60,493 bases of DNA from the NCBI GenBank assembly GCA_037442925.1, contig JBBIPG010000004.1:1-60493 (forward strand), in the 5' to 3' direction. Of this stretch, positions 1-60,493 are shown one piece after another (within the stretch, counting starts at the first letter, position 1; the number at the start of each line of letters is the position of its first letter). The position numbers and the translations under genes were made by a program. The notes beneath the pieces are model-generated. The model saw only the letters and a program-made list of their open reading frames with translations, did no database searches and had not been told where the DNA came from. The stretch comes from Candidatus Fraserbacteria bacterium. Its GTDB lineage: Bacteria > Bipolaricaulota > Bipolaricaulia > RBG-16-55-9.

Positions 1-150
1 CACCTGCTCAGTTGCCAGTTGCATACAGGCCTCGGTAAACTGCAGCAGCTGGGAGGAATTCTTCATTGAGGGTCACCGGCTTACCATAGGCGGTGACTCC
101 TCCCAGCTCAAGGATGTCTACAAAGCCCTATAGATCCATTTCAGAATCCT

Positions 151-354
151 GTGGTCTGGTATGAATCGGTGCTTCTGCCTGTGGGCCAGGAGATCATCCT
201 GCCTGCCTCGCTTATGGCGCCGCGGGAGCCCGGCACGTATAACTTGGTGCTGATGATGCTGGGAGAACCTTACAGACTGACGACAGAGGCAACACTATGG
301 CTTCCAAGCAGAGCGAGTCAGTGGCGTTTTGACCTGAAGGTTGAAATGCCCTAG
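151..354 (+). CDS. Possible 3' part of a hypothetical protein (frame open from 97; may be frameshifted or spurious)
   Basis: Frame 1 is open 97-354 with protein-like beta-rich sequence (APREPGTYNLVLMM). Frame 2 is open from 2 to a TAG near 133. No clear RBS. Confidence 0.25.
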   Translation: MVWYESVLLPVGQEIILPASLMAPREPGTYNLVLMMLGEPYRLTTEATLWLPSRASQWRFDLKVEMP

Positions 355-503
355 TGGATGGATCCGTAAGTTCACCGCTGATCAGGATAGAGTGCACGGA
401 CTCAAGTCACTCGCAGTATGGACTAGATGGCTGGAAGAAGGATCAAATCATATCACGGTCTGGTTCGCATCAGAGGGGTAGAAACAGATTGCAGTGATTT
501 GAA

Positions 504-800
504 CTACGATTGGCCGAAGTCACTTTGAAGGTCCTGGTTCTCCGGGGAGCGGCGTGCAGCGCGGATCAGGCGCTCGGCGAGCTCCTCATAGGCAGGCCAG
601 TATTTGTTGAGATACGTTCGCAAGGTCTTGGCAGCACTTGTATCGGAAGTCGTGACGAGAAAATGAGCAACGTGATGGGGTCCGAGTTCTTGGATCATCT
701 GATCGAGTTCCTTGCATGACCCGTTCGGGCCAGTTGCAAGCTGCTTGACTACTCCGCGCAGTGTTTCATCGACTCCGTACTCCGGCCGCTCTATGCTCAT
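504..800 (-). CDS. Hypothetical protein (98 aa)
   Basis: ATG-started ORF 43 nt downstream of rnhB on the same strand; helical-looking composition; no recognised motif. Confidence 0.4.
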   Translation of the reverse strand: MSIERPEYGVDETLRGVVKQLATGPNGSCKELDQMIQELGPHHVAHFLVTTSDTSAAKTLRTYLNKYWPAYEELAERLIRAARRSPENQDLQSDFGQS

Positions 801-843
801 CTCGTAGAGAGTTTACTTCAGGGGACGAGCGCAGGCTAGAAGC

Positions 844-1515
844 TCAGTCCTCATTGAGGGGGAAGAAGGCCTTGGTCCTTCGGTTCTGGATCAGTCGTTG
901 GACCGTATTCCAGCGGTATCGAACACACTCTGGAAATGCCCCGTGTTTCGCATACCAATGTTTTAAGAATTGCTGGGTCTTTCTCTCGGATGGATACCCC
1001 CAGCCGAAGTCGCCGTATTCGGATCGGAGTTGTTCGATGACTTGATCTCGATGGACTTTGGCGAGGATGGAAGCCGCGCTCACAACCGCGTATTTCTCAT
1101 CGGCCTTGTTTTCCGCGATGATCTCGAGTGCATTGTCGCCGACGAGAGATCGCAACGCCCTCACATAGTGAGCGATCCCCCTTGGCGGGACAGGGGCATC
1201 GAGATAGACTGCCGCGGGTCTCAGCCTGCGGATGAGCTGGGCCATGCCCTTCAGCTCGATCTGTGTCAGATTTCCATCGAGTTTTCTGGCGGGAATGGTG
1301 AGTAGACGGGACTTCCGTGCGATAGTCATGACCTCAGGGAATAAGGCGTCTCTAGGCGAACGACGGAGCTGCTTGGAATCTTTCACGCCCAGTTGAACAA
1401 GTCTGTCCAGTCGCGCTTCGTCGATCAGCACTCCTGCAAGTACGAGTGGACCAATCACGGGCCCCCGTCCTGCTTCGTCAATTCCCAGAATGAGTCTCAC
1501 AGCACATCTGGCCAT
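844..1515 (-). CDS. rnhB: Ribonuclease HII (archaeal-like)
   Basis: Motifs GIDEAGRGPVIGPLV, VKDSKQL, YLDA, NKADEKY..VSAASILAKVHRD, GDFGWGYPS. Start uncertain (1545, 1515 or a GTG at V-RLILGID). Confidence 0.95.
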   Translation of the reverse strand: MARCAVRLILGIDEAGRGPVIGPLVLAGVLIDEARLDRLVQLGVKDSKQLRRSPRDALFPEVMTIARKSRLLTIPARKLDGNLTQIELKGMAQLIRRLRPAAVYLDAPVPPRGIAHYVRALRSLVGDNALEIIAENKADEKYAVVSAASILAKVHRDQVIEQLRSEYGDFGWGYPSERKTQQFLKHWYAKHGAFPECVRYRWNTVQRLIQNRRTKAFFPLNED

Positions 1516-1609
1516 AGCATACGCTGATCTTTCTCCCGTAATCAATTGAGTGTCGCGTGCTTACTCTATACAATGGCGCCATCTGCGAGTGTGCGGAAGG
1601 AGTCTTTCG

Positions 1610-2455
1610 GTGAAGCTGCTCATCTACTCCAAAGGTCTCTATGCGACATGGATCTATTACGCACCGGATCGCATTGTATTCGATGCGGGAGAGGGCTTGA
1701 GCAGCATTCTTGGAAACAAGTGCTTTGCCATAGAGCATGTCTTTCTATCCCACGGCCATGCCGATCACATCTCCGGTCTCATTGGGCTCATCAACATTCG
1801 CAATAGCGGCATGGGCGACACAGAGAAGCCGCTGCACATCTACTATCCCAAGGACAACTGGCGCGTTGTGGAACTCCTCTCATACATCGCACGCACCAAC
1901 TCCAGACTCGATTATGAACTCATGTGGCATCCTCTGGAAGCGGGGGACCAAGTGAAGGTCTTTGAGGGCCAGAACGACCGCTATGTGGAAGCGTTCCCAA
2001 CCGCGCATACTCGCGGCGAGAAGTCCTTGGGTTACAACATCATTGAGGTCCGTCGACGCTTGAAGGAGAAGTATCAGCGTCTCAGTGAGAAGAAGATTCA
2101 AGAGTACGTGCGAGAGAAAGGGCGTGAGGAGATCACAACGACATATCCACAGAAGCTCCTCTCTTATGGAGGGGATTCCGCTCCTCTAGACCCAGATTGT
2201 GTGAGGGAGACTGAAATCTTATGTCACGAGGCCACGTTCCTGAATGAAGCAGATCGAGAGATGCCCACTCACTCCACCCTCGAAGAGGCCATTGAGGTCG
2301 CGCGTCAAGCAGGGGTGAAGCGGGAGCTTTTCGCGTTTCACATCTCTTCGCGCTACCGGAAAGAACTCAAGACGATGGCAATGGAGGTAGAGAAGCTGGA
2401 TGCGGATTTCAAGATTCATCTCGTGCCGCCGGGCAAGATCTGTCGCTATGAGTGA
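1610..2455 (+). CDS. rnz: Ribonuclease Z, Thermotoga (TM)-type short tRNase Z, MBL fold
   Basis: SHGHADH metal motif; FDAGEG, TWIYY, RNSGMGD.EKPL, GGDS, HEATF, THST and FHISSRY follow the T. maritima TM0207 layout; AAGGAG RBS 7 nt before GTG 1610. Confidence 0.9.
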   Translation: MKLLIYSKGLYATWIYYAPDRIVFDAGEGLSSILGNKCFAIEHVFLSHGHADHISGLIGLINIRNSGMGDTEKPLHIYYPKDNWRVVELLSYIARTNSRLDYELMWHPLEAGDQVKVFEGQNDRYVEAFPTAHTRGEKSLGYNIIEVRRRLKEKYQRLSEKKIQEYVREKGREEITTTYPQKLLSYGGDSAPLDPDCVRETEILCHEATFLNEADREMPTHSTLEEAIEVARQAGVKRELFAFHISSRYRKELKTMAMEVEKLDADFKIHLVPPGKICRYE

Positions 2456-2509
2456 TGCGAATCCGCCCTTGCACCCACCTTGTCCTTTTGCTACTCTCGC
2501 CCAACGGGT

Positions 2510-3409
2510 ATGCACATGAGACACCGGGAACAGCGAGTTCATCAACTCTCGGATCGCATCTGGATCTATCGCCATGATTGGCAGAAGGTTGAGCCCACTA
2601 TCGGCATGGTGCTCACCAAAGAGGGGTGGATTGCCATCGACGGGGGAAACTCGCCCGCCCACGGTCGGCAGGTCTACGAGGCCATGCAGGAGATCCGTGA
2701 GGCACCCGTTCTCTACGTCATCGATACCCACCGCCACTTTGATCATGTCTTCGGCAATCAGGCCTTCCAGGCACCGGTGATTGCCAGCCAACGATGCCGG
2801 GAGCGTTTCGTGCAAAATATCCAAGACGATTGGGCTCCGGATCGCGTGCACCGCTGGCTTCAAGAGACCATGTTCTCCAGCATCTCCACCTTGAACCCGA
2901 CAGATTTTCGGGAGCTGATGCTCGTGCCTCCTTCCCTCAGCTTCACCGGAGAGATGACATTAGATCTTGATGGCACAAGCGTTCAACTCTTCTCTCTCGC
3001 GGGGGCTCATAGTGACGATAGCATCGGAATCTTCATCCCCCGTGAGCGCGTGCTCTTTCTGGGCGATGCGTTCTATTTTCGTGAAGGCTCGGAAGGCAGC
3101 TTTCTCCGTCTGCTACAGCTGCTCGACTACATAGCACCTCTGGAGGTGGAACTGTACGTGCCCGGTCACGAAAGGGCCCACGATCGCCGGACGTTTGAGA
3201 GGATTCACTCCTACTGTCGCGAGCTGGCACAATCTGTCCGTTCCCTCCTACGCTCCGGGGCCGGAGAAGCTGAAGTGCTCCATGTGCCCTTCGATGAGGA
3301 GTACGAGCGTACTAGCTTCCTCAGCCCCAAGTTGCACCAGCGTTTCTTAAAGGCTGCCTACCGAGAACTTCTCCCCATGCAGCAACGGCATAGAGCCTCG
3401 CCCCACTGA
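2510..3409 (+). CDS. MBL-fold metallo-hydrolase (cyclase/glyoxalase II-like)
   Basis: THRHFDHVFGN, AHSDD, LFLGDAF and VPGH motifs. Confidence 0.85.
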   Translation: MHMRHREQRVHQLSDRIWIYRHDWQKVEPTIGMVLTKEGWIAIDGGNSPAHGRQVYEAMQEIREAPVLYVIDTHRHFDHVFGNQAFQAPVIASQRCRERFVQNIQDDWAPDRVHRWLQETMFSSISTLNPTDFRELMLVPPSLSFTGEMTLDLDGTSVQLFSLAGAHSDDSIGIFIPRERVLFLGDAFYFREGSEGSFLRLLQLLDYIAPLEVELYVPGHERAHDRRTFERIHSYCRELAQSVRSLLRSGAGEAEVLHVPFDEEYERTSFLSPKLHQRFLKAAYRELLPMQQRHRASPH

Positions 3410-3410
3410 C

Positions 3411-3439
3411 TTGAAAGCGGCTATCCCCAAGGCTATGAT
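3411..3439 (+). promoter_or_regulatory. sigma70-type promoter of sodA
   Basis: TTGAAA-N17-TATGAT, followed by an AGGAG RBS at 3481. Confidence 0.65.
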
Positions 3440-3494
3440 ACAAGCCACCAGCATCAGGGCAGCACGCGAACATACGTCAAAGGAGTGAGTGTCC

Positions 3495-4121
3495 ATGCCG
3501 AAATTCGAGCTTCCGCCTCTGCCGTATGATTACCAGGCGCTGGAGCCTCATATCGATGAGATGACCATGCGCTTGCACCATGACAAGCACCATCAGGCCT
3601 ACACCGATGGGCTCAACGCGGCGTTAGAGAAGTACCCCGATTGGCAATCCAAACCGATAGAAGAGATCCTCACAAACATAAGCACTGTGCCCGAGGCGAT
3701 TCGAGGGGCCGTCAATTTCCACGGCGGCGGGTATGAGAATCACTCGATCTTCTGGGTGAATATGAGCCCCAAGGGCGGTGGCGAGCCCAGTGGCGAGCTG
3801 GCGACAGCCCTTCGAGATACGTTTGGGAACTTTGCGTCCTTCAAAGAGCAGTTCTCGAAAGCGGCAGCCGGTGTGCAAGGCAGCGGCTGGGCGTGGCTGG
3901 CCTGGAACCCCAGAGCCAAGAAGCTGGAGATCAAGACAATGCCCAACCAGACGAGTCCGCGAACTGAAGGATATATTCCGCTTTTGGGGCTGGACGTCTG
4001 GGAGCACGCGTACTATTTGAAGTATCAGAATCGACGAGCTGAATACATTGCTGCGTGGTGGAACGTGGTAAACTGGGCGGATGTGACTCAACGCTTCCAG
4101 AAGCCCGTCAAAGCTAGATGA
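3495..4121 (+). CDS. sodA: Superoxide dismutase, Mn-type signature
   Basis: LHHDKHH, NHSIFW and DVWEHAYY ligands; GGG before the second His and MPNQ (Mn-type specificity pattern). Confidence 0.95.
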   Translation: MPKFELPPLPYDYQALEPHIDEMTMRLHHDKHHQAYTDGLNAALEKYPDWQSKPIEEILTNISTVPEAIRGAVNFHGGGYENHSIFWVNMSPKGGGEPSGELATALRDTFGNFASFKEQFSKAAAGVQGSGWAWLAWNPRAKKLEIKTMPNQTSPRTEGYIPLLGLDVWEHAYYLKYQNRRAEYIAAWWNVVNWADVTQRFQKPVKAR

Positions 4122-5350
4122 AGGGCATTCTCGTCATTGCCGATGGGTTGGGAGGGCGGCCCACGGATTACGATGGCAAGACGTGCCTTCAGGCAGCAAA
4201 AACACCCACTTTAGATGAACTCGCCCGGCGCGGAATCAACGGGCTTCTAGATCCCATCGCGCCGGGAGTGCGTCCGGGTAGTGATACGGCACATCTGTCG
4301 ATCTTCGGCTATGACCCGTATCGCGATTATCCTGGTCGTGGCGTCTTTGAAGCTGTGGGCATTGGCCTAGAAGTGCGAGAGGGGGACGTGTGCTTTCGTG
4401 CCAACTTTGCCACGGTTGATGAAAACTTTATGGTGAAAGATCGCCGGGCAGGGCGTATCGAGACAGGCCAAGCTGAGCTGGAGCGAGCACTTCAGAAGAT
4501 TCGCTTGCCGTCTGACCCCAATGTGAAAGTCTTGTTCAAAGCGAGCACGGAGCATCGTGGAGCGCTCGTGCTGCGTGGGCCGGATCTGTCACCGGCGATC
4601 ACCGAAGCGGACCCTCATGACGACGGCAAGAAAGTTCTCGAAGTCCGCCCCACTCAAGAAACTCCTCAGGCCAAGCACTCAGCTCAGCTTGTGAATGAGC
4701 TCATTCATCAGTCGTATGAGCTATTGAAGGATCTACCTCTAAACAAAGAGCGTCAGCGCCAGGGAAAGCCTGCAGCTAACATCTTGCTACTGCGTGGTGC
4801 GTCGGGTGTGCCCAACTTAAGGACGTTGCCAGAGCTGTACGGCATTCGTGGGACGGTGATCGCGGCGGGTGCGCTCTACATCGGGATTGGTGTACTAGCG
4901 GGTTTGGAGTTTAAGCGAGCTGAAGGAGCGACGGGCAAGCTGGATTCGAATCTTATCAACAAAGTGAAGCTCGCCGTGGAGGAACTTCAATCAAGAGACT
5001 TCGTGTTTGTTCATATGAAGGGAACGGACTCAGCTGGGCACGATCACCATGCGCAAGCGAAAATCGCATTCATCGAGAAGATCGACGAAGCCATCGGGTA
5101 TTTGCTGGAAAATCTTGATTGGGAAGAGACCCATCTTGCGTTCACGGGCGATCACTGCACACCCATCGTCTATGGAGATCACACGGCGGAACCGGTGCCG
5201 CTCGTGATCGCTGGTCCGAGTGTCATCCCCGATGATGTACAGGCATTTGATGAGAGGGGTGTCATGAGTGGGGGCTTAGGGCGAGTGTCTGGCAACGTTG
5301 TCCCCATGTTGGCTGGTTACAATGATTGGTTGAAGAAACATGGGACGTAA
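4118..5350 (+). CDS. apgM: 2,3-bisphosphoglycerate-independent phosphoglycerate mutase, archaeal type
   Basis: IADGLGGRP, PGSDTAHLSIFGY, GRGVFEA, HMKGTDSAGHD, TGDHCTP, HTAEPVP. Confidence 0.93.
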   Translation: MKGILVIADGLGGRPTDYDGKTCLQAAKTPTLDELARRGINGLLDPIAPGVRPGSDTAHLSIFGYDPYRDYPGRGVFEAVGIGLEVREGDVCFRANFATVDENFMVKDRRAGRIETGQAELERALQKIRLPSDPNVKVLFKASTEHRGALVLRGPDLSPAITEADPHDDGKKVLEVRPTQETPQAKHSAQLVNELIHQSYELLKDLPLNKERQRQGKPAANILLLRGASGVPNLRTLPELYGIRGTVIAAGALYIGIGVLAGLEFKRAEGATGKLDSNLINKVKLAVEELQSRDFVFVHMKGTDSAGHDHHAQAKIAFIEKIDEAIGYLLENLDWEETHLAFTGDHCTPIVYGDHTAEPVPLVIAGPSVIPDDVQAFDERGVMSGGLGRVSGNVVPMLAGYNDWLKKHGT

Positions 5351-5389
5351 GCGATTACAGACAGAAAGTGGTTGAACTGAACTGAGTGG

Positions 5390-5419
5390 TTGGCGTCCAT
5401 CGCTCTAAGAGGGTATAAT
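5390..5419 (+). promoter_or_regulatory. Probable sigma70 promoter for the riboswitch-terC transcript
   Basis: TTGGCG-N18-TATAAT (-10 at 5414-5419). Confidence 0.5.
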
Positions 5420-5447
5420 TCGCATCGCAGAGATAGAGAGATTGCTG

Positions 5448-5566
5448 CGAAGGGGAGTAGCAACTAGGCTAGTCTTCTAGGTGGCCTAGAGTACAAGATC
5501 GTCAAGCCGGTGGCGACACCCGGTCTTGTAGCACTCTCGGATCACTAAGAGATTGCGAGACCTTCG
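5448..5566 (+). ncRNA. yybP-ykoY (Mn2+-sensing) riboswitch aptamer
   Basis: Hallmark segments AAGGGGAGTAGC, CGTCAA and GCGAGACCTT; P1 CGAAGG (5448-53) pairs with CCTTCG (5561-66); lies upstream of a TerC-family gene, the typical context. Confidence 0.88.
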
Positions 5567-5613
5567 TCTTAGATTGTATACGCAGTCCGACGGAGGTCTC
5601 ATCCTGAGATGGA

Positions 5614-5653
5614 CCTCCCGCTGACTGCACAACATGAAAGGCGGGGGGTTTTT
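5614..5653 (+). terminator. Riboswitch expression-platform terminator / SD-sequestering hairpin
   Basis: CCTCCCGCT (5614-22) pairs with GGCGGGGGG (5640-48), followed by TTTTT (5649-53); ends 4 nt before the ATG at 5657. Confidence 0.65.
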
Positions 5654-5656
5654 GAC

Positions 5657-6340
5657 ATGGACTTCTCTATCATTGTCGCGTTACTCAGCATCGTCCTCAT
5701 TGATCTAGTACTCAGCGGTGACAATGCGCTGGTCATTGGCTTGGCGGCCCAGAGATTACCACTCCAGCAGCGTCGGAGAATCATCCTTTGGGGCACCGTA
5801 GTGGCCATCATGGTACGGGTCTTAACGACCATGGGGGCTGCGTATGTGCTATCCATCCCGTTGCTTCAAGCGGTCGGCGGTGGGCTCCTGGTTTGGATTG
5901 GCCTCAAACTCGCAGTTCACAGACATCGTGAGGCAGCCACTACCCCAGCCGGGAGAAACTTCTGGGACGCGGTACGTATCATCGTTGTGGCCGATGTTGT
6001 CATGGGTATCGACAACATGTTGGCTGTCGCCGGTGCCTCTCATGGCAACATTGGGTTGCTCCTCTTTGGCTTAGCGCTCAGTATTCCGTTGCTGATGGTC
6101 GGAGCTACCTGGATTGCGGCTCTTGTAAGCCGTTTCCCGTGGTTGAATGCCTTGGGAGCGGGGGTTATCGCATGGACTGGTGGAGCCATGGTGGTAGAAG
6201 ACTCTTTGATAAGTAGCTGGTGGAGCGTAGGAGCAAGCTGGGAAATCTTCAGTTGGTTGCTCCCTCTTAGTGTAGGAGGGGGTATGCTGGTTGTCGGTTT
6301 GTTGAGCGAAGCCCGTTTTCAGCGACGTCAGCCATTGTAA
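5657..6340 (+). CDS. TerC-family (YjbE-like) integral membrane protein, probable Mn-related transporter
   Basis: IDLVLSGDNALVI and ADVVMGIDNMLAVAGAS TerC motifs; about 7 hydrophobic segments. Confidence 0.9.
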   Translation: MDFSIIVALLSIVLIDLVLSGDNALVIGLAAQRLPLQQRRRIILWGTVVAIMVRVLTTMGAAYVLSIPLLQAVGGGLLVWIGLKLAVHRHREAATTPAGRNFWDAVRIIVVADVVMGIDNMLAVAGASHGNIGLLLFGLALSIPLLMVGATWIAALVSRFPWLNALGAGVIAWTGGAMVVEDSLISSWWSVGASWEIFSWLLPLSVGGGMLVVGLLSEARFQRRQPL

Positions 6341-6417
6341 TCCTAATCAGAGTGCAGGTGCTGCGACCAAGGAATAATAATGAGTGATGTTATGCGCACG
6401 TACGAGGTTATCGCACG

Positions 6418-6528
6418 ATGATTCGCTGGCTGAAGCGGCTGGGCATTGTGGGCTTCCTCTTCTTTTTGATCAAGGGATTGCTCTGGCTCATTGTCCCCTT
6501 GCTGATTGCACTGCTGAGTGCTCTATGA
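6418..6528 (+). CDS. Small membrane protein, 36 aa (MIRWLKRLGIVGFLFFLIKGLLWLIVPLLIALLSAL)
   Basis: Not in the ORF track (too short). GAGGT RBS at 6404-08, ATG 6418, TGA 6526-28; basic N-terminus then a hydrophobic stretch. Confidence 0.75.
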   Translation: MIRWLKRLGIVGFLFFLIKGLLWLIVPLLIALLSAL

Positions 6529-6666
6529 CCTCGCTTACCCAAGGTCGCCACCTTGCTTCGAGTCATGACGTCGGAGCAGGAGATTGAGTATGCTTTAGCT
6601 ACGGCATAGAGTGTATAATGAACGCAAGGGGGCAGAGTATGCGAGAAAACGAAAGGGGAGAAACTC

Positions 6667-7164
6667 ATGCTCAGCAAGAAGCTTCAAGATGCACTCAACG
6701 AACAGATTAAGCACGAGATCTATTCGGCGTACACGTATCTTTCGATGGTGGCCTACTTTGAGGCGGAGAACTTGAGGGGCTTTGCCCACTGGATGCGCCT
6801 GCAAAGACTAGAAGAGCTGGAACATGCCATGAAGATCTTCGACTTCGTGATTGACCGTGGCGGTCGAGTCGAACTTCAAGCCATCGAGAAGCCACCGGCG
6901 CAGTTCAAGTCGCCCCTCGACGCCTTTGAGAAGGCATTAGCCCATGAGCGCAAGATCTCAGGCTTGATTCACAAGCTCTATGATCAGGCCGTCAAGGAGA
7001 ATGACTACCCAACACAAGTGATGCTCCACTGGTTCATCGATGAGCAAGTCGAAGAAGAGAAGAGCGCCAGCGAGGTGGTCGATCAACTCCAGATGATTGG
7101 AAACAACGTGGCGGGTCTGTTCATCCTGGACGCAAGACTGGGCGAGCGGAAGGCGGAAGACTGA
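6667..7164 (+). CDS. ftnA: Ferritin (non-heme)
   Basis: LNEQIKHEIYSAYTY, EELEHAMK and WFIDEQVEEE ferroxidase motifs. Confidence 0.95.
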   Translation: MLSKKLQDALNEQIKHEIYSAYTYLSMVAYFEAENLRGFAHWMRLQRLEELEHAMKIFDFVIDRGGRVELQAIEKPPAQFKSPLDAFEKALAHERKISGLIHKLYDQAVKENDYPTQVMLHWFIDEQVEEEKSASEVVDQLQMIGNNVAGLFILDARLGERKAED

Positions 7165-7276
7165 CCCAAATGCATCTACGCTGGACGAAGGAGGACGCGC
7201 GGCTCTTCCAACTGCACGCCCTTGGACTTCACGGCAAGAGATATCCTAAAGGCAGAGCGGGCATCCGAGAGTGTTT

Positions 7277-7951
7277 ATGATCTTAGAGACGCGCGAGCTC
7301 ACAAGAGTCTATCAAGTTGGGCAAGAAGAGATCCACGCCCTGCGCGGAGTCAATTTCCGGGCTGAGGCGGGAGACTTCACAGTCATCAACGGCCCATCCG
7401 GCAGCGGCAAGACGACCTTTTTAAATCTAATCGGCTGCATCGACAGACCCACATCCGGGGAAGTCTTCATCGAGGGACAAGCGACAAGCCTACTCTCGGA
7501 GAGCCAGCTGGCGAATCTACGCAAGCGCAAGATCGGTCTTGTCTTTCAAACGTTCAATTTGATTCCGGTGCTTTCCGCCTATGAGAACGTGGAATACCCG
7601 CTCTTGCTCCTGGGTTTGAGTCGATCTGAGCGGCGTAAGCGGGTCATGGCGCTGCTAGAAGAGGTAGGCCTGAAAGACATGGCCAAGCGCCGCCCCGATG
7701 AGCTCTCCGGTGGCCAGCGGCAGCGCGTTGCCATTGCCAGGGCCCTGGTGACCGAACCCAAGCTTGTATTGGCCGATGAGCCCAGTGCCAACCTTGATTC
7801 AGAGACGGGTAATCAGGTCATGAACATCATGCGGCACCTCAACGAGGAGCATCATGTCGCCTTCATCGTGGTCACACATGACCCCGTGGTGACGCAATAC
7901 GCTCAACGCATAGTGAAAATTCGCGATGGCCAGCTGAGCGAGGAGAACTGA
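7277..7951 (+). CDS. ABC transporter ATP-binding protein (LolD/MacB-like), no adjacent permease
   Basis: GPSGSGKT, LSGGQRQR, LADEP and VTHD. Confidence 0.92.
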   Translation: MILETRELTRVYQVGQEEIHALRGVNFRAEAGDFTVINGPSGSGKTTFLNLIGCIDRPTSGEVFIEGQATSLLSESQLANLRKRKIGLVFQTFNLIPVLSAYENVEYPLLLLGLSRSERRKRVMALLEEVGLKDMAKRRPDELSGGQRQRVAIARALVTEPKLVLADEPSANLDSETGNQVMNIMRHLNEEHHVAFIVVTHDPVVTQYAQRIVKIRDGQLSEEN

Positions 7952-7952
7952 A

Positions 7953-8870
7953 ATGAACATTCTCGTCACCGGAGCCACAGGGTTTATTGGCTCACGTCTA
8001 TGTCAAGTTCTCAGCGAAGCCGGTCATACACTTACGGCGCTCTCGCGTGATCCCGCCTCAGCACAACGGCGTGTCCCAGTGCTGCAGCACGTGTACGCTT
8101 GGGATGCCTTAGCCGCGCCGCCACCAGCAGAAGCGTTTTCAAGCATTGACGCTGTGATTCACTTGGCCGGAGCCACGATCGCGGGTCGCTGGACCGCAGC
8201 CAAGAAAAAATTGCTCTATGACAGCCGCGTCCTCGGCACCCGAAACCTTGTAGATGGCATGAGGTCCGTCGTAGCTCGTCCCAAGGTGTTGGTTTCGCCC
8301 AGCGGCATCGGTTACTACGGCGACCGGGGCGAAGAGAGCGTCACGGAAGAATCCGGTCCCGGCTCAGATTTCTTTGCAGAGATCTGCAAGGGCTGGGAAA
8401 GAGAGACCGCCCGCGCCGAAGAGCTGGGAGTGCGAGCTGTGAGCCTTCGCACCAGCACAGTTCTAGGTCCAGACGGGGGAGCCCTGAAGGCTCTTCTGCC
8501 CATGTACAAGCTGGGGCTCGGAGGTCCGCTGGGATCAGGGCGGCAGTGGTGGCCCTGGGTCCATCGCGATGATCTCATCAGCCTGATCATGTTCGCTTTG
8601 GAGCATGACGTGAGAGGTCCGGTCAACGCCACAGCTCCGCAGCCAGTACGTCAGAGGGAATATGCCCGGACGTTAGGCAGAGTCTTGAGAAGACCTGCAA
8701 TTCTCCCTACACCGGCCTTTGCGCTTAGGCTGATGCTCGGAGAACTGGCGGACGGGCTTCTGGCCAGCATTCGAGCTATTCCCAAGCAGGCTGAAGCGAT
8801 GGGGTTTCGCTTTCGTTACCCTGAACTAGAACCTGCCTTGCGACAGATTCTTCAGCCCCCTCTGCGGTAG
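7953..8870 (+). CDS. TIGR01777/YfcH-like NAD-dependent epimerase-family protein
   Basis: VTGATGFIG, HLAGATI..RWT..KK..YDSRV.GT, GPLGSGRQWWPWVH. Confidence 0.9.
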   Translation: MNILVTGATGFIGSRLCQVLSEAGHTLTALSRDPASAQRRVPVLQHVYAWDALAAPPPAEAFSSIDAVIHLAGATIAGRWTAAKKKLLYDSRVLGTRNLVDGMRSVVARPKVLVSPSGIGYYGDRGEESVTEESGPGSDFFAEICKGWERETARAEELGVRAVSLRTSTVLGPDGGALKALLPMYKLGLGGPLGSGRQWWPWVHRDDLISLIMFALEHDVRGPVNATAPQPVRQREYARTLGRVLRRPAILPTPAFALRLMLGELADGLLASIRAIPKQAEAMGFRFRYPELEPALRQILQPPLR

Positions 8871-8875
8871 CACAG

Positions 8876-9343
8876 TCAACTCAGAAAGCTCTCTGGCATT
8901 TGCACGGCGACCACCTCTCCTTTCGCCGTGACCACTCCGTTGGCTGAAACTATGACGTCTACGATCACCTTGCGGCCCCGGAGTTCCTTCACCCGCCCGC
9001 GCACTTCCAGCTCGGCATCAAGGGGTGTCGGCTTAAGATAGTCCACATGCAACGACGCTGTGACAAAACGCAAGGGCGGCTGGCTGTCCATGTCACGGCC
9101 TTCGGCGCGGTACATGGCAGCAGCTGCCGTCGCCGTGCTGTGACAGTCGATCAGCGAAGCAATCAGCCCCCCGTACACGTAGCCTAAGATGGCTGTGTGA
9201 TACGGACGGGCGCGGAAGCGGGTCACCGATTCATCGCCTTCCCAGTACGTCTTGATCTGCAAACCATGCTGGTTCAACCGCCCACAGCCATAACAGTGGG
9301 CGACGTTGTCAGGATAATAGTCCTGAAAAGCTTTTCCTGTCAT
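8876..9343 (-). CDS. PaaI/hot-dog fold thioesterase
   Basis: CYGCG..N..GL, YGGLIASLIDCH, VTASLHVDYLKPTP; GAGGAGG RBS before ATG 9343. Confidence 0.85.
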   Translation of the reverse strand: MTGKAFQDYYPDNVAHCYGCGRLNQHGLQIKTYWEGDESVTRFRARPYHTAILGYVYGGLIASLIDCHSTATAAAAMYRAEGRDMDSQPPLRFVTASLHVDYLKPTPLDAELEVRGRVKELRGRKVIVDVIVSANGVVTAKGEVVAVQMPESFLS

Positions 9344-9463
9344 GCTTCCTCCTCTTGCAAAGCCCGTGCGCTGAACGAGCTTCCGCAAGGGTATACGATC
9401 TAGGTACTTTTGGGCAAGCAGAGTCGTAGGAGCCGTGCGGCCACTGTTCCTTAATTCGCCATG

Positions 9464-9493
9464 TTGACAACTTCACCGTAGACCCCCTATGCT
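9464..9493 (+). promoter_or_regulatory. sigma70 promoter of the methyltransferase gene; imperfect direct repeat of 16811-16840
   Basis: TTGACA-N18-TATGCT. Confidence 0.6.
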
Positions 9494-9510
9494 TCGCAGA
9501 GGGTCACTTC

Positions 9511-12500
9511 ATGGGACAGCAGGCAAGCCACCGCGTAACACTTGAGGATCTGCGCTTGTGTCGAACCCCTGAAGCTTTGTGCGAATATCTGCTTCGCCCA
9601 TTGGGCTATCGTGTGGAAGAATCACTCCAGCCTCTCGATAAGCAAGCCCTCGACCTGGCTCCGGCTGAGGGGAGAGAGGTGCGCAAGATCTATCTGCTTG
9701 CCGATCACGATCGCCAGTTACAAGTGCTCCTTTGCGAACTCGAGAGCCTCGAGAGCACTCCTCTGAACGCACTGGCAAAGAACTTCCTGCGTCGGCCCGG
9801 CAACTATCTCTTGATCGCCACGCAAGATTACAAGACTCTTGTCTTCATCAATCCCCGCCGCCTGCTCGACGACGGCGCACGCCTGAAGATCAAAATCCAT
9901 AAACTCCTCGTCGATACGACCAATCCCACCCGCCACGACCTCGAAGTCCTGCAAGGCCTCTCCGTCGATGGGCGCTCTGCGATAGAGCTGTATCAAGCCC
10001 ACTGCGAGGCCTTCAACGTCGAGCGCGTCACGCAGCGCTTCTATCGCGAATATGCTCGGCTCTTCGAGCATCTCCAGCAACAAGTACACTCCCACAATCG
10101 CGGCATCGCCCAGTTCAAAGACAAAGCCTATCTGCACGCCTTTACCCAACGCCTGCTGGGGCGCGTGATGTTCTTGTATTTCTTGCAGAAGAAGCTCTGG
10201 CTCGCGGGCCATCCCCGCTTTCTCACAACTTACTATCAGCGCGTCGTGCTCGACAAGCGCAAGAACTACTACAGCGACTTTCTCGAAAAGCTCTTCTTCG
10301 AGACGCTCAACCGCCGACGAGCGGATGATCAATCGCCCTGGGGCAATATCCCGTATCTCAACGGTGGCCTCTTCGAGCGCGATTATCGCTTCATGCTCTA
10401 TCTGCCCAATGAACTCTTCGATCCCAACTCGGATCTGGGCATCTTGGGCTTCTTCAACAGCTGGAACTTCACAGTTCAAGAAGACACTCCCTTAGAGTCC
10501 GACGTGGCGCTCGACCCGGAGCTTCTGGGCAAGGTCTTCGAGAACATGATGGAGTCCGCCGAGCGCGAGCAGTCCGGCACATTTTACACTCCACGTACCA
10601 TCGTGCACTTCATGTGCCGCACGGCCCTTGTGGAGCATCTGTCTGACGAGACGAAGCTCCCTCGTGATCAAATCCGAAAGCTCTTTGAGCTAGACGATGA
10701 GAGTAAGCCGGAGCTCACCGTGGCCGAAGCCACACGGATCGAGAAGGCGCTCCGGCAGTTGCGTGTGCTGGACCCGGCAGTCGGGACAGCGGCCTTTCTC
10801 GTCAGCATGCTTCAAGAGATGATCGCGCTTAGAAGAGCCTGCGAGCGAGCCAAAGGAGCGGAAGTTCGAGTGGGCAGTGCGAAGATTGCCGAATGGAAGC
10901 GCGAGTACATTGCCAATTGTCTTTATGGTGTGGACATCAAAGAAGAGGCCATCGAGATCGCCAAGCTGCGGTTGTGGCTCTCTCTGGTCGTCGATCTGGA
11001 GCGCGATCAAGTCATGCCGCTGCCCAACCTCGATTACAAACTCATGGTCGGGAATTCTCTGATGGAGACGCTCGATGGACAGCCCATTCTCACGATGGAG
11101 AAAGGGCAGACAATTGCTCTGTTGCCCACGGAGACACAACGGGCCATCGAGGAGCTCCAGAAGCTCAAAGAGCAATTCTTTGAAGCCGAGCCGGAGGAGC
11201 GAGCCAAGCTACGTCGGGAAATCGAAGAGCAAGAGCGAGATCTCGTGCTCACGCACATTGCCGAGCGCCAACGCGAGATCGACTCTCAGATGAGGGCCAT
11301 TGAGTCACGGCGCCATCGCGGAAGGCTCGCACGTGCTGATGAAAAGCAGCTGGAGAAGTTGATCCAGTTGGGCGGCGCGCTCGCTCAACTGGAGAGCAAG
11401 ATCAATCAGGGCGAAGCGCTGCCGTTTTTTCTCTACAAGCTGCACTTTGCCGAGGTCTTTGCTGAGAAGGGCGGCTTCGATATTGTCATCGCCAATCCGC
11501 CGTATGTGCGCCAAGAGCGCCTCGATGAAGCTCAGAAAGCTGCGTTTCAGCAGGCTTTCGAGTGCTATCACGGCATGGCCGATCTCTATGTCTATTTTTA
11601 CGAACGGGGCTTTCAGCTCTTAAAGCCCAACGGGCTCTTGGCGTTCATCTCAAGCAATAAATTTTTTAGGGCGGGCTATGGCCGGGGCCTACGCGAGTTT
11701 CTCACAAGAAACGCGACCATTCAGACGATCATTGACTTTGGCGATCAGCCCGTCTTCGATGCGACGGCCTATCCGTGCGTGCTGGTTGTCAAGAATGGCC
11801 CGCCTGCCGATGCTGCCTCCGTCCGGGCGCTCACGGTGACGCAGATCGAGGACTTAGAGCATTTAGATCGGAAGCTGGCTTCCGAAGCAATAGTGCTGAA
11901 GCAGACAGATCTTTCGCCCGAGGGCTGGCGGTTAGAATCGCCACAGCTTTTGCGACTGTTGGAGAAGATAAAATCAGCGGGCGTGCCGCTGGGCGAGTAC
12001 GTGGGGGGCAAGTTTTATCGTGGGATTGTGACAGGATTGAACGAGGCATTTGTGATTGACGAGGAGACGAAGGAGAAGCTGATTGCGGAAGACCCAAAGA
12101 GTGCGGAGATTATCAAGCCGTTCTTGCGTGGGCGGGACATCAAGCGTTGGCGGGTGGATTTTCAGAAACGTTATCTGATCTGGACATATGTGGGAGTGGA
12201 CATCGAGCGTTATCCAGCTATCAAGAAGCATCTTGAGCAATTTCAAGAACGGTTAGAGAAGCGTTGGGACAAGGGTGACTATTGGTGGGAGCTTCGGCCC
12301 TGCGACTACTACGCCGAGTTCGAGAAGCCGAAGATTGTGTATCCGGATATTGCTCGCCGATGTGAGTTTGCTTTTGACGGCAACGGATTCTACGTTGACT
12401 GCACCATTTTCTTGATCCCGACAGACAAATGCTTCCTACTTGGGTTTCTTAACTCTCGCTTGATGAATTTCTGCTACTCGCACATCAGCCCCAGTATTCG

Positions 12501-12738
12501 TGGAGACTTCATGCGCTTCAAAACCATCTACATGGGCCAACTGCCGATTGCGCAGGCCACAGAGAAAGAGAAGACTCAAATTGAAAAGCTGGTCGCGCAG
12601 ATTCTCAAACAGCCCAAAGATGAGCGCGTCGCAAAGTGGGAACACGAGATTGACCAGATCGTCTATAAGCTCTACGGGCTGAGCGAGGAGGAGATTGGAT
12701 TGATTGAGGAGTGGGATGCGAAGAGGCAAAGAGACTAA
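9511..12738 (+). CDS. Eco57I-like / Type IIG-like N6-adenine DNA methyltransferase with C-terminal TaqI_C-type target recognition domain
   Basis: IPYLNGGLFE, LLGKVFENM, GTFYTPRTIVHFM, motif I VLDPAVGTAAF, GVDI, motif IV IANPPY, and C-terminal KPFLRGRDIKRW / EFEKPKIVYPDI. Confidence 0.9.
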   Translation: MGQQASHRVTLEDLRLCRTPEALCEYLLRPLGYRVEESLQPLDKQALDLAPAEGREVRKIYLLADHDRQLQVLLCELESLESTPLNALAKNFLRRPGNYLLIATQDYKTLVFINPRRLLDDGARLKIKIHKLLVDTTNPTRHDLEVLQGLSVDGRSAIELYQAHCEAFNVERVTQRFYREYARLFEHLQQQVHSHNRGIAQFKDKAYLHAFTQRLLGRVMFLYFLQKKLWLAGHPRFLTTYYQRVVLDKRKNYYSDFLEKLFFETLNRRRADDQSPWGNIPYLNGGLFERDYRFMLYLPNELFDPNSDLGILGFFNSWNFTVQEDTPLESDVALDPELLGKVFENMMESAEREQSGTFYTPRTIVHFMCRTALVEHLSDETKLPRDQIRKLFELDDESKPELTVAEATRIEKALRQLRVLDPAVGTAAFLVSMLQEMIALRRACERAKGAEVRVGSAKIAEWKREYIANCLYGVDIKEEAIEIAKLRLWLSLVVDLERDQVMPLPNLDYKLMVGNSLMETLDGQPILTMEKGQTIALLPTETQRAIEELQKLKEQFFEAEPEERAKLRREIEEQERDLVLTHIAERQREIDSQMRAIESRRHRGRLARADEKQLEKLIQLGGALAQLESKINQGEALPFFLYKLHFAEVFAEKGGFDIVIANPPYVRQERLDEAQKAAFQQAFECYHGMADLYVYFYERGFQLLKPNGLLAFISSNKFFRAGYGRGLREFLTRNATIQTIIDFGDQPVFDATAYPCVLVVKNGPPADAASVRALTVTQIEDLEHLDRKLASEAIVLKQTDLSPEGWRLESPQLLRLLEKIKSAGVPLGEYVGGKFYRGIVTGLNEAFVIDEETKEKLIAEDPKSAEIIKPFLRGRDIKRWRVDFQKRYLIWTYVGVDIERYPAIKKHLEQFQERLEKRWDKGDYWWELRPCDYYAEFEKPKIVYPDIARRCEFAFDGNGFYVDCTIFLIPTDKCFLLGFLNSRLMNFCYSHISPSIRGDFMRFKTIYMGQLPIAQATEKEKTQIEKLVAQILKQPKDERVAKWEHEIDQIVYKLYGLSEEEIGLIEEWDAKRQRD

Positions 12739-13207
12739 AAGTCAACGTGAAAAACCCACCAGGTCCGTTGTAGATCAGCACGCATCGGGAGAGAACGTCA
12801 CGACCCAACAGAACGATAATATCTCGTCCCGCAATGCTTTGCCCTGATAGATCAACACCGATGACCGAGCTGAACTCGAGTTCTAGCGCTTCTCCTGGAA
12901 AGCGAAACCTTGCGGGATACAAATGCTGCTGGACTCGCCCACCTGCTGTCCCAGTCGTAGTAACCCCGATTGGGTTCACACCCAGATTTGTAATGGCCTT
13001 TGAATCGACACAGCTCCGTGTAGCTCCCGTATCAATGAGCGCCCAGCCTGTTACAGGTGCAGGAATGGACTGGTTTTGCGCTGTGAGGAATTGAGCCAGT
13101 GCCGAGGGGATTGAGACTTCCACTTGCAAGAGAGGGCCTGCCTGTACCAAGACAGCGGGGTTAATCTGATTGCCCTGGCTAAGGAAGAAGCGATTATGAA
13201 CGGGCAT
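12605..13207 (-). CDS. Retropepsin-like (clan AA) aspartic protease; C-terminus reads through into the methyltransferase gene
   Basis: ALIDTGATRS catalytic motif and LLGRDVL second motif. ATG 13207 overlaps the upstream gene's stop by 14 nt. The fold appears to end near 12740 (GFFTLTF). Confidence 0.85.
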   Translation of the reverse strand: MPVHNRFFLSQGNQINPAVLVQAGPLLQVEVSIPSALAQFLTAQNQSIPAPVTGWALIDTGATRSCVDSKAITNLGVNPIGVTTTGTAGGRVQQHLYPARFRFPGEALELEFSSVIGVDLSGQSIAGRDIIVLLGRDVLSRCVLIYNGPGGFFTLTFSLFASSHPTPQSIQSPPRSARRAYRRSGQSRVPTLRRAHLWAV

Positions 13208-13442
13208 TGAGCAATCCCAAAGTGAGCGCAGGGAAGTGGACGACTTCCTCTTCCTTCGTGACCTTCTTGATGAGGAAGGGTTGATTACCAAATCTCTGAA
13301 TCCCAGCTTGGTAAGCTTCTACCTCTGTAGTAAAAGCTCCAACGAGTTGATCATCCTTGATCAAGACAAATTGATTTTCGTAATGCTTCAAGAGTTCGTC
13401 TTTGTGATCTTCGAAGTACTTCAACTCTTTCGCCAGGACCAT
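13194..13442 (-). CDS. Small DUF5678-like protein (82 aa)
   Basis: YFEDHKDELLKHYENQFVLIKDDQLVGAFTTEVEAYQAG..RFG..PFLIKKV pattern; GGAGGAGG RBS. Confidence 0.75.
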   Translation of the reverse strand: MVLAKELKYFEDHKDELLKHYENQFVLIKDDQLVGAFTTEVEAYQAGIQRFGNQPFLIKKVTKEEEVVHFPALTLGLLNARS

Positions 13443-13598
13443 CAGCTACCCTCCTCCGCCGGAAAAGATACCACACACTCTCACTTGTACCAACTTGTTC
13501 CACCTGAAGTATAGCAGTTACCTCTCTCAGGATCAAAATGCAGAGTTGGCCGAATGAGCCATCCATGCTACGATCAACCGTTACGGAGACTAAAGACT

Positions 13599-16500
13599 AT
13601 GCCCAGCTACTTGCCACCAGACTATATCGACAACCAGCACGAGACTCTGGCTGCGGCGCTACAGAAGATCATCCGCGATCTGGAGCAGCACGAGGCAGCT
13701 ATCGCCACGGGCTTCTTCGATCCTCGTGTGTGGGAACTCTTGCGAGAAGCATTGCCCCTCTTGAAGGAGTTGCGCTTGCTCATCGGCAAGGAGCCCGATG
13801 TCACCTATGGTGGCCTGGATCGCCTGGATCTGCGCCGACTCTATCGCCAAAAGCTCCAAAGCGATCTTGACGAAATGCCTTATGATGTGACTCATGTGAG
13901 ATTAGTCACAGAGCTGATCGAGTTTCTCAAGCGAGAATCTGTGAGCGTCAAGCTCTACAAGAAGGGCTTCCTGCACGCGAAGGCGTACATCTTTCCCGAG
14001 ATCGCTGTCGTGGGCTCGAGCAATTTCACGCCCTTTGGTCTGACGCGCAACTCCGAACTCAACTTGGTGCGCAAAGAGCGCTCCGTCGCCACAGATTTGA
14101 GAGACTGGTTCGACGCTTTCTGGGAAGAATCTGAGGACTATAAGCCTGAGCTGATTGAAACGCTGGAAGCTTCTAAATTTGGTGGCAAGCCCTACACGCC
14201 CTACGAAGTCTTCATCAAGACCCTCTATGAATACTTCAAAGACCGGCTCATTCCCGAAGCGCCCGAGAGCCAATTGGGGGTCGAACTGGCAGCGTTTCAA
14301 GAAGAAGGCTTAAAGGAAGCCATGCGCATTCTGGATAGACACCACTGCGTACTCATCTCGGATGCCGTGGGACTGGGCAAGACGTTCATCGGCTTGGGCC
14401 TGCTGGAGCATTATCTCTTGCGCAAGCGTCGTCGAGGTCATATCCCGCAAGGGCTGGTCATCTGTCCGGCTCAACTGCGCGACATCCTCTGGAGGCCCAA
14501 ACTGGCTGAGCATGGCCTCAGTGCCACGGTCGTCTCGCAGGAAGAAGTCAGCCGCGCAGATTTCCCGTGGAACGCTTATAAGAACTTCGATCTGGTCTTG
14601 GTGGACGAAAGCCACAACTTTCGCAATCCCGGCATCGGACGCTCTCAAAACCTGATGAAGCTGCTTTCCACAGGAAGACGCGATAAGCATGTCATTCTCA
14701 TGACCGCAACGCCCATCAATAACTCGATCTGGGATCTTTATCATCAGATGATGTTGATGGCCCGAGGAAGCGACGAGTACTTTCGGGATTGGGGCATCAG
14801 TAACTTGAAGGGCTTCTTCCGCAGGGTCGATCAAGGAGCCGCAGAGCTATTTGATCTACTGGAAGAGACGACCGTGCGTCGCAGCCGCTCTGATATCCGC
14901 AAGCGCCAAGAGGCCGGAGAAACCATTACGCTTCACGGCGAAGAAGTCAGATTTCCGCAGCGCGAATTGCAAGCCATCGACTACGATCTTGTCGCGACCT
15001 ATCAAGGTTTCTATCAAGAGATTGCCCGTAGCATTGAGGCACTCAGTCTCGTCAGCTACAACATCGAGGAATTCAAGCGGTCTCGCGATCCGGATCACGT
15101 ACATCGCATACAACGCAACAACGCGCTCATCGGCATCATGAAGACGCTCTTTCTCAAACGACTCGAAAGCTCGGTGGAGGCGTTTGAAGTGAGCATTCGC
15201 CGTCAGCGCCAATTCCAGCAACAGTTCTTCGAGCACCTGCTGCAGAATCGATTGCTAGACACTACAAACCATCGAAAGATTCTGGCCCTGGAACAAGAAG
15301 ACGATGAGGAGTCACTTGTGCAGATCATAGAGAATCTGCCAGAAGTCTCCATTGCTGAATATGATCTCAAGGCCATTCGTCGCGCCGTCGAGATGGATCT
15401 TCAGATCTTTGAGAGTATGGAAGAACGGCTTAAGAAAATCCGCAAAGCCACAGAACAAGACATCAAATTGGATCGCAAGCTGGAGCGCCTCAAAGCGGTG
15501 CTCCTGGAGCGATTTAGGGGGCAGAAGATCTTGATCTTCTCGTACTATCAAGACACAGCAATACATATCTATGAGCGGCTTCAAGGTGACTCAACGTGGA
15601 GTTCTCAAATGGGCAATCCTCGGCTGGGTCTAGTCTGCGGAGCTCGTTCTGTCTATAGCGAACCCGGCTCCGGTGAAGATCGTCATCTGCCGCGCGAGCA
15701 GCTCATCAAGCATTTCGCTCCGCTCTCCAATGCTGCCAATGAGGATGAACGGAAGAGCTTGCAAACACGAGAGATTCAGGTTTTAATCAGCACCGACGTG
15801 CTCTCCGAGGGGCAGAATCTGCAAGATGCTGCCATCTGCATCAATTATGATCTGCACTGGAATCCGGTGCGCATGATCCAGCGAGCCGGGCGGATCGATC
15901 GGCTCAATTCAAAGCACTCTCGAGTGACGGTGTGCAATTTCTTTCCAGAAAGAGGGCTTGAGGATCTTTTGGGGCTTGTCAAGCGACTGCAACAGAGAAT
16001 TACCGATATCCACAGAACCGTCGGCCTCGACACGAGCGTGCTAGGCGAGCGGGTGACCGAGCGGTCGCTGGAGGAGCTCAAGCGTCTCAAGTCGGCTGAG
16101 GAGGGCGTCTGGGAGGAGCTGGAGCGAGAGGTTGAGCTGCTCTCGTTGGATGAGATGAAGTTCCCTTTGATTCAGTGCCTGCAATCGTTGGGAGAAGACA
16201 GACTCAAAGAAATCCCCCTGGGCATTCATAGCGGGAGGCACGCTTCTCTTGATGGTCTCTTTCTGGCCTTCAGAGCGCGTGATCGCCATTTCTGGCGCTT
16301 CTACCCTGCGGATAAGAGCAGTCCTGTATGGAAGGAGAAGCGCAAGATCTTTAAGCTCATTCAATGCCCTATGGAGGAACCGCGGCAGATGCCGACCCCC
16401 AGGCCGGACGTGTTTGAGATCATGGATCGTGCAGTCAAAGACCTGCTAGAAGAGCTAAAGAGCGTTGAAGCCACACGCCGCATCAAGAGCCCTCTCAAAA

Positions 16501-16814
16501 GCATGAACCTCAAGCTCTACAGCGCGCTTCACCAAGGTTCGCAGTCTTCTCAACCCATATCTGCTGATCTGCGTGAGCGTTTGAGCGGCGTCTTGGAAGA
16601 GATTTCTCTGAAGCCCTTCGAGCGTGATCCGGCTCTGAAAGCGATCTGGCAGCAGTTTCAAAAGAGCGGTGATCTCAGAGCACTAGCGGATGACTTGGAT
16701 GCTTTCTTTGTCGAGAACGAACTCTATCGCGACATGGCTCCGCCGGCACTGCTGGAGCGAATTCGTGCAGAAGATCTGCAGCTTGTCTGCTATGAATTTC
16801 TCACGGCCCATTGA
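13599..16814 (+). CDS. PLD-nuclease / SNF2-family helicase fusion
   Basis: N-terminal FLHAKAYIF..AVVGSSNFT (PLD HxK/GSxN); SDAVGLGKT, LVDESHNFRN, MTATPINN, STDVLSEGQNLQ, NYDLHWNPVRMIQRAGRIDR. GGAG RBS before ATG 13599. Confidence 0.9.
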   Translation: MPSYLPPDYIDNQHETLAAALQKIIRDLEQHEAAIATGFFDPRVWELLREALPLLKELRLLIGKEPDVTYGGLDRLDLRRLYRQKLQSDLDEMPYDVTHVRLVTELIEFLKRESVSVKLYKKGFLHAKAYIFPEIAVVGSSNFTPFGLTRNSELNLVRKERSVATDLRDWFDAFWEESEDYKPELIETLEASKFGGKPYTPYEVFIKTLYEYFKDRLIPEAPESQLGVELAAFQEEGLKEAMRILDRHHCVLISDAVGLGKTFIGLGLLEHYLLRKRRRGHIPQGLVICPAQLRDILWRPKLAEHGLSATVVSQEEVSRADFPWNAYKNFDLVLVDESHNFRNPGIGRSQNLMKLLSTGRRDKHVILMTATPINNSIWDLYHQMMLMARGSDEYFRDWGISNLKGFFRRVDQGAAELFDLLEETTVRRSRSDIRKRQEAGETITLHGEEVRFPQRELQAIDYDLVATYQGFYQEIARSIEALSLVSYNIEEFKRSRDPDHVHRIQRNNALIGIMKTLFLKRLESSVEAFEVSIRRQRQFQQQFFEHLLQNRLLDTTNHRKILALEQEDDEESLVQIIENLPEVSIAEYDLKAIRRAVEMDLQIFESMEERLKKIRKATEQDIKLDRKLERLKAVLLERFRGQKILIFSYYQDTAIHIYERLQGDSTWSSQMGNPRLGLVCGARSVYSEPGSGEDRHLPREQLIKHFAPLSNAANEDERKSLQTREIQVLISTDVLSEGQNLQDAAICINYDLHWNPVRMIQRAGRIDRLNSKHSRVTVCNFFPERGLEDLLGLVKRLQQRITDIHRTVGLDTSVLGERVTERSLEELKRLKSAEEGVWEELEREVELLSLDEMKFPLIQCLQSLGEDRLKEIPLGIHSGRHASLDGLFLAFRARDRHFWRFYPADKSSPVWKEKRKIFKLIQCPMEEPRQMPTPRPDVFEIMDRAVKDLLEELKSVEATRRIKSPLKSMNLKLYSALHQGSQSSQPISADLRERLSGVLEEISLKPFERDPALKAIWQQFQKSGDLRALADDLDAFFVENELYRDMAPPALLERIRAEDLQLVCYEFLTAH

Positions 16815-16840
16815 CAACCATCTCGCTGACCCCTTAGACT
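16811..16840 (+). promoter_or_regulatory. sigma70 promoter of the molybdoenzyme operon; imperfect repeat of 9464-9493
   Basis: TTGACA-N18-TAGACT, overlapping the helicase stop codon. Confidence 0.6.
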
Positions 16841-16868
16841 GGGAGCCGCCAGCGGCAAGGGGGACTCC

Positions 16869-17354
16869 ATGAACATGAAAGAGCTGCTTCAACTCAAAGT
16901 GAACGGTGAGCTTCATCAGCTCACGGCACCCGTCCAGAAAACGCTGCTCGAAGTCTTGCGCGAAGATCTTCAGCTTACGGGGACCAAGCACGGCTGTGAG
17001 GTCGGCGAATGCGGCACGTGCACCGTTCTGATCGACGGCGAGCCTGTACTGTCGTGCTTGACGTTAGCACTGGAAGCACAAGGACATGACATCACGACCG
17101 TCGAAGGCTTAGAACAGAATGGGACCCTGCACCCGGTTCAAATTGCCTTTGCCGAGCGAGGCGCGGCCCAGTGCGGCTACTGCACGCCGGGCATGCTCGT
17201 GACCGCCAAAGCCCTCCTTGACAAACATCCAAGCCCATCGCGCGAAGAGATCAGAGAAGCGCTTTCAGGGAATCTTTGCCGCTGTACGGGTTATTTGAAG
17301 ATCATCGAAGCCGTCGAGTTGGCAGCAAGTCGTCTCACTGCCGCAAAGGGGTAG
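16869..17354 (+). CDS. Xanthine oxidase-family 2x[2Fe-2S] small subunit (HcrC/CoxS-like)
   Basis: GCEVGECGTCTV..SC and QCGYC..GNLCRC. Confidence 0.93.
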   Translation: MNMKELLQLKVNGELHQLTAPVQKTLLEVLREDLQLTGTKHGCEVGECGTCTVLIDGEPVLSCLTLALEAQGHDITTVEGLEQNGTLHPVQIAFAERGAAQCGYCTPGMLVTAKALLDKHPSPSREEIREALSGNLCRCTGYLKIIEAVELAASRLTAAKG

Positions 17355-17357
17355 CGC

Positions 17358-19778
17358 ATGGCGAGAACGAAAGATTTTTCAGTGATTGGAAAACCCTTTC
17401 CGCGCGTGGACGCCTGGGCCAAATGCACTGGGCGTGCCCAGTACGCCGATGATCTCTCCCTTCCGCGCATGGCCTATGGGAAGCTTTTACCCAGCATCTA
17501 TCCCCATGCTCTCATCCAACATATTGACATAAGTCAGGCAGAGCGTCTCTCCGGCGTGCTTGCCGTGATCACAGGTGAGAGCCTTCCCGTCAAATATGGC
17601 ATCATGCCCAGCACACAAGACGAGACGGCCTTAGCTGTCGGAAAAGTACGCTATGTGGGTGAACCTGTGGCTGCCGTCGCTGCCATCGACGAAGACATAG
17701 CTGAAGAAGCCCTCTCGCTCATTCATGTGGAATATGAGCCCCTCAAGCCCATCATGTCCATCGAGGAGGCCGTGACAGTCAAAGAACCGCGCATCCACGA
17801 CTACGGCCCTGAAGGCAACATTCACAAGCTCGTCTCTCTAGAATTTGGCGATGTCGATGCTGGCTTTGCTGAGGCCGATCATGTGCGCGAAGATGTCTTC
17901 TTCTATCAGGGCAACACGCATCTGCCCATGGAGCAGCATTCCGCTCTTGCCCAATGGAACCCTGCGGAAGAGAAGCTGACCCTCTGGAGTTCGACTCAGA
18001 CCGCGCACTATGTGCATCGTGCTCTCGCCAGAGTGCTGCAACTGCCTGAGCACAAGATTCGGGTGATTGCCCCACCCGTCGGTGGCGGCTTTGGCGGAAA
18101 AGATGATCCCTTCTCGCATGAGATCTGTGCAGCCAAGCTCAGCATGATCACGGGTCGCCCCATCAAGATCACACTCACCCGTGAAGAGGTCTTTTACGCA
18201 CACCGTGGGCGTCACCCGGTGTTGATGTGGGTCAAGACGGGTGTCAAAAAGAACGGGAAGATCACAGCGATGCATTTCAAGTCGTTTCTCGATGGCGGAG
18301 CCTACGGCTCCTACGGAATCGCCAGCACCTATTATACAGGTGCCTTGCAGACGATCACGTACAAGATCCCGGCGTATCGCTTCCAAGGAATGCGGGTGTT
18401 CACAAACAAACCCCCTTCAGGTCCCAAGCGCGGGCACGGCACACCACAGCCGCGCTATGCTCTGGAACTGCACATGGACAAGCTCGCTCAGGATCTCAAG
18501 ATCGATCCGATTACGCTACGCTTGCGCAATTTGACGGGGCCGAACCACATGACAGTCAACTGGCTTAAGATCACGAGCAATGGCCTCAAGAAATGCATTG
18601 AAAGAGTGATCGAAGCCTCGGGCTGGAGGGAGAAATACAAGAAGCTGCCTCTGGGAAAGGGAGTAGGCTTTGCCTGCAGCACATATATCTGTGGGGCTGG
18701 ACTGCCCATCTACTGGAATGACATGCCCCACTCAGAAGTGCAGATCAAGATCGACCGCACCGGCACAGTGACTGCGTTCTCGGGTGCCATCGATATTGGG
18801 CAGGGCTCAGACACGGTGCTGGCGACGGTCATTGCCGAGGTGCTGGGGCTCTACCCCCAAGACATCAAGCTGGTCACGGCCGACACAGACTTGACGCCCA
18901 TTGATTTGGGAAGCTACTCCAGTCGGGTGACGATGATGATGGGCAACGCGGCCTATGAAGCCGCCATGAAAGCCCGCAAACTCCTCTTCAAGGCCGCCTC
19001 TGAAAAATTGGGCGTGCCGGTCAAAAATTTAGTCGCTAAAGAGCGGCGCATCTTCGACAGAGAAGATCCCAAGCGGGCTCTCTCTTTTGCGGAGGCCGCA
19101 CGGCTAGCGGAAGCTCGATTTGGCTTAATCGGGGCTGTAGGCAGCTATAAGCCCCCTAAGAAGATGGGCAATTACAAGGGTTCAGGTGTGGGTCCTTCGC
19201 CTGCCTACAGCTTCTCTGCCTGCGTAGCGCAAGTCGACTGTGATTCCGAGACGGGCAATGTGAAGGTAGAGAAGATCTGGCTGGCGCATGACATTGGGCG
19301 GGCGATCAACCCCATTCTTGTGGAAGGCCAGATCGAGGGCAGTGTGTATATGGCCTTGGGTGAAGTATTGATGGAAGAGCAGATTTTCAGGAAGAATCTC
19401 CATAAGATCCCGTCGCTGCTCGACTATAAGAGCTTGACGTTCAAGGAGATGCCAGAAGTAGAGTCGATTCTCGTTGAGACGGACGAGCCGCGGGGACCCT
19501 TTGGGGCCAAAGAAGCGGGTCAGGGGCCGCTTAATCCCGTCATTCCAGCAGTGGCCAATGCCGTCTACAACGCTCTTGGCATTCGAATCGAGGAGATCCC
19601 GATCACGCCGGAGAAGGTGCTGAAAGCTCTGGAAGAGAAAGCGAAGGGCAAGCTGGCGCGTGTTGGCCCGGATGGGATTCCCGACTATAAATTCCCCGAT
19701 CCCATCAAGGTCGAGCCTCCGGAGGAGTGGAAACAGGAGCATCCACCTGTGAGCCAAGCGGCCGAAAAGGTAGGTTGA
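17358..19778 (+). CDS. Xanthine oxidase-family molybdopterin-binding large subunit, HcrA-like, with an atypical active site
   Basis: GGGFGGK, AHRGR, RGHG, DIGQGSDT, GSYSSRVT, EGQIEG and GPFGAKEA follow HcrA; Gln occupies the catalytic Glu position. Confidence 0.88.
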   Translation: MARTKDFSVIGKPFPRVDAWAKCTGRAQYADDLSLPRMAYGKLLPSIYPHALIQHIDISQAERLSGVLAVITGESLPVKYGIMPSTQDETALAVGKVRYVGEPVAAVAAIDEDIAEEALSLIHVEYEPLKPIMSIEEAVTVKEPRIHDYGPEGNIHKLVSLEFGDVDAGFAEADHVREDVFFYQGNTHLPMEQHSALAQWNPAEEKLTLWSSTQTAHYVHRALARVLQLPEHKIRVIAPPVGGGFGGKDDPFSHEICAAKLSMITGRPIKITLTREEVFYAHRGRHPVLMWVKTGVKKNGKITAMHFKSFLDGGAYGSYGIASTYYTGALQTITYKIPAYRFQGMRVFTNKPPSGPKRGHGTPQPRYALELHMDKLAQDLKIDPITLRLRNLTGPNHMTVNWLKITSNGLKKCIERVIEASGWREKYKKLPLGKGVGFACSTYICGAGLPIYWNDMPHSEVQIKIDRTGTVTAFSGAIDIGQGSDTVLATVIAEVLGLYPQDIKLVTADTDLTPIDLGSYSSRVTMMMGNAAYEAAMKARKLLFKAASEKLGVPVKNLVAKERRIFDREDPKRALSFAEAARLAEARFGLIGAVGSYKPPKKMGNYKGSGVGPSPAYSFSACVAQVDCDSETGNVKVEKIWLAHDIGRAINPILVEGQIEGSVYMALGEVLMEEQIFRKNLHKIPSLLDYKSLTFKEMPEVESILVETDEPRGPFGAKEAGQGPLNPVIPAVANAVYNALGIRIEEIPITPEKVLKALEEKAKGKLARVGPDGIPDYKFPDPIKVEPPEEWKQEHPPVSQAAEKVG

Positions 19779-19784
19779 ACACTC

Positions 19785-20819
19785 GTGCTACGTCTGCCCA
19801 AGTTTGAATATCTTGCACCTAAGACGCTCAGCGAAGCCACCAAGATGCTCGCGGATCATGGCCCCGACGCCATGGCTGTCGCCGGTGGCACCGATGTCTA
19901 CCCTAAGATGAAGCGCCGCCAGTTCTTGCCCAAACTTCTCATCGGACTCCGTCATCTCAACGAACTGAAGGGAGTCCAAGGCAATGCACATTCTGGTCTC
20001 GTCATAAAGGCGGGCACATCGCTCACCGAAGTCAGCAATCATCCCATTGTGCGAGAGAGCTATCCCGGCCTGGCAACAGCTACGGGAGTCATCTCCACAC
20101 CCATTTTGAGAAATATGGGCACCATCGGCGGCAATTTGTGTTTGGACACCCGCTGCAATTACTACGATCAGACTCATCATTGGCGGGTGGCCATCGGCTG
20201 GTGCATGAAAGCCCCCGGTCCCAAGGGTTGGGCCATCGCTCCCGAACGTGCTCCAGAAAAGGGTGATATCCCCTGCCGTGTGGCACCCGGAGGCCCACGC
20301 TGTTGGGCTGTCTCATCAACAGATAGTGCGCCCATGTTCATCGCACTCGATGCGAAAGTGAAACTCATGAGCCGTGCAGGTGAGCGGCTCATCCCCGTGA
20401 GAGAACTCTACCGTGATAACGGCATGTTTTATTTGAACAAACGACACGAAGAACTGCTGACAGAGATCCACCTGCCCCCTGCCAGTGGTGTCAAGAGCAC
20501 GTACTGGAAACTGCGTCGACGCGGATCGTTCGACTTCCCCGTGCTGGGTGTTGCTGTGACACTAAGACAAGCGCCCGATGGGAGGGTAGAGCGTGCCAAG
20601 ATCGTGCTGGGTGGCGTTGGCTCTCATCCCATGGAGATGCCCCAGGCTGCACAACTCTTGATGGGCCAGAAGATCACGCCCGATGTGTTGGACGCTGTAG
20701 CCCAAGCGGTCTTCCAGCCCGCACGTCCGCTGGACAACACAGACTATCATCTGTTTTATCGAAAGCGCATGGCAGCGGTCTACGTCAAGCGGGCTCTTAC
20801 TGAGCTGGCTTCAATGTGA
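19785..20819 (+). CDS. FAD-binding subunit with inserted [4Fe-4S] domain (HcrB-like)
   Basis: AGGTDVYP, RNMGTIGGNLC, and four Cys spaced C-x15-C-x23-C-x8-C. Confidence 0.88.
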   Translation: MLRLPKFEYLAPKTLSEATKMLADHGPDAMAVAGGTDVYPKMKRRQFLPKLLIGLRHLNELKGVQGNAHSGLVIKAGTSLTEVSNHPIVRESYPGLATATGVISTPILRNMGTIGGNLCLDTRCNYYDQTHHWRVAIGWCMKAPGPKGWAIAPERAPEKGDIPCRVAPGGPRCWAVSSTDSAPMFIALDAKVKLMSRAGERLIPVRELYRDNGMFYLNKRHEELLTEIHLPPASGVKSTYWKLRRRGSFDFPVLGVAVTLRQAPDGRVERAKIVLGGVGSHPMEMPQAAQLLMGQKITPDVLDAVAQAVFQPARPLDNTDYHLFYRKRMAAVYVKRALTELASM

Positions 20820-20854
20820 ATCCCAACGGTTAGCAGTTACAATGAGAGCTAGTC

Positions 20855-21940
20855 ATGAGGGAATTGCTTGGGATCTTGAATCGCATTGTAAAGCTCTCTG
20901 CGGAGGGGCAAGCGGCGGCACTGGCCACGGTCATTGCCACCTCCGGCTCGACCTATCGCCGTCCCGGAGCACGGCTGCTCGTTATGGAATCTCAGTCCAT
21001 AGGAGCCGTCAGCGCAGGCTGTCTTGAAGACGAAATCATCTCCGTCGCTCAACGCGTTTTGAAAACAGACCAGCCTCAGCGGATACACTTTGACACGGCG
21101 GAAGAGATGGACCCCATCGTGGGCACAGGGTTGGGCTGCCGTGGCACCATCGAAGTCTTCATCGAGTCTCTGCAAGCTGATGAGGGCGGTGCGCGGGTCT
21201 ATCGCGAGCTGCGCCAGGCGCTCATGCAAGATCGAGTCTGCCATCTGGCCATCGAGCCCAAGACGGCTCGACATATGCTCATCGTGGAGGGAGAGCTCTG
21301 TTTGGACGAGCTGGAAGATCCCCAGCTGCTGGCGGCCGTACGCCGCGCTTCAGGGTCGATGCGTGGAAGGCATGAAATCCTTCAGCCACAACCTGATAGA
21401 GCAATCTATCTTGAACGCATTGATCCGCCGATGAGACTCGTGATCTTTGGCGCAGGATATGATGCGATTCCGCTTGTCCAGCTGGCTAAGGAGCTGGGTC
21501 TTCGCGTTACGGTGGTCGATCATCGCCCGGCGTATTTGACAAGGGAGCGCTTTGCGAACGCCGATCAGCTTCTGCTGGCGCATCCTTCAGAGCTCTCGCA
21601 GAAGATTCAGCTTCAACCGGGCTCGTTCGTCGTCATCATGACGCATAACTATCTCCACGATCTGGAGATTCTCAAATTCACGCTTGGGAGTGAAGCTTCT
21701 TATATCGGCCAGATGGGACCGCGGGAGCGCACCCAAGAGTTACTGGCTGAGATTGAGAAAGGGATTGGACCACTCTCTGCTGAAAGACTCGCACGTGTAC
21801 ATGCGCCTATTGGGTTGGATCTGGGAGCCGAGGCTCCTGAGGAGATTGCCCTGAGCATCTTGAGCGAGATTCTGGCTGTGAAGAATGTGCGCTCTGCGGG
21901 ATTCTTGAAGGGACGTCAAGCGCCGATTCACTCCCCATGA
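20855..21940 (+). CDS. xdhC: XdhC/CoxF-family Moco sulfuration/insertion chaperone
   Basis: GSTYRRPGA, GAVSAGCLE, LGCRG, FGAGYDA, MTHNY..D, APIGLDLGA..PEEIALSI. Confidence 0.92.
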   Translation: MRELLGILNRIVKLSAEGQAAALATVIATSGSTYRRPGARLLVMESQSIGAVSAGCLEDEIISVAQRVLKTDQPQRIHFDTAEEMDPIVGTGLGCRGTIEVFIESLQADEGGARVYRELRQALMQDRVCHLAIEPKTARHMLIVEGELCLDELEDPQLLAAVRRASGSMRGRHEILQPQPDRAIYLERIDPPMRLVIFGAGYDAIPLVQLAKELGLRVTVVDHRPAYLTRERFANADQLLLAHPSELSQKIQLQPGSFVVIMTHNYLHDLEILKFTLGSEASYIGQMGPRERTQELLAEIEKGIGPLSAERLARVHAPIGLDLGAEAPEEIALSILSEILAVKNVRSAGFLKGRQAPIHSP

Positions 21941-22554
21941 GCCGTGAACATAAACTGCCCGGTGTCGTACTGGCTGCCGGGCAGGGAACGCGCTTTCGTG
22001 ACGGCTACAAGCTGCTCATGCCCTTCCGCCATCGTGCGATCATCTATCACAGCGTGAGAGCCCTGCTCGATTCGCAATGCGAACCCGTGGTGCTTGTAGT
22101 GGGCTTTGAGCGCGAGAAGATTCTGAAGGCTCTAGGGGAACTACGAGATCATCCCAAACTGCGAATCGTTCACAATGAGCGCTGGCAGTCGGGGCAGGCT
22201 TTTTCTGTGAGAGCCGCGATTGAGCATCTGCCCCAGGATGCGCCCGGTGTGCTCTTTTTGCCGGGAGATATGCCGCTGATGAGGAGCGTGCTCGTGGATC
22301 GCGTCACACAGCGATTTCTCCAGACGGGTGAGCTCTGTTTTCCCATCTATCAAGGCCAGAAGGGCCATCCGACGGCTTTCCCCCGTGAGCTATTAGGCCG
22401 ACTCTGCGAGCTGGAAGGCGATGTTGGTGGCTTATCTCTCGTGCGCGAACATTGGGGTGACGCAGAGAAGATTGAGCTTGAAATTGGAGAAGAATGTACA
22501 CAATTGGATCTCGATACGGCAGCGGACTACCAGCGTCTGAAAGCTCTTCAATGA
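21937..22554 (+). CDS. mocA: Molybdenum cofactor cytidylyltransferase-like NTP transferase
   Basis: VLAAGQGTRF, LPGDMP, GHPTAF, GDVGG, DLDT..DY. Confidence 0.8.
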   Translation: MSREHKLPGVVLAAGQGTRFRDGYKLLMPFRHRAIIYHSVRALLDSQCEPVVLVVGFEREKILKALGELRDHPKLRIVHNERWQSGQAFSVRAAIEHLPQDAPGVLFLPGDMPLMRSVLVDRVTQRFLQTGELCFPIYQGQKGHPTAFPRELLGRLCELEGDVGGLSLVREHWGDAEKIELEIGEECTQLDLDTAADYQRLKALQ

Positions 22555-23186
22555 AGATCACAGCGCTCGTATTAGCCGGAGGCCAATCTCATCGAATGGG
22601 GCAAGACAAACGACTGCTGGAATACCAGGGCAAGCCACTCATCCGTAGAGCATTCGAGGCAACTCAAGCCATTAGCGACGAACTTTGGGTACTCATCGCT
22701 TCTCACGAAGATCAGCAAATCCTCTCGCCGCTGCTTAATAGAGATACCCGCTTTCTCCTCGATGAGCATCCCAACTCCGGCCCTCTGGCAGCCCTGGTAA
22801 ACGCCCTTCCTCACGTCAAGAGCAAGTACGCTCTGCTGCTGGCTGTCGATTATCCGCTGGTAACGAGGTCGTTCCTGCAAAAGATGAAAAGCACATTGGA
22901 AGCCCAAGCGCCCTCGCCTGATGCCTTTGTTCCCCTCTGGCAAGGCATTCCCCAAGTCGCGTGTGCTTTCTATCGACAATCGCTTCACACAGAACTGAAA
23001 GAAGCGTTTCTAAAGGGAGAACGCTCGCTCCGTCGCTGGGTGCTGAGCTCGCCCAAGGGCAGAGTGCAGTGGCTGCACGAGGAGGACTGGCAGCGATGGG
23101 AGCACCGCGAGGTCTTTCTCAATGTCAACACGCCTCAAGACTACCAGCGCCTTCTGCAACTGGCCCGGAGTCCATTTGAAAAGTAG
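22551..23186 (+). CDS. mobA: Molybdenum cofactor guanylyltransferase
   Basis: VLAGGQSHRMGQDK, GPLAAL, AVDYP, FLNVNTPQD; ATGA overlap with mocA. Confidence 0.88.
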   Translation: MKITALVLAGGQSHRMGQDKRLLEYQGKPLIRRAFEATQAISDELWVLIASHEDQQILSPLLNRDTRFLLDEHPNSGPLAALVNALPHVKSKYALLLAVDYPLVTRSFLQKMKSTLEAQAPSPDAFVPLWQGIPQVACAFYRQSLHTELKEAFLKGERSLRRWVLSSPKGRVQWLHEEDWQRWEHREVFLNVNTPQDYQRLLQLARSPFEK

Positions 23187-23212
23187 ACCCTGAATGTCCG
23201 ATAATAACCGAC

Positions 23213-24190
23213 ATGAAGCTCACGGATCGCTTTGGCCGAGTGCACAATTATCTGAGAATCTCAGTCACGGACCGCTGCAATCAGCGCTGTCACTTCTGCA
23301 TGCCCCTTGATCAACAATTCTTTCACTCCAAGAAAGAGATCCTTTCTTTTGAAGAGATCGTGATGATCGTGCAAGTGGCCAACAAGCTGGGCATCGACCG
23401 CGTGCGGATCACCGGCGGCGAGCCTCTCGTCCGGCGCGAGTTGCCCAAGCTCATCTGTATGCTCAAAGGTGAGACAGACACGAAAGACATCTCGATGACC
23501 ACCAACGGCCTGCTGCTGGAACGCTTCGCCCAGCCGCTCAAAGAAGCAGGCCTAGATCGCATCAATGTCAGCTTGCACTCACTCCAATCTGAAAGATTCA
23601 ATAAACTTACACGCTTCGGAACGTTAGAGACGGTGCTCCGTGGCATCCGCAAAGCAATGGACGTGGGCTTAAAACCAATAAAACTTAACGCGCTCATTCT
23701 AAAAGGCTTCAACGAAGACGAGATCGAGGATCTCTTCCAGCTCACGCTGCAAGATAAGATCGTCGTCCGTTTTCTGGAGCTGATGCCCATCGGCGAGGCG
23801 CTTAGCTTAAACGGCTTCGGCTCATATCTCAACTTGACAAGAGTGCGCGAGAGGCTTGCTGAGAAATATGGGCTCCTGCCGGCCGCAGAGAACGGCAACG
23901 GTCCAGCCAAGTATTGGCAAGCGCCAGGAGCTCCGGGGAAGGTGGGCTTCATCACGCCGATCTCCAACAAATACTGCGACACATGCAGTCGCTTGAGACT
24001 GACAGCCAACGGGGAACTTCGGCCTTGTTTGGCGTATGATGTCCACGTGAACATGCGCGAGGCCATTCGCAACCGCGATCTCGCTGCCATCGAAGAGGCT
24101 TTCATAAGAGCACTGGAGATCAAGCCCAAAGGACATCATTGGGAAGAAGGGCAGACCACGCACACCGTCATGTCCAGTTTGGGAGGTTAG
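23213..24190 (+). CDS. moaA: GTP 3',8-cyclase (radical SAM)
   Basis: CNQRCHFC, RITGGEP, CDTCSRLRLT..G.LRPCL, C-terminal GG. Confidence 0.96.
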   Translation: MKLTDRFGRVHNYLRISVTDRCNQRCHFCMPLDQQFFHSKKEILSFEEIVMIVQVANKLGIDRVRITGGEPLVRRELPKLICMLKGETDTKDISMTTNGLLLERFAQPLKEAGLDRINVSLHSLQSERFNKLTRFGTLETVLRGIRKAMDVGLKPIKLNALILKGFNEDEIEDLFQLTLQDKIVVRFLELMPIGEALSLNGFGSYLNLTRVRERLAEKYGLLPAAENGNGPAKYWQAPGAPGKVGFITPISNKYCDTCSRLRLTANGELRPCLAYDVHVNMREAIRNRDLAAIEEAFIRALEIKPKGHHWEEGQTTHTVMSSLGG

Positions 24191-24192
24191 CG

Positions 24193-24441
24193 ATGCGCGT
24201 GAAAGTCGTCTTCTACGGAGGGCTCAAGCGCGACGTGGGCGCCAAAGCACAAGAGCTTCAGTTCGACAACCAGACTCTAACTGTCGCGCAACTCAAAGAT
24301 GGGCTCATCGCAAGATATCCTGTGTTGCGCCCGAAGCTTTCCAGCGTTGTTTGTGCCGTGGGAGATGAGATTGTGAGCGGGGATTATCTCATTCGAGATG
24401 GCGATGAAGTGGCACTTCTTCCGCCTGTGAGCGGAGGTTAG
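24193..24441 (+). CDS. moaD: Molybdopterin synthase sulfur carrier subunit
   Basis: Ubiquitin-like fold ending GDEVALLPPVSGG. Confidence 0.93.
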   Translation: MRVKVVFYGGLKRDVGAKAQELQFDNQTLTVAQLKDGLIARYPVLRPKLSSVVCAVGDEIVSGDYLIRDGDEVALLPPVSGG

Positions 24442-24442
24442 C

Positions 24443-24892
24443 ATGGGCTGCTGGATCAGCGAAGAGCCGTTGGATCTCAACCGGCTCCTCCAAGAGACAG
24501 AAGATCCCGCTAGCGGAGCGCTCGTGATCTTTAGCGGCACAGTGCGCAACGAGAATGAAGGCCAGCCCGTAAGGGCAATCACGTACGAAGCCCACGTTCC
24601 GTTAGCAGAAAACGTCCTGCGAGCACTCGAAGAGGAAGTTCTCTCGCGCTTCAGCGTACGACGATGTCGGGTCCAGCATAGAATCGGCACGTTGCCGGTG
24701 GGCGAGCCAAGTGCGATCATCGTAGTGCGGGCAGCGCATCGCGCAGAAGCATTCCAAGCTGCTCAGTACGCCATGGATGAACTAAAGCAACGCGCTCCCA
24801 TCTGGAAAGAAGAGCACTATGAGACCGGCGAGAGTCGTTTTCTGGAGGGCACGTCTCTGACTCTGAAGGTGAGTGGAAGACCCAAGCCATGA
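24443..24892 (+). CDS. moaE: Molybdopterin synthase catalytic subunit
   Basis: FSGTVRN, HRIG.L.VGE, AAHRAEAF, PIWKEE. Confidence 0.94.
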   Translation: MGCWISEEPLDLNRLLQETEDPASGALVIFSGTVRNENEGQPVRAITYEAHVPLAENVLRALEEEVLSRFSVRRCRVQHRIGTLPVGEPSAIIVVRAAHRAEAFQAAQYAMDELKQRAPIWKEEHYETGESRFLEGTSLTLKVSGRPKP

Positions 24893-25812
24893 AAGATATC
24901 GCTGAAAAATTCGAGACGCTTCGAGAAGCCATGGCCGAGGCCTTCGTGGCAATTCCCCCAGATGCCCTCGCTCTTTTAAAAGAGAGACGCACCGAGAAAG
25001 GGGATGCCCTGGAAGTGGCACGGGCCGCCGGAATCTTGGCTGCCAAGCGCACTTGGGAGCTTCTTCCCTTCTGCCATCCGCTCCCTCTGACTCATGTGGA
25101 AATCTCGTACGCTTTTGAGAATGAAGGTATGCGCATTCAAGCATCAACTAAGACAATCGCGCCTACAGGTGTAGAGATGGAAGCTCTGACAGCCGCAAGC
25201 ATTGCGGCACTGACGCTCTATGACATGCTCAAGCCTCATACCCAAGAGATCGAAATCCGCTCAGTACGTCTCGTCTCGAAGAGTGGTGGCAAGAGCGATT
25301 ATCGCGCTGCACTCACGCCACCGGTGAAGGCTTGGGTGATCGTGCTTTCAGATAGTGTAGCTTCTGGTAAGAAAGAAGATCGCGCAGGCAAGACGATTCT
25401 CGAGGCTTTGGAGAAAGAGCTAGCCGTGGACGTCAAAGGCTATGAGATTCTGCCCGATGATCCCAAGAAACTCAGAGGAAAAGTGAGTGATCTCGTGGAA
25501 CAGGGCACGGATTTGATTCTCACGGTCGGAGGCACGGGACTGGCTCACACGGATCAGACGGTGGAAGCGCTTCGGCCGCTCATTGAGCGCGAGATCCCCG
25601 GTGTCATGGAAGCGGCACGGGCCTACGGGCAGCGCCGCACACCCTACGCGATGCTCTCACGCGGAATCGCAGGAATGATCAAGAACACATTGGTAATCAC
25701 GCTGCCTGGCAGCACACGAGGCGCCAAAGAGACATACGATGCCATCTTTCCCGCTGTGCTCCACATCTTCTTTGTGCTCCGAAAACTTCCGCATCCACAC
25801 GGGTATACTTGA
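24889..25812 (+). CDS. moaC: Bifunctional MoaC-MoaB/MogA fusion
   Basis: N-terminal AAKRTWELLPFCH, TGVEMEAL, YDMLK; C-terminal VLSDS, GGTG, IPGVME, LPGS. Confidence 0.9.
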   Translation: MKDIAEKFETLREAMAEAFVAIPPDALALLKERRTEKGDALEVARAAGILAAKRTWELLPFCHPLPLTHVEISYAFENEGMRIQASTKTIAPTGVEMEALTAASIAALTLYDMLKPHTQEIEIRSVRLVSKSGGKSDYRAALTPPVKAWVIVLSDSVASGKKEDRAGKTILEALEKELAVDVKGYEILPDDPKKLRGKVSDLVEQGTDLILTVGGTGLAHTDQTVEALRPLIEREIPGVMEAARAYGQRRTPYAMLSRGIAGMIKNTLVITLPGSTRGAKETYDAIFPAVLHIFFVLRKLPHPHGYT

Positions 25813-26567
25813 TGCCCTTTGAGCTCTGGATTCTCCTGCCTTCGTTCTTCGCTGCTTCGTTCTTGTACTCTTCCGTCGGACACGGTGGAGCCTCCGCCTA
25901 TCTTGCCATCTCAGCCCTAGTAGGGCTCTCTCGCGAGGAGATGGTCCCCATCGCCCTGGCGCTCAACATCGTTGTGGCTGGCATCGGTTTCTGGCACTAT
26001 TGGCGAGCAGGACATTTCTCTAGGCAATTGTTATTGCCCTTCGTAATCACTTCGATACCCGGAGCATTTCTTGGCGGCTCGCTCATCATCTCTCCGCAGG
26101 TCTTCGCCGTGCTACTGGGGTTCACGTTGCTGCTGGCTGCGATACGACTCTTGGGGTTGGGGCGCGAGATTCGTCCCAAGTGGGAAGCGTTGCCTCAGTT
26201 GCTATGGCCTGTGGGCTTGGTCATCGGCGCTGTGTTAGGGGTTCTAGCAGGTCTCATCGGCGTCGGAGGCGGCATCTTCCTAAGCCCACTCTTGCTGTTC
26301 GTACATTGGGCTGATGCGAAACACACCGCGGCTGTTTCTAGTGCCTTTATTGTGCTGAACTCCATGAGCGGGCTGCTGGCGCAGTCGCTTCGACACAGTC
26401 CAAACTGGGATCTTCTGCTGCCACTCCTCGCTTCTGTGATCCTTGGGGGAGGGATCGGGTCTCGCTTGGGTGCCGAGCGTCTTTCCTCGGTAGTGCTGCA
26501 ACGTCTGCTGGGAGGAATTCTATTGATCGCTTCGTTCAAGTTGATTCAGCAGGCGCTCACCAGTTGA
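25812..26567 (+). CDS. TauE/SafE-family sulfite exporter
   Basis: SVGHGGAS, GAFLGG, IGVGGGIFLSP; multiple TM segments. Confidence 0.88.
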   Translation: MPFELWILLPSFFAASFLYSSVGHGGASAYLAISALVGLSREEMVPIALALNIVVAGIGFWHYWRAGHFSRQLLLPFVITSIPGAFLGGSLIISPQVFAVLLGFTLLLAAIRLLGLGREIRPKWEALPQLLWPVGLVIGAVLGVLAGLIGVGGGIFLSPLLLFVHWADAKHTAAVSSAFIVLNSMSGLLAQSLRHSPNWDLLLPLLASVILGGGIGSRLGAERLSSVVLQRLLGGILLIASFKLIQQALTS

Positions 26568-26581
26568 TCGGAGTTTCCCTC

Positions 26582-26611
26582 TTGCGAGCTCTCCCAGCTC
26601 AGTAGTAGAAT
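26582..26611 (+). promoter_or_regulatory. Probable sigma70 promoter of cysS-moeA
   Basis: TTGCGA-N18-TAGAAT. Confidence 0.55.
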
Positions 26612-26628
26612 CTGTCAGGTGATTCCAT

Positions 26629-28050
26629 ATCCTCGAAATCAAGCTGTACAACTCGCTGACGCGACAGAAGGAGATCTTCAAGCCCATCAAGCCGTCGCAA
26701 GTAGGAATCTATTGCTGCGGTCCGACTGTCTATGATTTCGCCCATCTGGGGAATCTGCGCACGTATGTCTTTGAAGATCTTTTGAGGCGTATGTTCGAAT
26801 ACAATGACTATCACGTCCGTCACGTCATGAACATCACCGATGTGGGACACCTGACGGGAGACAACATCGGTGACGCCGATCTGGGCGAAGACCGCATGGA
26901 GCGAAGCGCCAGGCTCCAAGGCAAGTCAGCCTGGCAGCTGGCCAAGTTCTATACCGATAGTTTCTTCAAGGATGTGGAACGACTGAATATCCGAAGGCCG
27001 CACGTCATCTGCAAAGCTACGGATCATATTCGTGAACAGATCGCGTTGGTTCAGAAACTCGAACAGAAAGGCTACACCTATCGAGCCTCCGATGGCATCT
27101 ACTTTGATACCTCGAAGCTTGCTGGGTACGGGAAACTCGCGGGCCAGTCCCGTGACGATCGCTTGGCCGGAGCGCGCGTCGAGGTCAACCCCCAGAAGCG
27201 CCATCCGGCTGATTTTGCGCTCTGGAGGTTCTCTCCTCAAGAAGGGCAGCGACAGATGGAGTGGGACAGCCCCTGGGGCGTCGGTTTCCCCGGCTGGCAC
27301 GTCGAGTGCAGTGCCATGAGCACGAAGTATTTAGGGCAGCCCTTCGATATTCACTGCGGCGGTGTCGATCACATCGCGATTCATCACACCAACGAGATAG
27401 CCCAGAGTGAGGCGGCCGAAGGGAAGACGATGGCCAACTACTGGCTGCATGGGGAGTTCATGACCGTAGCCGGTCGACGCATGGGCAAGTCGGAGGGCAA
27501 TGCCTATCTGGTTGAGGACCTGATCGACCGTGGCTTCGATCCCTTGAGCTTTCGCTATCTATGTCTCAACACGCATTACCGTGTGAAGCTCAACTTCACG
27601 TGGGAGGCATTGGAAGCCGCCCAAAATGCCCTGGAACGCCTGCGCGAGCATGTTCGCAGCCACAAAGAATCGGGCGTAACAGCCAGAGAGGGCGAGGTCT
27701 TGCCGGATGTGCGTGCTCCGTTTTACGAGGCGATCAACGACGACTTGAACGTGCCTGCGGCGTTAGGGTTCGTCTGGGAGCTCATGCGTTCGGATCGATC
27801 GCCGGAAGACAGGCTTGCCACTCTGGAGGATTTCGATCGCGTGTTGGGGCTGAGATTGGCTGAAGTGAAGCTTACCACAACAGAGGTCTCCAAGGAAGTA
27901 CAGCAGCTCCTTGCCCAACGTGAGATGTTTAGAGCGAGGCGTCTCTGGAAGGATGCAGATAAGATTCGCGACGAACTCCAGCGCATGGGGTATGCGATTG
28001 AGGACACGCCTCAAGGCCCCAAGGTGAGGAAACTTACGCGCAGCCCGTGA
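26629..28050 (+). CDS. cysS: Cysteine--tRNA ligase; probable non-canonical ATC start
   Basis: The frame upstream of the ORF-track TTG encodes LYNSLTR, CGPTVY and HLGN; downstream GWHVECSAM, HCGG, HHTNE, MGKS. AGGTGA SD lies 6 nt before ATC 26629. Confidence 0.93.
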   Translation: MLEIKLYNSLTRQKEIFKPIKPSQVGIYCCGPTVYDFAHLGNLRTYVFEDLLRRMFEYNDYHVRHVMNITDVGHLTGDNIGDADLGEDRMERSARLQGKSAWQLAKFYTDSFFKDVERLNIRRPHVICKATDHIREQIALVQKLEQKGYTYRASDGIYFDTSKLAGYGKLAGQSRDDRLAGARVEVNPQKRHPADFALWRFSPQEGQRQMEWDSPWGVGFPGWHVECSAMSTKYLGQPFDIHCGGVDHIAIHHTNEIAQSEAAEGKTMANYWLHGEFMTVAGRRMGKSEGNAYLVEDLIDRGFDPLSFRYLCLNTHYRVKLNFTWEALEAAQNALERLREHVRSHKESGVTAREGEVLPDVRAPFYEAINDDLNVPAALGFVWELMRSDRSPEDRLATLEDFDRVLGLRLAEVKLTTTEVSKEVQQLLAQREMFRARRLWKDADKIRDELQRMGYAIEDTPQGPKVRKLTRSP

Positions 28051-29261
28051 TGATCTCGGTCGATGAGGCATTCCAGCACTACAAGCTAGAGATTTCTTCA
28101 CTTCCCATTGAAGACGTATCTCTGGACGAGGCGCTGGGCAGAGTATTAGCGAAAGAGCTCTATTCTCAGATAGATCTGCCGCCCTTCCCACAGAGCGCGA
28201 TGGACGGCTATGCGTTGCGGGCGAAAGACACGAAGAATGCAACATCCGAGCGTTCCATTCGACTGCGCCTAACAGGGGAGATTTCTGCAGGACGGCTCAC
28301 CCAGATCCCTTCACTAAAACCTGGAGAAGCCATGCGCATCTTCACGGGTGGCTACGTGCCGCAGGGAGCCGATGCCATCTTGCGCCAAGAAGATGCTCAA
28401 GTGAAAGAGGGTTGGTTGCTTGTGCGCCATGCGCTGCTGTCAGGCACGAATCTTCGAGAGCAGGGTGAGGAGGTTCCAAAGCACGAACGTCTGGCGACAG
28501 CAGGGACGCGACTGACGGCCGGGCATCTGGCCGTCTTTGCGATCGCGGGTGTGGAGCGAGTGAGCATACATCGTGAGCCAAGGATCGCCATACTCACGAC
28601 GGGGGATGAGGTCGTGACGGTGGGGAACCCGCTTGCGCCCGGTGAAGTTTATGATTCAAACACGCCCCTGATAACAAGCTGGCTACGCTCACAAGGCTAT
28701 ACGCACATTGATGCTATGCATTTGCCTGATAATCTCAAGGGCATAGAGAAGGCTCTTGGCGATGCATTTGCGGGGTCAGATCTTGTGATCACAGCAGGTG
28801 GGGTTTCTGTGGGCGAGCGGGATTTCATTATGAAAGCTGCCCAGAGCGTGGGCGTGCGCGAGATCTTCTGGAAAGTTCGACAGAAGCCGGGTAAGCCGCT
28901 CTTCTTTGGGATGCTCAACGAAAAGCCTCTTTTGGGGCTGCCGGGCAACCCCGGCTCCGTGTTTGTCTGTCTGGTCACCCATGTGAGGAGAGTGTTGGAT
29001 CTCTTAGAGGGCGTTTTGCCTCCCGGTCCGATCTTTCATAGGGGCCGATTGCGCGAGCGTCTGGAGTCGGCTTCCACACGGGTATGGTGGGTGCGCTGCC
29101 GCTTAGAATCCTCTCCCGATGGCGGAATGGGGCTTGTGCCGCTGCCGCATCAATCCTCTCACATGATCACGAATCTTACAGAGTGCACGGCCGTAGTCCG
29201 CCTGCCTGAGGGTGTGGGCGCTTTGCAGAGTGGAAGCGTCGTCTCGTGGACCCCTGTATGA
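28047..29261 (+). CDS. moeA: Molybdopterin molybdotransferase
   Basis: SAMDGYA, IFTGG..P.GADA, TTGDE, DSN, GGVSVG..D, QKPGKP, LPGNP. Confidence 0.95.
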   Translation: MMISVDEAFQHYKLEISSLPIEDVSLDEALGRVLAKELYSQIDLPPFPQSAMDGYALRAKDTKNATSERSIRLRLTGEISAGRLTQIPSLKPGEAMRIFTGGYVPQGADAILRQEDAQVKEGWLLVRHALLSGTNLREQGEEVPKHERLATAGTRLTAGHLAVFAIAGVERVSIHREPRIAILTTGDEVVTVGNPLAPGEVYDSNTPLITSWLRSQGYTHIDAMHLPDNLKGIEKALGDAFAGSDLVITAGGVSVGERDFIMKAAQSVGVREIFWKVRQKPGKPLFFGMLNEKPLLGLPGNPGSVFVCLVTHVRRVLDLLEGVLPPGPIFHRGRLRERLESASTRVWWVRCRLESSPDGGMGLVPLPHQSSHMITNLTECTAVVRLPEGVGALQSGSVVSWTPV

Positions 29262-29334
29262 GTTTTCTATTTTGCGTCTTCCTGTCCTGTTCATCCCGAC
29301 TTCGGGTGGACCGAGCTAGCAAATGGATAGCCCC

Positions 29335-29362
29335 TTGCATGCACCGCAATGCTCGTTATAAT
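29335..29362 (+). promoter_or_regulatory. sigma70 promoter of ssrA
   Basis: TTGCAT-N16-TATAAT. Confidence 0.6.
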
Positions 29363-29388
29363 TAGAATAGTCTTTTGATCTTTGACAT

Positions 29389-29750
29389 GGGGGTGACTGG
29401 ATTCGACGGGGATGTCGAAGTGAAGGCAGCAGGTGGAGTTGGCCGTCCACTCCCAAATCAGGCGGCACAGCACGATAAGTGCCAACGAACTAGCTTACGC
29501 TGCTCCTTCCCTGAACTAAGAGAGGGAGCCGTTCGCCTGAGTCTCTGCCCGTAGGACACAGGACGAACGTCGAACATGCGGGCTGGCTCCTCAGAGAGTC
29601 TCCGTCTAAGGAGCGAGAACACAGGAGGCTTGGACACGAAGATCCGGTCTTGCGGGAGCTTTGTGTCTGAAAACAAGACGCAAGACTAAGCCTGTAGAAG
29701 CCAAGCAGAGGCATCTTCGGACCCGGGTTCAAGTCCCGGCACCTCCACCA
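29389..29750 (+). ncRNA. ssrA: tmRNA (one-piece)
   Basis: 5' GGGGGTGACTGGATTCGACGGG; 3' T-arm CCGGGTTCAAGTCCCGG then CACCTCCACCA; resume context ATAAGT-GCC. Confidence 0.96.
29481..29519 (+). other. tmRNA tag reading frame: ANELAYAAPSLN*
   Basis: GCC AAC GAA CTA GCT TAC GCT GCT CCT TCC CTG AAC TAA, directly after the ATAAGT upstream motif. Confidence 0.8.
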
Positions 29751-29754
29751 CTCG

Positions 29755-31146
29755 ATGGCATTTACACGAAGGAGCAGCATTCTACGACGCCTACTGTGGG
29801 TTACCCTGCTGATTGTGGGTATCGCCCTGATGTTGAGTTTTCCCACACAGAGCCAATCGGCGAGTCCACAAGGCCCCATTTACCTGCTTACCCTTAAGGC
29901 CAGTATCAACCCCGTCACCAAAGACTACTTGGTTCACAACATCGAGCGGGCCCAGCGGGAAGGAGCCTCCCTGGTGCTCATCCAGTTGGATACACCCGGT
30001 GGCCTCGTTTCCTCCACGAAAGACATCGTGGACGCCATACTCAACTCCAAGGTGCCCATTGTGGTCTGGGTGGGCCCAGCAGGAGCCTGGGCCGCTTCCG
30101 CTGGCACATTCATCACGATGTCCGCGCATGTAGCGGCCATGGCTCGTGGAGCCACCATCGGAGCGGCACACCCCGTGAACATCGACGGCAGCGCCCCGCA
30201 AGAGCAGCCATCTCCGGAGGAGCAGCAGGATCAATCCCCAGAAGGCCAACAGAAGAGCCCAAGCGGCGATGCCGTCTCCGAGAAGGTGACGAACTTCACG
30301 GCAGAGTGGGCGCGAGAGATCGCCAAAGTGCGCGGTCGTGATGCTGACTGGGCTGAGGCCGCGGTGCGCTCCAGCGTCACGGCCGGCTGGGAGGAAGCTC
30401 TCAATAGAAAGATCGTCGATCTCGTGGCGGACAGCGTCGAAGAGCTGCTGGCAAAGCTCAACGGCTACTCGCTTCCGGATGGGAGGATGCTTACGACGGA
30501 ACGAGTTCCCCTCAAGAATCTGCCCATGAGTTGGCGAGAGCAACTCTTGAATTACTTGGCCGATCCCAATCTCGTGTATATTCTGCTCCTCATCGGGATT
30601 TACGGCTTGATCTATGAGTTCTTAAGCCCCACGATCGGGCTGGGATTCATCATCGGCGGCATCTCGCTTCTGCTTGCTTTCTTGGGACTGCAAGTGTTGC
30701 CGATCAATCTGGTGGGTCTGGCGCTCATCCTCTTTGGGGTATTGCTCATGGTGCTTGACATCTTCACGCCCACGCACGGGATTCTCACCACCGGCGGCGT
30801 GGTGGCCTTGCTGGTCGGCTCCTTCACGCTCTTTGAGATCCCCGAACCGAGCCTCCAGCTCTCCATGTGGAACGTGCTAGTCACGGTAGGGGTGGTCACG
30901 GGCCTCTTCGTCTTCATCTTGAGCAAGGGGCTGCTCATTCAAAGGCGTGTGCCGGTCACCGGGTTTGAGGGGATGGTCGGTGCAACGGGTGTGGTCAAAG
31001 AAGAACTCCAGCCTCGGGGTCGGGTGTTGGTCAAAGGCGAATACTGGTGGGCGAGCTCCGCTGACGGTCAGCCCATTCGCACGGGTGAAGAAGTCATCGT
31101 AGAGCGCATTGAGCACGGGCGGCTGCTGGTGCGTCGGCGCTCTTAA
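29755..31146 (+). CDS. nfeD: Long-form NfeD membrane-bound serine protease
   Basis: Signal peptide, LDTPGG, AASAG, TIGAAHP, TM bundle and C-terminal OB domain (GRVLVKGEYW.A). Confidence 0.92.
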   Translation: MAFTRRSSILRRLLWVTLLIVGIALMLSFPTQSQSASPQGPIYLLTLKASINPVTKDYLVHNIERAQREGASLVLIQLDTPGGLVSSTKDIVDAILNSKVPIVVWVGPAGAWAASAGTFITMSAHVAAMARGATIGAAHPVNIDGSAPQEQPSPEEQQDQSPEGQQKSPSGDAVSEKVTNFTAEWAREIAKVRGRDADWAEAAVRSSVTAGWEEALNRKIVDLVADSVEELLAKLNGYSLPDGRMLTTERVPLKNLPMSWREQLLNYLADPNLVYILLLIGIYGLIYEFLSPTIGLGFIIGGISLLLAFLGLQVLPINLVGLALILFGVLLMVLDIFTPTHGILTTGGVVALLVGSFTLFEIPEPSLQLSMWNVLVTVGVVTGLFVFILSKGLLIQRRVPVTGFEGMVGATGVVKEELQPRGRVLVKGEYWWASSADGQPIRTGEEVIVERIEHGRLLVRRRS

Positions 31147-31156
31147 ACACTCTCAC

Positions 31157-32914
31157 TCAGTGCCTGACCACACAGAAGGGCAATCCCCGAATCTCCAGCG
31201 GACGGCTGTTATCGGGCGAGTGCACAACCATGCGCCCTTTTTCAAAATACGGGAGCGCCTTCTGATACTGCTTGGGAGCTCCGGCCCGCTCCGCCATCCC
31301 CTGCTCCATGCCTAACAAGATCCTGGTGCTGACTTGCGAGAGGACAGCCTCGCTCACATCTTGCGGGTTTTGCGTGATGAGCACAAGCCCCAATCTGTTC
31401 TTGCGACCCTGCTTGGCTGCCGTCACGAATTTTTCGGCGATGATGCGGTCTTGCTGGGTTTGAGCTTGCGTGAGGTAGCTATGGGCCTCGTCCACAGCCA
31501 GTATCACGGGATATTTCGCGATGCGTCGCCCCCAATCTGTCTCGATGGCCTTGGTCTTGGCATCGGCGATCAACGACATAACAGCCAGCACGACGACTCG
31601 CTCGCCCTCCGCGCTCAGGTGATTCGTCGGGAAGACGCTCACCTGATCCTCTCTGAAGATACTGTCGTAGAGTTTGGTAATGGAATTGGCTCCCTGATCG
31701 AAGATGTGGGCAAACTGGGGTAGCAGGACCCGTCGGCGGATGGCTCCCAGGGTCGCCTCGTGGATGAAGCCGCTGGCGAGATAAGGCTGCATGCGCGCTT
31801 CCTCTTCGAGGAATCGCCGAAAGGCCAGATACGTCCTGTCTTGTGAGTCTTTGAAGAAGTCTCGGATGAGGCGCTCGAGCGCTGTATACTGGGCTTCATT
31901 CAGCTCTCCTCCGGCGATGAGGTAGGGGAAATCGCCCACCAGCTCAAAGGGGATCATGAAATCGGTGTGGGCATCGCAGCCATGATAAGAACATCCGGCT
32001 TCCACGGCCGAGAAGACGGTCAACTTCTGGCCCACTCCACCCACTTTGGCGCCCACACCTACGAGGTTGTCTCGTTCTTCTGGCGGGACGCTCGGGAACT
32101 CAGGGTTCTCATCGCGGAGTCCCCAATACTCATTCTCAGGATCGATGATCACAAGGCACGGCTTGCGCTGCTCTCCGCCGCGTCGCTCCAGCGTGTACTC
32201 TGAACCCACAATCTGTCTTAGGAAGTTCTTGGCAGTATGCGTCTTACCCCGGCCGCTCATTCCGGCGATCAAGACGTGCGTAAAGATCAGTGGATCGCCC
32301 GTCTTCTTCGCATCGTTGATCAAGTAGTACGGGATCTTAAAGCCTCCGCTGAGCGTGATCGGCTCGCCGTTGACGGCCACATAGCCTAAGAAGAGTCCGT
32401 CATCGGGAAGATCAAGGCCCAGCACCACTTCGTCCTTGCTGGTGACACGCCGGACGAGCGCATTGGGTTTCGGGAGATAGCGGACTTCTGTCGGCAATCC
32501 TTCGGCGCTGATCATCGAGATGGGTTCAAGCTCCGCAAGCTGTATGTATTCGTCCTCTCCGACGGATTCCGCGCTGAGGAGCACGTGCACTTCACTCATG
32601 TCGTCGATGGCGTCACGTTTGCGATATGAGAGTCTCTTGACATACGCAAACAGCTTTTCGTCTCGATAATCGAGTGGGATGACGACATATTGGCCGACAG
32701 CCACATCGTTGCGCTTCCCTTCAGGAATGTAGACTTCAATGCAATGCTCTGTAGTGCTGATGAAAAGCTCCTCCGAGATGGCGACACGCCCGATCTCCTC
32801 GGGTTTGAGAGGTCTAATGCCTGCGCGCTCGTCTTCTGGTGTCATAACCCGTTCGGTAGAGCGCCTGATTCTCTCCAGTTCTTTGTCGAGATCGAATTCT
32901 TCTTGCTTTGCCAT
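31157..32914 (-). CDS. herA: HerA-family DNA translocase/ATPase
   Basis: N-terminal HAS-like region, GMSGRGKT, IIDPENEY, VDEAH, KQGRK..LGLVLITQNP. Confidence 0.85.
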   Translation of the reverse strand: MAKQEEFDLDKELERIRRSTERVMTPEDERAGIRPLKPEEIGRVAISEELFISTTEHCIEVYIPEGKRNDVAVGQYVVIPLDYRDEKLFAYVKRLSYRKRDAIDDMSEVHVLLSAESVGEDEYIQLAELEPISMISAEGLPTEVRYLPKPNALVRRVTSKDEVVLGLDLPDDGLFLGYVAVNGEPITLSGGFKIPYYLINDAKKTGDPLIFTHVLIAGMSGRGKTHTAKNFLRQIVGSEYTLERRGGEQRKPCLVIIDPENEYWGLRDENPEFPSVPPEERDNLVGVGAKVGGVGQKLTVFSAVEAGCSYHGCDAHTDFMIPFELVGDFPYLIAGGELNEAQYTALERLIRDFFKDSQDRTYLAFRRFLEEEARMQPYLASGFIHEATLGAIRRRVLLPQFAHIFDQGANSITKLYDSIFREDQVSVFPTNHLSAEGERVVVLAVMSLIADAKTKAIETDWGRRIAKYPVILAVDEAHSYLTQAQTQQDRIIAEKFVTAAKQGRKNRLGLVLITQNPQDVSEAVLSQVSTRILLGMEQGMAERAGAPKQYQKALPYFEKGRMVVHSPDNSRPLEIRGLPFCVVRH

Positions 32915-32943
32915 GGTCCTCACTCATCCCCCTCGTGGGAGTC

Positions 32944-34212
32944 TCACATCAGTTCACTCCGGCTCTGATTATAGCTCCAATCGAGGTCAATCCCGCAGGC
33001 GCGAATCAACGCGGCACTCTCTTCTTCGGTGATACGGGCTCGGCTGTCCGCTCGCCGGATCGCAGGCGGAACCCCTTTGCCCTGGGCGATCTCTGCCAGG
33101 ATTTGCGCACGTAACCGTTCGGGTTCATGTTTCTCAAAGACGATGCGCGGGCACTCGACTTTCAGCACGGCTTTCACCCTCGGATCGTACACGTAGAAGA
33201 AACAGACGTGGTAAGCGCGGGACGGGTGCATTAATTCAAACGATCCCAGGCGCTCAAAGATATCGAAGCTCTCTACGCTCTGTCCTCGACGCTGCGGAAG
33301 CGAGTAGCCCTCCTGCACGAACCAGTTGGTGTACCCAATGGCATCTTTGGGCGTGTTGCTGAGCACAGCCCGCATGAACTGTGCATCGCTGGACCAGTTG
33401 TGGGATTCTGGCTCCAGCGTGAATTCCAAGAACCATGAGGTGCTCGGGTTTTTGTTGAAGCCCACTATAGCAAACCCACGTGCGGCAAACTCCTCGACAA
33501 CTCGCACGGGCTGAGCCAAGATCTCAATAGCGGGCTTCCACTCCGTCCAGCTTGCTCTTATGCCGTTCTCTTCCGGCCAGATCTGATCTTCTCCGGAAAG
33601 ATAGTAGTAGAGCCCTATGGGGTATAGATTCCCATCCAGAATCCAGAGGCCCTGCTGCGGCTTGAGTTCTTGCCGCATACGTCGAGCGTGATACGACTCA
33701 GCTGCCATTCGGGCAAGTCCCCCCACGACGCGCTCAACCTCGTGCTCCAGATATGTCCGCGAGATATGAATTCTCCAGAAGTGAACGTACTCATCTTGAG
33801 ATGTCTCAGATTTTGCGCCACCTAGATCTGTCCTCTGAGAGTGAGAGACCAGTGAGAGCGAGCGAAAGGCCTCCAATGGGAGGTCTTTGTGGCGAGTATC
33901 TGGATCACTGGACAACACGGCTTGATAGGCGCAGAGCATGGTGCCGTTCTCCAATTGCTGGAGGCGTGTGCTGCCACCATCAATGGCATACACGGGCTCA
34001 TACTCTGGGAACGAATAAGCGGCCAACTGCAATACGCTCTCGGAGCGATACTCCAGAGGAGTGAGTGCTTGTATTGCTCCCTTGAGGTGCAGCTTCTCGA
34101 ACAACTGGCGGGCTTCCTCGCGGTGGTTGGGGCTCAGGCGTTGAACTTGTTCGCCGAAGGCTTTCAGTTGATTTCGTAACGTCTGCTTGGCTTCGTTGGA
34201 GAGCATCCTCAT
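32944..34212 (-). CDS. nurA: NurA-family nuclease
   Basis: YAIDGGS, ESYHA, ILDGNLYP and C-terminal G.G.P.AI..AD..ARI; sits between rad50 and herA. Confidence 0.78.
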   Translation of the reverse strand: MRMLSNEAKQTLRNQLKAFGEQVQRLSPNHREEARQLFEKLHLKGAIQALTPLEYRSESVLQLAAYSFPEYEPVYAIDGGSTRLQQLENGTMLCAYQAVLSSDPDTRHKDLPLEAFRSLSLVSHSQRTDLGGAKSETSQDEYVHFWRIHISRTYLEHEVERVVGGLARMAAESYHARRMRQELKPQQGLWILDGNLYPIGLYYYLSGEDQIWPEENGIRASWTEWKPAIEILAQPVRVVEEFAARGFAIVGFNKNPSTSWFLEFTLEPESHNWSSDAQFMRAVLSNTPKDAIGYTNWFVQEGYSLPQRRGQSVESFDIFERLGSFELMHPSRAYHVCFFYVYDPRVKAVLKVECPRIVFEKHEPERLRAQILAEIAQGKGVPPAIRRADSRARITEEESAALIRACGIDLDWSYNQSRSELM

Positions 34213-36620
34213 CTCACCCGATAGACGCGGCTGGTGTTGTCTGCGGTCTTCTCCGTGCGATACTCGTGATCGGCTCCTTCGACAAGTCCCAATTCGTGCG
34301 AAACCACAATCACTTGACCAATACGCCCACCCAGTTCTTCCAGTAGAAACTGCAAGCGATTCACCCGCTCGCGATCCAAATAGATCGTGGGCTCATCGAG
34401 GATGAGCGGCATGCGACTGCTGGCTTGTGCCAGCACCTGATGGATCGCTGAACGAAGTGCGATATTGATGAGCGCTCGCTCACCACCGGAGAGCAGATCA
34501 GGCCGAATGGTACTTCCGTTCTTGAGTTCTACCGTGATATCGTAGTCCTCGGACACGCGTACGCCACGGTAACTCGCGCCCGAATCCATGAGTCGAAAGA
34601 ACTGATTGAAATAAAGCTCAAGGGCCTTGATGTTGCGCGTGCGTAGTTCCCTTTTGAGTGCACCATAGAATTCTGTGAGCTGCTCGAGTTCCGCTTGAAG
34701 GCGCTCGATTGCGGTCAGTTCCGCATCGTTCTGTGCGAGTTCTTCTCTGTACTTCTTGAGCTGCTCCAGTTGAGTGTCAATCTTCCCACGTTCTTGGTGT
34801 AGAGCGCCGATCTCTTGCTCCCGTTGCTTCTTTTGATCCTTGAGCTGCTGTAGCACGACCAATACCTGCTGTGATCTCTTCTCCAGTTCAGCGATATCGG
34901 GCAGACTCCTCTTGATATCTGCAACCTTGGTGCGGATACGGGTCAGCTCATCTCGAAGGGATTCCATGCTCTCCATGAGCGTCTGGCGCTCCTCTTTTCG
35001 CTGGAACCCCTGGTCTTTGATCTGCAGGAGGCGTAGCGCCTGCTCCTTCAGTTGTTCGAGTTGAGTCCGTCGGTTTGCCAGCGCCCTGAACTCTTCGTTC
35101 AACTGCTGGACGGCTTTGTCGGCTTCCCTCTTTAGGGAGCCGATCTCTGCCTCTAGAGTCTGGAGTTTCTCTCTCTCTCGTTGGACTTCTGAGTTCAACT
35201 TCACAAGCGACTTCTCTTTCTGTTTCAATGTGGCGCTATACGTGTTTTCGTGTATGGGTTGCTTGCAGGTCGGGCACTTGCCTTGTTGAATCAGCGCGTC
35301 CATCTCTTCGAGTTCTCGTTGGAGGTTCCGCTGCTGGGTCTCTGCCTGCGCCATGGATGTAAGCAAAGACTCTTTCTCTTTGGAGAGGTTGTCAAGCTGT
35401 TCGGCCATGCGCTTTTGGCGTTCTTGCGTCTGAGAATGGAGGGCTTCTTGCCGTTCGTTCGTTCGCGTCAACTCTTGAGGCAGAATTTCAAGTTCTTCCC
35501 AGTTCGAGGCCTTGCTGAGGGATTTTATCACGGGTTCTTTGGACAATCCCAGCTGCGTGAGCGCTTTGCCGAACTGCGTTTCCAGCTGTTTATATCTCTG
35601 CTTTAGGCTCTCCCGTTCCTGGTCACATTGCTGGACTCTCTTCTCCGCATCGCGAAGTTGCTTCTCCTTCTGCGTGAGTTCTTCGGTACGTTCCTGGATT
35701 TCACGGGTCTGTTCCTCGATGCGCCGGAGTCTCTCCTTAAGACCATGCTGGAGCTCTTCCGCTTGGGAGATCTTCTGCTCAAGTTTTTGGAGTTCAGCTT
35801 GCTGGGCGCGGAGTCTCTCTTCGAGATCTCCTCGGCTTCTCTCGAGATTCTGTCTTTCTCGTTTTTCAATCTCACGCTTCAAGTCTGAAGAGAGTGTGCG
35901 GAGCACATCCAGCCGACGATTGAGAGCTCGTTGCGCCCCTTCTTGTGCTCGCTTGGCGTAGCGATCCAGCTTTTCAAGTCGCAGCAGTCGATCGATCATG
36001 CGACGACGTTCTTCCTCGCTCGTGCGGATCAGCCGATCGATCTCTCCCTGGCGTACGTAGACGCAGTTGGTAAAGTCATCGCGGTTCATGCCGAACAGTT
36101 CTTCAATAGCTTGAGCAACATTCTCGACTCCGAGCCACTCCTCGCCGTCATCGCGACTCAGGCGGCAGTCCTCTTTCTCACTGATGACATGGTCTCCGCG
36201 CCGTCGTAGAGCCATCTGGGCAAGATAACGCTGTGTTCCATGGGAGAATGTGAGCCGCACAGAACCGACATCGGCTCCGATGCGAAGGATATCTGGGAGA
36301 GAGCGATCCATTGCCGGACCGGCTTTGCTCCCATAGAGAGCGAAGAAGACGCTCTCCAGCAGTGAAGATTTCCCGCTGCCGTTGGGGCCCGCGATTACGG
36401 TGACTCCATCTTCAAAGGCGATCTCGGCGTGTTCATAGCACCAGAGGTCTTCAATCTGGAGGGATTCCAACTGCATGGCAGGGGTATGAGATTCCTTCGG
36501 GAGAGTTGGATGCCTCTTGCTTGGCGGTGGACTGGTGGGAAGATCTCTTTCAACGGGCTCACGTTCGCCCTCGGTGCGGGTGAGCAAATCTAGCAGACTC
36601 TGTTCCTTCTTCTTGGGCAT
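34209..36620 (-). CDS. rad50: Rad50/SbcC SMC-like ATPase
   Basis: GPNGSGKSS, Q-loop YVRQGEI, coiled coils, Zn-hook CPTC, LSGGE, LDEPT, VSH. Alternative start at ATG 36476. Confidence 0.93.
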   Translation of the reverse strand: MPKKKEQSLLDLLTRTEGEREPVERDLPTSPPPSKRHPTLPKESHTPAMQLESLQIEDLWCYEHAEIAFEDGVTVIAGPNGSGKSSLLESVFFALYGSKAGPAMDRSLPDILRIGADVGSVRLTFSHGTQRYLAQMALRRRGDHVISEKEDCRLSRDDGEEWLGVENVAQAIEELFGMNRDDFTNCVYVRQGEIDRLIRTSEEERRRMIDRLLRLEKLDRYAKRAQEGAQRALNRRLDVLRTLSSDLKREIEKRERQNLERSRGDLEERLRAQQAELQKLEQKISQAEELQHGLKERLRRIEEQTREIQERTEELTQKEKQLRDAEKRVQQCDQERESLKQRYKQLETQFGKALTQLGLSKEPVIKSLSKASNWEELEILPQELTRTNERQEALHSQTQERQKRMAEQLDNLSKEKESLLTSMAQAETQQRNLQRELEEMDALIQQGKCPTCKQPIHENTYSATLKQKEKSLVKLNSEVQREREKLQTLEAEIGSLKREADKAVQQLNEEFRALANRRTQLEQLKEQALRLLQIKDQGFQRKEERQTLMESMESLRDELTRIRTKVADIKRSLPDIAELEKRSQQVLVVLQQLKDQKKQREQEIGALHQERGKIDTQLEQLKKYREELAQNDAELTAIERLQAELEQLTEFYGALKRELRTRNIKALELYFNQFFRLMDSGASYRGVRVSEDYDITVELKNGSTIRPDLLSGGERALINIALRSAIHQVLAQASSRMPLILDEPTIYLDRERVNRLQFLLEELGGRIGQVIVVSHELGLVEGADHEYRTEKTADNTSRVYRVR

Positions 36621-36682
36621 AGTCTCTCGTGAGGAGTATAGTTGAACGAGTCAGGGGAGAGCAATGAACTTTGGGAAAATTA

Positions 36683-37732
36683 TTACGGTCTCTTCACTAA
36701 CGTTTCGAGCAACTTCGTGACCTCTTCGTCCACTCTCGAATCAGCGACCTTCGGATGGCGAATGATGCCATCGATATCACGAGTCGCCTCCGAGACGTTC
36801 AGTTGTGCCAGCCGTTCGGAGATGAGCGCATCGAGATTGCCGAACTCGAGTTGCACATCCACCCCCTGCTCCCCTTCACTCGACTCTTCTCGTTGGTCTC
36901 GCACACGCACAGCCAAAGCTCCTCGCGAGCGCGCATGTTCCTCAATCTCTTGAACGCGGTGCCCATCACGCGACAGATACACACAGACGACTGCACCCTT
37001 GAGCTGATCTCGATGGGCATCGATGCTCTTGATGGGATCTTCCTCTTCACTGATGTAGAGAAATCTGCGAGTAGGGAGTTCGCGGCGATCCAAGCGTCCC
37101 CTCTTAAGATCGATCAGACTCACTCCTCGCGGCTCGCGCTCATCCAGGCTCCAGCGCTCGGTGCTGCCGGGATACGTGATGAGCACATTCTTATCGTGCC
37201 AGATCTGATGCTCATGATAATCCCCCAAGAGCACATACGGAGCGCCGCAGGCAACTAGATCATCGTAGCGCAGCTCGCCATCGGCGCGGATGCGGTCTAT
37301 CAGCTGATGGCAGACCAGTACGTCTCCCTTTACGTGGAGCAGTTTTACATCGCGACGGCCCGCGTAATCCATGCCATAAAACTTCACACCATGGAGTTCG
37401 TACGGCTCTGAATTGAGATGTACTGCCAAGCCAAGCTGAGCGAAGAGATCGAGCCACTGCACTCCGCGCCGCTGCTCGTGGTTGCCCACGACCCCCAAAA
37501 ACGGGATGCCCACCCCTTTCAACTGGAAGAGCGTCCGAAGCGTCTCGTGAAGGTCTTCTGCTGTGGGATACCGATCATCGAAGAGATCACCAGAATGAAC
37601 GACGGCATCCACTTTTTCTCCGATAGCGATCTCAATGACTTGATGGAAGGCGTGAGAAAAATCAGCTCGCCGTTCTTCAAGACCATACTGGCGGCTGCCG
37701 ATGTGTGTATCCGCCGTGTGGAGGACTCTCAT
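36683..37732 (-). CDS. mre11: Mre11/SbcD nuclease, euryarchaeal-like
   Basis: ADTH, HSGDLFD, VGNHE, LLGDYH, YPGSTER. Confidence 0.92.
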   Translation of the reverse strand: MRVLHTADTHIGSRQYGLEERRADFSHAFHQVIEIAIGEKVDAVVHSGDLFDDRYPTAEDLHETLRTLFQLKGVGIPFLGVVGNHEQRRGVQWLDLFAQLGLAVHLNSEPYELHGVKFYGMDYAGRRDVKLLHVKGDVLVCHQLIDRIRADGELRYDDLVACGAPYVLLGDYHEHQIWHDKNVLITYPGSTERWSLDEREPRGVSLIDLKRGRLDRRELPTRRFLYISEEEDPIKSIDAHRDQLKGAVVCVYLSRDGHRVQEIEEHARSRGALAVRVRDQREESSEGEQGVDVQLEFGNLDALISERLAQLNVSEATRDIDGIIRHPKVADSRVDEEVTKLLETLVKRP

Positions 37733-37744
37733 GCCAGCCAGAGC

Positions 37745-39022
37745 TCACGCGATCGGGATTGCCTTTCGCAGTGATTTGAGTTGCCGCTCCGGGCCTACCA
37801 CCGTGAGAGTAAGCTCGTTCGAACCGAAAAGATCGTTCGCGATCTGTTGCACATCCTCCGCTGTTACAGCCATCGTGCGAGCGATCACATCGTCGATCGA
37901 GAGATGAGTTGAATAGACCTCGGCCATCCCCAGGCGATTCATACGCGCATGACTGCTCTCCAGCCCCAGCAGGATATTGCCCTTGATCTTCTCCTTAGCC
38001 AACTGAAGCGTCTCAGCGGGCACAGGCTCGCGTTGGAGCCGCTCGATCTCCTCCCAGCAGACCGCGAGAGCTTGGACTGCATTCTTGGGCTCCGTGCCCA
38101 GATAGATTGTGAAGAGCCCGCTATCGCTGAAATAACTCGACGCACTAAAGACGGTGTACACCAAGCCTAACTCCTCGCGGATGCGCTTAAACAGGCGCGA
38201 GCTCATCCCTCCCCCCAAGACCGTACTCATAAGTTCGAGGGCGTAGCGACGGGGATCATGCTTGGATACGCCGATTGTGCCCAGGCAGATGTGTGCTTGC
38301 TTAAGCTCGCGCCGATCCTCCACATGATAGCCACCTTGAGGAGGAGGAGAAGATCGTTCTGGCTGAGGGCGCTTGGCTTCTCCCAGGTCATCTAGCTTCT
38401 CTTCCGCTATGCGCATGAGACCATCTGCTGTGATGTCCCCTGCCGCAACGAGAAAGAGATGGCGCGTATCATACAGCGAAAACTGGTCGAGTAGGCCTTC
38501 GCGGGTGAGGCTCTTGACCGTCTCCGATGTGCCAGCAATCGGCCGAGCCAGAGGGTGCTTGGAGTCCCAGAGTCGCTCCGTGAACAGCTCAAAGACTTTC
38601 TCTTGCGGAGTATCCTCCTGCATGCGGATCTCTTCCAGAATCACGCCCTTCTCTTTTGTGATGTCTTCGGGTTGGAAGAGTGGGTTCTTCACGAGATCCG
38701 CTAAGACATCCACGGCTCGTTCCAGATGGGCAGCGAGCACATCGACATAGTATGCGGTGTACTCTTTGGAGGTCATGGCGTTGATGTATCCGCCCAGGGC
38801 ATCGATCTCCTCGGAGATCTGATAGGCAGTGCGATGGGTTGTGCCCTTGAAGAGCATATGTTCCACGAAATGCGAGACGCCCGCTCGTTCTGGCGGTTCA
38901 TCGCGGCTGCCCAACCGGCTCCAGATACCCACGGACAGGGGCCGACCGGGACGAGGTTCAAAGAGCACCTTCAAACCATTGGACAACGTGTCTTCATAGC
39001 ACTGAGGATAGAGCTCCCTCAT
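37745..39022 (-). CDS. M16-family (pitrilysin-like) zinc peptidase
   Basis: SHFVEHMLFKGT (HxxEH), NAMTSKEYT, GGGMSSRLF..IRE..GL.Y; usual neighbour of pnp. Confidence 0.92.
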   Translation of the reverse strand: MRELYPQCYEDTLSNGLKVLFEPRPGRPLSVGIWSRLGSRDEPPERAGVSHFVEHMLFKGTTHRTAYQISEEIDALGGYINAMTSKEYTAYYVDVLAAHLERAVDVLADLVKNPLFQPEDITKEKGVILEEIRMQEDTPQEKVFELFTERLWDSKHPLARPIAGTSETVKSLTREGLLDQFSLYDTRHLFLVAAGDITADGLMRIAEEKLDDLGEAKRPQPERSSPPPQGGYHVEDRRELKQAHICLGTIGVSKHDPRRYALELMSTVLGGGMSSRLFKRIREELGLVYTVFSASSYFSDSGLFTIYLGTEPKNAVQALAVCWEEIERLQREPVPAETLQLAKEKIKGNILLGLESSHARMNRLGMAEVYSTHLSIDDVIARTMAVTAEDVQQIANDLFGSNELTLTVVGPERQLKSLRKAIPIA

Positions 39023-39026
39023 CGCT

Positions 39027-41387
39027 TCAGTTCTTCTCCGAGGAGCCTGCTTGGATGAGCTTGAGACCGTAGCGTCCCTTCTCGTCAATGCGGATCACTT
39101 CTACGGTGACGGCATCACCCACTTTGACGACATCCTCCACACGCTGCACGCGTCTCTCTGAGAGGGCCGAGATGTGAATGAGGCCCGACTCGCCTTCGTT
39201 GAATTCCACGAAGGCACCATAGTCCGCAATGCTCTTGACTCTGCCGGGGTAGCGCTCTCCCACGTGAATGGGTTTTCTTTCGATGACGCGCTTCAAGTTG
39301 ACTCGGCCCATCTGATCGACCTCGACTACCTCCACTTCGAGTTCATCACCGATCTTGACGACATCCTCCACACGTTTCACGTACTTGTTGGAAAGATCCG
39401 AAACGTGGATCAGCCCCTGAACACCGGGCTTAAGTTCCACAAACGCTCCGAAACGCTCGATGCGGGCCACCTTACCCCGGTAGCGATCGCCCACTTCGAT
39501 CTCCTTGGTGATCTGCTCGATCTCGGTACGCGCTGCTTTCACGGATTCCGCGCTAGGACCGGAGATCTTGACCGTTCCGTCGTCCTCAATGTCGATATCC
39601 GTTCCTGTCTCCGTTAGGATCTTGCGGATCATCTTGCCGCCGGGTCCGATCACGACGCCGATCTTCTCCGGGTTGATCTTGAAGATCTCTAGGAGCGGTG
39701 CGTACTTCGAGAGCTGCGGACGCGGAGCCGCGAGAACGGCCGCCATGGCATCTAGAATCTCCAGTCGGGCGCGGCGGGCCTGCGCCATGGCTTGTGCCAT
39801 GAGTTCTTCGGAAATCCCTGTGGTCTTGACGTCCAACTGGAACGCCGTGAGACCCTCACGAGTGCCTGCCACTTTGAAATCCATGTCGCCAAAACCATCT
39901 TCGAAACCCGCGATATCTGTGAGGACCAGTGCTTCGTTGTCCTCCTCGATCAGACCCATGGCGATTCCGGCTACGGGACTCTTAATGGGCACACCGGCAT
40001 CCATGAGAGCCAGTGTGCCACTACAGACCGAGGCCATGGAACTGGAACCATTGGATTCCAATATTTCGGAGACGATGCGGATAATATAGGGGAATTCTTC
40101 TTCACTGGGGAGCACCGGTGCCAGAGCCGTCTCCGCCAGATGCCCATGCCCGATCTCGCGTCGCTTCGGTGGTCCCAATCGGCCGGTTTCGCCGACGCTG
40201 TAGGGCGGGAAGTTGTAATGGAGCATGAAGCGCTTGCGCCCCTCTTCCAGCATCATGTCGATAATCTGCTCATCCTGGCGGGTGGTGCCCAGCGTGCAGG
40301 TGCCCAAGCTCTGCGTCTCACCTCGGCTAAAGAGTGCCGAGCCATGAACCCGAGGCAGAACTCCTACTTGGCAGCGAATGGGACGCAGTTCATCGGCCTT
40401 ACGCCCATCCATCCGGATCTTGCGCCGCAGCGTTTCGTGTCGCACGTGCTCGCGCAAGATCTCTGTAAAGAGTGACTTCAACGTGTTTTGCAGCAGAGCC
40501 TGTTCCGATGCACTGAGCTGGGGATTCTCTGTGATCTTTTGCTTAAGAAGCTGCTCGATAGCGTCATCGCGAATCTGGTCGGCCCGCATCTCGCGCTGGA
40601 GCTTCTTCATCGGCCCCCACAGGCCGTCGAGACGGTTCCCTATGCAAGTCTTCAGTTCCTTCTGCAGTTTCTCTAATTCGGGTCGCGGTGGAACTTCCAC
40701 CTTGGGCTTCGGAGGCTGGACTTTCTGGATGAATTCTTTCTGCAGCTTCACCAGGCGTTGGATCTCGCGATGAGCGGCCTTGACGGCCTCTACGATCTGT
40801 TCCTCCGGCACCTCTTTCATCTCTCCCTCGACCATGGTGACGGCCTGTTCCGTACCGGCGACTACGATGTCCATGGCGCTTGCTGCCAACTGCTCCGCCG
40901 TGGGATTGAATATGAGTCTCCCATCGATGAGTCCCACACGAACCCCGGCGACCGGACCCAGAAAGGGCACGGAGCTGATCATGAGCGCGCTGGAGGCAGC
41001 CAGCATCCCTGCGATCTCCGGTGGGTGATTCTTATCAGCGGAGAGTACCGTGACGACGACGTGGACCACTTCGTTGTAACCAGCGGGGAAGAGCGGGCGA
41101 ATGGGCCGATCGATCATGCGGGCGTGGAGAATGGCCGTCTCTGAGGGTCTTCCTTCACGCTTGAAGAATCCGCCGGGGATCTTCCCGCCCGCATAGAATT
41201 TCTCTTCATAGTCAACTGTAAGTGGGAAATAGTCTATATCTTCGTCGGGGACGCTTCGGTTGACCGTGGCCAAAATGGTGGTCTCGCCAAACGTGACGAT
41301 CACAGATCCATCGGATTGTTGGGCCATCCGACCCGTCTCGATCGTAAAAGGGTCTTCCCGGTGTTGAATGATCGAAAACGCTTCCAT
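39027..41387 (-). CDS. pnp: Polyribonucleotide nucleotidyltransferase with KH and two S1 domains
   Basis: PLTVDYEEK, RMIDRPIRPLF, FSRGETQ, HGHLAE, SNGSSSMAS, GDMDFKVAGT, KH domain, two S1 repeats. Confidence 0.97.
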   Translation of the reverse strand: MEAFSIIQHREDPFTIETGRMAQQSDGSVIVTFGETTILATVNRSVPDEDIDYFPLTVDYEEKFYAGGKIPGGFFKREGRPSETAILHARMIDRPIRPLFPAGYNEVVHVVVTVLSADKNHPPEIAGMLAASSALMISSVPFLGPVAGVRVGLIDGRLIFNPTAEQLAASAMDIVVAGTEQAVTMVEGEMKEVPEEQIVEAVKAAHREIQRLVKLQKEFIQKVQPPKPKVEVPPRPELEKLQKELKTCIGNRLDGLWGPMKKLQREMRADQIRDDAIEQLLKQKITENPQLSASEQALLQNTLKSLFTEILREHVRHETLRRKIRMDGRKADELRPIRCQVGVLPRVHGSALFSRGETQSLGTCTLGTTRQDEQIIDMMLEEGRKRFMLHYNFPPYSVGETGRLGPPKRREIGHGHLAETALAPVLPSEEEFPYIIRIVSEILESNGSSSMASVCSGTLALMDAGVPIKSPVAGIAMGLIEEDNEALVLTDIAGFEDGFGDMDFKVAGTREGLTAFQLDVKTTGISEELMAQAMAQARRARLEILDAMAAVLAAPRPQLSKYAPLLEIFKINPEKIGVVIGPGGKMIRKILTETGTDIDIEDDGTVKISGPSAESVKAARTEIEQITKEIEVGDRYRGKVARIERFGAFVELKPGVQGLIHVSDLSNKYVKRVEDVVKIGDELEVEVVEVDQMGRVNLKRVIERKPIHVGERYPGRVKSIADYGAFVEFNEGESGLIHISALSERRVQRVEDVVKVGDAVTVEVIRIDEKGRYGLKLIQAGSSEKN

Positions 41388-41419
41388 CTTCGTGCCTCGT
41401 CGCAATGATGAACCGTAAA

Positions 41420-41689
41420 TTAGCCGCGGATTCCGAGGCGCTCAATCAGTTGTCGATATCGCTCCGGGTCCTTGTGCTTGAGATATGCCAGCAGGCGCTT
41501 GCGCTGGCCGACCTTGATCATAAGCCCTCGTTGCGAGTGGTAATCGTGTTTGTGGGTCTTGAGATGTTCCGTGAGGGCTTCCACCTCTTTGGTGCGTAGG
41601 GCGATCTGCACCTCCGGAGAGCCGGTGTCCTGTCCGGTCCGTTGGTGGGTCTTAATGATCTCTGTCTTCGCTTGCTTCAAAAGTGCCAT
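41420..41689 (-). CDS. rpsO: 30S ribosomal protein S15
   Basis: [30 protein letters not shown]. Confidence 0.97.
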
Positions 41690-41694
41690 GAACG

Positions 41695-42987
41695 TCAACT
41701 CCTCCTCTGATATCGTTCCTGAAAGCGGCGCACGTGCGCCTTGGCTTCCTCCTCGTCGAACGTCTGAATCACGCGATCTTCCATAACGATCCTGCCGTCA
41801 ACCATGACGGTCTTCACATCAGCTGCCTGCGCGGAATAGACCAAATTGGAAACGAGATCATACTTGGGCAACCAATGGGGACGGTCCATCTCTAGCATTA
41901 CGAGATCCGCCCGTCTTCCCACTTCAATGGCTCCAAGCTCCTCCCAGCCCAAAGCACGAGCTCCGAACTCGGTTCCCAGCCTCAAGGCTTCGAGAGCTGG
42001 CAACGCCGTGGCTTCCCCTAGTATACCCTTCTGGAGGAACGCTGCCAAGCGAAGCTCTTCGATGATGTCCAGATTGTTGTTGGAGGAGGCACCGTCTGTG
42101 CCGATAGCGACCGTAATTCCCCTATCGAGGAGTTTCTGGATGGGCGCAAACCCGGAGGCCAGTTTGAGGTTGCTCGTCGGGTTGTGGACAACACGTACAT
42201 CGTGATCCGCCAGAATCTGCACGTCTCGCTCTGTCAAGTGGACGCAGTGAGCAGCTAGCACCGGGACTTCAAAGACTCTCAAACTCTCTAGATACTCTAC
42301 GGGAGTCTTCTTCCATAGGCGGAGCGCCTCTTGCACTTCGTCTTTGGTTTCTGCCAAATGGGTGTGAAGGGGGACACCCTGTTCGTGAGCCAGATTCAGT
42401 GCGCGTTCCCATACAGAAGGATGGCACGTATGCGGCGCGTGAGGGCTGATGGCAGCGCGAATGCGCCCTTGGGCCATCCCATGAAAGCGCTCGATGAATT
42501 CTTGAGTGATCTTGAGTTCGCGGTCGGCTCGCTCGCCCGGCTCCGGGGCGATGATCCCATAGGCCAGCAAAGCGCGCATGCCGCTCTCCTCCACAGCGCG
42601 AGCGACCGCATCCATATGAAAGTACATATCGGCAAAGCAGGTCGTTCCCGAACGAATCATCTCTGCTATACCCAGAAGGGAACCCCAATACACGTCTTCG
42701 GCTGTCAGCTTGGCTTCGAGGGGCCAGATCTCTTCCTTAAGCCAACGCATCAGGGGCAGATCATCGGCATAGCCGCGCATGAGCACCATGGCCAGATGCG
42801 TATGTGCGTTGATGAGACCCGGTAGGATGAGCTGATCTCTGCCAGAGAATACACGGTTGAAGCGGCCCTTAGGTGGCGATTCTGCAATTTGGGTGATCAC
42901 TCCGTCTTCGATGGCAATGGAGACATGCTCTCGCACCGGCGGATCTCCCAGGGTGACGGCCGTGAAATCTCTTAGCAGGATCTTCAT
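41695..42987 (-). CDS. Amidohydrolase, MTA/SAH deaminase-like
   Basis: [53 protein letters not shown]. Confidence 0.88.
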
Positions 42988-43122
42988 GGTGGTGCTACTC
43001 CTCGAGATGATGTGCATCTGTGAAAGTCTTTCGAGAGGAACCGAGACTATTTATCATGTGCTGGATCATAGCGGGAGATGGACGGTTTCGCAATGTGGAT
43101 CTCTTGCGCGGTGATGAGGGGG

Positions 43123-43150
43123 TTTGATACTCTTTTGATTTGATACTCTT
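43123..43150. repeat. 12-bp direct repeat TTTGATACTCTT x2 (period 16)
   Basis: Exact copies at 43123-34 and 43139-50 in the divergent amidohydrolase/trpS spacer. Confidence 0.8.
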
Positions 43151-43183
43151 ACGAAGTGCACACGGCCAAAGGAGGATTACGGG

Positions 43184-44170
43184 ATGAAGCGGGAGCGGAT
43201 CGTCTCAGGCCAGAAGCCCACAGGAGAGACACATATCGGCAACTACTTTGGGGCCAATCGCAACTGGGTAAAGCTCCAAGACCAGTACGAGTGTTTCTAC
43301 TTCATTGCCGATTACCACGCCCTGACGGAGGATTGGGATGCTGGAGAACTCCAACGCGATACTCTTCACATGGTGCTCGATCTGTTGGCCTGCGGAATAG
43401 ACCCTGAGAGGTCCGTGCTCTTTTTGCAATCCGACATCCCGGAGCATACGGAGCTCTGCTGGATCTTCAATAATTTGACGGGCTTTGGAGATCTATTGCG
43501 CATGACTCAATTCAAGGAGAAGCGCGAAGAGGCAACGGAGGAGTTCGTGAGCGTGGGACTCTTTGATTACCCGGTGCTCCAAGCCGCCGACATTCTGATC
43601 TATCACGGGGCGAAGGTACCTGTGGGTGAGGACCAGTTGCAGCATATTGAGATCACTCGCCGCATCGCGCGGCGTTTCAACAGCCGTTTCGGTGAGTACT
43701 TCCCCGAGCCGGAGGGAATCTTGAGCGAAGCACCCCGCATTATGTCTCCCGCTGACCCTACAAAAAAGATGAGCAAGAGTTACGGGGACAAGCACGTCAT
43801 TCGCCTGATGGAGCCGGAGAATTCGATTGAGGAGAAGATCAAGACGGCCGTGACGGACGTAGGGCCGCGGGGACAAGAGATGAGCCCCGGCGTTGAAAAC
43901 CTGTTCTTGCTCCTCAAGCTCTCGGCTCCCCAGGCGGTCTATCAGCAGTTCCAAGCAGAGTACGAACGTGGTTCCCTCAAGTATGAGCCGCTCAAGCGTG
44001 CGCTCTTCGAGAATCTCATGACAACGCTTCACCCCATCCGTGAGCGGCGCAAGAGGCTTCGTGAGAGCGATGCCAAAGACGTACTCAAAGCGGGTGCCGC
44101 GAAGGCGGGCAAAATCGCACGAGAGACCCTCCACGAGGTCCGGCGACGCATCGGGGTTGGAATCTCCTAA
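43184..44170 (+). CDS. trpS: Tryptophan--tRNA ligase
   Basis: SGQKPTG..HIGNY, YPVLQAADIL, VPVGEDQ, KKMSKS. Confidence 0.97.
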   Translation: MKRERIVSGQKPTGETHIGNYFGANRNWVKLQDQYECFYFIADYHALTEDWDAGELQRDTLHMVLDLLACGIDPERSVLFLQSDIPEHTELCWIFNNLTGFGDLLRMTQFKEKREEATEEFVSVGLFDYPVLQAADILIYHGAKVPVGEDQLQHIEITRRIARRFNSRFGEYFPEPEGILSEAPRIMSPADPTKKMSKSYGDKHVIRLMEPENSIEEKIKTAVTDVGPRGQEMSPGVENLFLLLKLSAPQAVYQQFQAEYERGSLKYEPLKRALFENLMTTLHPIRERRKRLRESDAKDVLKAGAAKAGKIARETLHEVRRRIGVGIS

Positions 44171-44264
44171 AATCATAAAGTCTTCGCATAGGTAGAGCAT
44201 TTCTTCCACTTTCAAGACGTGGCTTTTAACGTTTTTTTAACGTTTGGGGTGTATAGTAGTCAGT

Positions 44265-44373
44265 AGGGGCCCGGCTTGGGCAGGGGGACACCCCGGGATG
44301 GGGAGAACTGGCGGTGGATTTTCCCCGATAGGGTGTAAGAGGGCGCGGTTCGAGACTGTAGAGTCGGGCCCCT
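44265..44373 (+). ncRNA. Putative ~109-nt structured ncRNA (compact 6S-like or tRNA-like)
   Basis: 12-13 bp terminal helix, internal long hairpin, small TTCGAGA-loop hairpin, and upstream TATAGT -10 at 44252-57; lies in a non-coding gap. Confidence 0.65.
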
Positions 44374-44403
44374 CTTCTCTCATCTTTCGTGCGACTCTGC
44401 CTT

Positions 44404-45981
44404 TCACGAACAGACGAGCGGCAGGAGTCGTTGTAGCTGTTGCAGGGAAGAGGGGGCGAACTGAGGAATTACCGTTGGGTTTGCAGGTTGGGTATCGGCA
44501 TTGGCAGACATGATGTCATTGGTGTTCTGCCCGGTGTGGTTCAACCCGAAGAGATGGCCCAACTCATGGGAAGCGACCGTTGCCAGAATGATATGAGCGG
44601 AGTTCCGGGATATGCGAGGGCCACTGGCTGGGACGAAGCTTCCCAAAAAGACCCGCGCCGTGCCAAAGCGGAAGCCCAAAGGAGCACGACCCAAAACGCT
44701 GCCTTCATTCTCAGGGCCGAAGAGAATGGCGGCAAACCCTCGAATGGGTTGTGAGAACGTGAACCGCACGTTCACTCCACGGTACTGTTCTTCCATGACA
44801 CGTTTCAATTGAGGCAAGAAAGAATCTTCCAATTCCTCGATACTCAAGCCTGTCAGTTCCACCAGAAGTGGAAGAGCATCCGCTCGGATCTCCAAGTAGG
44901 CGTATTGGCCGCAGCGGTTGAGCGGTGAGCCCAACTCCACAGCGAGCACCGACACGTTGTTGGCGTCATCGAGTTCGGGAATCCGACCTGTGGCGTCGGC
45001 CTGAACCCGGATGAGCCTCTCTCCCTCTTCCGCAACCCACGAGGCTTCCAGCTGGATGGTCCCACCGGCTGCCAAGCCTGCAACGGATTGAGTTATGACC
45101 GACTGGCCGTCCACTTGAAATGAGACCTGGAAACCGGATGCGGTGCCTAAACCTTGATTGACAACCGTGGCGCGCAGCGTCGCCACTTCGCCCAGTTGGG
45201 GGGCCGGTGGCTCGAGCTGAAGATCACGAACGACCAGATCGGCTCCCGTAGGCTCAGTGAATGAAACATCAAAGAGCTGCGTCAGGGTGTTGTTGCCCTC
45301 TTCGGATTCGCTGACCGTTCCAAAGCGATCCGCAAATAACCAGATGACCTGTGCGCCTTCCGCAGCGATCCATCGGGCTTCGACTGTCTGTTCTTCTCCG
45401 CTCTTTAACCCTGAAAGGAAGAGCGTGGCGATGGATCGAGGTCCTACTCCCATCCGTACCGCGAACCGGTCGTTAATATCTTGTGTGCCCTGATTGCGCA
45501 ACGTAGCCAGAACCCGTGTCTCTTCGCCGGGTTTGGGATGTTCGGGGACAAGAGTCAGTTTCGTGAAAGTCAAGTCCGCACCGTACACGAGCTGTAAGGA
45601 GAGAACGTTGTTCTCTTCGTTGGATTCCGCAACACGACTGGGAATATCCACTTCCACGCGAAGATTCTGCATGCCAGCGGTGACGACCCAGGGCGCTTCG
45701 ATGCGGGTCTCCGCTTGGGATCTAAGTTCACCGATGAACTGCGAGTGCTGGGGAAGATTGTTGATCTTAAGCAGCACCCAAAATCCTCGGGCATCTCCGG
45801 CACCTTGGTTGGCCACAGTCGCCGTGATCTGTGCCGCTTCACCTGGTCTCGCATCAGCAGGCAGGACTGCTAAGCGGGTGGGAATCAAGTCCGCAAGAGG
45901 AGTCGCAGGGGGCTGAGCCCCTTGAGATTGCCAAGCAAAGATCGTGGTCAAAAGCAAGATGAACGCAGTCGTTCGTATCAT
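44404..45981 (-). CDS. Secreted protein with three CARDB-like Ig domains and a C-terminal metzincin domain
   Basis: Signal peptide; repeats (A)DL...V.NQG...ESNE.NN; HELGHLFGLNH plus IMS Met-turn. Confidence 0.85.
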   Translation of the reverse strand: MIRTTAFILLLTTIFAWQSQGAQPPATPLADLIPTRLAVLPADARPGEAAQITATVANQGAGDARGFWVLLKINNLPQHSQFIGELRSQAETRIEAPWVVTAGMQNLRVEVDIPSRVAESNEENNVLSLQLVYGADLTFTKLTLVPEHPKPGEETRVLATLRNQGTQDINDRFAVRMGVGPRSIATLFLSGLKSGEEQTVEARWIAAEGAQVIWLFADRFGTVSESEEGNNTLTQLFDVSFTEPTGADLVVRDLQLEPPAPQLGEVATLRATVVNQGLGTASGFQVSFQVDGQSVITQSVAGLAAGGTIQLEASWVAEEGERLIRVQADATGRIPELDDANNVSVLAVELGSPLNRCGQYAYLEIRADALPLLVELTGLSIEELEDSFLPQLKRVMEEQYRGVNVRFTFSQPIRGFAAILFGPENEGSVLGRAPLGFRFGTARVFLGSFVPASGPRISRNSAHIILATVASHELGHLFGLNHTGQNTNDIMSANADTQPANPTVIPQFAPSSLQQLQRLLPLVCS

Positions 45982-47255
45982 CGCCGGATCACATCTGCTC
46001 CTACATAGTCTCGTAAGACCTCCGGTATCACTACAGTGCTATCGGGCTGCTGGTTTATCTCTACGATGGCACTCAGGAGCCGGGAGGTCGCAAGCCCTGA
46101 ACCGTTGAGTGTATGCACAAATTCGGGTTTGGCTCCCGGTTGGGCACGATAGCGAATGTCCCCGCGGCGAGCTTGATAATCCGTACAATTGCTGCACGAA
46201 GAGACCTCGTAGTAGCGCTTCTGAGAAGGAATCCAGACCTCGAGATCATACGTCTTCGCCGATTGTCCGGCGATATCACCAGTGGGCAGAAGGACTACCC
46301 GATAGTGCAAGTCCAGTGCCTGCAATACGGCCTCGGCATCCTGCACTAAGCGCTCCAGTTCATCGAACGAGTTTTCGGCGCGGGTGAACTTGAAGAGCTC
46401 TACTTTGTTGAACTGGTGCACGCGGATGAGCCCCCGCTCCTCTTCGCCTGCAGCGCCGGCCTCGCGACGGAAACAGGCCGTATAAGCCACGTACTTAAGG
46501 GGCAGTCGGTCTCCATCAAGGATCTCTCCCCGGTGGAGGCTGCACAGCAACGTCTCGGCCGTTGGGTTCAGGTAGAGGTCGTCCTTCTCAATGTAATATA
46601 CGTCGTCTTTGAACTTGGGGAGCTGCGCGGCTGTGAACATCGTCTCGGAGTTGCCGAGATACGGGGGCAGGATGGGGATATAGCCGGTCTTCTTGAAATG
46701 AAAATCCAAGAAGAAGTGAATCAATGCCATCTCGAGTCGTGCCCCCCAGCCCTTGTAGAGCGGGAAACGGGCTCCGGCAATGCGGGCGGCCCGCGGGAAA
46801 TCCAGAATACCCAACTCTTCGCCCAGATCGAGATGATGCTTCGGCTCGAAGTCGAACGTCGGTCTGGCCTTGTGCTCGCGCACCACGATCTTGTCTTCTT
46901 TGCGCATGCTGACGGGCACGCTCTCGTGTGGGACGTTGGGCAGGCGAATGAGAATCTCATTCAGTTCTGCCTCTACAGATGTGAGTTCTTTCTCGAGCCC
47001 CTTGATGCGGTCAGCGATCTGGCGCATCTGGCGAATGCGTTCTTGGGCTTCTGCCTCTCGTTTGCTGGCTTTTAAGCGGGCAATCTCGTCGGAAGCTTCA
47101 TTGCGCTGATGCTTGAGGGTCTCTACTTGTTGGATCAGCTTGCGTCGGCGATCATCGAGTTCTAAAAGCGGCGCTAAGCTCAAAGAGGGTTCTCGCGTCT
47201 TGAGCTTTCTTTCGATCTCTTGGGGGTTCTCGCGAATCGCCTTCAAATCCAGCAT
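45978..47255 (-). CDS. serS: Serine--tRNA ligase
   Basis: MLDLKAIREN, LPNVPHESVP, PTAE, FRREAG, HQFNKVE, EVSSCSNCTDYQARR, TLNGSGLA. Confidence 0.97.
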   Translation of the reverse strand: MLDLKAIRENPQEIERKLKTREPSLSLAPLLELDDRRRKLIQQVETLKHQRNEASDEIARLKASKREAEAQERIRQMRQIADRIKGLEKELTSVEAELNEILIRLPNVPHESVPVSMRKEDKIVVREHKARPTFDFEPKHHLDLGEELGILDFPRAARIAGARFPLYKGWGARLEMALIHFFLDFHFKKTGYIPILPPYLGNSETMFTAAQLPKFKDDVYYIEKDDLYLNPTAETLLCSLHRGEILDGDRLPLKYVAYTACFRREAGAAGEEERGLIRVHQFNKVELFKFTRAENSFDELERLVQDAEAVLQALDLHYRVVLLPTGDIAGQSAKTYDLEVWIPSQKRYYEVSSCSNCTDYQARRGDIRYRAQPGAKPEFVHTLNGSGLATSRLLSAIVEINQQPDSTVVIPEVLRDYVGADVIRR

Positions 47256-47354
47256 GACGGTGACAGCATTGTAGCGAGGAGCATCTGCTCTGGCAAGCGA
47301 AGGCTCCTCTTCCGCTTGCAATGTGAACGCTGACCTCTCATGATGAGAGGAGCC

Positions 47355-47705
47355 ATGCGCTCATCCCAACGCTTTCGGCGGGTCGAAAGGCTCAAAGAGA
47401 GCTCGGATTTCGAGAGGATCTATCGCATGGGCAGTCTCGTTCAGAACGAGCATCTTCGCCTATACGTCCTGGATCAAGAGAAAGATGCCCCTGCGCGTTT
47501 GGGTCTCACAGTGACTAAGAGGCTGGGTAAAGCCACCGTTCGCAATCGCCTGAAACGCTTACTCCGCGAGTGGTTTCGCACGCGCAAGGAGTGGTTTCGT
47601 GGCTTGGATCTGGTCATTCAACCCAAGCCTGCGGCCGCACATCTGACCCCCCAAGCCCTGTGGGAGAGCCTGGAGAGACTGGCCGCATCGCTGAAGCTCG
47701 ATTGA
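47355..47705 (+). CDS. rnpA: Ribonuclease P protein component
   Basis: RLK..SDF, RLGLTVTKRLGKATVRNRLKR (RNR motif), DLVI. Confidence 0.92.
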   Translation: MRSSQRFRRVERLKESSDFERIYRMGSLVQNEHLRLYVLDQEKDAPARLGLTVTKRLGKATVRNRLKRLLREWFRTRKEWFRGLDLVIQPKPAAAHLTPQALWESLERLAASLKLD

Positions 47706-47727
47706 ACCATTCCCTGTCGCATTCCAG

Positions 47728-47756
47728 TTGCACGCCAGCTGGATCTTTGCTATACT
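47728..47756 (+). promoter_or_regulatory. sigma70 promoter of greA-lysS
   Basis: TTGCAC-N17-TATACT. Confidence 0.7.
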
Positions 47757-47854
47757 TTGAGCACTTCAATACTGTAAAGCCGATGGCAAATATCCCTGAC
47801 CCCTTCTGTCTGAGACTCCATCTGAAGGGCTTCGAGGGGCACGAAGGAGAGCGT

Positions 47855-48340
47855 ATGGAAGAGTTGGATGAGATTGTCCTGACCAAAGAAGGCTATGAGT
47901 TGAAGAAAAAGGAGTTAGAAGAGTATCGCCGCATTCTGCATGAAGAGATTCCCAAGAGCCTCAAAGTGGCGAAGGAGCATGGCGGTGAGCTCCGTGAGAA
48001 TAAGGAATTCCTCGATATTCAGTCTCAGAAGGAGTTTTATGAGGCGGAGGTTCGCCGCCTGGAGGAACTTCTCGACAGAGCCAAGATCATTGACGAGGCC
48101 CACATCAGTACAAAGACCGTCGGCATCGGCACTCGCGTGACCCTGAAAGACGTATCTCGTAAGGGCCAAGTCACATATGAGGTTGTCAGTCAAGCCGAGG
48201 TCGATTTGGAAGCGAACAAGATCTCGGTCACTTCACCCTTGGGCAGGGTGCTTGTGGGGCGCAAGAAGGGCGAAGTGGTTGAACTGGAGACACCGGCGGG
48301 CAGAATCAAATATAGCATTGTAGGTATTCAGAGAGGCTAA
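47855..48340 (+). CDS. greA: Transcription elongation factor GreA
   Basis: LTKEGY..L..EL, GELRENKEF, ISVTSPLGRVL.G; AAGGAG RBS before ATG 47855. Confidence 0.92.
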   Translation: MEELDEIVLTKEGYELKKKELEEYRRILHEEIPKSLKVAKEHGGELRENKEFLDIQSQKEFYEAEVRRLEELLDRAKIIDEAHISTKTVGIGTRVTLKDVSRKGQVTYEVVSQAEVDLEANKISVTSPLGRVLVGRKKGEVVELETPAGRIKYSIVGIQRG

Positions 48341-48341
48341 T

Positions 48342-49832
48342 GTGTCTGACGCGCTGCGCGAGGATAGACTAAAGAAGCTCGCCGAACTGCGCGCACAGGG
48401 GATCGATCCCTATCCTACCAAGTTTGATCGCACGCATCTGCTTGGGCAGCTCCACGTTCAATTCCAGTTGCTTGTAGCCGGAGAGGAGACCTCCGAGCGG
48501 GTACGCGTGGCCGGCCGGATCATGGCCCGTCGCGTCATGGGGGGAGCCTCCTTCTATGATCTATGCGATGAGAGTGGGCGCATCCAGCTCCACGCCACCC
48601 AAGATCAGCTGGGAGAGGGGCGCTATCGGCTATTCACGGATCTGGAGGTCGGCGACTTCCTGGGTGTGAGCGGGCTGATCTTTCGCACGAAGCGGGGCGA
48701 GCTTTCCATTCGGGTGGAAGAGTACACGATGCTCGCCAAGGCACTGCGCTCCCTGCCTGAAAAATGGCATGGTCTTACGGACGTCGAGACGCGCTATCGC
48801 CAGCGCTATCTGGATCTGATTGCCAACGAAGAGACACGTCTCACGTTCATCACGCGCGCCAAGATCATCACAGCCATGCGCCGTTTCTTAGACGAACATG
48901 GTTTTCTGGAAGTGGAAACGCCCGTTTTGCAACCTCTCTATGGAGGGGCCTTTGCCCGACCTTTCACGACATACCACAACGAGCTGAAGCAGACGCTGTT
49001 TCTGCGCATCTCCGATGAGCTCTATTTGAAACGCTTGATCATCGGTGGCTTCGAGAAGGTGTACGAGATCGGGAAGGACTTTCGTAACGAGGGAATCTCC
49101 TCCGAACACAATCCGGAGTTCACGATGATGGAGTGCTATCAGGCGTACGCGGATTACGAAGATATGATGGCTCTCACAGAAGAGATGTTCTATTTCATCG
49201 CGCAGGAGCTGGGCAAGACAAAGCTCCAGTATCAGGGGCACGAGATCGATCTGACCCCTCCTTGGCGACGCTGGACTTTAAGGGAAGCTATTCAAGAAAA
49301 GACCGGCATCGATATTGAGGAGCATGCCGATCTGGAGAGCCTCAAGTCGGCCCTCCAACCAAGAAGCCTTCACATCGAACTCAAGCCCACTTGGGGGCAG
49401 TTGGTGGACGAGCTGATCAGCGAGTATGTAGAGCCGGAGCTGATTCAACCCACGTTCTTGCTCGATTACCCGGTGGAGCTCTCTCCGCTGGCCAAGATGA
49501 AGCGAAATGTGCCTCATGTGGTCGAGAGATTTGAGCCGTTCATTGGCGGCTTGGAGCTAGGAAATGCCTTCTCTGAGTTGAACGATCCTCTGGATCAACG
49601 AGAGCGGTTTGCCCAGCAAGAGGAGCGCAGACGCAAGGGCGATGAAGAAGCTCAAGTCCTCGATGAGGACTTTCTGCTGGCCATGGAGTACGGCATGCCG
49701 CCCACGGGCGGGTTGGGCATCGGCGTGGATCGGCTGACGATGCTCTTCACGAATTCAGACTCGATTCGCGAGGTCATCCTGTTTCCCGCTCTGCGCCCCA
49801 AGCAAAAGGAAAAAGAAGAAGAAAGGAGTTGA
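48342..49832 (+). CDS. lysS: Lysine--tRNA ligase (class II)
   Basis: GIDPYP, RYRQRYLDL, EVETP, GGAFARPF, FRNEG, HNPEF, YGMPPTGGLGIG.DR. Confidence 0.97.
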   Translation: MSDALREDRLKKLAELRAQGIDPYPTKFDRTHLLGQLHVQFQLLVAGEETSERVRVAGRIMARRVMGGASFYDLCDESGRIQLHATQDQLGEGRYRLFTDLEVGDFLGVSGLIFRTKRGELSIRVEEYTMLAKALRSLPEKWHGLTDVETRYRQRYLDLIANEETRLTFITRAKIITAMRRFLDEHGFLEVETPVLQPLYGGAFARPFTTYHNELKQTLFLRISDELYLKRLIIGGFEKVYEIGKDFRNEGISSEHNPEFTMMECYQAYADYEDMMALTEEMFYFIAQELGKTKLQYQGHEIDLTPPWRRWTLREAIQEKTGIDIEEHADLESLKSALQPRSLHIELKPTWGQLVDELISEYVEPELIQPTFLLDYPVELSPLAKMKRNVPHVVERFEPFIGGLELGNAFSELNDPLDQRERFAQQEERRRKGDEEAQVLDEDFLLAMEYGMPPTGGLGIGVDRLTMLFTNSDSIREVILFPALRPKQKEKEEERS

Positions 49833-49839
49833 TGGCTGC

Positions 49840-51000
49840 GTGAGCCATCGGGACGTAGCTGTCATTGGCGTTGGATACACGAACTTCAATAGCGTTACGC
49901 CCGAAGTCAACTGGAAAGAACTCATGTTCGAAGCGGCACAGAAAGCCTATCAAGACGCAGGGATCGATCCACGCCGGGAGGTCGATAGCTTCATCACCTG
50001 TGCCGAGGACTTCTGGGAGGGCTTTTCGATCTTCGACGAGTTCACGCCGGATCAATTGGGCGCTGCGCTTCGCCCCATGCACACTGTCCCTGGTGATGGA
50101 CTGCAGGGCTTGGCCAACGCCTACATGCAGATCAAGACCGGACTCTTTGACATCGTCGTTGTCGAGGCCCACAGCAAGATCTCGGAGCTTCTCACCTATG
50201 AAGATGTCGTTCAGCTCTCGTTCGACCCCATCTATGAAGCTCCGCTATCGAATGGAGTCCACCCCTACTATGTAGCCGGCCTGGAGATGAGAGCGTATCT
50301 GGAAGCCACGGGAACGACGGAGGAAGAGTGCGCGGCGGTTGTCGTTCAGAACAAGCGAAATGCTTTCTTGAATCCCTTGGCAGAGTTCGAGTGCGAGCTG
50401 GATGTGGAGAGCGTGATGAGATCCGACTATGCCTTTGATCCCTTGAAGGCCGTGGAGATCGCTCCGCGAGCGGATGGCGCGATTGTGTTCGTATTGGCAG
50501 GCGGAGAGATCGCTCGTGAACTGACAGATGTGCCCGTCTATCTGGAAGGGATCGGCTGGTGTTCTGAATCACCCTGGATCGCCTCGCGTAGCTCGGATGC
50601 CAGCTATGCGAAGCGGGCGGCTCAGATGGCATATCAACAAGCGGGTCTTGAGAATACTCAACTCATAGACATCGCTGAAGTGGACGATCAATTTGCTTTC
50701 AAAGCACTTCAGCATCTGGAGGCTCTGGGGCTCGCGCGCCCTGGCGAGGCAGGCTTCCTCATGGTCGAGGGAGCATTTGGCCCCCAAGGGCAGTTGGCTG
50801 TAAACCCCAGCGGGGGCTCTTTGGGCTGTGGGCATCTGATGGAAGCTTCCGGCCTGGCGAGAGCTCTCGAGATCGTGCTTCAACTGCGAGGGGAAGCGGG
50901 GCAAAGGCAAGTGGAAGATGCCATGATCGGCGTCGCTCAATCTTGGCGAGGTCTGCCTCATGGGACCGGAGCGGTCGCGGTGTTCTCACGGAGGGAATGA
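49840..51000 (+). CDS. Thiolase-fold protein 1 (SCP2/archaeal type) lacking the nucleophilic Cys
   Basis: VAVIGVG, VQNKRNAFLNP, ADGAIVFVL, EVDDQF, VNPSGGSLGCGH; TVPGDGLQG in place of VExACASG. Confidence 0.85.
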   Translation: MSHRDVAVIGVGYTNFNSVTPEVNWKELMFEAAQKAYQDAGIDPRREVDSFITCAEDFWEGFSIFDEFTPDQLGAALRPMHTVPGDGLQGLANAYMQIKTGLFDIVVVEAHSKISELLTYEDVVQLSFDPIYEAPLSNGVHPYYVAGLEMRAYLEATGTTEEECAAVVVQNKRNAFLNPLAEFECELDVESVMRSDYAFDPLKAVEIAPRADGAIVFVLAGGEIARELTDVPVYLEGIGWCSESPWIASRSSDASYAKRAAQMAYQQAGLENTQLIDIAEVDDQFAFKALQHLEALGLARPGEAGFLMVEGAFGPQGQLAVNPSGGSLGCGHLMEASGLARALEIVLQLRGEAGQRQVEDAMIGVAQSWRGLPHGTGAVAVFSRRE

Positions 51001-52187
51001 CCATGAATCTCGGGAAAATTCATAAAGATGTTGCGGTAGTCGGCGCGGGGATGACTCTCTTCTCTCGGCGTCTGCAAGAGACGGGCAAGGAGATGAGCTG
51101 GGAAGCCGCTCAGATGGCCCTCGATCAGGCGGGCCTCTCACTAGATGACATAGATGCCGTGATCATGGGCTCCGCGCCGGATGCCTTCGATGGGGTTCAC
51201 AAGAAGGGTGACTGGCTGCTCGATGGCGCTGGCGGAACCAACAGACCTTACATGCGGGTCTACACCGGTGGCGGCACGGCCGTCTTCGCCCCCATCGCGG
51301 GCTGGTGGCACGTGGCCTCCGGGTTGTTCGAGAAAGTTCTTGTGCTTTGTGAAGAGAAGATGAGCAGCTGCATGCCGCACGCGCAGAGCGCCTTCGCCCA
51401 CATCTGGGACCCCATACTGGATCGCCCGCTCAAGCCCAATCTCGTCTGGATCTTCTCCATGGAGATGCAGCGGTACATGCATACATATGACGTGCGCTAT
51501 GAGGACATCGCGCTGGTTGCTGTCAAGAACAAGCGCAACGCGGTAGGCCATCCCTGTGCTCAATTGGCCGATCCGGACATCACCCTAGATGACGTGCTCA
51601 CTTCAGAACCCATGGCACTGCCGGTGCGACGGCTCGATATCAGCCCGCCGTCGGATGGGGCGGCGGCTGTGGTGCTCGTGAGTGAAGATGTGGCCTATGA
51701 ACTGACGAATGAGCCCGTCTGGATTGATGGTGTGGGCTGGTGTATTGATTCTACTATGTGGACGAATCGCGATCTGGCCTTTCCCAAATTCGTGGCCCAT
51801 GCGGCGCGAATGGCCTACGAGATGGCCGGAATCAAAAACCCGCGTAAAGAGATCGACATTGCGGAACCGTACGATCCCTTCGACTACAAAGAACTTCAGC
51901 ACCTCGAAGCGCTGGGTCTCGCTGATCCCGGTCAAGCAGCCATCATGACCCGAGAGGGCAAGACGCAGCGCGATGGCGAACTCCCCGTCTGTCCCAGTGG
52001 AGGACTTCTGGGGGTGGGAAACCCCATCGCGGCCACGCTCGGGATCAAAGTAGGAGAACTCTTCTGGCAGCTCTCTGGGCAAGCGGGTGCCCGTCAAGTG
52101 CCTGGTGATCCAGCCGTGGGCGTGGCACAGGCGTGGGGCGACTTGATGCAGTTTAGCAGTGTGATCGTGATGAGGAGGCGCTCATGA
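50997..52187 (+). CDS. Thiolase-fold protein 2 lacking the nucleophilic Cys
   Basis: VAVVGAG, VKNKRNAVGHP, SDGAAAVVL, EPYDPF, PSGGLLGVGNP; RVYTGGGTA in place of VExACASG; ATGA overlap with gene 1. Confidence 0.85.
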   Translation: MTMNLGKIHKDVAVVGAGMTLFSRRLQETGKEMSWEAAQMALDQAGLSLDDIDAVIMGSAPDAFDGVHKKGDWLLDGAGGTNRPYMRVYTGGGTAVFAPIAGWWHVASGLFEKVLVLCEEKMSSCMPHAQSAFAHIWDPILDRPLKPNLVWIFSMEMQRYMHTYDVRYEDIALVAVKNKRNAVGHPCAQLADPDITLDDVLTSEPMALPVRRLDISPPSDGAAAVVLVSEDVAYELTNEPVWIDGVGWCIDSTMWTNRDLAFPKFVAHAARMAYEMAGIKNPRKEIDIAEPYDPFDYKELQHLEALGLADPGQAAIMTREGKTQRDGELPVCPSGGLLGVGNPIAATLGIKVGELFWQLSGQAGARQVPGDPAVGVAQAWGDLMQFSSVIVMRRRS

Positions 52188-52726
52188 ACCAAGCGATCAA
52201 ACCCAAGGGGAGGTCCCTTTCAACTGAACAGATGAAGCAAGTTCCGCACGTGATCGCACGGCCTCAGGCCAAGTACGCCTGGGCGGCGGGCGTGGCAATG
52301 AGTCACTTTTTAGAAGGGCTCAAACAAGGCAAGATCCTCGGCCGCCGATGTATTGCGTGCGAGAGGGTGCTTGTACCTCCCAGAATGTTCTGTGAGCGAT
52401 GCTATCGCACGACGGATGGGTGGGTAGAGCTACCCGGCACCGGCGTGATCGAGACGTTTTCGATCTCGTACATCGACACGAACGCGAATCGCATTAAGGA
52501 CCCCATCTTTGTCGGGGTGTTGGCCTTCGATGGTGCGCCCCCGCATTGTGGGATCATGCACTACTTCGGAGAAGTCTCTCCAGAGGAGATCCATATCGGG
52601 ATGCCGGTCGAGCCCCTCTGGAAGCCGGAAAGCGAGCGTGTGGGAGCCATCACAGACATCAAGTACTTCCGCCCTCGTGAAGGAATTCCGTCTAAGAGAA
52701 TCAGCCAGCGCCGTAAGCGAGGTTGA
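52184..52726 (+). CDS. DUF35-type Zn-ribbon/OB-fold protein 1
   Basis: CIAC...PPRMFCERC; G.IETFS; IGMPVEPLWK..R.GAITDIKYFRP. Confidence 0.9.
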   Translation: MNQAIKPKGRSLSTEQMKQVPHVIARPQAKYAWAAGVAMSHFLEGLKQGKILGRRCIACERVLVPPRMFCERCYRTTDGWVELPGTGVIETFSISYIDTNANRIKDPIFVGVLAFDGAPPHCGIMHYFGEVSPEEIHIGMPVEPLWKPESERVGAITDIKYFRPREGIPSKRISQRRKRG

Positions 52727-52732
52727 GAGGCG

Positions 52733-53218
52733 ATGACATTCAGCGAGAAGTTTCAGAGGACGACGGAGATGAAACACTGGCTGGGCGACATGGAGGTCGA
52801 TCACTTCCACTACACGGCCGGCGTCGCAGGCGAAAGATTTTTCATCGCGCTGCGGGATCGAGGAGTGATCCTCGGAGCCCGATGCGCGCCTTGTGGGATC
52901 ACGTACGTGCCACCCCGTATCTACTGTGAGCATTGTTTCGCAGAACTGAAAGAGGACGCCTACCAGGAGGTCGGCCCGCGCGGCTGGGTGCGTGCCTTCA
53001 CCATCGCTCGCCTCGGCAAAGACGGGCACCCACTCACGGAGCCTGAGATATTGGCCGTGATTGACTTCGGGTCAGATTCAACGGGCTTCTTGCACAAGCT
53101 AAGTGGAGTTGCACCCGAAGAAGTGAGGGTAGGCTTGGAAGTGGAAGCTCTACTCAAGCCCAAGGCCCAGCGCGAGGGGCGCATCACGGACATTGAGCAT
53201 TTCCGGCCGGTGGCGTAG
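52733..53218 (+). CDS. DUF35-type Zn-ribbon/OB-fold protein 2
   Basis: CAPC...PPRIYCEHC; R.GRITDIEHFRP. Confidence 0.9.
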   Translation: MTFSEKFQRTTEMKHWLGDMEVDHFHYTAGVAGERFFIALRDRGVILGARCAPCGITYVPPRIYCEHCFAELKEDAYQEVGPRGWVRAFTIARLGKDGHPLTEPEILAVIDFGSDSTGFLHKLSGVAPEEVRVGLEVEALLKPKAQREGRITDIEHFRPVA

Positions 53219-53323
53219 AGTTTGCTTTCATGGCATACAATATCGGACGACGACTGTCAGGAGCACTCGCGAACGGGGTAAAATAGGGGAAGTTCGGGTA
53301 GGCGACCGAAAGGAGATGGCATC

Positions 53324-55981
53324 GTGTTACGAATCAAGCCCGGTGCGATCAGCATGCTCTGGATTGGCGTGCTCTCTGCGTTCGTCATGCTGGGAATGGC
53401 CCAGTCCGTCCAACTGACTTCCGATACTGATCCGGACCAGAATTCCACAAAAATTCAGAGCATGCTGCGCGGATTGATCGGTAGCGTCTCAGGAGCGACC
53501 TCTGAGGATCTTCCGCTCATCCCTCGATTCTTCAGTTTCTCCCAATCCTCGGAGCTAGAGCAGCTGCTGGCTCTTAAAGCGAGAGGGGATCGAGTGCAAG
53601 TCGTCATCGAAGTGGCGCCACAAGCCGAGAGCCTCCAGATTGCAGAGCGGGTGAGAGATTTCGGCGGGGAAGTCGAGTTGACTCAGGAGAATTGGGTGCA
53701 AGCGGTCGTCCCCGTTGATGAATTGGAGAGCCTCGCGGCGATGCCGCAAGTTCGCTTCGTTCGCTTGCCGGTCCGTCCGTTCTTGATGCAGGGCTCCATT
53801 CGTAGCGAAGGTCTGACCATGGTCGGCTCTCCGGGTTGGAATGAGAGTGGTTTCGCGGGTCAAGGCGTCACAGTGGCCCTCGTGGACCCCGGAGGGTTCC
53901 GGGGGTATGAGAGTTTGCTGGGCCGGGAGCTACCCGCCCGCGAGAAGGTGACACCGCGCTCCTTCCGTTCAGATAAGCAGATGTACGAGCCCGATGCCTC
54001 GCGCGGAGCTCAAGTTCATGGGACGGCAACGGCAGAGGTCGTCCACGACGTTGCCCCGGAAGCAGAGCTCTATCTGGTGATGTTCTCAACTGACGTCGAG
54101 TTTCGCAGCGCCATCAACTGGCTGGTCGAACAGAAAGTGGATGTGATCAACACGTCGCTTGGATTCCCGTCGGGTTGTTTCCGCGAGGGCGGAGGGATCT
54201 TTGAGCCCCAGTTCGTGAAAGCTCACGAGAATGGGATCGCCTGGGCTACGGCAGCCGGCAATGAGGGAGACATTCACTGGGAAGGAACCTGGCGCGATTC
54301 CGATGGTGACAATCTATACAATTATACGGACACCGACGAGGGGAACACCCTCGACGTTCAGCTCATCGAGTACCAGTATCCCGACGGCCGACGGGTGGCT
54401 ACGTCAATCATTGATGTTCTCTTCAGCTGGGATGCCTCTTGTACGGATGCTTCGGATGACTACGAAGTGGTCGTTCTGCGAGAGCAAGAGGGCCAACTCA
54501 AGCCGCTTGCCCCTTGGGATGGCTCGGTAGGGCAACTGAGTGATTGGATCTGGAGGCCCGGCGTTCCCATCAAAGAGACCCTTGCCAGCGAGGATTTTGA
54601 TGTAAGTCGAGTAGGGCAGATCGAACGGTATCATCTAGCCATTCGTAAGAAGCGAGCCGATGCCGCCGACTCTCGCTTTGAGATGCTCATCATGTGTCCC
54701 TGCAATCGAATTGAGTACCTTGTAGCTCAGGGCAGCGTAGGCATTACGGAGCCTTCCATCTCGGCCAATGTGATCACAGTGGGAGCCGTGCATCATTCCT
54801 CACGCTGTTCGCGCAGCCTCTGTCCCGATGGGAGGTTGCTCTTCTACTCCAGCCAGGGGCTGACAAAGGATGGTCGCATCAAGCCGGATCTCGCGGCGCC
54901 CAGTCACGTCTCCACTAGTAGCTATGGTCGCTGGACAGGCGAGGGTGGCGGGCGAAATCCCGGCTTCACAGGCACATCAGCGGCTTCTCCACATGTCGCC
55001 GGCGCGGCAGCTCTTGTAAAACAAGCCTTCCCAGAATACACGCCCGATCAGATCAAAGAGTTTCTCGAAGATCGGGCAGAGGACATGGCTGAGCCCGGCA
55101 AGGACAATCGCTACGGGGCAGGCATTCTGCTCTTGGGTCAGCCTCCGGTTCAGCCTGCTGCCCCAACAATTACTGGCATCGAGCCTGCCGGTGGCCTGCA
55201 AGGGAGTGAGATTCAAGCGACGATCAGCGGCACAAATCTTGCAGGTGCCACGTCCGTTACATTCAGTGGGACAGGAGTGACGGCTGCTCTTCGAGAGGGC
55301 GGCACGGCTACAACGTTGCCCATCACCATCACGGTTGCTTCTGACGCATCTCCTGGGTCTCGAACCTTCACCGTCACGACTCCAGCTGGGACAGCATCCA
55401 GCGGAGAAATCACATTCACCGTGCTCGAAGCCCCTCAGATTCAAGTGGAGCCCGAAGCCCTGAGCTTCAGTGTACCAGCGTCCAATGGCGACCCTCCCGC
55501 ACAGACGTTGCGCATTACGAACTCCGGTGGTGGGGCTCTCAACTGGCAGGCATCTACAGACGTTCCTTGGCTGCGCTTGAGTGCCACGGAGGGAACTGCT
55601 CCATCTGAGCTTCAAGTGTCGGTGGTGCTTGCGGAAGAAGATCTAACCGCAGGCAGCTATGAAGGTCGGATCACTATCACGGCTTCGGATGCACTGAACA
55701 GTCCCCTGGTTGTGCCGGTGACGCTCACGCTTAAGGCCCCGCCGGGAGAGCTGATCGCACTGGTCTTCAAGCAGCTGGAGTTCGTCAAACCCGAAGATTG
55801 GGAGCGAACTCTAAGAGAAGGCTGTGTCGTCTATACCAACATCAGTGGTGATTCGAGCATCATGCGCGTGACGCTGCCGGATGACTCCATCCGTGAGTTC
55901 GAGATCCCGGCAGGCCATGAAGTGATCGTCTGCGGGGACGTGGTGCATATTGACACTCGACCTCAAGCCGCCTCCGGTTAG
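53324..55981 (+). CDS. Secreted S8 subtilase with propeptide, IPT/TIG-like and BACON-like domains
   Basis: Signal peptide; triad VALVDPG, HGTATA, GTSAASPHVAG; oxyanion AAGNE; PTITGIEP..G..G and L.W...DVPWL domains; AGGAG RBS. Confidence 0.92.
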   Translation: MLRIKPGAISMLWIGVLSAFVMLGMAQSVQLTSDTDPDQNSTKIQSMLRGLIGSVSGATSEDLPLIPRFFSFSQSSELEQLLALKARGDRVQVVIEVAPQAESLQIAERVRDFGGEVELTQENWVQAVVPVDELESLAAMPQVRFVRLPVRPFLMQGSIRSEGLTMVGSPGWNESGFAGQGVTVALVDPGGFRGYESLLGRELPAREKVTPRSFRSDKQMYEPDASRGAQVHGTATAEVVHDVAPEAELYLVMFSTDVEFRSAINWLVEQKVDVINTSLGFPSGCFREGGGIFEPQFVKAHENGIAWATAAGNEGDIHWEGTWRDSDGDNLYNYTDTDEGNTLDVQLIEYQYPDGRRVATSIIDVLFSWDASCTDASDDYEVVVLREQEGQLKPLAPWDGSVGQLSDWIWRPGVPIKETLASEDFDVSRVGQIERYHLAIRKKRADAADSRFEMLIMCPCNRIEYLVAQGSVGITEPSISANVITVGAVHHSSRCSRSLCPDGRLLFYSSQGLTKDGRIKPDLAAPSHVSTSSYGRWTGEGGGRNPGFTGTSAASPHVAGAAALVKQAFPEYTPDQIKEFLEDRAEDMAEPGKDNRYGAGILLLGQPPVQPAAPTITGIEPAGGLQGSEIQATISGTNLAGATSVTFSGTGVTAALREGGTATTLPITITVASDASPGSRTFTVTTPAGTASSGEITFTVLEAPQIQVEPEALSFSVPASNGDPPAQTLRITNSGGGALNWQASTDVPWLRLSATEGTAPSELQVSVVLAEEDLTAGSYEGRITITASDALNSPLVVPVTLTLKAPPGELIALVFKQLEFVKPEDWERTLREGCVVYTNISGDSSIMRVTLPDDSIREFEIPAGHEVIVCGDVVHIDTRPQAASG

Positions 55982-55987
55982 GAGGGC

Positions 55988-56386
55988 ATGGTGAGTCGAA
56001 ACCTCCTTGGGCTGCTCTTTATCGGGTTATTGTTGTTTGCCTTCACGGGATGCACCGCGAAGCAAGAAGGAGGAGAGCAAGCCGTATCGCCCAAGTGGGA
56101 AGACTATCAAGGCAAAGTCCAGCAGACGCTCTTCGAGTTGGTCACAGCGAAAGATCCCGGCAAGTATGCTGAGCAGCGCCAACTGGAGTATGCCACGATG
56201 GTGCGCGTGGTCATTGAGCTTGCACCAGATGCAGCATTGCCGGAAGGCTTTCTGGTCCTGGAGGAGAGTCGTTATGAGAATGAAATTCAGGCGTGGGTTC
56301 CTCTGGATAAGCTCCTGGAGCTTTCCCAGCAGCCTCAGATCCAGTATATCCGTGCACCGAGGAAGCCAAAGCCGTACTCATACTAG
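55988..56386 (+). CDS. Lipoprotein resembling the propeptide (I9-like) of the upstream subtilase
   Basis: Lipobox FTG-C at residue 22; VRVVIELAPDA and ENEIQAWVPLDKL.EL..QPQIQYIR.P.KP parallel the S8 prodomain; GGAGG RBS. Confidence 0.75.
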   Translation: MVSRNLLGLLFIGLLLFAFTGCTAKQEGGEQAVSPKWEDYQGKVQQTLFELVTAKDPGKYAEQRQLEYATMVRVVIELAPDAALPEGFLVLEESRYENEIQAWVPLDKLLELSQQPQIQYIRAPRKPKPYSY

Positions 56387-56392
56387 ATTCTC

Positions 56393-57331
56393 GTGAAGAC
56401 AAGAGAGCTCATCGCCGGTCTTCTGCAAGGTGATCCCAGGGCGTTGGCCAAGCTCATCAGCTTGATCGAAGATCGCGAGCCAGGCTTTTCTTCCATTATT
56501 GATGAGGTTTACCCTCACACGGGAAGAGCTTATCGCATAGGCATCACTGGGCCGCCGGGGGCGGGCAAGAGTACGCTTGTTGACAAGCTTGTCCCATTCT
56601 TTCGTAAAGAGGGGCGGGAGGTCGGGATCTTGGCGTGTGACCCGACGAGCCCGTTTTCAGGGGGCGCGTTGCTGGGGGATCGCGTGCGCATGCAAGGACT
56701 CTACAGCGATGGAGGAGTATTCATTCGGAGCCTTGCAACGCGGGGAAGTCTGGGAGGACTCTCGGAAGTGGCCTATGAAGTGTCGCTGCTCTTGGAAGCA
56801 GCGGGTTATGATCTCATCTTCTTTGAGACGATCGGTGTAGGCCAAGTGGAGGTTGACATCATTGAGGCGGCGGACACGGTTGTGGTCGTCGTTGTGCCTC
56901 AGTCAGGCGATGCCATTCAAGCACTTAAGGCAGGGCTTATGGAAATCGCTGACGTGTTTGTCGTGAACAAGGCCGATCAAGAGGGAGCGGAGTTTGCGGT
57001 TCAATCACTGCAACTGGCTCTGCGACCTGAAGAGTCATCCAGTGCTTGGATTCCTCCGATTGTGAAGACGGTGGCCACAGGAGGAGAGGGCGTGGATCGT
57101 TTGAAGGAGGCTCTCAATCGCCATCGAGGGCTTTTAGGTGGGGAAGGTCTACGCCAACGTCATCTATCCCGATTGCGGAGGTTCATTCAGCGAGTTGTGG
57201 AGGAGCAGTTGAAGAGAGAGCTTTGGGATGAGCACGGACAGGAGATGCTGGCAAGACAAGTGGAGAGAATCCTCCGGGGCGAGAGTGGGCCGTATCAAAT
57301 CGCCGAGGAGATCCGGCAGAAGCTCAAATGA
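56393..57331 (+). CDS. meaB: MeaB/ArgK-family GTPase
   Basis: ITGPPGAGKST, DPTSPFSGGALLGDRVRM, FIRS.ATRG.LGG, ETIGVGQ, NKAD. Confidence 0.93.
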   Translation: MKTRELIAGLLQGDPRALAKLISLIEDREPGFSSIIDEVYPHTGRAYRIGITGPPGAGKSTLVDKLVPFFRKEGREVGILACDPTSPFSGGALLGDRVRMQGLYSDGGVFIRSLATRGSLGGLSEVAYEVSLLLEAAGYDLIFFETIGVGQVEVDIIEAADTVVVVVVPQSGDAIQALKAGLMEIADVFVVNKADQEGAEFAVQSLQLALRPEESSSAWIPPIVKTVATGGEGVDRLKEALNRHRGLLGGEGLRQRHLSRLRRFIQRVVEEQLKRELWDEHGQEMLARQVERILRGESGPYQIAEEIRQKLK

Positions 57332-57440
57332 AGAGCCGCCCACGGTTCAGCGGCGCTACGTGTTGATGGATGAGGGTCACTCACACAGAACCCGACCGCG
57401 GACGGCTCGCCCTTATGTACTCAAGAAATGGGGATTTGTT

Positions 57441-58934
57441 TCAGTCAAGAAAGGCCAAAGTCGGAAGGATCTCCGGTGATACGAGATCCCTCTCTACTGC
57501 GTAGCGCATCAGTCTCTTCATACCCCCCTTGAAGTTGAACGCACGATAACCCACTTGACGCATGCGTTCTGCCAAGTGCGCGCTCTTCAGCCCCAGCTCG
57601 CAGTAGAGCACATACGTGTGATCGCGATCCAGAGTGGCGTAGTCTTCCAGGGCCTTGAAGAAGTCCATGAAGATCGCACCTGGGTAATGCCACGTGCGAT
57701 AGGAGGCGGGTGAACGTAGATCGATCACAACCGCTCCCTCAGGGATCTCTTCGATTTCCATCTCCGGCGAGGCCAGCTCTTCGGGATCGAGATCTCTTAA
57801 ACTAAAAACCCGTCTCTCGGCGATGGCCTGCTCTAGCACGGAGAGGTCGAGCTGCTGTTCCTCGGCTAGGACATGTTCCAGTGAGGCCCGTGTGGCCGGA
57901 TGGCGAGGTACGATAGCACAATACTCCGCTACAGCGGCAGAGATCTCATAGGTGCCGATGTGACGCGCCTGAGCGATAATCTCTTCTTTGTTGAAACCAA
58001 GAAGCGGCCTGAGAACGGGTAACTGAGCCACAGGAGAGATGACATATAGATTCTGGAGCGTCTGGGAGGAGACCTGACCGACAGCTTCTCCTGTGACGAT
58101 ACCCAATCCACCTACCTCGTGAGCCACCCGCTCGGCTGCCCGATACATGAACCGCTTGAGCAGCACCTGCCAGTAACGGGCTTGAGTCTTCGCCTGCATC
58201 TCGCTTACCAGTTGCTGAAAATCGATGGCATGGAGCCGAGGTTCGTCGCCGTAGCTCCAACGGTCGCCGAGCACGTTCAGCACGCGCAGCACACCCTGCT
58301 GATGTGCACGGCCGCCCAGATTGCAGAAGACATAATCCAGTGCGACACCTCGCTTGAGCATGAACCACGCTGCCACAGCCGAATCAAACCCCCCAGAGAT
58401 GAGCGCGACAGCACGGCCCTCGATTCCCAAGGGCAATCCGCCCGGACCCGAAATCTGGTCTGTGAAGAAATATGCTTGGCCATCCCGCATCTCAACATGC
58501 ACCGTCACTTCGGGATTATCTAGATCGACCTTGAGGGCGTGAGGAAGAAGCGCAGCTCCTAGTGCGCGCGCCACATCTTGTGAACCGAAAGATCCTCCCG
58601 CTCGGTGATCGGCGCGTCGGGCCCGCACGGCGAAACGCTTACCATGGACGGGTGAACGGAAGAGTTCTTCACCCGCTTGCACGATCTCTTCTAGATGTGT
58701 GCCAGCACGGCGTTCCACAACAGAAAGGGATTGGATTCCGAAGACACGCGGAAGAGTCCCTGTAGCTTCAAGACTGGGGGTCTCAATGTAGATGCGATCC
58801 CAGTCCCGCTTCAGCTGGAAAGAACTTCCCGCCAGCGCCTCTTTGATGTTGCGAGCCAAGCGCTCTGTGAAGCGAACTCGTGTCTGCCGGGCTTTGGTGC
58901 TGATTTCTCCAGACAATCGAATCAAAATAAGCAT
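57441..58934 (-). CDS. thiI: tRNA 4-thiouridine sulfurtransferase with THUMP and C-terminal rhodanese domains
   Basis: GEISTK, SGGFDS PP-loop, TGEAVGQVSSQT, RPL, EYC; rhodanese LYCELGLKS. Confidence 0.93.
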   Translation of the reverse strand: MLILIRLSGEISTKARQTRVRFTERLARNIKEALAGSSFQLKRDWDRIYIETPSLEATGTLPRVFGIQSLSVVERRAGTHLEEIVQAGEELFRSPVHGKRFAVRARRADHRAGGSFGSQDVARALGAALLPHALKVDLDNPEVTVHVEMRDGQAYFFTDQISGPGGLPLGIEGRAVALISGGFDSAVAAWFMLKRGVALDYVFCNLGGRAHQQGVLRVLNVLGDRWSYGDEPRLHAIDFQQLVSEMQAKTQARYWQVLLKRFMYRAAERVAHEVGGLGIVTGEAVGQVSSQTLQNLYVISPVAQLPVLRPLLGFNKEEIIAQARHIGTYEISAAVAEYCAIVPRHPATRASLEHVLAEEQQLDLSVLEQAIAERRVFSLRDLDPEELASPEMEIEEIPEGAVVIDLRSPASYRTWHYPGAIFMDFFKALEDYATLDRDHTYVLYCELGLKSAHLAERMRQVGYRAFNFKGGMKRLMRYAVERDLVSPEILPTLAFLD

Positions 58935-59002
58935 GATGATGCAAAGCAATTGTACGGCTTCATTTTGCGCGACTGCAAGCGCCGAAGTCCCCCGTGGAAG
59001 AC

Positions 59003-59031
59003 TTGCAAGAGACGCATCTAGCCTCTATCAT
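59003..59031 (+). promoter_or_regulatory. sigma70 promoter upstream of the aeRF1-like gene
   Basis: TTGCAA-N17-TATCAT. Confidence 0.6.
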
Positions 59032-59078
59032 GCACGATGCCAGTTTCGGCAAAGGCGAAGGCCATCCAGAAAGGAGAC

Positions 59079-60239
59079 ATGCTCGTGTTTTCTCACCGTG
59101 ATCTAGAGAAGCTGCTTACAACTGAATCAAACCCCCTCTTGAGTGTGTATCTGAACACGGACCCTTCGCAAGACCCTAAGGGTTCGTATCGTATCTGGTT
59201 GAAGGATGCGCTGAAGACCCTGGAGGGAAGGGTCGAAGGCTCGGAGCAGAAGCGCTTCCGCGAGGCTGCAGATCACGTCCATGCTCATATGAAAGAGTTT
59301 CGCGCTCAAGGGAAATCTTGGGTGGCTTTTGTGGGGAATGGGCTTGTTGAGCAATACGATTTACGGGTCCCCGTGGAGAACGAGGTCCAGTGGGGGCGAC
59401 CAGAACTTACCCAGCTGGCGTGGCTTTTAGAGGAGTATCGCCCTTACGGGATTGTTTTGGTCGACTCCGAGAAACTGCGTTTTTTCATCGTGGTGATGAA
59501 CGAGATTTATGAGATGAACGACCGGACGCTGGAACTGGACACAAGCGGCTGGCGAAGGAAGGAGATATCACCCCCTTCGCAGCCTCGGGGAACTCCCGTG
59601 CGCGGATCGGTTCGCGGTGGCAACGAGCGAGACGCTTTCGTCGAGCGCGTGAGAGTCCAGACCGAAAAGTTCTGGAGGGAAGCGTCCGGTGTGCTACGTC
59701 GTCTCAACGAGCTTCATCAAGCGGAGAAGCTCGTGCTGGGAGGGCCCAAAGCCATTCGGGAGCGTTTTATGCAGACGCTGGGAGCAGAGAGCAGTAGAGT
59801 CATCGGGCAGATCTCAGTACCCTTAGAGGCTTCGCCTTCGGCTGTGCTAGCGGAGAGCGTGTCTGTGATCCAGACTCATGAGCGCACGCAAGAAATACAG
59901 GTTGTCGAAGAGCTTCTGCGACGGGCATCGACCAGCGATCGGGCGGGTGTGGGGCTACTGCCAACGCTCAAAGCTTTGCAGGAGAGTCGTGTGGAGCGAG
60001 TCATCGTCAATAGGCGTCTGGAAGCGACCCTCAACGAGTGTGTCACTTGTGGGTATGCTTTTGACAGATCGGAAGAGAAATGTCCGAACTGCTCGTCGAC
60101 GCAAGTGAAGCGCACCTCGCTGCGAGCCCTCTTGCCGGTGCTCGTCCGCCGCCATGGGGCTAGGCTGGAGATTATCCGGCGTCCGGCGGCAGAGAAGCTC
60201 GCTCCTCACGGGGGTATCGGGGCATTGTGGCGATATTAG
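59079..60239 (+). CDS. Bacterial aeRF1/pelota-superfamily (baeRF-like) protein with C-terminal Zn ribbon
   Basis: LSVYLNTDP, IVLVDSEKLR, LVLGGP, GL..TL.ALQE.RVERVIV, CVTC..CPNC, GGIGALWRY; AGGAG RBS before ATG 59079. Confidence 0.8.
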   Translation: MLVFSHRDLEKLLTTESNPLLSVYLNTDPSQDPKGSYRIWLKDALKTLEGRVEGSEQKRFREAADHVHAHMKEFRAQGKSWVAFVGNGLVEQYDLRVPVENEVQWGRPELTQLAWLLEEYRPYGIVLVDSEKLRFFIVVMNEIYEMNDRTLELDTSGWRRKEISPPSQPRGTPVRGSVRGGNERDAFVERVRVQTEKFWREASGVLRRLNELHQAEKLVLGGPKAIRERFMQTLGAESSRVIGQISVPLEASPSAVLAESVSVIQTHERTQEIQVVEELLRRASTSDRAGVGLLPTLKALQESRVERVIVNRRLEATLNECVTCGYAFDRSEEKCPNCSSTQVKRTSLRALLPVLVRRHGARLEIIRRPAAEKLAPHGGIGALWRY

Positions 60240-60245
60240 ACAGAA

Positions 60246-60317
60246 GGGCGAATAGCTCAGCGGCAGAGCGTCCGCCTTACACGCGGAAGGTCCCAGGTTC
60301 AAATCCTGGTTCGCCCA
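60246..60317 (+). tRNA. tRNA-Val(TAC), CCA not encoded
   Basis: Cloverleaf GGGCGAA/TTCGCCC, anticodon loop CT-TAC-AC, T-loop TTCAAAT; discriminator A followed by CCC. Confidence 0.96.
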
Positions 60318-60334
60318 CCCCACGCACCTGGAGC

Positions 60335-60364
60335 TTGCAAGTTCTTCTTACTCTGTGGTAGAAT
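60335..60364 (+). promoter_or_regulatory. Extended -10 sigma70 promoter for tRNA-Asp and the next tRNA
   Basis: TTGCAA-N18-TAGAAT with TG at 60356-57. Confidence 0.65.
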
Positions 60365-60378
60365 AAGCCCGTTTGCGC

Positions 60379-60455
60379 GGGGGTGTAGTGTAGCGGCCTA
60401 ACACGCTGCCCTGTCAAGGCAGAGACCGCGGGTTCAAATCCCGTCATCCCCGCCA
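60379..60455 (+). tRNA. tRNA-Asp(GTC), CCA encoded
   Basis: GGGGGTG/CATCCCC acceptor stem, CT-GTC-AA loop, TTCAAAT T-loop, G + CCA end. Confidence 0.96.
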
Positions 60456-60465
60456 CAACCCGCCT

Positions 60466-60493
60466 GCCCAGGTAGCTCAGCTGGTAGAGCACA
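60466..60493 (+). tRNA. 5' fragment of a tRNA truncated by the window end (possibly Phe)
   Basis: GCCCAGG-TA-GCTC-AGCTGGTA-GAGC D-arm; the anticodon lies outside the window. Confidence 0.75.

Follow-up and report, generated by a model that had tools for sequence, protein, structure and literature searches.

A predicted stand-alone small RNA gene that is limited to a narrow clade of Candidatus Fraserbacteria, a Bipolaricaulota-related group, was identified by sequence comparison. It belongs to an unnamed small RNA family, and no Rfam family matches it. The gene lies in the 60,493-nt stretch of DNA analysed here (the window: Candidatus Fraserbacteria contig JBBIPG010000004.1 of assembly GCA_037442925.1, + strand, positions 1-60,493), where a short, internally deleted form of the RNA occupies 44265-44385 on the + strand. 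Its conservation, its strand, the covariation of its two principal helices (P1 and P3), the architecture of its promoter and the internal deletion are established from the aligned homologues. As to function, the RNA is tentatively read, at slightly less than an even chance, as a regulator-controlled base-pairing small RNA that is truncated in the window.

The upstream neighbour of the RNA gene is trpS (43184-44170, + strand), which serves as context only. Downstream lies the gene for a CARDB-domain metalloprotease (44404-45981, - strand), whose first nucleotides coincide with the last ones of the serS reading frame (45978-47321). The RNA gene and the protease gene face each other with their 3′ ends 5-30 nt apart, and the protease gene is the neighbour that all six lineages retain. 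trpS is not conserved as a neighbour across the lineages: a 470-aa gene sits between trpS and the RNA in L086, and a BNR-repeat gene replaces trpS upstream of the RNA in L190 and L193. A protease 98% identical to that of the window (P0121) is encoded on a 95-kb contig of a sister genome. The 5′ end of the RNA would lie at about 44264-44265, 7 nt past the -10 element. At the other end, a CU-rich tail, CTCTTCTCTCATCTTTC (44374-44390), stops ~15 nt before the protease stop codon. The 3′ tails are pyrimidine-rich in all homologues, and in L082 a U-rich tail extends to the protease stop codon. A search for canonical intrinsic terminators gave none for the RNA or the protease transcript, so the 3′ end of the RNA is placed somewhere in the CU-rich tail and is not fixed. 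An earlier note had proposed an unannotated structured RNA gene of ~109 nt between trpS and the CARDB protease; the existence of a gene is borne out by relatives and covariation, and each of the sequence features described in that note was found where it had been placed.

Homologues of the RNA were located by synteny in five further Candidatus Fraserbacteria lineages, in each of which the RNA gene runs towards the 3′ end of the gene for this CARDB metalloprotease. A covariance model (R1) matches only the six RNA loci and recovers the window copy at 44260-44385 with 80.3 bits (E = 4.8e-15). The model finds a single copy in the window, which argues that the RNA is not a repeated element or MITE; a distant-mode search of a plasmid collection gave no match to the RNA and hence no hint of a mobile element. 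One close relative (L002) has the gene deleted and another (L084) has it disrupted, so that it is dispensable. In L002, where the protease has been kept, GGGCCTCTGCTCTTCTTC after the promoter box resembles the 3′ arm of P1 and the tail; it may be a remnant of the RNA, a suggestive likeness for which pairwise alignment was indecisive. By nhmmer and covariance model, the RNA was found neither in more distant relatives with TrpS 74-79% identical (L002, L087-L093) nor in other Bipolaricaulota compared through trpS synteny (L003-L013). R1 likewise gave no RNA in the other Bipolaricaulota loci compared, which come from partial genomes.

Thirteen pairs carry compensatory changes across the six sequences, all from one narrow clade, and none of 500 shuffles equalled this count. 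The RNAalifold consensus comprises 32 pairs, 12 of them compensated, and in a fuller structure model 96.9% of cells are paired, with all slid controls far lower. P1 and the two segments of P3, P3a and P3b, pair in each sequence in which these positions are occupied. G-U pairs in P1 and P3 assign the RNA to the + strand, and no frame is open or conserved among the homologues. Folded alone, the window copy is unremarkable (z = -0.88, with 38 of 200 shuffles folding equally well); long forms gave z = -3.2 and -2.8. Support beyond chance for the window copy therefore comes from its homologues in relatives and not from its own fold.

The RNA is closed by P1, whose 5′ arm (44265-44277) and 3′ arm (44361-44373) are paired in all sequences that cover them (5/5), with four pairs compensated on both sides. 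The stem read earlier from the window, AGGGGCCCGGCT at 44265-44276 with AGTCGGGCCCCT at 44362-44373, holds as 12 pairs, one of them G-U, and P1 measures 12-14 bp in the family. Next comes P2, a small local hairpin with a GGG/CCC core (44281-44295) that is 90% paired without covariation; its stem is invariant and its loop varies in length and sequence. P2 competes with a pairing of ACACCC (44288-44293) with GGGTGT (44331-44336) described in the earlier note. The two strands are where they had been located, but the helix fares less well than P1, being 81.5% paired and compensated only between the window and L190. A conserved purine-rich junction, GGGAUGGGGAGAA (44295-44307), follows, and the junction motifs GGCAGGG and GAUGG are invariant. 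Towards the 3′ end, the T-loop-like hairpin P4 (GCGG-TTCGAGA-CTGT, 44345-44359) has 3-4 pairs. It is present as first noticed, but not as a conserved T-arm: it does not covary, its closing pair is broken in L086 (G-G) and L190 (A-G), and its UUCGAGA loop, identical in four of the five covering sequences, reads GUACAGG in L190. An alternative to P4 is P5, a long-range helix of 6-8 bp that is 86.7% paired; a direct reading of the window sequence pairs CGGTTC (44346-44351) with GAACTG (44305-44310). One P5 pair changes from U-G to C-G in L086 and to U-A in L190, and L032 and L086 contain the helix when folded to minimum energy. The G-rich junction may thus be modelled either with P2 and P4 or with P5, P4 and P5 being in competition.

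The ancestral long form of ~150 nt consists of P1, the G-rich junction and a long rod, P3. The rod consists of two helical segments, of ~9-12 bp and 8-9 bp, joined by a symmetric, U-rich internal loop, and the U-runs of the two loop strands vary in length together (4/4, 4/5, 3/3, 3/3 and 4/4). P3b closes an apical loop of 9-11 nt containing CACCUCC, which is the anti-Shine-Dalgarno (anti-SD) sequence of 16S rRNA. This motif is invariant in all five long forms, and the stem flanking it covaries. An alternative to the P3 rod pairs GACGGUGA with an upstream segment and GGGGAAGA with UUUUCCCC, using pairs that are available in all long forms. A two-state switch between rod and alternative was not adopted, the alternative being 4-13 kcal/mol less stable and showing no compensation.

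The window copy, 109 nt long, has lost ~40 nt that are present in all five other lineages. The junction of the deletion lies at 44307-44308 (+ strand), where alignment columns 55-94 are empty for the window and filled for all other sequences. Missing are the 5′ strands of P3a and P3b together with the CACCUCC apical loop, and the surviving 3′ strands of P3 (GGCGGTGGA, ATTTT and CCCCGATAGGG, 44310-44333) are left without partners. The deletion is the derived state, since the other five lineages, even those whose proteases diverge most (63% and 57% identity), all carry the full-length RNA. It also accounts for a hairpin that the earlier note had drawn between GGGGAGAA (44300-44307) and TTTTCCCC (44319-44326). 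Both strands were found; they are 83% paired and carry no compensatory change, and some of TTTTCCCC belongs in the long forms to another helix, one that covaries. In the window, the conserved junction pairs with an orphaned 3′ strand of P3, which yields this hairpin as a by-product of the internal deletion. P1, the junction, the promoter and the orphaned P3 strands are retained, and the window copy may be either a disabled remnant or an RNA that works through its remaining parts.

The promoter carries an 18-bp box, TTTAACG-TTTT-TTTAACG (44225-44242, + strand), whose two direct repeats (44225-44231 and 44236-44242) have an 11-nt period and occupy the usual -35 position. The -10 hexamer, TATAGT (44252-44257), begins exactly 9 nt after the second repeat and ends 7 nt before the stem, confirming the promoter element seen in the earlier note. 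The same arrangement (TTTAACG-N4-TTTAACG, 9 nt, TAnAnT) is kept with identical spacing at all six RNA loci and at L084, the seven hexamers being TATAGT, TAAAGT, TAGAGT, TATACT, TAGAGT, TACACT and TAGAAT; the box of L002 has one T fewer. The window holds no other site of this kind, and among the loci compared the box occurs only at these promoters, apart from one match in an unrelated metagenome contig (L158). There is no TTGACA-like hexamer at 16-18 nt, and a promoter scan gave no sigma-70-type promoter at the RNA. Elsewhere in the organism a -35/-10 promoter is used, TTGCAT-16-TATAAT, upstream of the tmRNA gene.

Direct repeats that replace the -35 element about one helical turn upstream of the -10 form the layout of OmpR/PhoB-type promoters. 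The TTTAACG repeats presumably resemble the TT(A/T/C)ACA repeats of Bacillus subtilis and the cyanobacterial PyTTAAPyPy(T/A) repeats. The box also fits the definition of a PHO box, with its 7-4-7 layout and 11-nt period (PMC4415409). By analogy with this architecture, transcription of the RNA is probably switched on by a response regulator of the OmpR/PhoB family. Small RNAs driven by pho-box promoters are known (PMC6596454), and so are circuits that join two-component systems with small RNAs (PMC9262595). In L084, an OmpR-family regulator gene adjoins the box, its product reaching none of the NCBIfam equivalog cut-offs. The Fraserbacteria DNA searched gave neither pst nor pho genes nor a second box, and with the box occurring nowhere else in that DNA, no regulon backs the idea of a response regulator.

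In the base-pairing reading favoured here, a response regulator would bind the repeat box and the RNA would be made from the -35-less promoter. The exposed CACCUCC loop would then pair in trans with the Shine-Dalgarno (SD) regions of mRNAs, and this pairing would block ribosome binding. An effect on the convergent serS-protease transcript would also be possible. SD-like GGAGG/GGAG motifs are present upstream of window genes such as trpS, and in RsaE/RoxS C-rich motifs are reported to bind SD sequences and to prevent formation of the initiation complex (PMC6158497). As CACCUCC is complementary to almost any SD sequence, no specific target can be named. The window copy has no CACCUCC loop, and the anti-SD mechanism in this form is consequently inapplicable to it. 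A bolder version, which we consider unlikely, is that the family represents a new class of structured regulatory RNA. Here, a copy of the anti-SD sequence would be displayed atop a rigid rod of ~25 bp on a folded G-rich core under two-component control, either competing with the 30S subunit at the SD sites of many mRNAs or acting as a decoy for a factor that binds the 16S 3′ end. If this were true, the window allele would be a natural loss-of-loop variant.

The two identities suggested in the earlier note, a compact 6S RNA and a tRNA mimic of the YrlA/Y-RNA kind, were not borne out by comparison. A cmscan search of the whole window with all 4227 Rfam 15 families at gathering score returned only tmRNA and two tRNAs. 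At E <= 10, the locus (44150-44450) and a long-form homologue (L082:3530-3780) gave no 6S, 6S-Flavo, YrlA, tRNA, tmRNA or SRP match, and such permissive scans yielded only chance matches to eukaryotic families. The absence of an SRP helix-8 motif is upheld, neither strand having given an SRP match at E <= 10. It is very improbable that the RNA is a far-diverged 6S type whose P1, large central bubble (the G-rich junction) and terminal stem (P5 and P3) imitate an open promoter and tie up RNA polymerase. If P5 is included, the long form (~150 nt) can be drawn like the 150-200-nt rod of 6S, with an asymmetric internal bubble and an interrupted terminal stem of ~25-30 bp, and the 60-kb window, a fraction of a genome, holds no other 6S gene. 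However, no 6S model matches the short or the long form at E <= 10, and the compactness that had suggested 6S is not a design feature, as it results from the derived ~40-nt deletion. The most conserved element of the RNA is the sequence of its apical loop, and the apical loop is not known to be a conserved feature of 6S RNAs. Unlike a housekeeping 6S gene, the gene has been deleted, disrupted or cut short internally among close relatives, most of the would-be terminal stem is lost in the window copy, and the promoter looks activator-dependent rather than housekeeping. It is more improbable still, to a point near dismissal, that a T-arm-like hairpin stacked on the closing stem is bound by Ro60 or by tRNA-handling enzymes. 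UUCGAGA does fit the T-loop consensus and adjoins the 3′ strand of the closing stem. Against this, there is no Rfam match to tRNA, tmRNA or Y-RNA-like families and ARAGORN makes no call at the locus. The P4 stem has only its 3-4 non-covarying pairs, its loop is replaced by GUACAGG in L190, and its bases can enter the longer helix P5. A conserved D-loop-like GG partner is also absent, because the P2 loop varies. Within the 60-kb window, the proposed check for Ro60 was negative, as Pfam scans of most window frames of at least 200 aa and several shorter ones revealed no TROVE domain. Five further identities were discarded. A G-quadruplex (GGG-CA-GGGGG-ACACCCC-GGG-AT-GGGG) would need four G-tracts that are not conserved in L082 or L032, a retron would need an adjacent reverse transcriptase and none is there, the end motifs of attC are absent by eye, there is no T-box match, and the GGA of GGGAUG that a CsrA sponge would use is AAGAUG in L032 and L190.

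Other explanations concern what the RNA does rather than what it is. A protein- or ligand-binding RNA, whose loop, U-rich internal loop and G-rich junction would be recognition surfaces and whose CACCUCC could be a decoy for a 16S 3′-end factor, is unlikely. This reading draws on the invariance of GGCAGGG and GAUGG in a junction that admits more than one pairing and on the coupled changes of the internal-loop U-runs. It would also explain why the promoter and the core are retained in the window, where the non-loop parts survive. Yet none of the adjacent genes recurs as a candidate partner, the RNA's own strand offers no gene downstream to regulate, and there is no likeness to any known riboswitch or protein-binding RNA family. 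It is distinctly unlikely that the RNA acts in cis on the convergent serS-protease operon, with overlapping transcripts such that the RNA, through antisense pairing, or its transcription, through colliding polymerases, would control how the protease mRNA forms its 3′ end, how stable it is or whether it is read through. The RNA does stay at the 3′ end of the protease gene in 6/6 lineages while the upstream neighbour changes, the L082 tail reaches the stop codon, and neither transcript yielded an intrinsic terminator. However, adjacency in so few close genomes may reflect simple inheritance, and an antisense role requires neither a covarying, strand-specific structure with G-U pairs nor an invariant apical loop; moreover, L002 has the protease without the RNA. 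Finally, the locus might not be a gene at all, but an inverted repeat that arose by chance in a GC-rich spacer, or else a relic silent in all lineages. The ordinary folding of the window copy relative to shuffled sequence agrees with this, but sequence, promoter spacing and 13 compensated pairs are conserved over six lineages, which makes the idea barely credible.

Several known systems can be set beside the RNA. Like RsaE/RoxS of Firmicutes (PMC6158497), the Fraserbacteria RNA is a stand-alone small RNA, and its long forms are predicted to present a C-rich motif complementary to the SD in the unpaired loop of a hairpin. It differs from them in being roughly double their length, in having a closing stem and a junction of several parts, and in coming from a different phylum, and it shares no sequence or Rfam homology with them. 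RsaE/RoxS use repeated CCCC motifs, whereas here a single 7-nt motif equals the 16S anti-SD sequence and is present in 5/5 long forms but not in the window copy. The promoter recalls that of PsiR1 from Synechocystis, where tandem direct repeats of 11-nt period also replace the -35 element close upstream of the -10 (PMC4415409, PMC6596454). However, PsiR1 is ~500 nt long and may encode peptides, whereas the Fraserbacteria RNA has no conserved ORF and its TTTAACG repeats are at most a putative Pho box. With 6S RNA, the long form shares a similar size class (~150 nt) and, if P5 is included, a rod-like outline in which a bubble separates the closing stem from a long, interrupted distal stem. It differs in its invariant apical loop, patchy distribution and regulated-looking promoter, and in the loss of the distal stem from the window copy. 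With YrlA and other bacterial Y RNAs, it shares a 7-nt loop of T-loop consensus beside a long terminal stem, but its arm does not covary and is not conserved in L190, a D-loop partner and a nearby Ro60 gene are lacking, and the order of modules differs. The tRNA-like domain of YrlA is distal to its Ro-binding stem.

Candidatus Fraserbacteria and their Bipolaricaulota relatives are known from metagenomes only, and the locus offers a candidate small RNA with comparative support in an uncultivated group. In the library searched, six papers mention Fraserbacteria, none of them in title or abstract, and there is no sign of a described regulatory RNA for the group. In other respects the RNA is an ordinary object, a lineage-restricted bacterial small RNA with a putative function. 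The precisely spaced promoter box could serve to identify a two-component regulon, and the full-length, internally deleted, deleted and disrupted variants constitute a natural genetic series. For annotation, the window copy is best labelled a truncated member of an unnamed small RNA family, and not 6S or tRNA-like.

Public collections were scanned with a pattern that combines the T-loop and the 3′ strand of P3 (TCTCGAACCGCG N14-36 RAAATYCRCC), which was a poor choice, given that L190 has a different T-loop sequence. In the viral collection, it gave one chance match within a coding region. In the metagenome scan, it gave 95 matches, about two-thirds of which contain one conserved sequence whose reverse reading gives the LFIDEIHR motif of AAA+ ATPase genes, and most of the remainder look unrelated. 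The sole genuine match is L171, which is identical to L032.

The 233-bp spacer between trpS (43184-44170, + strand) and a CARDB-domain metalloprotease gene (44404-45981, − strand) holds an RNA locus on the + strand, convergent with the protease gene. All of the features listed in an earlier note are found there, each at the position given for it: the hexamer TATAGT, 7 nt upstream of a 12-bp closing stem P1 with one G-U pair (44265-44276/44362-44373), the complementary segments ACACCC/GGGTGT and GGGGAGAA/TTTTCCCC, and the hairpin GCGG-TTCGAGA-CTGT. Folding of this copy alone is not exceptional relative to shuffles (z = -0.88 on the + strand, -0.14 on the − strand), and relatives are thus needed to settle the question. 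The adjacent serS reading frame (45978-47321, −) shares 4 nt with the start of the protease gene (45981), so that this aminoacyl-tRNA synthetase and the secreted-type CARDB metalloprotease are probably expressed from one transcript; serS and the protease gene are arranged alike in the relatives' loci L082, L190 and L193.

The closest TrpS relatives in named genomes are Candidatus Fraserbacteria MAGs, followed by Bipolaricaulota/Acetothermia. Homologues of the RNA, located by synteny with trpS or the protease gene, come after trpS in L032 (Fraserbacteria RBG_16_55_9) and L082, follow a 470-aa gene inserted after trpS in L086, and adjoin homologues of the protease gene in L190 (likewise L191 and L192) and L193, where the 3′ part of the RNA is masked by Ns. 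In all six lineages the RNA runs towards the 3′ end of the oppositely oriented protease gene and lies 5-30 nt from the protease stop codon, and the gene upstream varies from lineage to lineage. The RNA was not found near trpS in relatives with TrpS 74-79% identical. Searched against the window plus 95 loci totalling 640 kb, a covariance model of the six sequences matches only the six RNA-bearing lineages, with one copy in the window (44260-44385, 80 bits).

RNAalifold predicts 32 pairs from the six sequences, 12 of them with compensatory changes. In a model comprising P1, a small local hairpin (P2), the two segments of a long rod (P3a and P3b) and a T-loop-like hairpin (P4), standard pairs make up 96.9% of cells and both sides have changed in 13 pairs, values reached in none of 500 column shuffles; partner-slid controls are 39-53% paired. 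The covariation in related genomes that the earlier note had proposed as a check is present in P1 and P3. Wherever a sequence has letters, P1 (10 core pairs) and both rod segments, P3a and P3b, are paired. In P3a, CCAUCG/CGGUGG is replaced by UUGCUG/CAGCAA in L193 and one G-C pair by A-U in L032, while UCACUGUC/GACGGUGA of P3b becomes UCGCUGCC/GGCGGCGA in L086 and UCACCAUCC/GGAUGGUGA in L190. The two segments are separated by a U-rich internal loop whose two U-runs vary in length in step (4/4, 4/5, 3/3, 3/3 and 4/4). In the long forms the apical loop of P3b spans 9-11 nt, with a variable 5′ part and a 3′ part that is always CACCUCC, the anti-Shine-Dalgarno sequence of the 16S rRNA 3′ end. The folds of full-length homologues are significantly more stable than those of shuffled sequences (z = -3.2 and -2.8). 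The G-U pairs of P1 and P3 become A-C mismatches on the opposite strand, identifying the + strand as the RNA. The RNA is conserved, strand-specific and covarying, with a conserved promoter, and is very probably a real conserved structured RNA gene, as first proposed, with a genuine closing stem paired wherever it is covered.

The window copy is gapped over 40 consecutive alignment columns in which all five other lineages carry sequence. Lost with this piece are the CACCUCC loop and the 5′ strand of each rod segment, P3a and P3b. The short form (109 nt) is derived and the long form (~150 nt) ancestral, since the latter occurs both in the nearest relatives and in the lineages with the most divergent proteases. 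The GGGGAGAA/TTTTCCCC hairpin is the purine-rich junction paired with the orphaned 3′ strand of P3; it exists in the window, but as a family helix it is 83% kept with no compensation and is a by-product of the deletion. ACACCC/GGGTGT (81.5% kept) is possibly a genuine helix, being compensated between the window (A-U, A-U) and L190 (G-C, G-C), but it is mismatched in three other lineages and competes with P2. Compactness and inner hairpins, which had prompted the unsupported 6S and tRNA-mimic identities, are largely results of a deletion specific to this genome.

The T-loop-like hairpin is likewise present in the window. Four of the five sequences covering that stretch share CGCGGUUCGAGA unchanged, but the 3-4 pairs of the P4 stem show no covariation, with a closing pair of G-G in L086 and A-G in L190; L190 also has GUACAGG where the others have UUCGAGA. 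The same bases can form a mutually exclusive helix, P5, in which (G)CGGUUC pairs with the conserved junction segment GAAUCG(C) over 6-8 bp, enclosing P3. The minimum-energy folds of L032 and L086 contain P5, its U-G pair changes to C-G in L086 and U-A in L190, and the window retains it across the deletion junction (GAACUG 44305-10 with CGGUUC 44346-51). A tRNA-type T-arm is therefore unsupported as a family feature. Pfam scans of most window reading frames of at least 200 aa, and of several shorter ones, found no TROVE (Ro60) domain; on both grounds the YrlA/Y-RNA-like tRNA mimic once suggested is unlikely.

The RNA lies outside every curated family. An Rfam 15 scan of the whole window returned one tmRNA and two tRNAs and no match at the RNA locus, in agreement with ARAGORN. 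Permissive scans (E <= 10) gave only three chance matches to eukaryotic families in 44150-44450 and a single match in a full-length homologue; 6S, 6S-Flavo, SRP, tRNA, tmRNA, Y-RNA-like, T-box and riboswitch models matched neither, in keeping with the SRP motif having been reported absent. It is conceivable that the long form, a rod with a bubble, is a divergent 6S-like RNA, but it matches no model, its apical loop never varies and its occurrence is patchy, all of which, like the promoter type, argue against this reading; the compact 6S RNA envisaged for the window copy loses its basis with the deletion. Acting in cis as an antisense RNA on the convergent serS-protease transcript would suit the conserved 3′-to-3′ arrangement but would leave the covarying structure unexplained. 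The RNA may instead bind a putative protein or ligand partner, which would best account for a truncated copy that keeps its core and promoter. The literature searched, which names Fraserbacteria only in passing, gives no indication that the RNA has been described; the family is new, but its kind, the lineage-restricted bacterial small RNA, is a familiar one.

The earlier note read the promoter correctly. Every RNA copy is preceded by TTTAACG-TTTT-TTTAACG, exactly 9 nt and TAnAnT, with the closing stem beginning 7-12 nt after this hexamer. No -35-like hexamer is found at 16-18 nt, and a sigma-70 scan has no match at the RNA promoter; -35/-10 promoters exist elsewhere (TTGCAT-16-TATAAT before the tmRNA gene, TTGACG-17-TATAAT in L084). 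OmpR/PhoB-type activators typically act from a box that stands in place of the -35, about a helical turn before the -10. This position, together with a repeat layout matching the PHO box, makes an activator-dependent promoter of the OmpR/PhoB response-regulator type a rather likely prediction. In the PHO box, too, a 4-nt spacer parts two direct repeats of 7 nt (PMC4415409). The TTTAACG box has no second copy in the window, and among the loci compared its sole other match is in L158, an unrelated metagenome contig. TTAACG-N5-TTAACG presumably resembles Bacillus and cyanobacterial Pho boxes, which is only a lead.

Production of the RNA would then be controlled by a two-component system; regulator-driven sRNAs are known (PMC6596454), and so are circuits that link two-component systems with sRNAs (PMC9262595). 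The long form might act mainly by base pairing between Shine-Dalgarno regions and its exposed CACCUCC loop, which never varies; RsaE/RoxS are reported to use their C-rich loops in this way (PMC6158497). Such targeting is a tentative proposal. SD-like motifs are used in this genome, e.g., AAAGGAGG before trpS. The window copy cannot act by this loop pairing; it is either a remnant or retains function in P1, the G-rich junction and the CU-rich tail.

Two relatives keep the box and not the RNA. L002, the closest named genome after RBG_16_55_9, has a box one T shorter (L002:4010-4070) only ~30-45 nt before the protease stop; the following sequence, GGGCCTCTGCTCTTCTTC, looks like the 3′ arm of P1 with the tail and suggests loss by deletion. 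L084 (L084:3545-5887) preserves the box, its spacing and a -10, with ~9 nt resembling the RNA 5′ end. Within this contig the remainder gives way to an unrelated second promoter (TTGACG-17-TATAAT), a c-di-GMP-I-GGC riboswitch and genes for an OmpR-family regulator and a HAMP/HisKA kinase, the latter gene stopping 33 nt short of the contig end. The regulator is generic, below every NCBIfam cut-off. c-di-GMP-I-GGC aptamers occur ~130-220 nt from the box in two different lineages: L084:3696-3773 (+, 63 bits), downstream of the box on the same strand and ahead of the regulator/kinase pair, and L193:4955-5029 (+, 65.7 bits), divergent and ahead of a BNR-repeat gene. The window contains none.

In the metagenome scan (L096-L189), dozens of unrelated contigs were hit because the search pattern fits the antisense of a conserved coding sequence for LFIDEIHR, a motif of AAA+ ATPases, and DNA patterns designed from GGTTCGAGA-type motifs call for caution. 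Elsewhere in the window, the tmRNA gene (29389-29750, +, 189.5 bits) encodes the tag peptide ANELAYAAPSLN. The tRNA-Val(TAC) (60246-60319, +) and tRNA-Asp(GTC) (60379-60455, +) genes directly follow one for a 400-aa bacterial archaeo-eukaryotic release-factor-like protein (baeRF family 10; 59037-60239, +). Four genes at 31157-37732 (−), with HerA (DUF87), NurA, SMC/Rad50-like ATPase (AAA_23, SMC_N) and Mre11-like metallophosphoesterase domains, lie in a run and make up a HerA-NurA-Rad50-Mre11 set of archaeal style, here in a bacterium. At 9511-16814 (+), a fused restriction-modification enzyme of the Eco57I/MmeI type (1075 aa) precedes a 1086-aa PLD/SNF2/helicase-C protein, likely a defence island. 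The region 17358-29261 (+) carries a molybdenum-hydroxylase cluster (large subunit, FAD subunit and XdhC) and a near-complete molybdenum-cofactor biosynthesis set (two MobA-like proteins, MoaA, a MoaC-MoaB fusion and MoeA), interleaved with a TauE gene and cysS.

Follow-up and report, generated by a model that had tools for sequence, protein, structure and literature searches.

Aldolases that combine a thiolase-fold protein with a DUF35 partner include Sal–Shy(DUF35), the bile-acid side-chain aldolase of Comamonas testosteroni (PDB 9MYR; PMC12329534), and Ltp2–ChsH2(DUF35), the steroid aldolase of Thermomonospora curvata (PDB 6OK1). The equivalence of the HDCF, YDCF, YDCY and YDHF motifs has been documented for Sal and Ltp2, together with a Tyr base, a Gly at the nucleophile position and a Gly oxyanion hole, and the C304A, C304S and C304H variants of Sal are all dead (PMC12329534). 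The SCP2-thiolase-like protein of Trypanosoma brucei (TbSLP; PDB 5AB4-7) binds acetoacetyl- and malonyl-CoA and decarboxylates malonyl-CoA with a kcat of 0.005 s-1, an activity absent from Sal. The founding DUF35 structure, Sso2064 (PDB 3IRB), is a structural-genomics protein solved alone as a homodimer, for which its authors proposed a generic acyl-CoA-binding role.

The 60,493-nucleotide stretch of the Candidatus Fraserbacteria contig JBBIPG010000004.1 analysed here (the window) carries a quartet of genes encoding two thiolase-fold proteins (T1 and T2) and two DUF35 proteins (D1 and D2), of which no published description was found in the literature. By sequence and fold the quartet is closest to the archaeal DUF35-dependent thiolases, with which it shares an archaeal origin, a free-standing DUF35 subunit and the Pfam architecture. 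Those thiolases, however, are homodimers that keep the Cys, HDCF and GHP, whereas the quartet comprises two Cys-less paralogues and two different DUF35 proteins and has no HMGCS. Sal–Shy also joins an SCP2-thiolase fold to DUF35, with thiolysis impossible in both systems, and Sal resembles T2 in the Gly at the nucleophile position, the Tyr first in (H/Y)DxF, the backbone Gly in the oxyanion loop and an amide at the thiolase His position (Sal Gln352, T2 Asn340). It differs in its essential Cys304, replaced by Pro292 in T2, in being a homodimer where a T1+T2 heteromer is proposed here, and in its steroid context, short-chain acyl-CoA metabolism surrounding the quartet; the Shy DUF35 is a C3H1 domain at the C-terminus of a hydratase, whereas the quartet DUF35 proteins are free-standing with four Cys. 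Ltp2–ChsH2 likewise has a Cys-less thiolase fold with DUF35, a Tyr base in a YDxF motif, an acyl-CoA dehydrogenase (ACAD) acting earlier in the pathway, and converts a β-hydroxyacyl-CoA into a carbonyl compound and an acyl-CoA, the kind of reaction proposed here for the quartet; however, the His of YDHF is Pro in T2, the catalytic acid Tyr344 is Asn340, and the quartet is without a MaoC hydratase partner. TbSLP also lacks the nucleophile Cys and has in its YDCF motif the same Tyr as T2, but it keeps the motif Cys, lacks a DUF35 partner, and is a homomeric eukaryotic protein.

Gene organisation and distribution of the quartet

An ORF check of the window recovered all four ORFs (Table 1), in the overlapping or near-adjacent arrangement described by the first-pass annotation: T1 and T2 are 2 nt apart, the T2 stop and the D1 start overlap as ATGA, and 6 nt separate D1 from D2. 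The end of lysS precedes the T1 start by 7 nt. T1 starts with GTG, 11 nt downstream of AAGGAG, and T2 with ATG at 51003, 7 nt downstream of GGAGGG (50990-50995); TTG at 50943, which merely gives the longest ORF, was rejected as the T2 start in favour of this ATG. The quartet genes are translationally coupled. Pfam domains Thiolase_N and Thiolase_C_1 are found in both T1 and T2, and zf-ChsH2 and OB_ChsH2_C (together DUF35) in both D1 and D2, the two members of each pair being paralogues of each other.

Table 1. Quartet genes and associated MeaB-type gene in the window
Feature	Coordinates	Strand	Description	Evidence
T1	49840..51000	+	SCP2-type thiolase-fold protein, 386 aa, canonical active site degenerate	Pfam, NCBIfam, PDB alignments, AF2
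T2	51003..52187	+	SCP2-type thiolase-fold protein, 394 aa	Pfam, NCBIfam, PDB alignments, conservation
D1	52184..52726	+	DUF35 protein, 180 aa, 4-Cys zinc ribbon and OB fold, N-terminal extension	
D2	52733..53218	+	DUF35 protein, 161 aa, Sso2064 (PDB 3IRB) orthologue-type	
MeaB	56393..57331	+	MeaB/ArgK-type G-protein chaperone of B12-dependent acyl-CoA mutases	Pfam MeaB, 296 bits

All four genes occur together in 66 loci, and in a set of 84 loci all that are long enough have the order T1-T2-D1-D2. This recurrence is far beyond chance. The distance matrices of the quartet proteins correlate (r 0.81-0.91) and, with the strict fixed-order co-occurrence and the translational coupling, lend strong support to the earlier suggestion that two thiolase-fold and two DUF35 subunits may form one heteromer. 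Relatives of T2 occur in at least 544 species genomes, mostly archaeal (Thermoplasmatota, Asgard, Bathyarchaeia, Archaeoglobi and Sulfolobales), and one bacterial clade is nested within archaeal clades. A few bacterial genomes carry the quartet, against hundreds of archaeal ones. Because canonical thiolase/DUF35 pairs often adjoin the quartet, it is not redundant with them.

Loss of the canonical thiolase residues and the T2 active site

In databases the quartet thiolases are named 'acetyl-CoA acetyltransferase' or 'acetyl-CoA C-acetyltransferase', which would make them ordinary acetoacetyl-CoA thiolases, and their thiolase-type fold and Pfam domains agree with such names; the NCBI curated models, however, say merely 'thiolase domain-containing protein'. 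Alignment to 7yvy, 6esq and the canonical thiolases of related loci showed T1 and T2 both to be without Cys at the nucleophile and HDCF positions, while those canonical thiolases keep the catalytic Cys/Cys/His set. T2 lacks the nucleophile Cys, the HDCF Cys and also the GHP His without exception; the T1 of the window lacks both Cys, and at family level T1 is without the His as well. T1 and T2 are accordingly judged from sequence not to be canonical thiolases, as the first-pass annotation had held; an ordinary thiolase retains hardly any probability, being effectively refuted by the sequences, and the database names are routine mislabelling. With nucleophile Cys, acid/base Cys and His all missing, the complex would be unable to run the thiolase ping-pong mechanism. 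The structurally equivalent Cys that would have spoken for a thiolase is absent from the aligned positions, but an invariant Cys54 of T1 lies beside the nucleophilic elbow and might be such a residue.

The nearest structures to T1 and T2 are those of archaeal DUF35-dependent thiolases (TM 0.81-0.88), Sal and Ltp2 ranking 23rd to 31st among the structural matches (Sal 27 for T2 and 30 for T1); the low rank of Sal indicates that the Cys was lost independently in T2/T1 and in Sal. Membership of the Ltp2 or Sal clades was rejected on these ranks and on the scores of T1 and T2 against the Ltp2-like NCBIfam model (PRK07937; 95-126 bits, cut-off 419).

T2 scores 651.7 bits against NCBIfam NF004721 (PRK06065), above the cut-off of 455, and carries the motifs Y87-TGGGTA, Y290-DPF and G339-N340-P. 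Conservation was examined in sets of 19 and 78 orthologues: Gly stands in place of the nucleophile Cys in the invariant G89-G90-x-T92, YDPF in place of HDCF in E288-P-Y290-D-P292-F293, and GNP in place of GHP in G339-N340-P, with W378-G379-D380 and E154 as further invariants. T2 also retains its oxyanion-hole glycine (G379) and the backbone at Gly90. The Asn at the His position and the YDPF reported at first pass were confirmed, and Tyr290 occupies the catalytic-base position of Ltp2, Sal and SLP, in line with the comparison to Ltp2 made there. These site residues are invariant across the 78 orthologues from two domains (Bacteria and Archaea) and are retained by a paralogue, T2', only 31-33% identical. 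Mean family identity is about 74% for T2 against 59% for T1, and T2, the most conserved subunit, is probably the catalytic one. Confidence in the AF2 model of T2 is low precisely at the active-site loops (pLDDT 66.5).

This conservation bears on whether the complex is instead catalytically dead, serving as a scaffold, or as a platform for acyl-CoA binding, by which the ACAD, mutase and CoA-transferase are organised or regulated, much as DUF35/thiolase assemblies serve HMGCS or the Sulfolobus KR/HCD. DUF35/thiolase cores do recruit HMGCS, Saci_1104 and Saci_1085 proteins, every classical catalytic residue is lost, and the partner genes vary from lineage to lineage. Yet Y290, D291, N340, E154 and the G379 loop of T2 are invariant across Bacteria, Archaea and the distant paralogue, and polar residues invariant at former catalytic positions are what an active site would show rather than a surface scaffold; with T2 also under more constraint than most enzymes, a catalytically dead complex appears distinctly unlikely.

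The degenerate site of T1 and its invariant cysteine

T1 scores 481.9 bits against NCBIfam NF004722 (PRK06066), below the cut-off of 516; its V83-PGDGLQG and G329-CGH motifs were both found, with Pro84-Gly-Asp86 at the C-x-S position and V-D-D-Q-F at the HDCF position. Gly had been reported at both nucleophile positions, which holds for T2 (G90) and is refined for T1: according to the register chosen, the column falls on Pro84 or on a 3-residue deletion, Gly85 is its neighbour, and the window's T1 has no Cys there either way. Among 70 T1 orthologues this column is mainly Ser (25), Cys (23) or Thr (15). The C-terminal His thought to be kept is present as GCGH, but it is a peculiarity of the window's lineage, the family column being Asn in 46, Tyr in 11, Asp in 10 and His in 2 of the 70. 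Arg370 occupies the place of the oxyanion-loop Gly, and positions 284/332 vary and co-vary (R-D, R-N, L-Y, Q-H).

Column statistics over the same orthologues identified Cys54, Asp86, His111 and His141 as invariant, Cys54 in 70/70 sequences, and Cys54 and Asp86 are among the few residues common to T1 and its 32%-identical paralogue T1'. In the AF2 model of T1 (pLDDT 79.5, pTM 0.87), strand Nβ2 (E50-54) terminates in Cys54, which lies at or beside the canonical 'G[NH]' Gly and is followed by the Nβ3/Nα3 elbow (E80-83, H88-99), the normal carrier of the nucleophile. Cys54, possibly paired with Asp86, might then be a relocated nucleophile of a non-canonical thiolase or acyltransferase with covalent thiol catalysis. 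Such an enzyme would act as the 'AtoB' of Ato-like clusters, converting acetoacetyl-CoA or a short 3-oxoacyl-CoA and CoA into two acyl-CoAs, and at several loci with CoA-transferase A/B, an AtoE-like SCFA transporter and ACAD the quartet does occupy the place expected of the thiolase. However, the adjacency of Cys54 to the site derives from fold topology alone, all other thiolase catalytic residues are gone from T1, Arg370 replaces the oxyanion-loop Gly, and the remaining site positions are variable. The strong constraint falls on T2 and not on T1, and canonical thiolase/DUF35 pairs are frequently next door, making a relocated nucleophile unlikely.

DUF35 partners

The best PDB match of D1 is 3irb_A, followed by ChsH2-DUF35 (6ok1_B), 6esq_E and Shy-DUF35 (9myr_B), and its Cys ligands are retained across 76 sequences; both D1 and D2 keep the 4-Cys ribbon and match DUF35 subunits known from structures of thiolase-fold complexes. 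D2 matches 3irb_A over residues 6-125 (E 6e-20), sharing with Sso2064 the additional N-terminal helices as well as the Zn ribbon and OB fold. Gene 4 of the quartet in Sulfolobus sp. E5-1-F encodes a 94%-identical relative of Sso2064, a relationship that identifies Sso2064 as the D2 subunit of a Sulfolobus quartet; when its structure was solved, neither its function nor its partners T1, T2 and D1 had been recognised. Partial mirror-tree correlations (D1: r 0.48 to T2 and 0.34 to T1; D2: 0.55 to T1 and 0.32 to T2) tentatively suggest that D1 pairs with T2 and D2 with T1.

Genomic neighbourhood

The MeaB-type gene of the window belongs to the context and lies outside the complex; tblastn found no mutase in the window. 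A MeaB gene, with or without a B12 mutase resembling isobutyryl-CoA mutase (ICM-like), lies on the same strand 3' of the quartet at 23 loci, in Thermoplasmatota, Bathyarchaeia, Fraserbacteria and Acetothermia. ACAD genes occur near the quartet at 30 loci, the mutase large subunit at 27, CoA-transferase A/B at about 15 and BKACE at 10/22 loci of census set 2, other recurrent neighbours being an acyl-CoA synthetase, an AtoE-like transporter and OFOR. Partner genes differ between lineages. Unlike ChsH2 and Shy, the DUF35 proteins have no enoyl-CoA hydratase as a fusion partner or regular neighbour, and ECH and 3HCDH each appear in just 2/124 neighbouring ORFs; the neighbour census contained no recurrent aldehyde-handling enzyme, carboxylase or epimerase. 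These neighbours suggest a role in the metabolism of acetoacetate and of short or branched C4-C6 acyl-CoAs, not of steroids, which narrows the 'unknown pathway' of the first-pass annotation without wholly assigning it.

The MCM/MeaB/CoA-transferase surroundings at first resembled the sbm-ygfD-ygfG-ygfH operon of E. coli, which would suit a decarboxylase acting on β-carboxy or β-keto thioesters or acids (e.g. malonyl-CoA, methylmalonyl-CoA or acetoacetate) using the thiolase oxyanion hole without a nucleophile, like KS-Q/CLF domains. The neighbouring mutase was nevertheless rejected as a methylmalonyl-CoA mutase: it has Phe, Gln and Ala at the positions of MCM Tyr89, MCM Arg207 and HCM Asp117 in 26/26 informative sequences, Phe/Gln being the ICM-like signature, and scores 632.7 against the NCBIfam MCM model (cut-off 876). 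Cys-less thiolase folds are capable of decarboxylation, as TbSLP with its YDCF motif demonstrates on malonyl-CoA, but that activity is very weak and Sal is without it; given also the neighbour census, a decarboxylase is very unlikely.

Proposed function

Our preferred, still tentative reading is that the quartet may be a heteromeric non-thiolytic C–C lyase/aldolase acting on short β-hydroxyacyl-CoAs. T1 and T2 would be products of an ancient duplication of an SCP2-type thiolase-fold subunit and would form one obligate hetero-oligomer, a T1·T2 heterodimer flanked by the two dedicated DUF35 proteins, in an αββα architecture parallel to those of Sal–Shy(DUF35), Ltp2–ChsH2(DUF35) and the thiolase/DUF35 complexes of archaea. 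T2 would cleave or form the Cα–Cβ bond by retro-aldol/aldol chemistry, Tyr290 deprotonating the β-OH and the oxyanion hole holding the acetyl- or propionyl-CoA enolate, while T1, its canonical site degenerated but the Cys54/Asp86 pair kept, would be an indispensable partner. The aldolase/lyase assignment made at first pass is partly supported by the Tyr base and by a nucleophile-position Gly like that of Sal, but the proteins fall outside the Ltp2/Sal clades and both known catalytic acids of thiolase-fold aldolases are missing from T2 (Pro292 for Sal Cys304, Asn340 for Ltp2 Tyr344). The lack of a regular hydratase or a recurrent aldehyde-handling neighbour, the low model confidence at the T2 site loops and the invariant T1 Cys54 also speak against this reading. 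The proton donor would have to be another residue, a candidate being the invariant T2 Glu154, at the position of Sal Gln161. Likely substrates would be C4-C6 short or branched compounds such as 3-hydroxybutyryl-CoA, HMG-CoA-like tertiary β-hydroxyacyl-CoAs or 3-hydroxy-2-methylacyl-CoAs, supplied by the acyl-CoA dehydrogenase, ICM-like mutase, CoA-transferase and BKACE encoded nearby, and the products acetyl-CoA and an aldehyde, ketone or β-keto acid. If true, the quartet would represent a novel type of carbon–carbon lyase for short-chain acyl-CoAs.

Organisation of the quartet in the window

The four genes of the quartet, all on the forward strand, encode two SCP2-type thiolase-fold paralogues (T1 and T2; Pfam Thiolase_N and Thiolase_C_1 domains) followed by two DUF35 proteins (D1 and D2; ChsH2-type zinc ribbon and OB fold). 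T1 and T2 share 36% identity, as do D1 and D2, and the cassette is therefore regarded as an internally duplicated pair of a thiolase-fold and a DUF35 gene. The junctions of the four genes (see Table) show translational coupling. A TTG at 50943, which merely opens the longest reading frame for T2, was rejected as its start in favour of the ATG at 51003. The scanned region yielded no promoter-like site and fewer terminator-like sites than expected by chance, and GC content is unremarkable. In the window, where greA lies just upstream of lysS, the cassette probably shares its transcript with housekeeping genes; this greA-lysS context is not kept in other lineages.

The 885-aa ORF directly after D2, with a hydrophobic segment at its N-terminus, had motifs suggestive of a secreted subtilase-type peptidase; it has no connection with the cassette and is missing from the loci of other lineages. 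At 3 kb downstream of the quartet there is an orphan gene for a MeaB/ArgK G-protein chaperone, and genes for an acyl-CoA mutase, an acyl-CoA dehydrogenase (ACAD) or a CoA-transferase were found nowhere in the 60-kb window. Elsewhere in the window are adjoining genes for a HerA-like (DUF87) ATPase and a NurA nuclease, an archaeal-type DNA end-resection pair here in a bacterial sequence; an ORF with baeRF family 10 and family 5 domains (bacterial archaeo-eukaryotic release-factor-like); and a molybdenum hydroxylase cluster of the xanthine/CO dehydrogenase family, comprising the MoCo-binding large subunit, the FAD subunit and XdhC, with moeA also present. The window sequence was matched in DNA metagenomes only.

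Table. Coordinates of the quartet, its junctions and other features in the window, and of selected features in the fetched comparison loci (L-numbers)
Feature	Location	Strand	Remarks
T1	49840-51000	+	
T2	51003-52187	+	
D1	52184-52726	+	
D2	52733-53218	+	
lysS to T1 junction	lysS stop 49830-32; AAGGAG 49823-28; T1 start GTG 49840	+	lysS end to T1, 7 nt
T1 to T2 junction	T1 stop 50998-51000; T2 start ATG 51003	+	GGAGGG 7 nt upstream
T2 to D1 junction	ATGA 52184-87	+	T2 stop overlaps D1 start
D1 to D2 junction	D1 stop 52724-26; D2 start ATG 52733	+	
greA	47570-48340		
lysS	48342-49832		
885-aa ORF	53324-55981		
MeaB/ArgK gene	56393-57331		
baeRF-domain ORF	59037-60239		
HerA-like ATPase and NurA genes	31157-34212	-	
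Molybdenum hydroxylase cluster	17358-21940		
moeA	28047-29261		
BKACE, Asgard and related loci	L028:7316-8203; L031:7276-8175; L043:7344-8243	-	directly downstream of D2, opposite strand; also L044, L065, L075, L077
Mutase next to quartet, examples	L086:4007-7030; L074:8466-10583		26 loci in all
DUF35-T1'-T2'-DUF35	L039:7289-10683	-	
DUF35-T1'-T2'-DUF35, further loci	L065:9211-11155; L034:7277-10540; L075:9905-11167; L002:14866-17162		

Family assignment

T2 is a member of the NCBIfam equivalog NF004721 (PRK06065; 651.7 bits, cut-off 455), while T1 scores just under the cut-off of NF004722 (PRK06066; 481.9 bits, cut-off 516), which is yet by far its best model. Both models are named merely 'thiolase domain-containing protein' and carry no functional annotation. 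Against the Ltp2-like model NF005924 (PRK07937), T1 and T2 are far below the cut-off of 419 (125.7 and 95.3 bits, respectively). In Foldseek searches the best matches of T1 and T2 were 6ESQ, 7YVY, SCP2 thiolases and BbsB (TM 0.78-0.88), with Sal and Ltp2 falling within the 23rd to 31st places (Ltp2, 6ok1: 31 for T2 and 23-24 for T1). By these ranks and the Ltp2-like model, T1 and T2 are not within the Sal and Ltp2 clades.

D1 (38.0 and 46.8 bits) and D2 (31.9 and 34.1 bits) match the PF12172 zinc ribbon and the PF01796 OB fold, respectively, above the gathering cut-offs. The four zinc-binding Cys of each protein are conserved in classical C-x2-C … C-x2-C ribbons, and the PDB matches are 3irb, 6ok1_B, 6esq_E and 9myr_B, the best for both being 3IRB (Sso2064). 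Pfam identified no hydratase domain in D1 or D2, both of which are free-standing, and no HMG_CoA_synt domain in T1 or T2. The archaeal thiolase/HMGCS/DUF35 complex of the mevalonate pathway is distinguished by an HMG-CoA synthase subunit and an active thiolase, and the quartet has neither.

Active-site residues of T2 and T1

T1 and T2 were compared with the Pyrococcus furiosus thiolase (7YVY) and the thiolase of the M. thermolithotrophicus complex (thiolase/HMGCS/DUF35; 6ESQ), and a joint alignment with 16 other thiolase-like ORFs of the fetched loci served as control. C-[AS]-S, HDCF and GHP are present in 11 of the 16 control ORFs, all of these from Bathyarchaeia. In T2 the canonical C-A-S, H-D-C/A-F and G-H-P are replaced by G-G-T, Y-D-P-F and G-N-P. 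Of the residues of canonical SCP2-type/archaeal thiolases (EC 2.3.1.9/2.3.1.16), the nucleophilic Cys, which belongs to C-x-S at the Nβ3/Nα3 elbow, is absent among 78 T2 sequences (G90 in 78/78), the His and the acid/base Cys of HDCF are absent (YDPF invariant) and so is the GHP histidine (N340 in 78/78). Also invariant are G89 and T92, E288 with Y290, D291, P292 and F293 (position 289 is Pro in 77/78), G339 and P341, and W378, G379 and D380; E154 and Y158 are invariant in a 19-sequence alignment and at least 95% conserved among the 78. Cys330 (72/78; Ser in Sulfolobus) and Cys185 (61/78; Tyr in Sulfolobus) were considered as an alternative nucleophile and rejected, as neither is invariant.

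The former active site of T1 follows a different pattern. The window T1 lacks the C-x-S Cys, having Pro84-Gly-Asp86 or a three-residue deletion, depending on the register, and carries D-D-Q-F for H-D-C/A-F and G-C-G-H for G-H-P. The motifs listed in the first-pass annotation were correct, subject to two caveats. The C-terminal His of T1 (GCGH) proved to be lineage-specific, as the column is Asn in 46, Tyr in 11, Asp in 10 and His in only two of 70 sequences, the window being one of the two, and the T1 nucleophile column is itself variable (Ser 25, Cys 23 and Thr 15 of 70), its Cys forms occurring chiefly in Asgard and marine Thermoplasmatota. Across the family the HDCF position reads (D/E/H)-D-(R/L/K/Q)-F. 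These former active-site positions vary and co-vary, the pair 284/332 being R-D, R-N, L-Y or Q-H by lineage, and the oxyanion-loop Gly is replaced by Arg370. Invariant in T1 are Cys54, Asp86, His111, His141 and several acidic residues. The module is firmly regarded as not being a thiolase. Among the main rivals of the lyase reading given below for T2, a thiolase or acyltransferase using a relocated thiol, T1 Cys54, is unlikely, and a catalytically inert scaffold is a still poorer candidate.

The AlphaFold2 models (pLDDT 79.5 for T1; 66.5 for T2, poor in the active-site loops) are reliable at fold level only.

Comparison with Cys-less thiolase folds

The SCP2 thiolase motif HDCF provides a His and an acid/base Cys, and the corresponding motifs are YDCF in TbSLP, with the same Tyr and a function described as unresolved, YDCY in Sal (Tyr302 base, Cys304 acid) and YDHF in Ltp2, in which Tyr294 is the base, His296 contributes to the oxyanion hole and the acid, Tyr344, lies outside the motif (PMC12329534). 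Sal has Gly89 at the nucleophile position, with its backbone in contact with the β-OH, and Gln161 together with the Gly391 backbone makes up its oxyanion hole (PMC12329534). T2 resembles Sal in having Gly at the nucleophile position (G90), the Tyr (Y290) and the oxyanion-loop Gly (G379), with G90 and G379 equated to Sal Gly89 and Gly391 by motif position and not by direct structural overlay; an amide, Asn340, occupies the position of Sal Gln352 and Ltp2 Tyr344. However, the essential acid Cys304 of Sal is an invariant Pro292 in T2, and the Sal partner Shy is a hydratase with a C3H1 zinc finger in its DUF35 domain, whereas D1 and D2 have classical ribbons without a hydratase. Ltp2 shares the Tyr base with T2 but differs in that its YDHF His is replaced by Pro292 and its second catalytic Tyr by Asn340, and its DUF35 domain is supplied by the MaoC hydratase ChsH2. 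T2 Glu154 appears to occupy the Sal Gln161 position because it is four residues ahead of the conserved Tyr158, and is a candidate replacement acid/base.

A second, paralogous Cys-less 2+2 system, ordered DUF35-T1'-T2'-DUF35, is found close to the quartet, no more than a few kb away, in Hodarchaeota, other Asgard and some Thermoplasmatota. T2' (31-33% identity; motifs GGTT, YSPF and N) retains G89, G90, T92, Y290, P292, F293, N340, W378 and G379, and T1' retains C54, D57, D86 and D129. The conserved G90 and G379 of T2 are thus kept by this paralogue too, and the T1'/T2' system is an informative natural experiment on residue constraint.

Distribution and evolution

The quartet is an old and widespread module found chiefly in Archaea. 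T2 relatives were detected in at least 544 species-representative genomes by a T2-specific pattern scan. Homologues 78-95% identical to T2 are found in Ca. Fraserbacteria, Bipolaricaulota/Acetothermia and Armatimonadota, and those 68-75% identical in Thermoplasmatota, Promethearchaeota/Hodarchaeota/Hermodarchaeota, Bathyarchaeia, Geoglobus/Ferroglobus, Halodesulfurarchaeum and Geoarchaeota; RBG_16_55_9 shares about 95% identity with the window. The order T1-T2-D1-D2 was constant in every sufficiently long locus among the 84 then fetched, with flanks differing by lineage. All four genes are present in 66 loci, across which mean pairwise identity is 74% for T2, 59% for T1, 59% for D1 and 46% for D2. 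In neighbour-joining trees T1 and T2 are each monophyletic and the bacterial sequences form a single clade nested among the archaeal ones in both, which implies that the duplication is old and that the operon passed from Archaea to Bacteria once. Partial mirror-tree correlations tentatively suggest that D1 pairs with T2 and D2 with T1.

In Sulfolobus sp. E5-1-F the fourth gene of the same quartet encodes a relative 94% identical to Sso2064. The genes there are arranged as ACAD-T1-T2-D1-D2, with acyl-CoA synthetases and a 2-oxoacid:ferredoxin oxidoreductase on the flanks, and the Sulfolobus T1 and T2 retain all the hallmarks. Adjacent locus numbering suggests that SSO2061, listed as an 'acetyl-CoA acetyltransferase' whose level is altered after viral infection, belongs to the quartet. 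The paper on the Sso2064 structure made no mention of the quartet, and the literature searched described neither the quartet nor PRK06065/06066 nor SSO2061-2063.

In the database protein P0016 (679 aa) the first ~320 residues of a T1, which lacks ~60 C-terminal residues, are followed by a T2 part without its first ~55 residues. It was rejected as a natural T1-T2 fusion and probably arose by chimeric assembly or by internal deletion between the paralogues.

The cassette is firmly recognised as a conserved module in which two re-wired thiolase-fold subunits each come with a DUF35 protein of their own. The four genes strictly co-occur in a fixed order, they are translationally coupled and their evolution is correlated; on this indirect evidence the four proteins probably assemble into one complex.

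Genomic context

Neighbouring genes were counted by tblastn of neighbour queries in 88 fetched loci and the window. The acyl-CoA mutase large subunit was found in 27 loci, the B12-binding subunit in 21, MeaB in 23, ACAD in 30, family-I CoA-transferase A and B in 14 and 15, respectively, and acyl-CoA synthetases in 17. A Pfam census covering 44 diverse loci and the three ORFs that flank the quartet on either side identified β-keto acid cleavage enzymes (BKACE) in 10 of the 22 loci of its second set, mainly Asgard. The BKACE proteins of Asgard and related loci are Kce-like, yet under the NCBIfam cut-offs, and their position adjoining D2 ties the quartet to acetoacetate-forming chemistry. None of the ACAD, CoA-transferase, BKACE and ligase queries scored above a specific-family NCBIfam cut-off. 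Geoglobus has an AtoE-like transporter and a family-III CoA-transferase as neighbours; 2-oxoacid:ferredoxin oxidoreductases and canonical thiolase/DUF35 pairs are further neighbours, and enoyl-CoA hydratase and 3-hydroxyacyl-CoA dehydrogenase are rare. A translation-related role, considered because of the DUF35 protein Trf (Sso2509) and the greA-lysS context, was rejected, since the flanking genes differ in other lineages and every recurrent neighbour is an acyl-CoA enzyme.

In Thermoplasmatota and Bathyarchaeia the quartet is followed downstream, on its own strand, by the mutase, B12-binding and MeaB genes, and MeaB occurs without the mutase in the window, another Fraserbacteria locus (L005) and Acetothermia. 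Methylmalonyl-CoA mutase (MCM) binds the substrate carboxylate through a Tyr and an Arg, which are Phe and Gln in isobutyryl-CoA mutase (ICM). The quartet-linked mutases match the Pfam methylmalonyl-CoA mutase family but score under the NCBI MCM cut-off, and their best PDB match is 2-hydroxyisobutyryl-CoA mutase (HCM; 4R3U). All 26 informative mutases have Phe at MCM Tyr89, Gln at MCM Arg207 and Ala at HCM Asp117. The Phe/Gln signature is taken here to mark the enzyme as ICM-like, for uncharged C4/C5 acyl groups, and the linked B12 mutase is probably an uncharacterised archaeal ICM-like enzyme. The MCM-like, MeaB and CoA-transferase neighbours had raised the possibility that the module is a decarboxylase, in a version acting on methylmalonyl-CoA, but this non-carboxylate signature downgrades it, and a decarboxylase now seems very unlikely. 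The theme of the context is short/branched-chain (C4-C6) acyl-CoA and acetoacetate metabolism.

Probable function and significance

That the module works in short-chain acyl-CoA metabolism is held firmly. The reading preferred for T2, tentatively and short of an even chance, is a retro-aldol/aldol C–C lyase acting on short β-hydroxyacyl-CoA. A more elaborate and rather doubtful proposal is that of a machine with two active sites, in which T1 (Cys54/Asp86) and T2 (Tyr290/Glu154/Asn340) would carry out successive reactions, such as retro-aldol cleavage preceded by hydration or acyl transfer, giving a thiolysis-independent shortening or building of short acyl-CoAs. This route would have an ancient origin and a wide distribution in Archaea, Asgard and Sulfolobales among them, with at least two paralogous versions there, and would have passed once to Bipolaricaulota, Fraserbacteria and Armatimonadota. 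If this is true, the 'acetyl-CoA acetyltransferase' labels are wrong across hundreds of genomes, and so are the β-oxidation, butyrate and mevalonate reconstructions resting on them.

Thiolase-fold/DUF35 complexes and Cys-less thiolase-fold lyases are already known kinds; what is new here is the predicted 2+2 heteromeric architecture and a putative active-site solution unlike those described. The quartet is found in the genetically tractable Sulfolobales and a subunit structure (3IRB) exists, so its function is directly testable. Thiolase-fold/DUF35 systems are an emerging toolbox for C–C bond chemistry that covers mevalonate, archaeal fatty-acid synthesis, BbsAB, Friedel-Crafts acylases and steroid aldolases, to which the quartet would add a heteromeric 2+2 member with a site unlike the Cys/Cys/His, Tyr/Tyr and Tyr/Cys solutions. 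With ~70% identity across domains of life it is among the most conserved uncharacterised archaeal acyl-CoA modules, and it adjoins an equally uncharacterised ICM-like B12 mutase annotated as methylmalonyl-CoA mutase. Systematic mis-annotation as thiolase distorts the metabolic models of Asgard, Bathyarchaeia, Thermoplasmatota and candidate bacterial phyla.

What the first reader, a model, noticed from the sequence alone, without database searches (positions are those of the whole stretch)
53324..56386. Subtilase followed by a membrane-anchored free copy of its own propeptide
Seen in sequence: the S8 prodomain (about 53450-53780; KIQSML, RVQVVIEVAPQA, ENWVQAVVPVDELESLAAMPQVRFVRLPVRP) aligns by eye with the whole mature lipoprotein (KVQQTL, MVRVVIELAPDA, ENEIQAWVPLDKLLELSQQPQIQYIRAPRKP). 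The lipoprotein has a lipobox and starts 6 nt downstream. Established: subtilisin propeptides (I9) act as both folding chaperones and tight inhibitors. Inference: a protease plus a cell-surface lipid-anchored inhibitor or chaperone, i.e. a protease-immunity pair derived by domain duplication.
Basis: partly seen in the sequence, partly recalled or inferred. Interest (0 to 1): 0.75.

Follow-up and report, generated by a model that had tools for sequence, protein, structure and literature searches.

The report
Subtilase with membrane-anchored free prodomain homologue
A secreted subtilisin-type protease gene is followed by a small lipoprotein gene homologous to the protease's own prodomain, and this pairing recurs in bacteria and archaea, pointing to an undescribed prokaryotic family of surface-tethered protease inhibitors or partners.

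Summary
ORF 53324-55981 is an active-looking, Csp-like S8 subtilase with a signal peptide, prodomain, catalytic domain with a beta-rich insert, TIG and BACON domains. ORF 55988-56386 is a lipoprotein that is homologous over its whole length to the prodomain (BLASTP E=8e-9; profile-profile 99% probability, E=7e-19 to 2e-24). Its model matches solved subtilase propeptides, but it lacks helix alpha1.

It is not a recent copy of its own neighbour's propeptide. It belongs to an old, unannotated family of free, mostly membrane-anchored proteins (421 clusters at 50% identity). Members are closer to one another across phyla than to any prodomain.

In 13 of 14 informative loci (Bipolaricaulota/Fraserbacteria, Chloroflexi, haloarchaea) the free copy lies directly beside an S8 gene that keeps its own prodomain.

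The free protein ends 5-8 residues after strand beta4, within a residue or two of the predicted autoprocessing site. It therefore resembles an already-cleaved propeptide.

Best reading (inferred, untested): a surface-tethered, product-like inhibitor or latency partner of the cognate protease. No binding or inhibition evidence exists. It is a new variant of a known kind: eukaryotic I9-type free inhibitors, and Tannerella potempins.

The parts
53310..53315 (+). Shine-Dalgarno-like AAGGAG, 8 nt before the GTG start of the S8 gene
   Evidence: Read directly from the sequence.
53324..55981 (+). S8 subtilase gene (885 aa), Csp-like
   Evidence: ORF. Pfam Peptidase_S8 E=1.3e-32. D188, H232, S552 and N313 invariant in 61 homologues. 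AF2 model pLDDT 86.9. Best structural match CspB 4i0w_B, E=3e-16.
53324..53401 (+). Predicted Sec signal peptide (residues 1-26, …LGMA|QS)
   Evidence: Basic n-region and hydrophobic core read from the translation. 'GxAQ' is conserved in the family consensus. Cleavage position is inferred.
53402..53791 (+). Prodomain (residues ~27-156): helix 46-56, low-confidence loop 57-83, then beta1 90-97, alpha1 103-112, beta2 116-121, beta3 124-130, alpha2 131-138, beta4 143-147, tail 148-156
   Evidence: AF2 secondary structure. Weak CspB_prodomain hit at residues 89-149. Lipoprotein-family HMM hit E=3e-17. Predicted scissile bond Q156|G157, from the phmmer alignment G163 to subtilisin G7 and the conserved 'QG'; inferred.
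53792..55153 (+). Catalytic domain (residues ~157-610), interrupted by a beta-rich insert at residues ~318-465 (nt 54275-54718)
   Evidence: Two Peptidase_S8 stretches with a gap. All-beta segment 318-463 in the model. CspB and CspC, which carry a jellyroll insert, are among the top four structural matches (PMC3567191).
55163..55954 (+). C-terminal beta domains: TIG-like (residues 614-700), BACON_2 (706-802), and an unannotated ~70-aa domain with two conserved Cys (810-877)
   Evidence: Pfam TIG E=5.5e-4, BACON_2 E=4.5e-6. Strands in the model. Consensus.
55980..55986 (+). Shine-Dalgarno AGGAGGG overlapping the S8 stop codon (translational coupling)
   Evidence: Sequence. Orthologous junctions also carry GGAG motifs.
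55988..56386 (+). Free prodomain-like lipoprotein gene (132 aa from ATG 55988; probably 131 aa from GTG 55991)
   Evidence: ORF. No Pfam or NCBIfam family. 8 close clusters and 421 clusters at 50% identity. dN/dS 0.12-0.22 against orthologues.
55988..56053 (+). Lipoprotein signal peptide and lipobox (…LLLFAFTG-C22; Cys codon 56051-56053)
   Evidence: G21 and C22 invariant in 8 homologues. 64 of 116 family members have a lipobox after a hydrophobic N-terminus.
56123..56353 (+). Folded propeptide-like domain: helices 46-53 and 57-63, beta1 71-78, beta2 89-93, beta3 99-105, alpha 106-113, beta4 118-122 (no alpha1)
   Evidence: AF2 model, core pLDDT 87-92. Foldseek top hits are subtilase propeptides: Tk-propeptide TMt 0.70-0.74 and rmsd ~2 A, pro-subtilisin E, CspB prodomain, PC1/3 prodomain.
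56354..56383 (+). C-terminal tail APRKPKPYSY, ending at the position aligned with the prodomain's predicted cleavage site
   Evidence: hhalign aligns lipoprotein 129-131 with S8 154-156. Free copies in 12 loci end 5-8 residues after the beta4 'R-x-P'.

Best explanation
The two genes form a conserved module. The first is a secreted, Csp-like S8 subtilase that folds with its own N-terminal prodomain. The second is a membrane-anchored paralogue of that prodomain.

Proposed mechanism:
1. After export and autoprocessing, the lipoprotein binds the protease at the prodomain-binding surface: its beta-sheet packs on the catalytic domain and its C-terminal tail lies in the substrate cleft.
2. Its chain stops at about P2-P1', so it behaves like an already-cleaved propeptide. 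It acts as a product-like competitive inhibitor with nothing to cleave on the primed side.
3. Because it is lipid-anchored, the effect is confined to the cell surface. It either quenches protease activity next to the producer's own membrane (self-protection) or holds a latent pool of enzyme there.

Shown here: homology, fold, lipobox, gene coupling, conserved adjacency across phyla, purifying selection, and chain-end position.
Inferred: binding, inhibition, and the biological purpose.
For: 1. Full-length homology to the prodomain and a propeptide fold.
2. Adjacency to an S8 gene in 13 of 14 informative loci. These include different gene orders and distant taxa: downstream in Bipolaricaulota/Fraserbacteria; upstream, separated by 1 nt or overlapping, in Chloroflexi L018 and haloarchaeal-type L039, L040 and L041. 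Every partner S8 keeps its own prodomain, so the free copy is not a replacement foldase.
3. Membrane anchoring is achieved in two unrelated ways across the family: a lipobox in 64 of 116 members, and a signal peptide plus C-terminal TM helix in 11 of 116. This argues that surface tethering is selected.
4. The chain ends 5-8 residues after beta4, aligned to within 1-2 residues of the predicted scissile bond. In CspB, prodomain residues P6-P1 fill the cleft, a prodomain supplied in trans blocks the active site, and removing P3-P1 re-opens it (PMC3567191).
5. In two lineages the tails resemble the cognate prodomain tails: L041 VRLQT vs YRLQT, and L018 LRAVPLR vs YLAKPLK.
6. dN/dS is 0.12-0.22, and dN is lower than for the S8's own signal peptide plus prodomain in the same genome pairs.
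7. Precedents exist: free propeptide-like subtilase inhibitors in eukaryotes, one encoded beside subtilase genes (PMC6993865), and lipoprotein inhibitors co-transcribed with their proteases in Tannerella (PMC9890683).
Against: - There is no direct evidence of binding or inhibition.
- Tail co-variation is weak overall: 4 of 120 and 332 of 5040 permutations reach the observed score. It is absent in the window's own lineage.
- Foldseek E-values for the small domain are modest (0.03-0.5), although the hits are consistent.
- Many related S8 genes have no free copy nearby (L013, L021, L027, L028/L031), so the partner is not needed by the protease family in general.
- One free copy (Nitrosopumilus, L014) has no S8 in the 8 kb seen.
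- The helix-capping acidic residues used by classical subtilisin propeptides (PMC6993865) are replaced here by R-x-P, so the binding geometry is assumed, not shown.
- The window protein has two extra residues (SY) beyond the end of most orthologues.
Confidence: 0.55

Rival explanations
1. Surface docking subunit. The lipoprotein's main role is to tether an otherwise anchorless secreted protease to the cell membrane by occupying the prodomain-binding surface, so that digestion products are released near the cell. Any inhibition is incidental or partial.
For: The S8 has a signal peptide but no recognisable anchor. The partner is anchored by a lipobox or a TM helix across the family. Some tails are only 5 residues long (AKPKF, VKPKL) and might not reach S1.
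Against: In known propeptide complexes the same binding mode places the tail in the substrate cleft and blocks it (PMC3567191, PMC6993865). A tether that silences the enzyme gains nothing unless release is regulated. No evidence of an active complex.
Confidence: 0.2
2. Trans-acting foldase. The lipoprotein is a second, membrane-located chaperone that helps the catalytic domain fold as it emerges from the Sec translocon, as propeptides can do in trans.
For: A CspB prodomain supplied in trans restores folding (PMC3567191). The genes are translationally coupled. The protein sits at the membrane, where export occurs.
Against: Every partner S8 examined retains a complete prodomain of its own, so a second foldase is redundant. 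Many close S8 relatives do without a partner. The free copy has lost alpha1.
Confidence: 0.1
3. Immunity protein of an antagonistic protease. The S8 is a weapon against neighbouring cells, and the lipoprotein protects the producer's surface, in the manner of toxin-immunity pairs.
For: Adjacent and coupled genes. A membrane-anchored partner. Haloarchaeal secreted subtilases take part in antagonism between strains (PMC12893001).
Against: The locus sits among housekeeping genes in stable synteny (thiolase/DUF35, meaB, thiI). It shows no sign of a mobile or polymorphic toxin locus. Nothing shows that the protease harms cells. This is a special case of the inhibitor reading rather than a separate mechanism.
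Confidence: 0.1
4. Functionless remnant of a duplication, or a chance ORF.
For: No curated family and no experimental data.
Against: 421 clusters at 50% identity. Conserved across bacteria and archaea with conserved adjacency. dN/dS 0.12-0.22. A confident folded core.
Confidence: 0.02

Closest known systems
Stand-alone subtilisin-propeptide-like inhibitors (MEROPS I9 type): Pleurotus POIA1, yeast PBI2, Arabidopsis SPI-1, Toxoplasma MIC5, Plasmodium SUB1-ProM (as listed in PMC6993865)
   Same: A small free protein with a subtilase-propeptide fold. SUB1-ProM is likewise encoded beside subtilase genes. The expected mode is tight, selective inhibition through the propeptide-binding surface and the C-terminal tail.
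   Different: - All characterised examples are eukaryotic and soluble; this family is prokaryotic (bacteria and archaea) and mostly membrane-anchored.
- Helix alpha1 is missing.
- There is no sequence match to Pfam Inhibitor_I9.
- Sequence homology to the neighbouring prodomain is still detectable, whereas the known ones are described as lacking significant sequence similarity.
Tannerella forsythia potempins, especially PotC, inhibitor of the S8 mirolase (PMC9890683)
   Same: 98-132-residue membrane-anchored lipoproteins, encoded immediately next to and co-transcribed with a secreted peptidase, which they inhibit specifically.
   Different: Potempins are OB-fold or eight-stranded beta-barrels that insert a loop into the cleft, and they are unrelated to the protease's prodomain. 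The protein here is a prodomain homologue expected to insert its free C-terminus.
Clostridial Csp subtilases (CspB/CspC) and their retained prodomain (PMC3567191; PDB 4i0w, 6mw4)
   Same: The protease is structurally closest to CspB and CspC and shares the beta-rich insert inside the catalytic domain. The prodomain type is the same (weak PF18425 hits; 4i0w_A is among the fold hits of the lipoprotein). A prodomain supplied in trans inhibits through its P3-P1 residues.
   Different: Csp proteases are spore germination enzymes of Firmicutes and are not described with a separate prodomain-like gene. The NCBIfam CspBA model scores 27.9 bits against a cut-off of 1250.
Streptococcus pyogenes SpeB and its adjacent propeptide-like inhibitor Spi (recalled from memory; not retrieved)
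   Same: A bacterial protease gene next to a small gene homologous to the protease's own propeptide, which inhibits it.
   Different: That pair involves a cysteine protease (C10) and, as I recall, a cytoplasmic inhibitor. It is a different fold family and is not membrane-anchored. I could not verify this in the library.

Membership tests
Peptidase family S8 (subtilases) | Asp-His-Ser catalytic triad in subtilase order, plus the oxyanion-hole Asn | tested here: met
   D188, H232, S552 and N313 invariant in 61 aligned homologues. Pfam PF00082 E=1.3e-32, 113.7 bits against a cut-off of 21.8.
Csp-type subtilases | Beta-rich (jellyroll) domain inserted within the catalytic domain | tested here: met
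   All-beta segment at residues ~318-463, between N313 and S552. CspB 4i0w_B (E=3e-16) and CspC 6mw4 are among the top four Foldseek matches.
Csp-type subtilases | Sequence membership in the CspBA germination protease family, and a prodomain matching PF18425 | tested here: not met
   NCBIfam NF040809 scores 27.9 bits against a cut-off of 1250. PF18425 scores 14.2 bits against a cut-off of 25, E=0.045.
Csp-type subtilases | Prodomain stays bound to the wild-type enzyme after autoprocessing | not testable with these tools
   Needs biochemistry or a structure.
Subtilase propeptide-like inhibitors (MEROPS I9 / Pfam PF05922) | [quoted passage not shown] | tested here: met
   The lipoprotein model has beta1-beta2-beta3-alpha-beta4 plus two N-terminal helices. 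Foldseek top hits are subtilase propeptides, TMt 0.70-0.74, rmsd ~2 A, probability ~1. Caveats: alpha1 is absent, and E-values are only 0.03-0.5.
Subtilase propeptide-like inhibitors (MEROPS I9 / Pfam PF05922) | Sequence match to the Inhibitor_I9 profile | tested here: not met
   No PF05922 hit for the lipoprotein, the S8 prodomain or 50 family members, even at E up to 0.1-1.
Subtilase propeptide-like inhibitors (MEROPS I9 / Pfam PF05922) | C-terminal tail that reaches the active-site cleft | tested here: inconclusive
   The tail length (5-8 residues after beta4) and the alignment to the predicted P-side of the prodomain fit. No complex model or structure.
Subtilase propeptide-like inhibitors (MEROPS I9 / Pfam PF05922) | Tight inhibition of a subtilase | not testable with these tools
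   Needs an enzyme assay.
Bacterial lipoproteins | Signal peptide ending in a lipobox with an invariant Cys | tested here: met
   …LLLFAFTG-C22, with G21 and C22 invariant in 8 homologues. 64 of 116 family members have the pattern. Lipidation itself is not testable here.
Potempins | OB-fold or eight-stranded beta-barrel inhibitor scaffold | tested here: not met
   The model is an alpha/beta propeptide-like fold. Potempin folds are as described in PMC9890683. The resemblance is functional only.

The most novel reading that the evidence does not exclude
This would be a widespread, previously unrecognised prokaryotic system found in both bacteria and archaea. A membrane-anchored mimic of the cleaved propeptide captures a Csp-like subtilase after secretion and holds it on the cell surface as a latent enzyme, to be released or activated on a cue. 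Prodomain-retaining Csp proteases are held latent in spores until germination in a similar way. That would make it a regulated surface-protease switch, not a simple safety inhibitor. The multi-repeat members (P0138 with four domains) would then act as multivalent docks.
Probability: 0.2. Interest if true: 0.75.

Novelty: new variant of a known kind. Interest (0 to 1): 0.6.

Why it matters
Free propeptide-like inhibitors of subtilases have been characterised only in eukaryotes (PMC6993865). The best-studied bacterial lipoprotein inhibitors encoded beside their proteases, the potempins, have unrelated folds (PMC9890683).

This locus shows a large prokaryotic family that combines both ideas. It has 421 clusters at 50% identity, spans Bipolaricaulota, Chloroflexi, haloarchaea and Thaumarchaeota, and matches no Pfam or NCBIfam model.

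If the inhibitor reading holds, three things follow:
- It adds a new inhibitor family for S8 proteases.
- It gives a natural example of a product-mimicking protease inhibitor.
- It gives a function to hundreds of hypothetical proteins.

The haloarchaeal pairs offer a genetically tractable test system. The family could also supply specific inhibitors for industrially relevant subtilases.

Tried and rejected
- The accepted degenerate pattern (VRVVIEL…QA.VP) gave only 8 hits in genomes, 4 of them chance. In metagenomes it gave 17 hits: 7 loci carried an S8 with a fused prodomain, one of which (L023) was the pair already seen in L016; the other 10 had no family match. So the co-occurrence survey rests on 14 informative loci, not a large sample.
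- The profile search in the word-indexed database returned only 18 proteins.
- DUF7537 first looked like a Pfam home for the haloarchaeal branch. The match covers only the signal-peptide region and is below the cut-off (22.5 against 31.7 bits), so I rejected it.
- I recalled a halolysin inhibitor or immunity gene in Haloferax. The library search did not confirm it, so I do not rely on it.
- SpeB/Spi could not be retrieved.
- Co-variation between tail and cognate prodomain was tested and is only suggestive.
- A profile search of PDB sequences found no relative.
- No sigma-70-like promoter, and no terminator between the genes, was found. The scan is uninformative for this phylum.
Full report
**1. 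What is there**

The window carries two tightly spaced genes on the + strand. ORF 53324-55981 encodes 885 aa and ORF 55988-56386 encodes 132 aa. The S8 stop codon overlaps a Shine-Dalgarno AGGAGGG at 55980-55986. That spacing, together with the orthologous gene calls, makes GTG 55991 the more likely start of the small gene. meaB starts 6 nt after the small gene, and no terminator-like site separates the three genes. The window has only this one S8 and one free copy.

**2. The protease**

- Pfam Peptidase_S8 matches at E=1.3e-32 in two stretches. BACON_2 and TIG match weakly, and CspB_prodomain matches at E=0.045 over residues 89-149.
- D188, H232, S552 and the oxyanion-hole N313 are invariant in 61 homologues, so the enzyme should be active.
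- The AlphaFold model (pLDDT 86.9) shows, in order: a signal peptide; a helix (46-56); a disordered loop (57-83); a classic propeptide unit of beta1 90-97, alpha1 103-112, beta2 116-121, beta3 124-130, alpha2 131-138 and beta4 143-147; a low-confidence linker (151-157); the catalytic domain, interrupted by an all-beta insert (~318-463); and three C-terminal beta domains.
- CspB (4i0w_B, E=3e-16) and the pseudoprotease CspC (6mw4) are among the four best structural matches. These are the subtilases known for a jellyroll insert and a retained prodomain (PMC3567191).
- It is Csp-like in architecture but is not a member of the CspBA germination family: NCBIfam scores 27.9 bits against a cut-off of 1250.

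**3. The small protein**

- It matches no Pfam or NCBIfam family.
- All eight close homologues keep a lipobox with invariant Gly-Cys.
- The model has a confident core (pLDDT 87-92) with helices 46-53 and 57-63, then beta1, beta2, beta3, alpha, beta4.
- Its best matches among solved structures are almost all subtilase propeptides: Tk-subtilisin propeptide (TMt 0.70-0.74, rmsd about 2 A), pro-subtilisin E, CspB prodomain, PC1/3 prodomain and the BPN' prosegment. E-values are modest (0.03-0.5), as expected for about 60 aligned residues.

**4. The claimed similarity is real and full-length**

- BLASTP aligns S8 residues 91-152 with lipoprotein residues 72-127 at 38% identity, E=8e-9.
- Profile-profile comparison aligns lipoprotein 3-131 with S8 5-156 at 99.1-99.6% probability, E=7e-19 to 2e-24.
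- The differences are an ~18-residue loop and helix alpha1. Both are present only in the prodomain.

**5. It is an old family, not a local duplicate**

- An exhaustive profile search found 421 cluster representatives at E<=1e-3. The top 150 are nearly all free proteins of 84-300 aa.
- Of the 116 members examined, 64 have a lipobox and 11 have a signal peptide plus a C-terminal TM helix. A few carry 2-4 tandem copies of the domain.
- Each free copy scores higher against free copies from other phyla and domains (35-106 bits) than against any prodomain, its own neighbour's included (0-41 bits).
- In the close relatives, own-genome pairs are no more similar than cross-genome pairs.
- The gene is under purifying selection (dN/dS 0.12-0.22). 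Its dN is lower than that of the S8's own signal peptide plus prodomain in the same genome pairs.

**6. The pairing is conserved**

- In Fraserbacteria/Bipolaricaulota relatives the order thiolase, thiolase, DUF35, DUF35, S8, free copy, meaB recurs. It also recurs where the upstream genes differ (L011, L016).
- In a Chloroflexi genome the free copy lies directly upstream of a related S8 (L018).
- In three haloarchaeal-type loci it lies directly upstream, separated by 1 nt or overlapping by 4 nt, of S8 genes of 900, 921 and 1531 aa.
- All of these partner proteases keep their own prodomain.
- Overall, 13 of 14 informative loci show adjacency. The exception is a Nitrosopumilus copy with a C-terminal TM helix and no S8 within the 8 kb available.
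- The reverse does not hold: several related S8 genes have no free copy nearby.

**7. Mechanistic inference**

- In CspB, the prodomain's P6-P1 residues fill the catalytic cleft. A prodomain given in trans both folds the enzyme and blocks its active site, and removing P3-P1 re-opens the site (PMC3567191).
- The phmmer alignment to subtilisin (query G163 to subtilisin G7) puts the S8's mature N-terminus at about G157 and P1 at Q156, a conserved 'QG' in the family consensus.
- The free copies end 5-8 residues after the beta4 'R-x-P', and hhalign aligns the window protein's residues 129-131 with S8 154-156.
- So the free protein stops at about P2-P1', like a propeptide that has already been cleaved. 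It could occupy the non-primed subsites without offering a scissile bond.
- Tails resemble the cognate prodomain tail clearly in two lineages (L041, L018). The overall permutation test is only suggestive (4 of 120).
- Surface anchoring by two independent means suggests the action is meant to occur at the producer's membrane.
- I therefore favour a surface-tethered, product-like inhibitor or latency partner (confidence 0.55). A docking role (0.2), a trans foldase (0.1) and a toxin-immunity reading (0.1) are the alternatives. None of the binding steps is shown.

**8. Comparison with the known**

- Free propeptide-like subtilase inhibitors are established in fungi, plants and apicomplexans, and one of them is syntenic with subtilase genes (PMC6993865).
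- Lipoprotein inhibitors co-transcribed with secreted proteases are established in Tannerella, but they have OB-fold or beta-barrel scaffolds (PMC9890683).
- I found no report of a prokaryotic free subtilase-propeptide homologue in the searchable library, no curated family and no solved relative by sequence.
- I class it as a new variant of a known kind.

Noticed in passing
window 29389-29750 (+): tmRNA gene with tag peptide ANELAYAAPSLN.
   Followed up: no
window 60246-60319 and 60379-60455 (+): tRNA-Val(TAC) and tRNA-Asp(GTC) at the end of the window.
   Followed up: no
window 49840-53218 (+): Two thiolase-like genes followed by two DUF35-type genes (zf-ChsH2/OB_ChsH2_C in the orthologues), directly upstream of the protease. 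This order is conserved in most Fraserbacteria/Bipolaricaulota relatives. Probably unrelated to the protease pair.
   Followed up: partly
window 59037-60239 (+): The orthologues of this 400-aa ORF match baeRF (bacterial/archaeal eRF1-like) families 10 and 5. It is conserved next to thiI in this lineage.
   Followed up: no
window 34001-36000: Strong negative AT skew (-0.29) in the composition profile. It coincides with an 813-aa minus-strand ORF (34212-36650) next to an ORF beginning MRVLHTADTHIG (36686-37744), which looks like an Mre11/SbcD-type nuclease. The pair is probably SbcCD/Rad50-Mre11-like, identified from sequence motifs only.
   Followed up: no
window 55751-55954 (+), S8 residues 810-877: The C-terminal ~70-aa beta domain of the protease has two conserved Cys and no Pfam match. 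It is conserved in the closest homologues.
   Followed up: no
P0138 (555 aa), P0187 (317 aa), P0209 (272 aa): Family members with four or two tandem copies of the free propeptide-like domain behind one lipobox or signal peptide. They might bind several protease molecules.
   Followed up: no
P0148, P0152, P0153, P0170, P0190, P0202, P0224: Free lipoprotein members that still carry the alpha1 segment (…EW..DL.WA..ALGG.VE…), like the fused prodomain. They look like intermediates between the prodomain and the short free form.
   Followed up: no
L014 5394-6038 (-), Nitrosopumilus sp. MAG: A free copy with a C-terminal TM helix and no S8 gene in the 8 kb available. A Thaumarchaeota S8 with the fused prodomain exists elsewhere (L021).
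   Followed up: partly
L001 6388-12198 (Ca. Fraserbacteria RBG_16_55_9): In this relative, meaB after the free copy is replaced by a molybdopterin oxidoreductase gene and several toxin-antitoxin genes (MazE, RHH/PIN, PemK). This suggests an insertion at that point.
   Followed up: no
L039 8446-13041 (Halobellus rubicundus): The 1531-aa partner protein has no Pfam hit on record but matches the S8 family profile at E=4e-79 and has its own prodomain. It is an unusually large, unannotated subtilase.
   Followed up: partly
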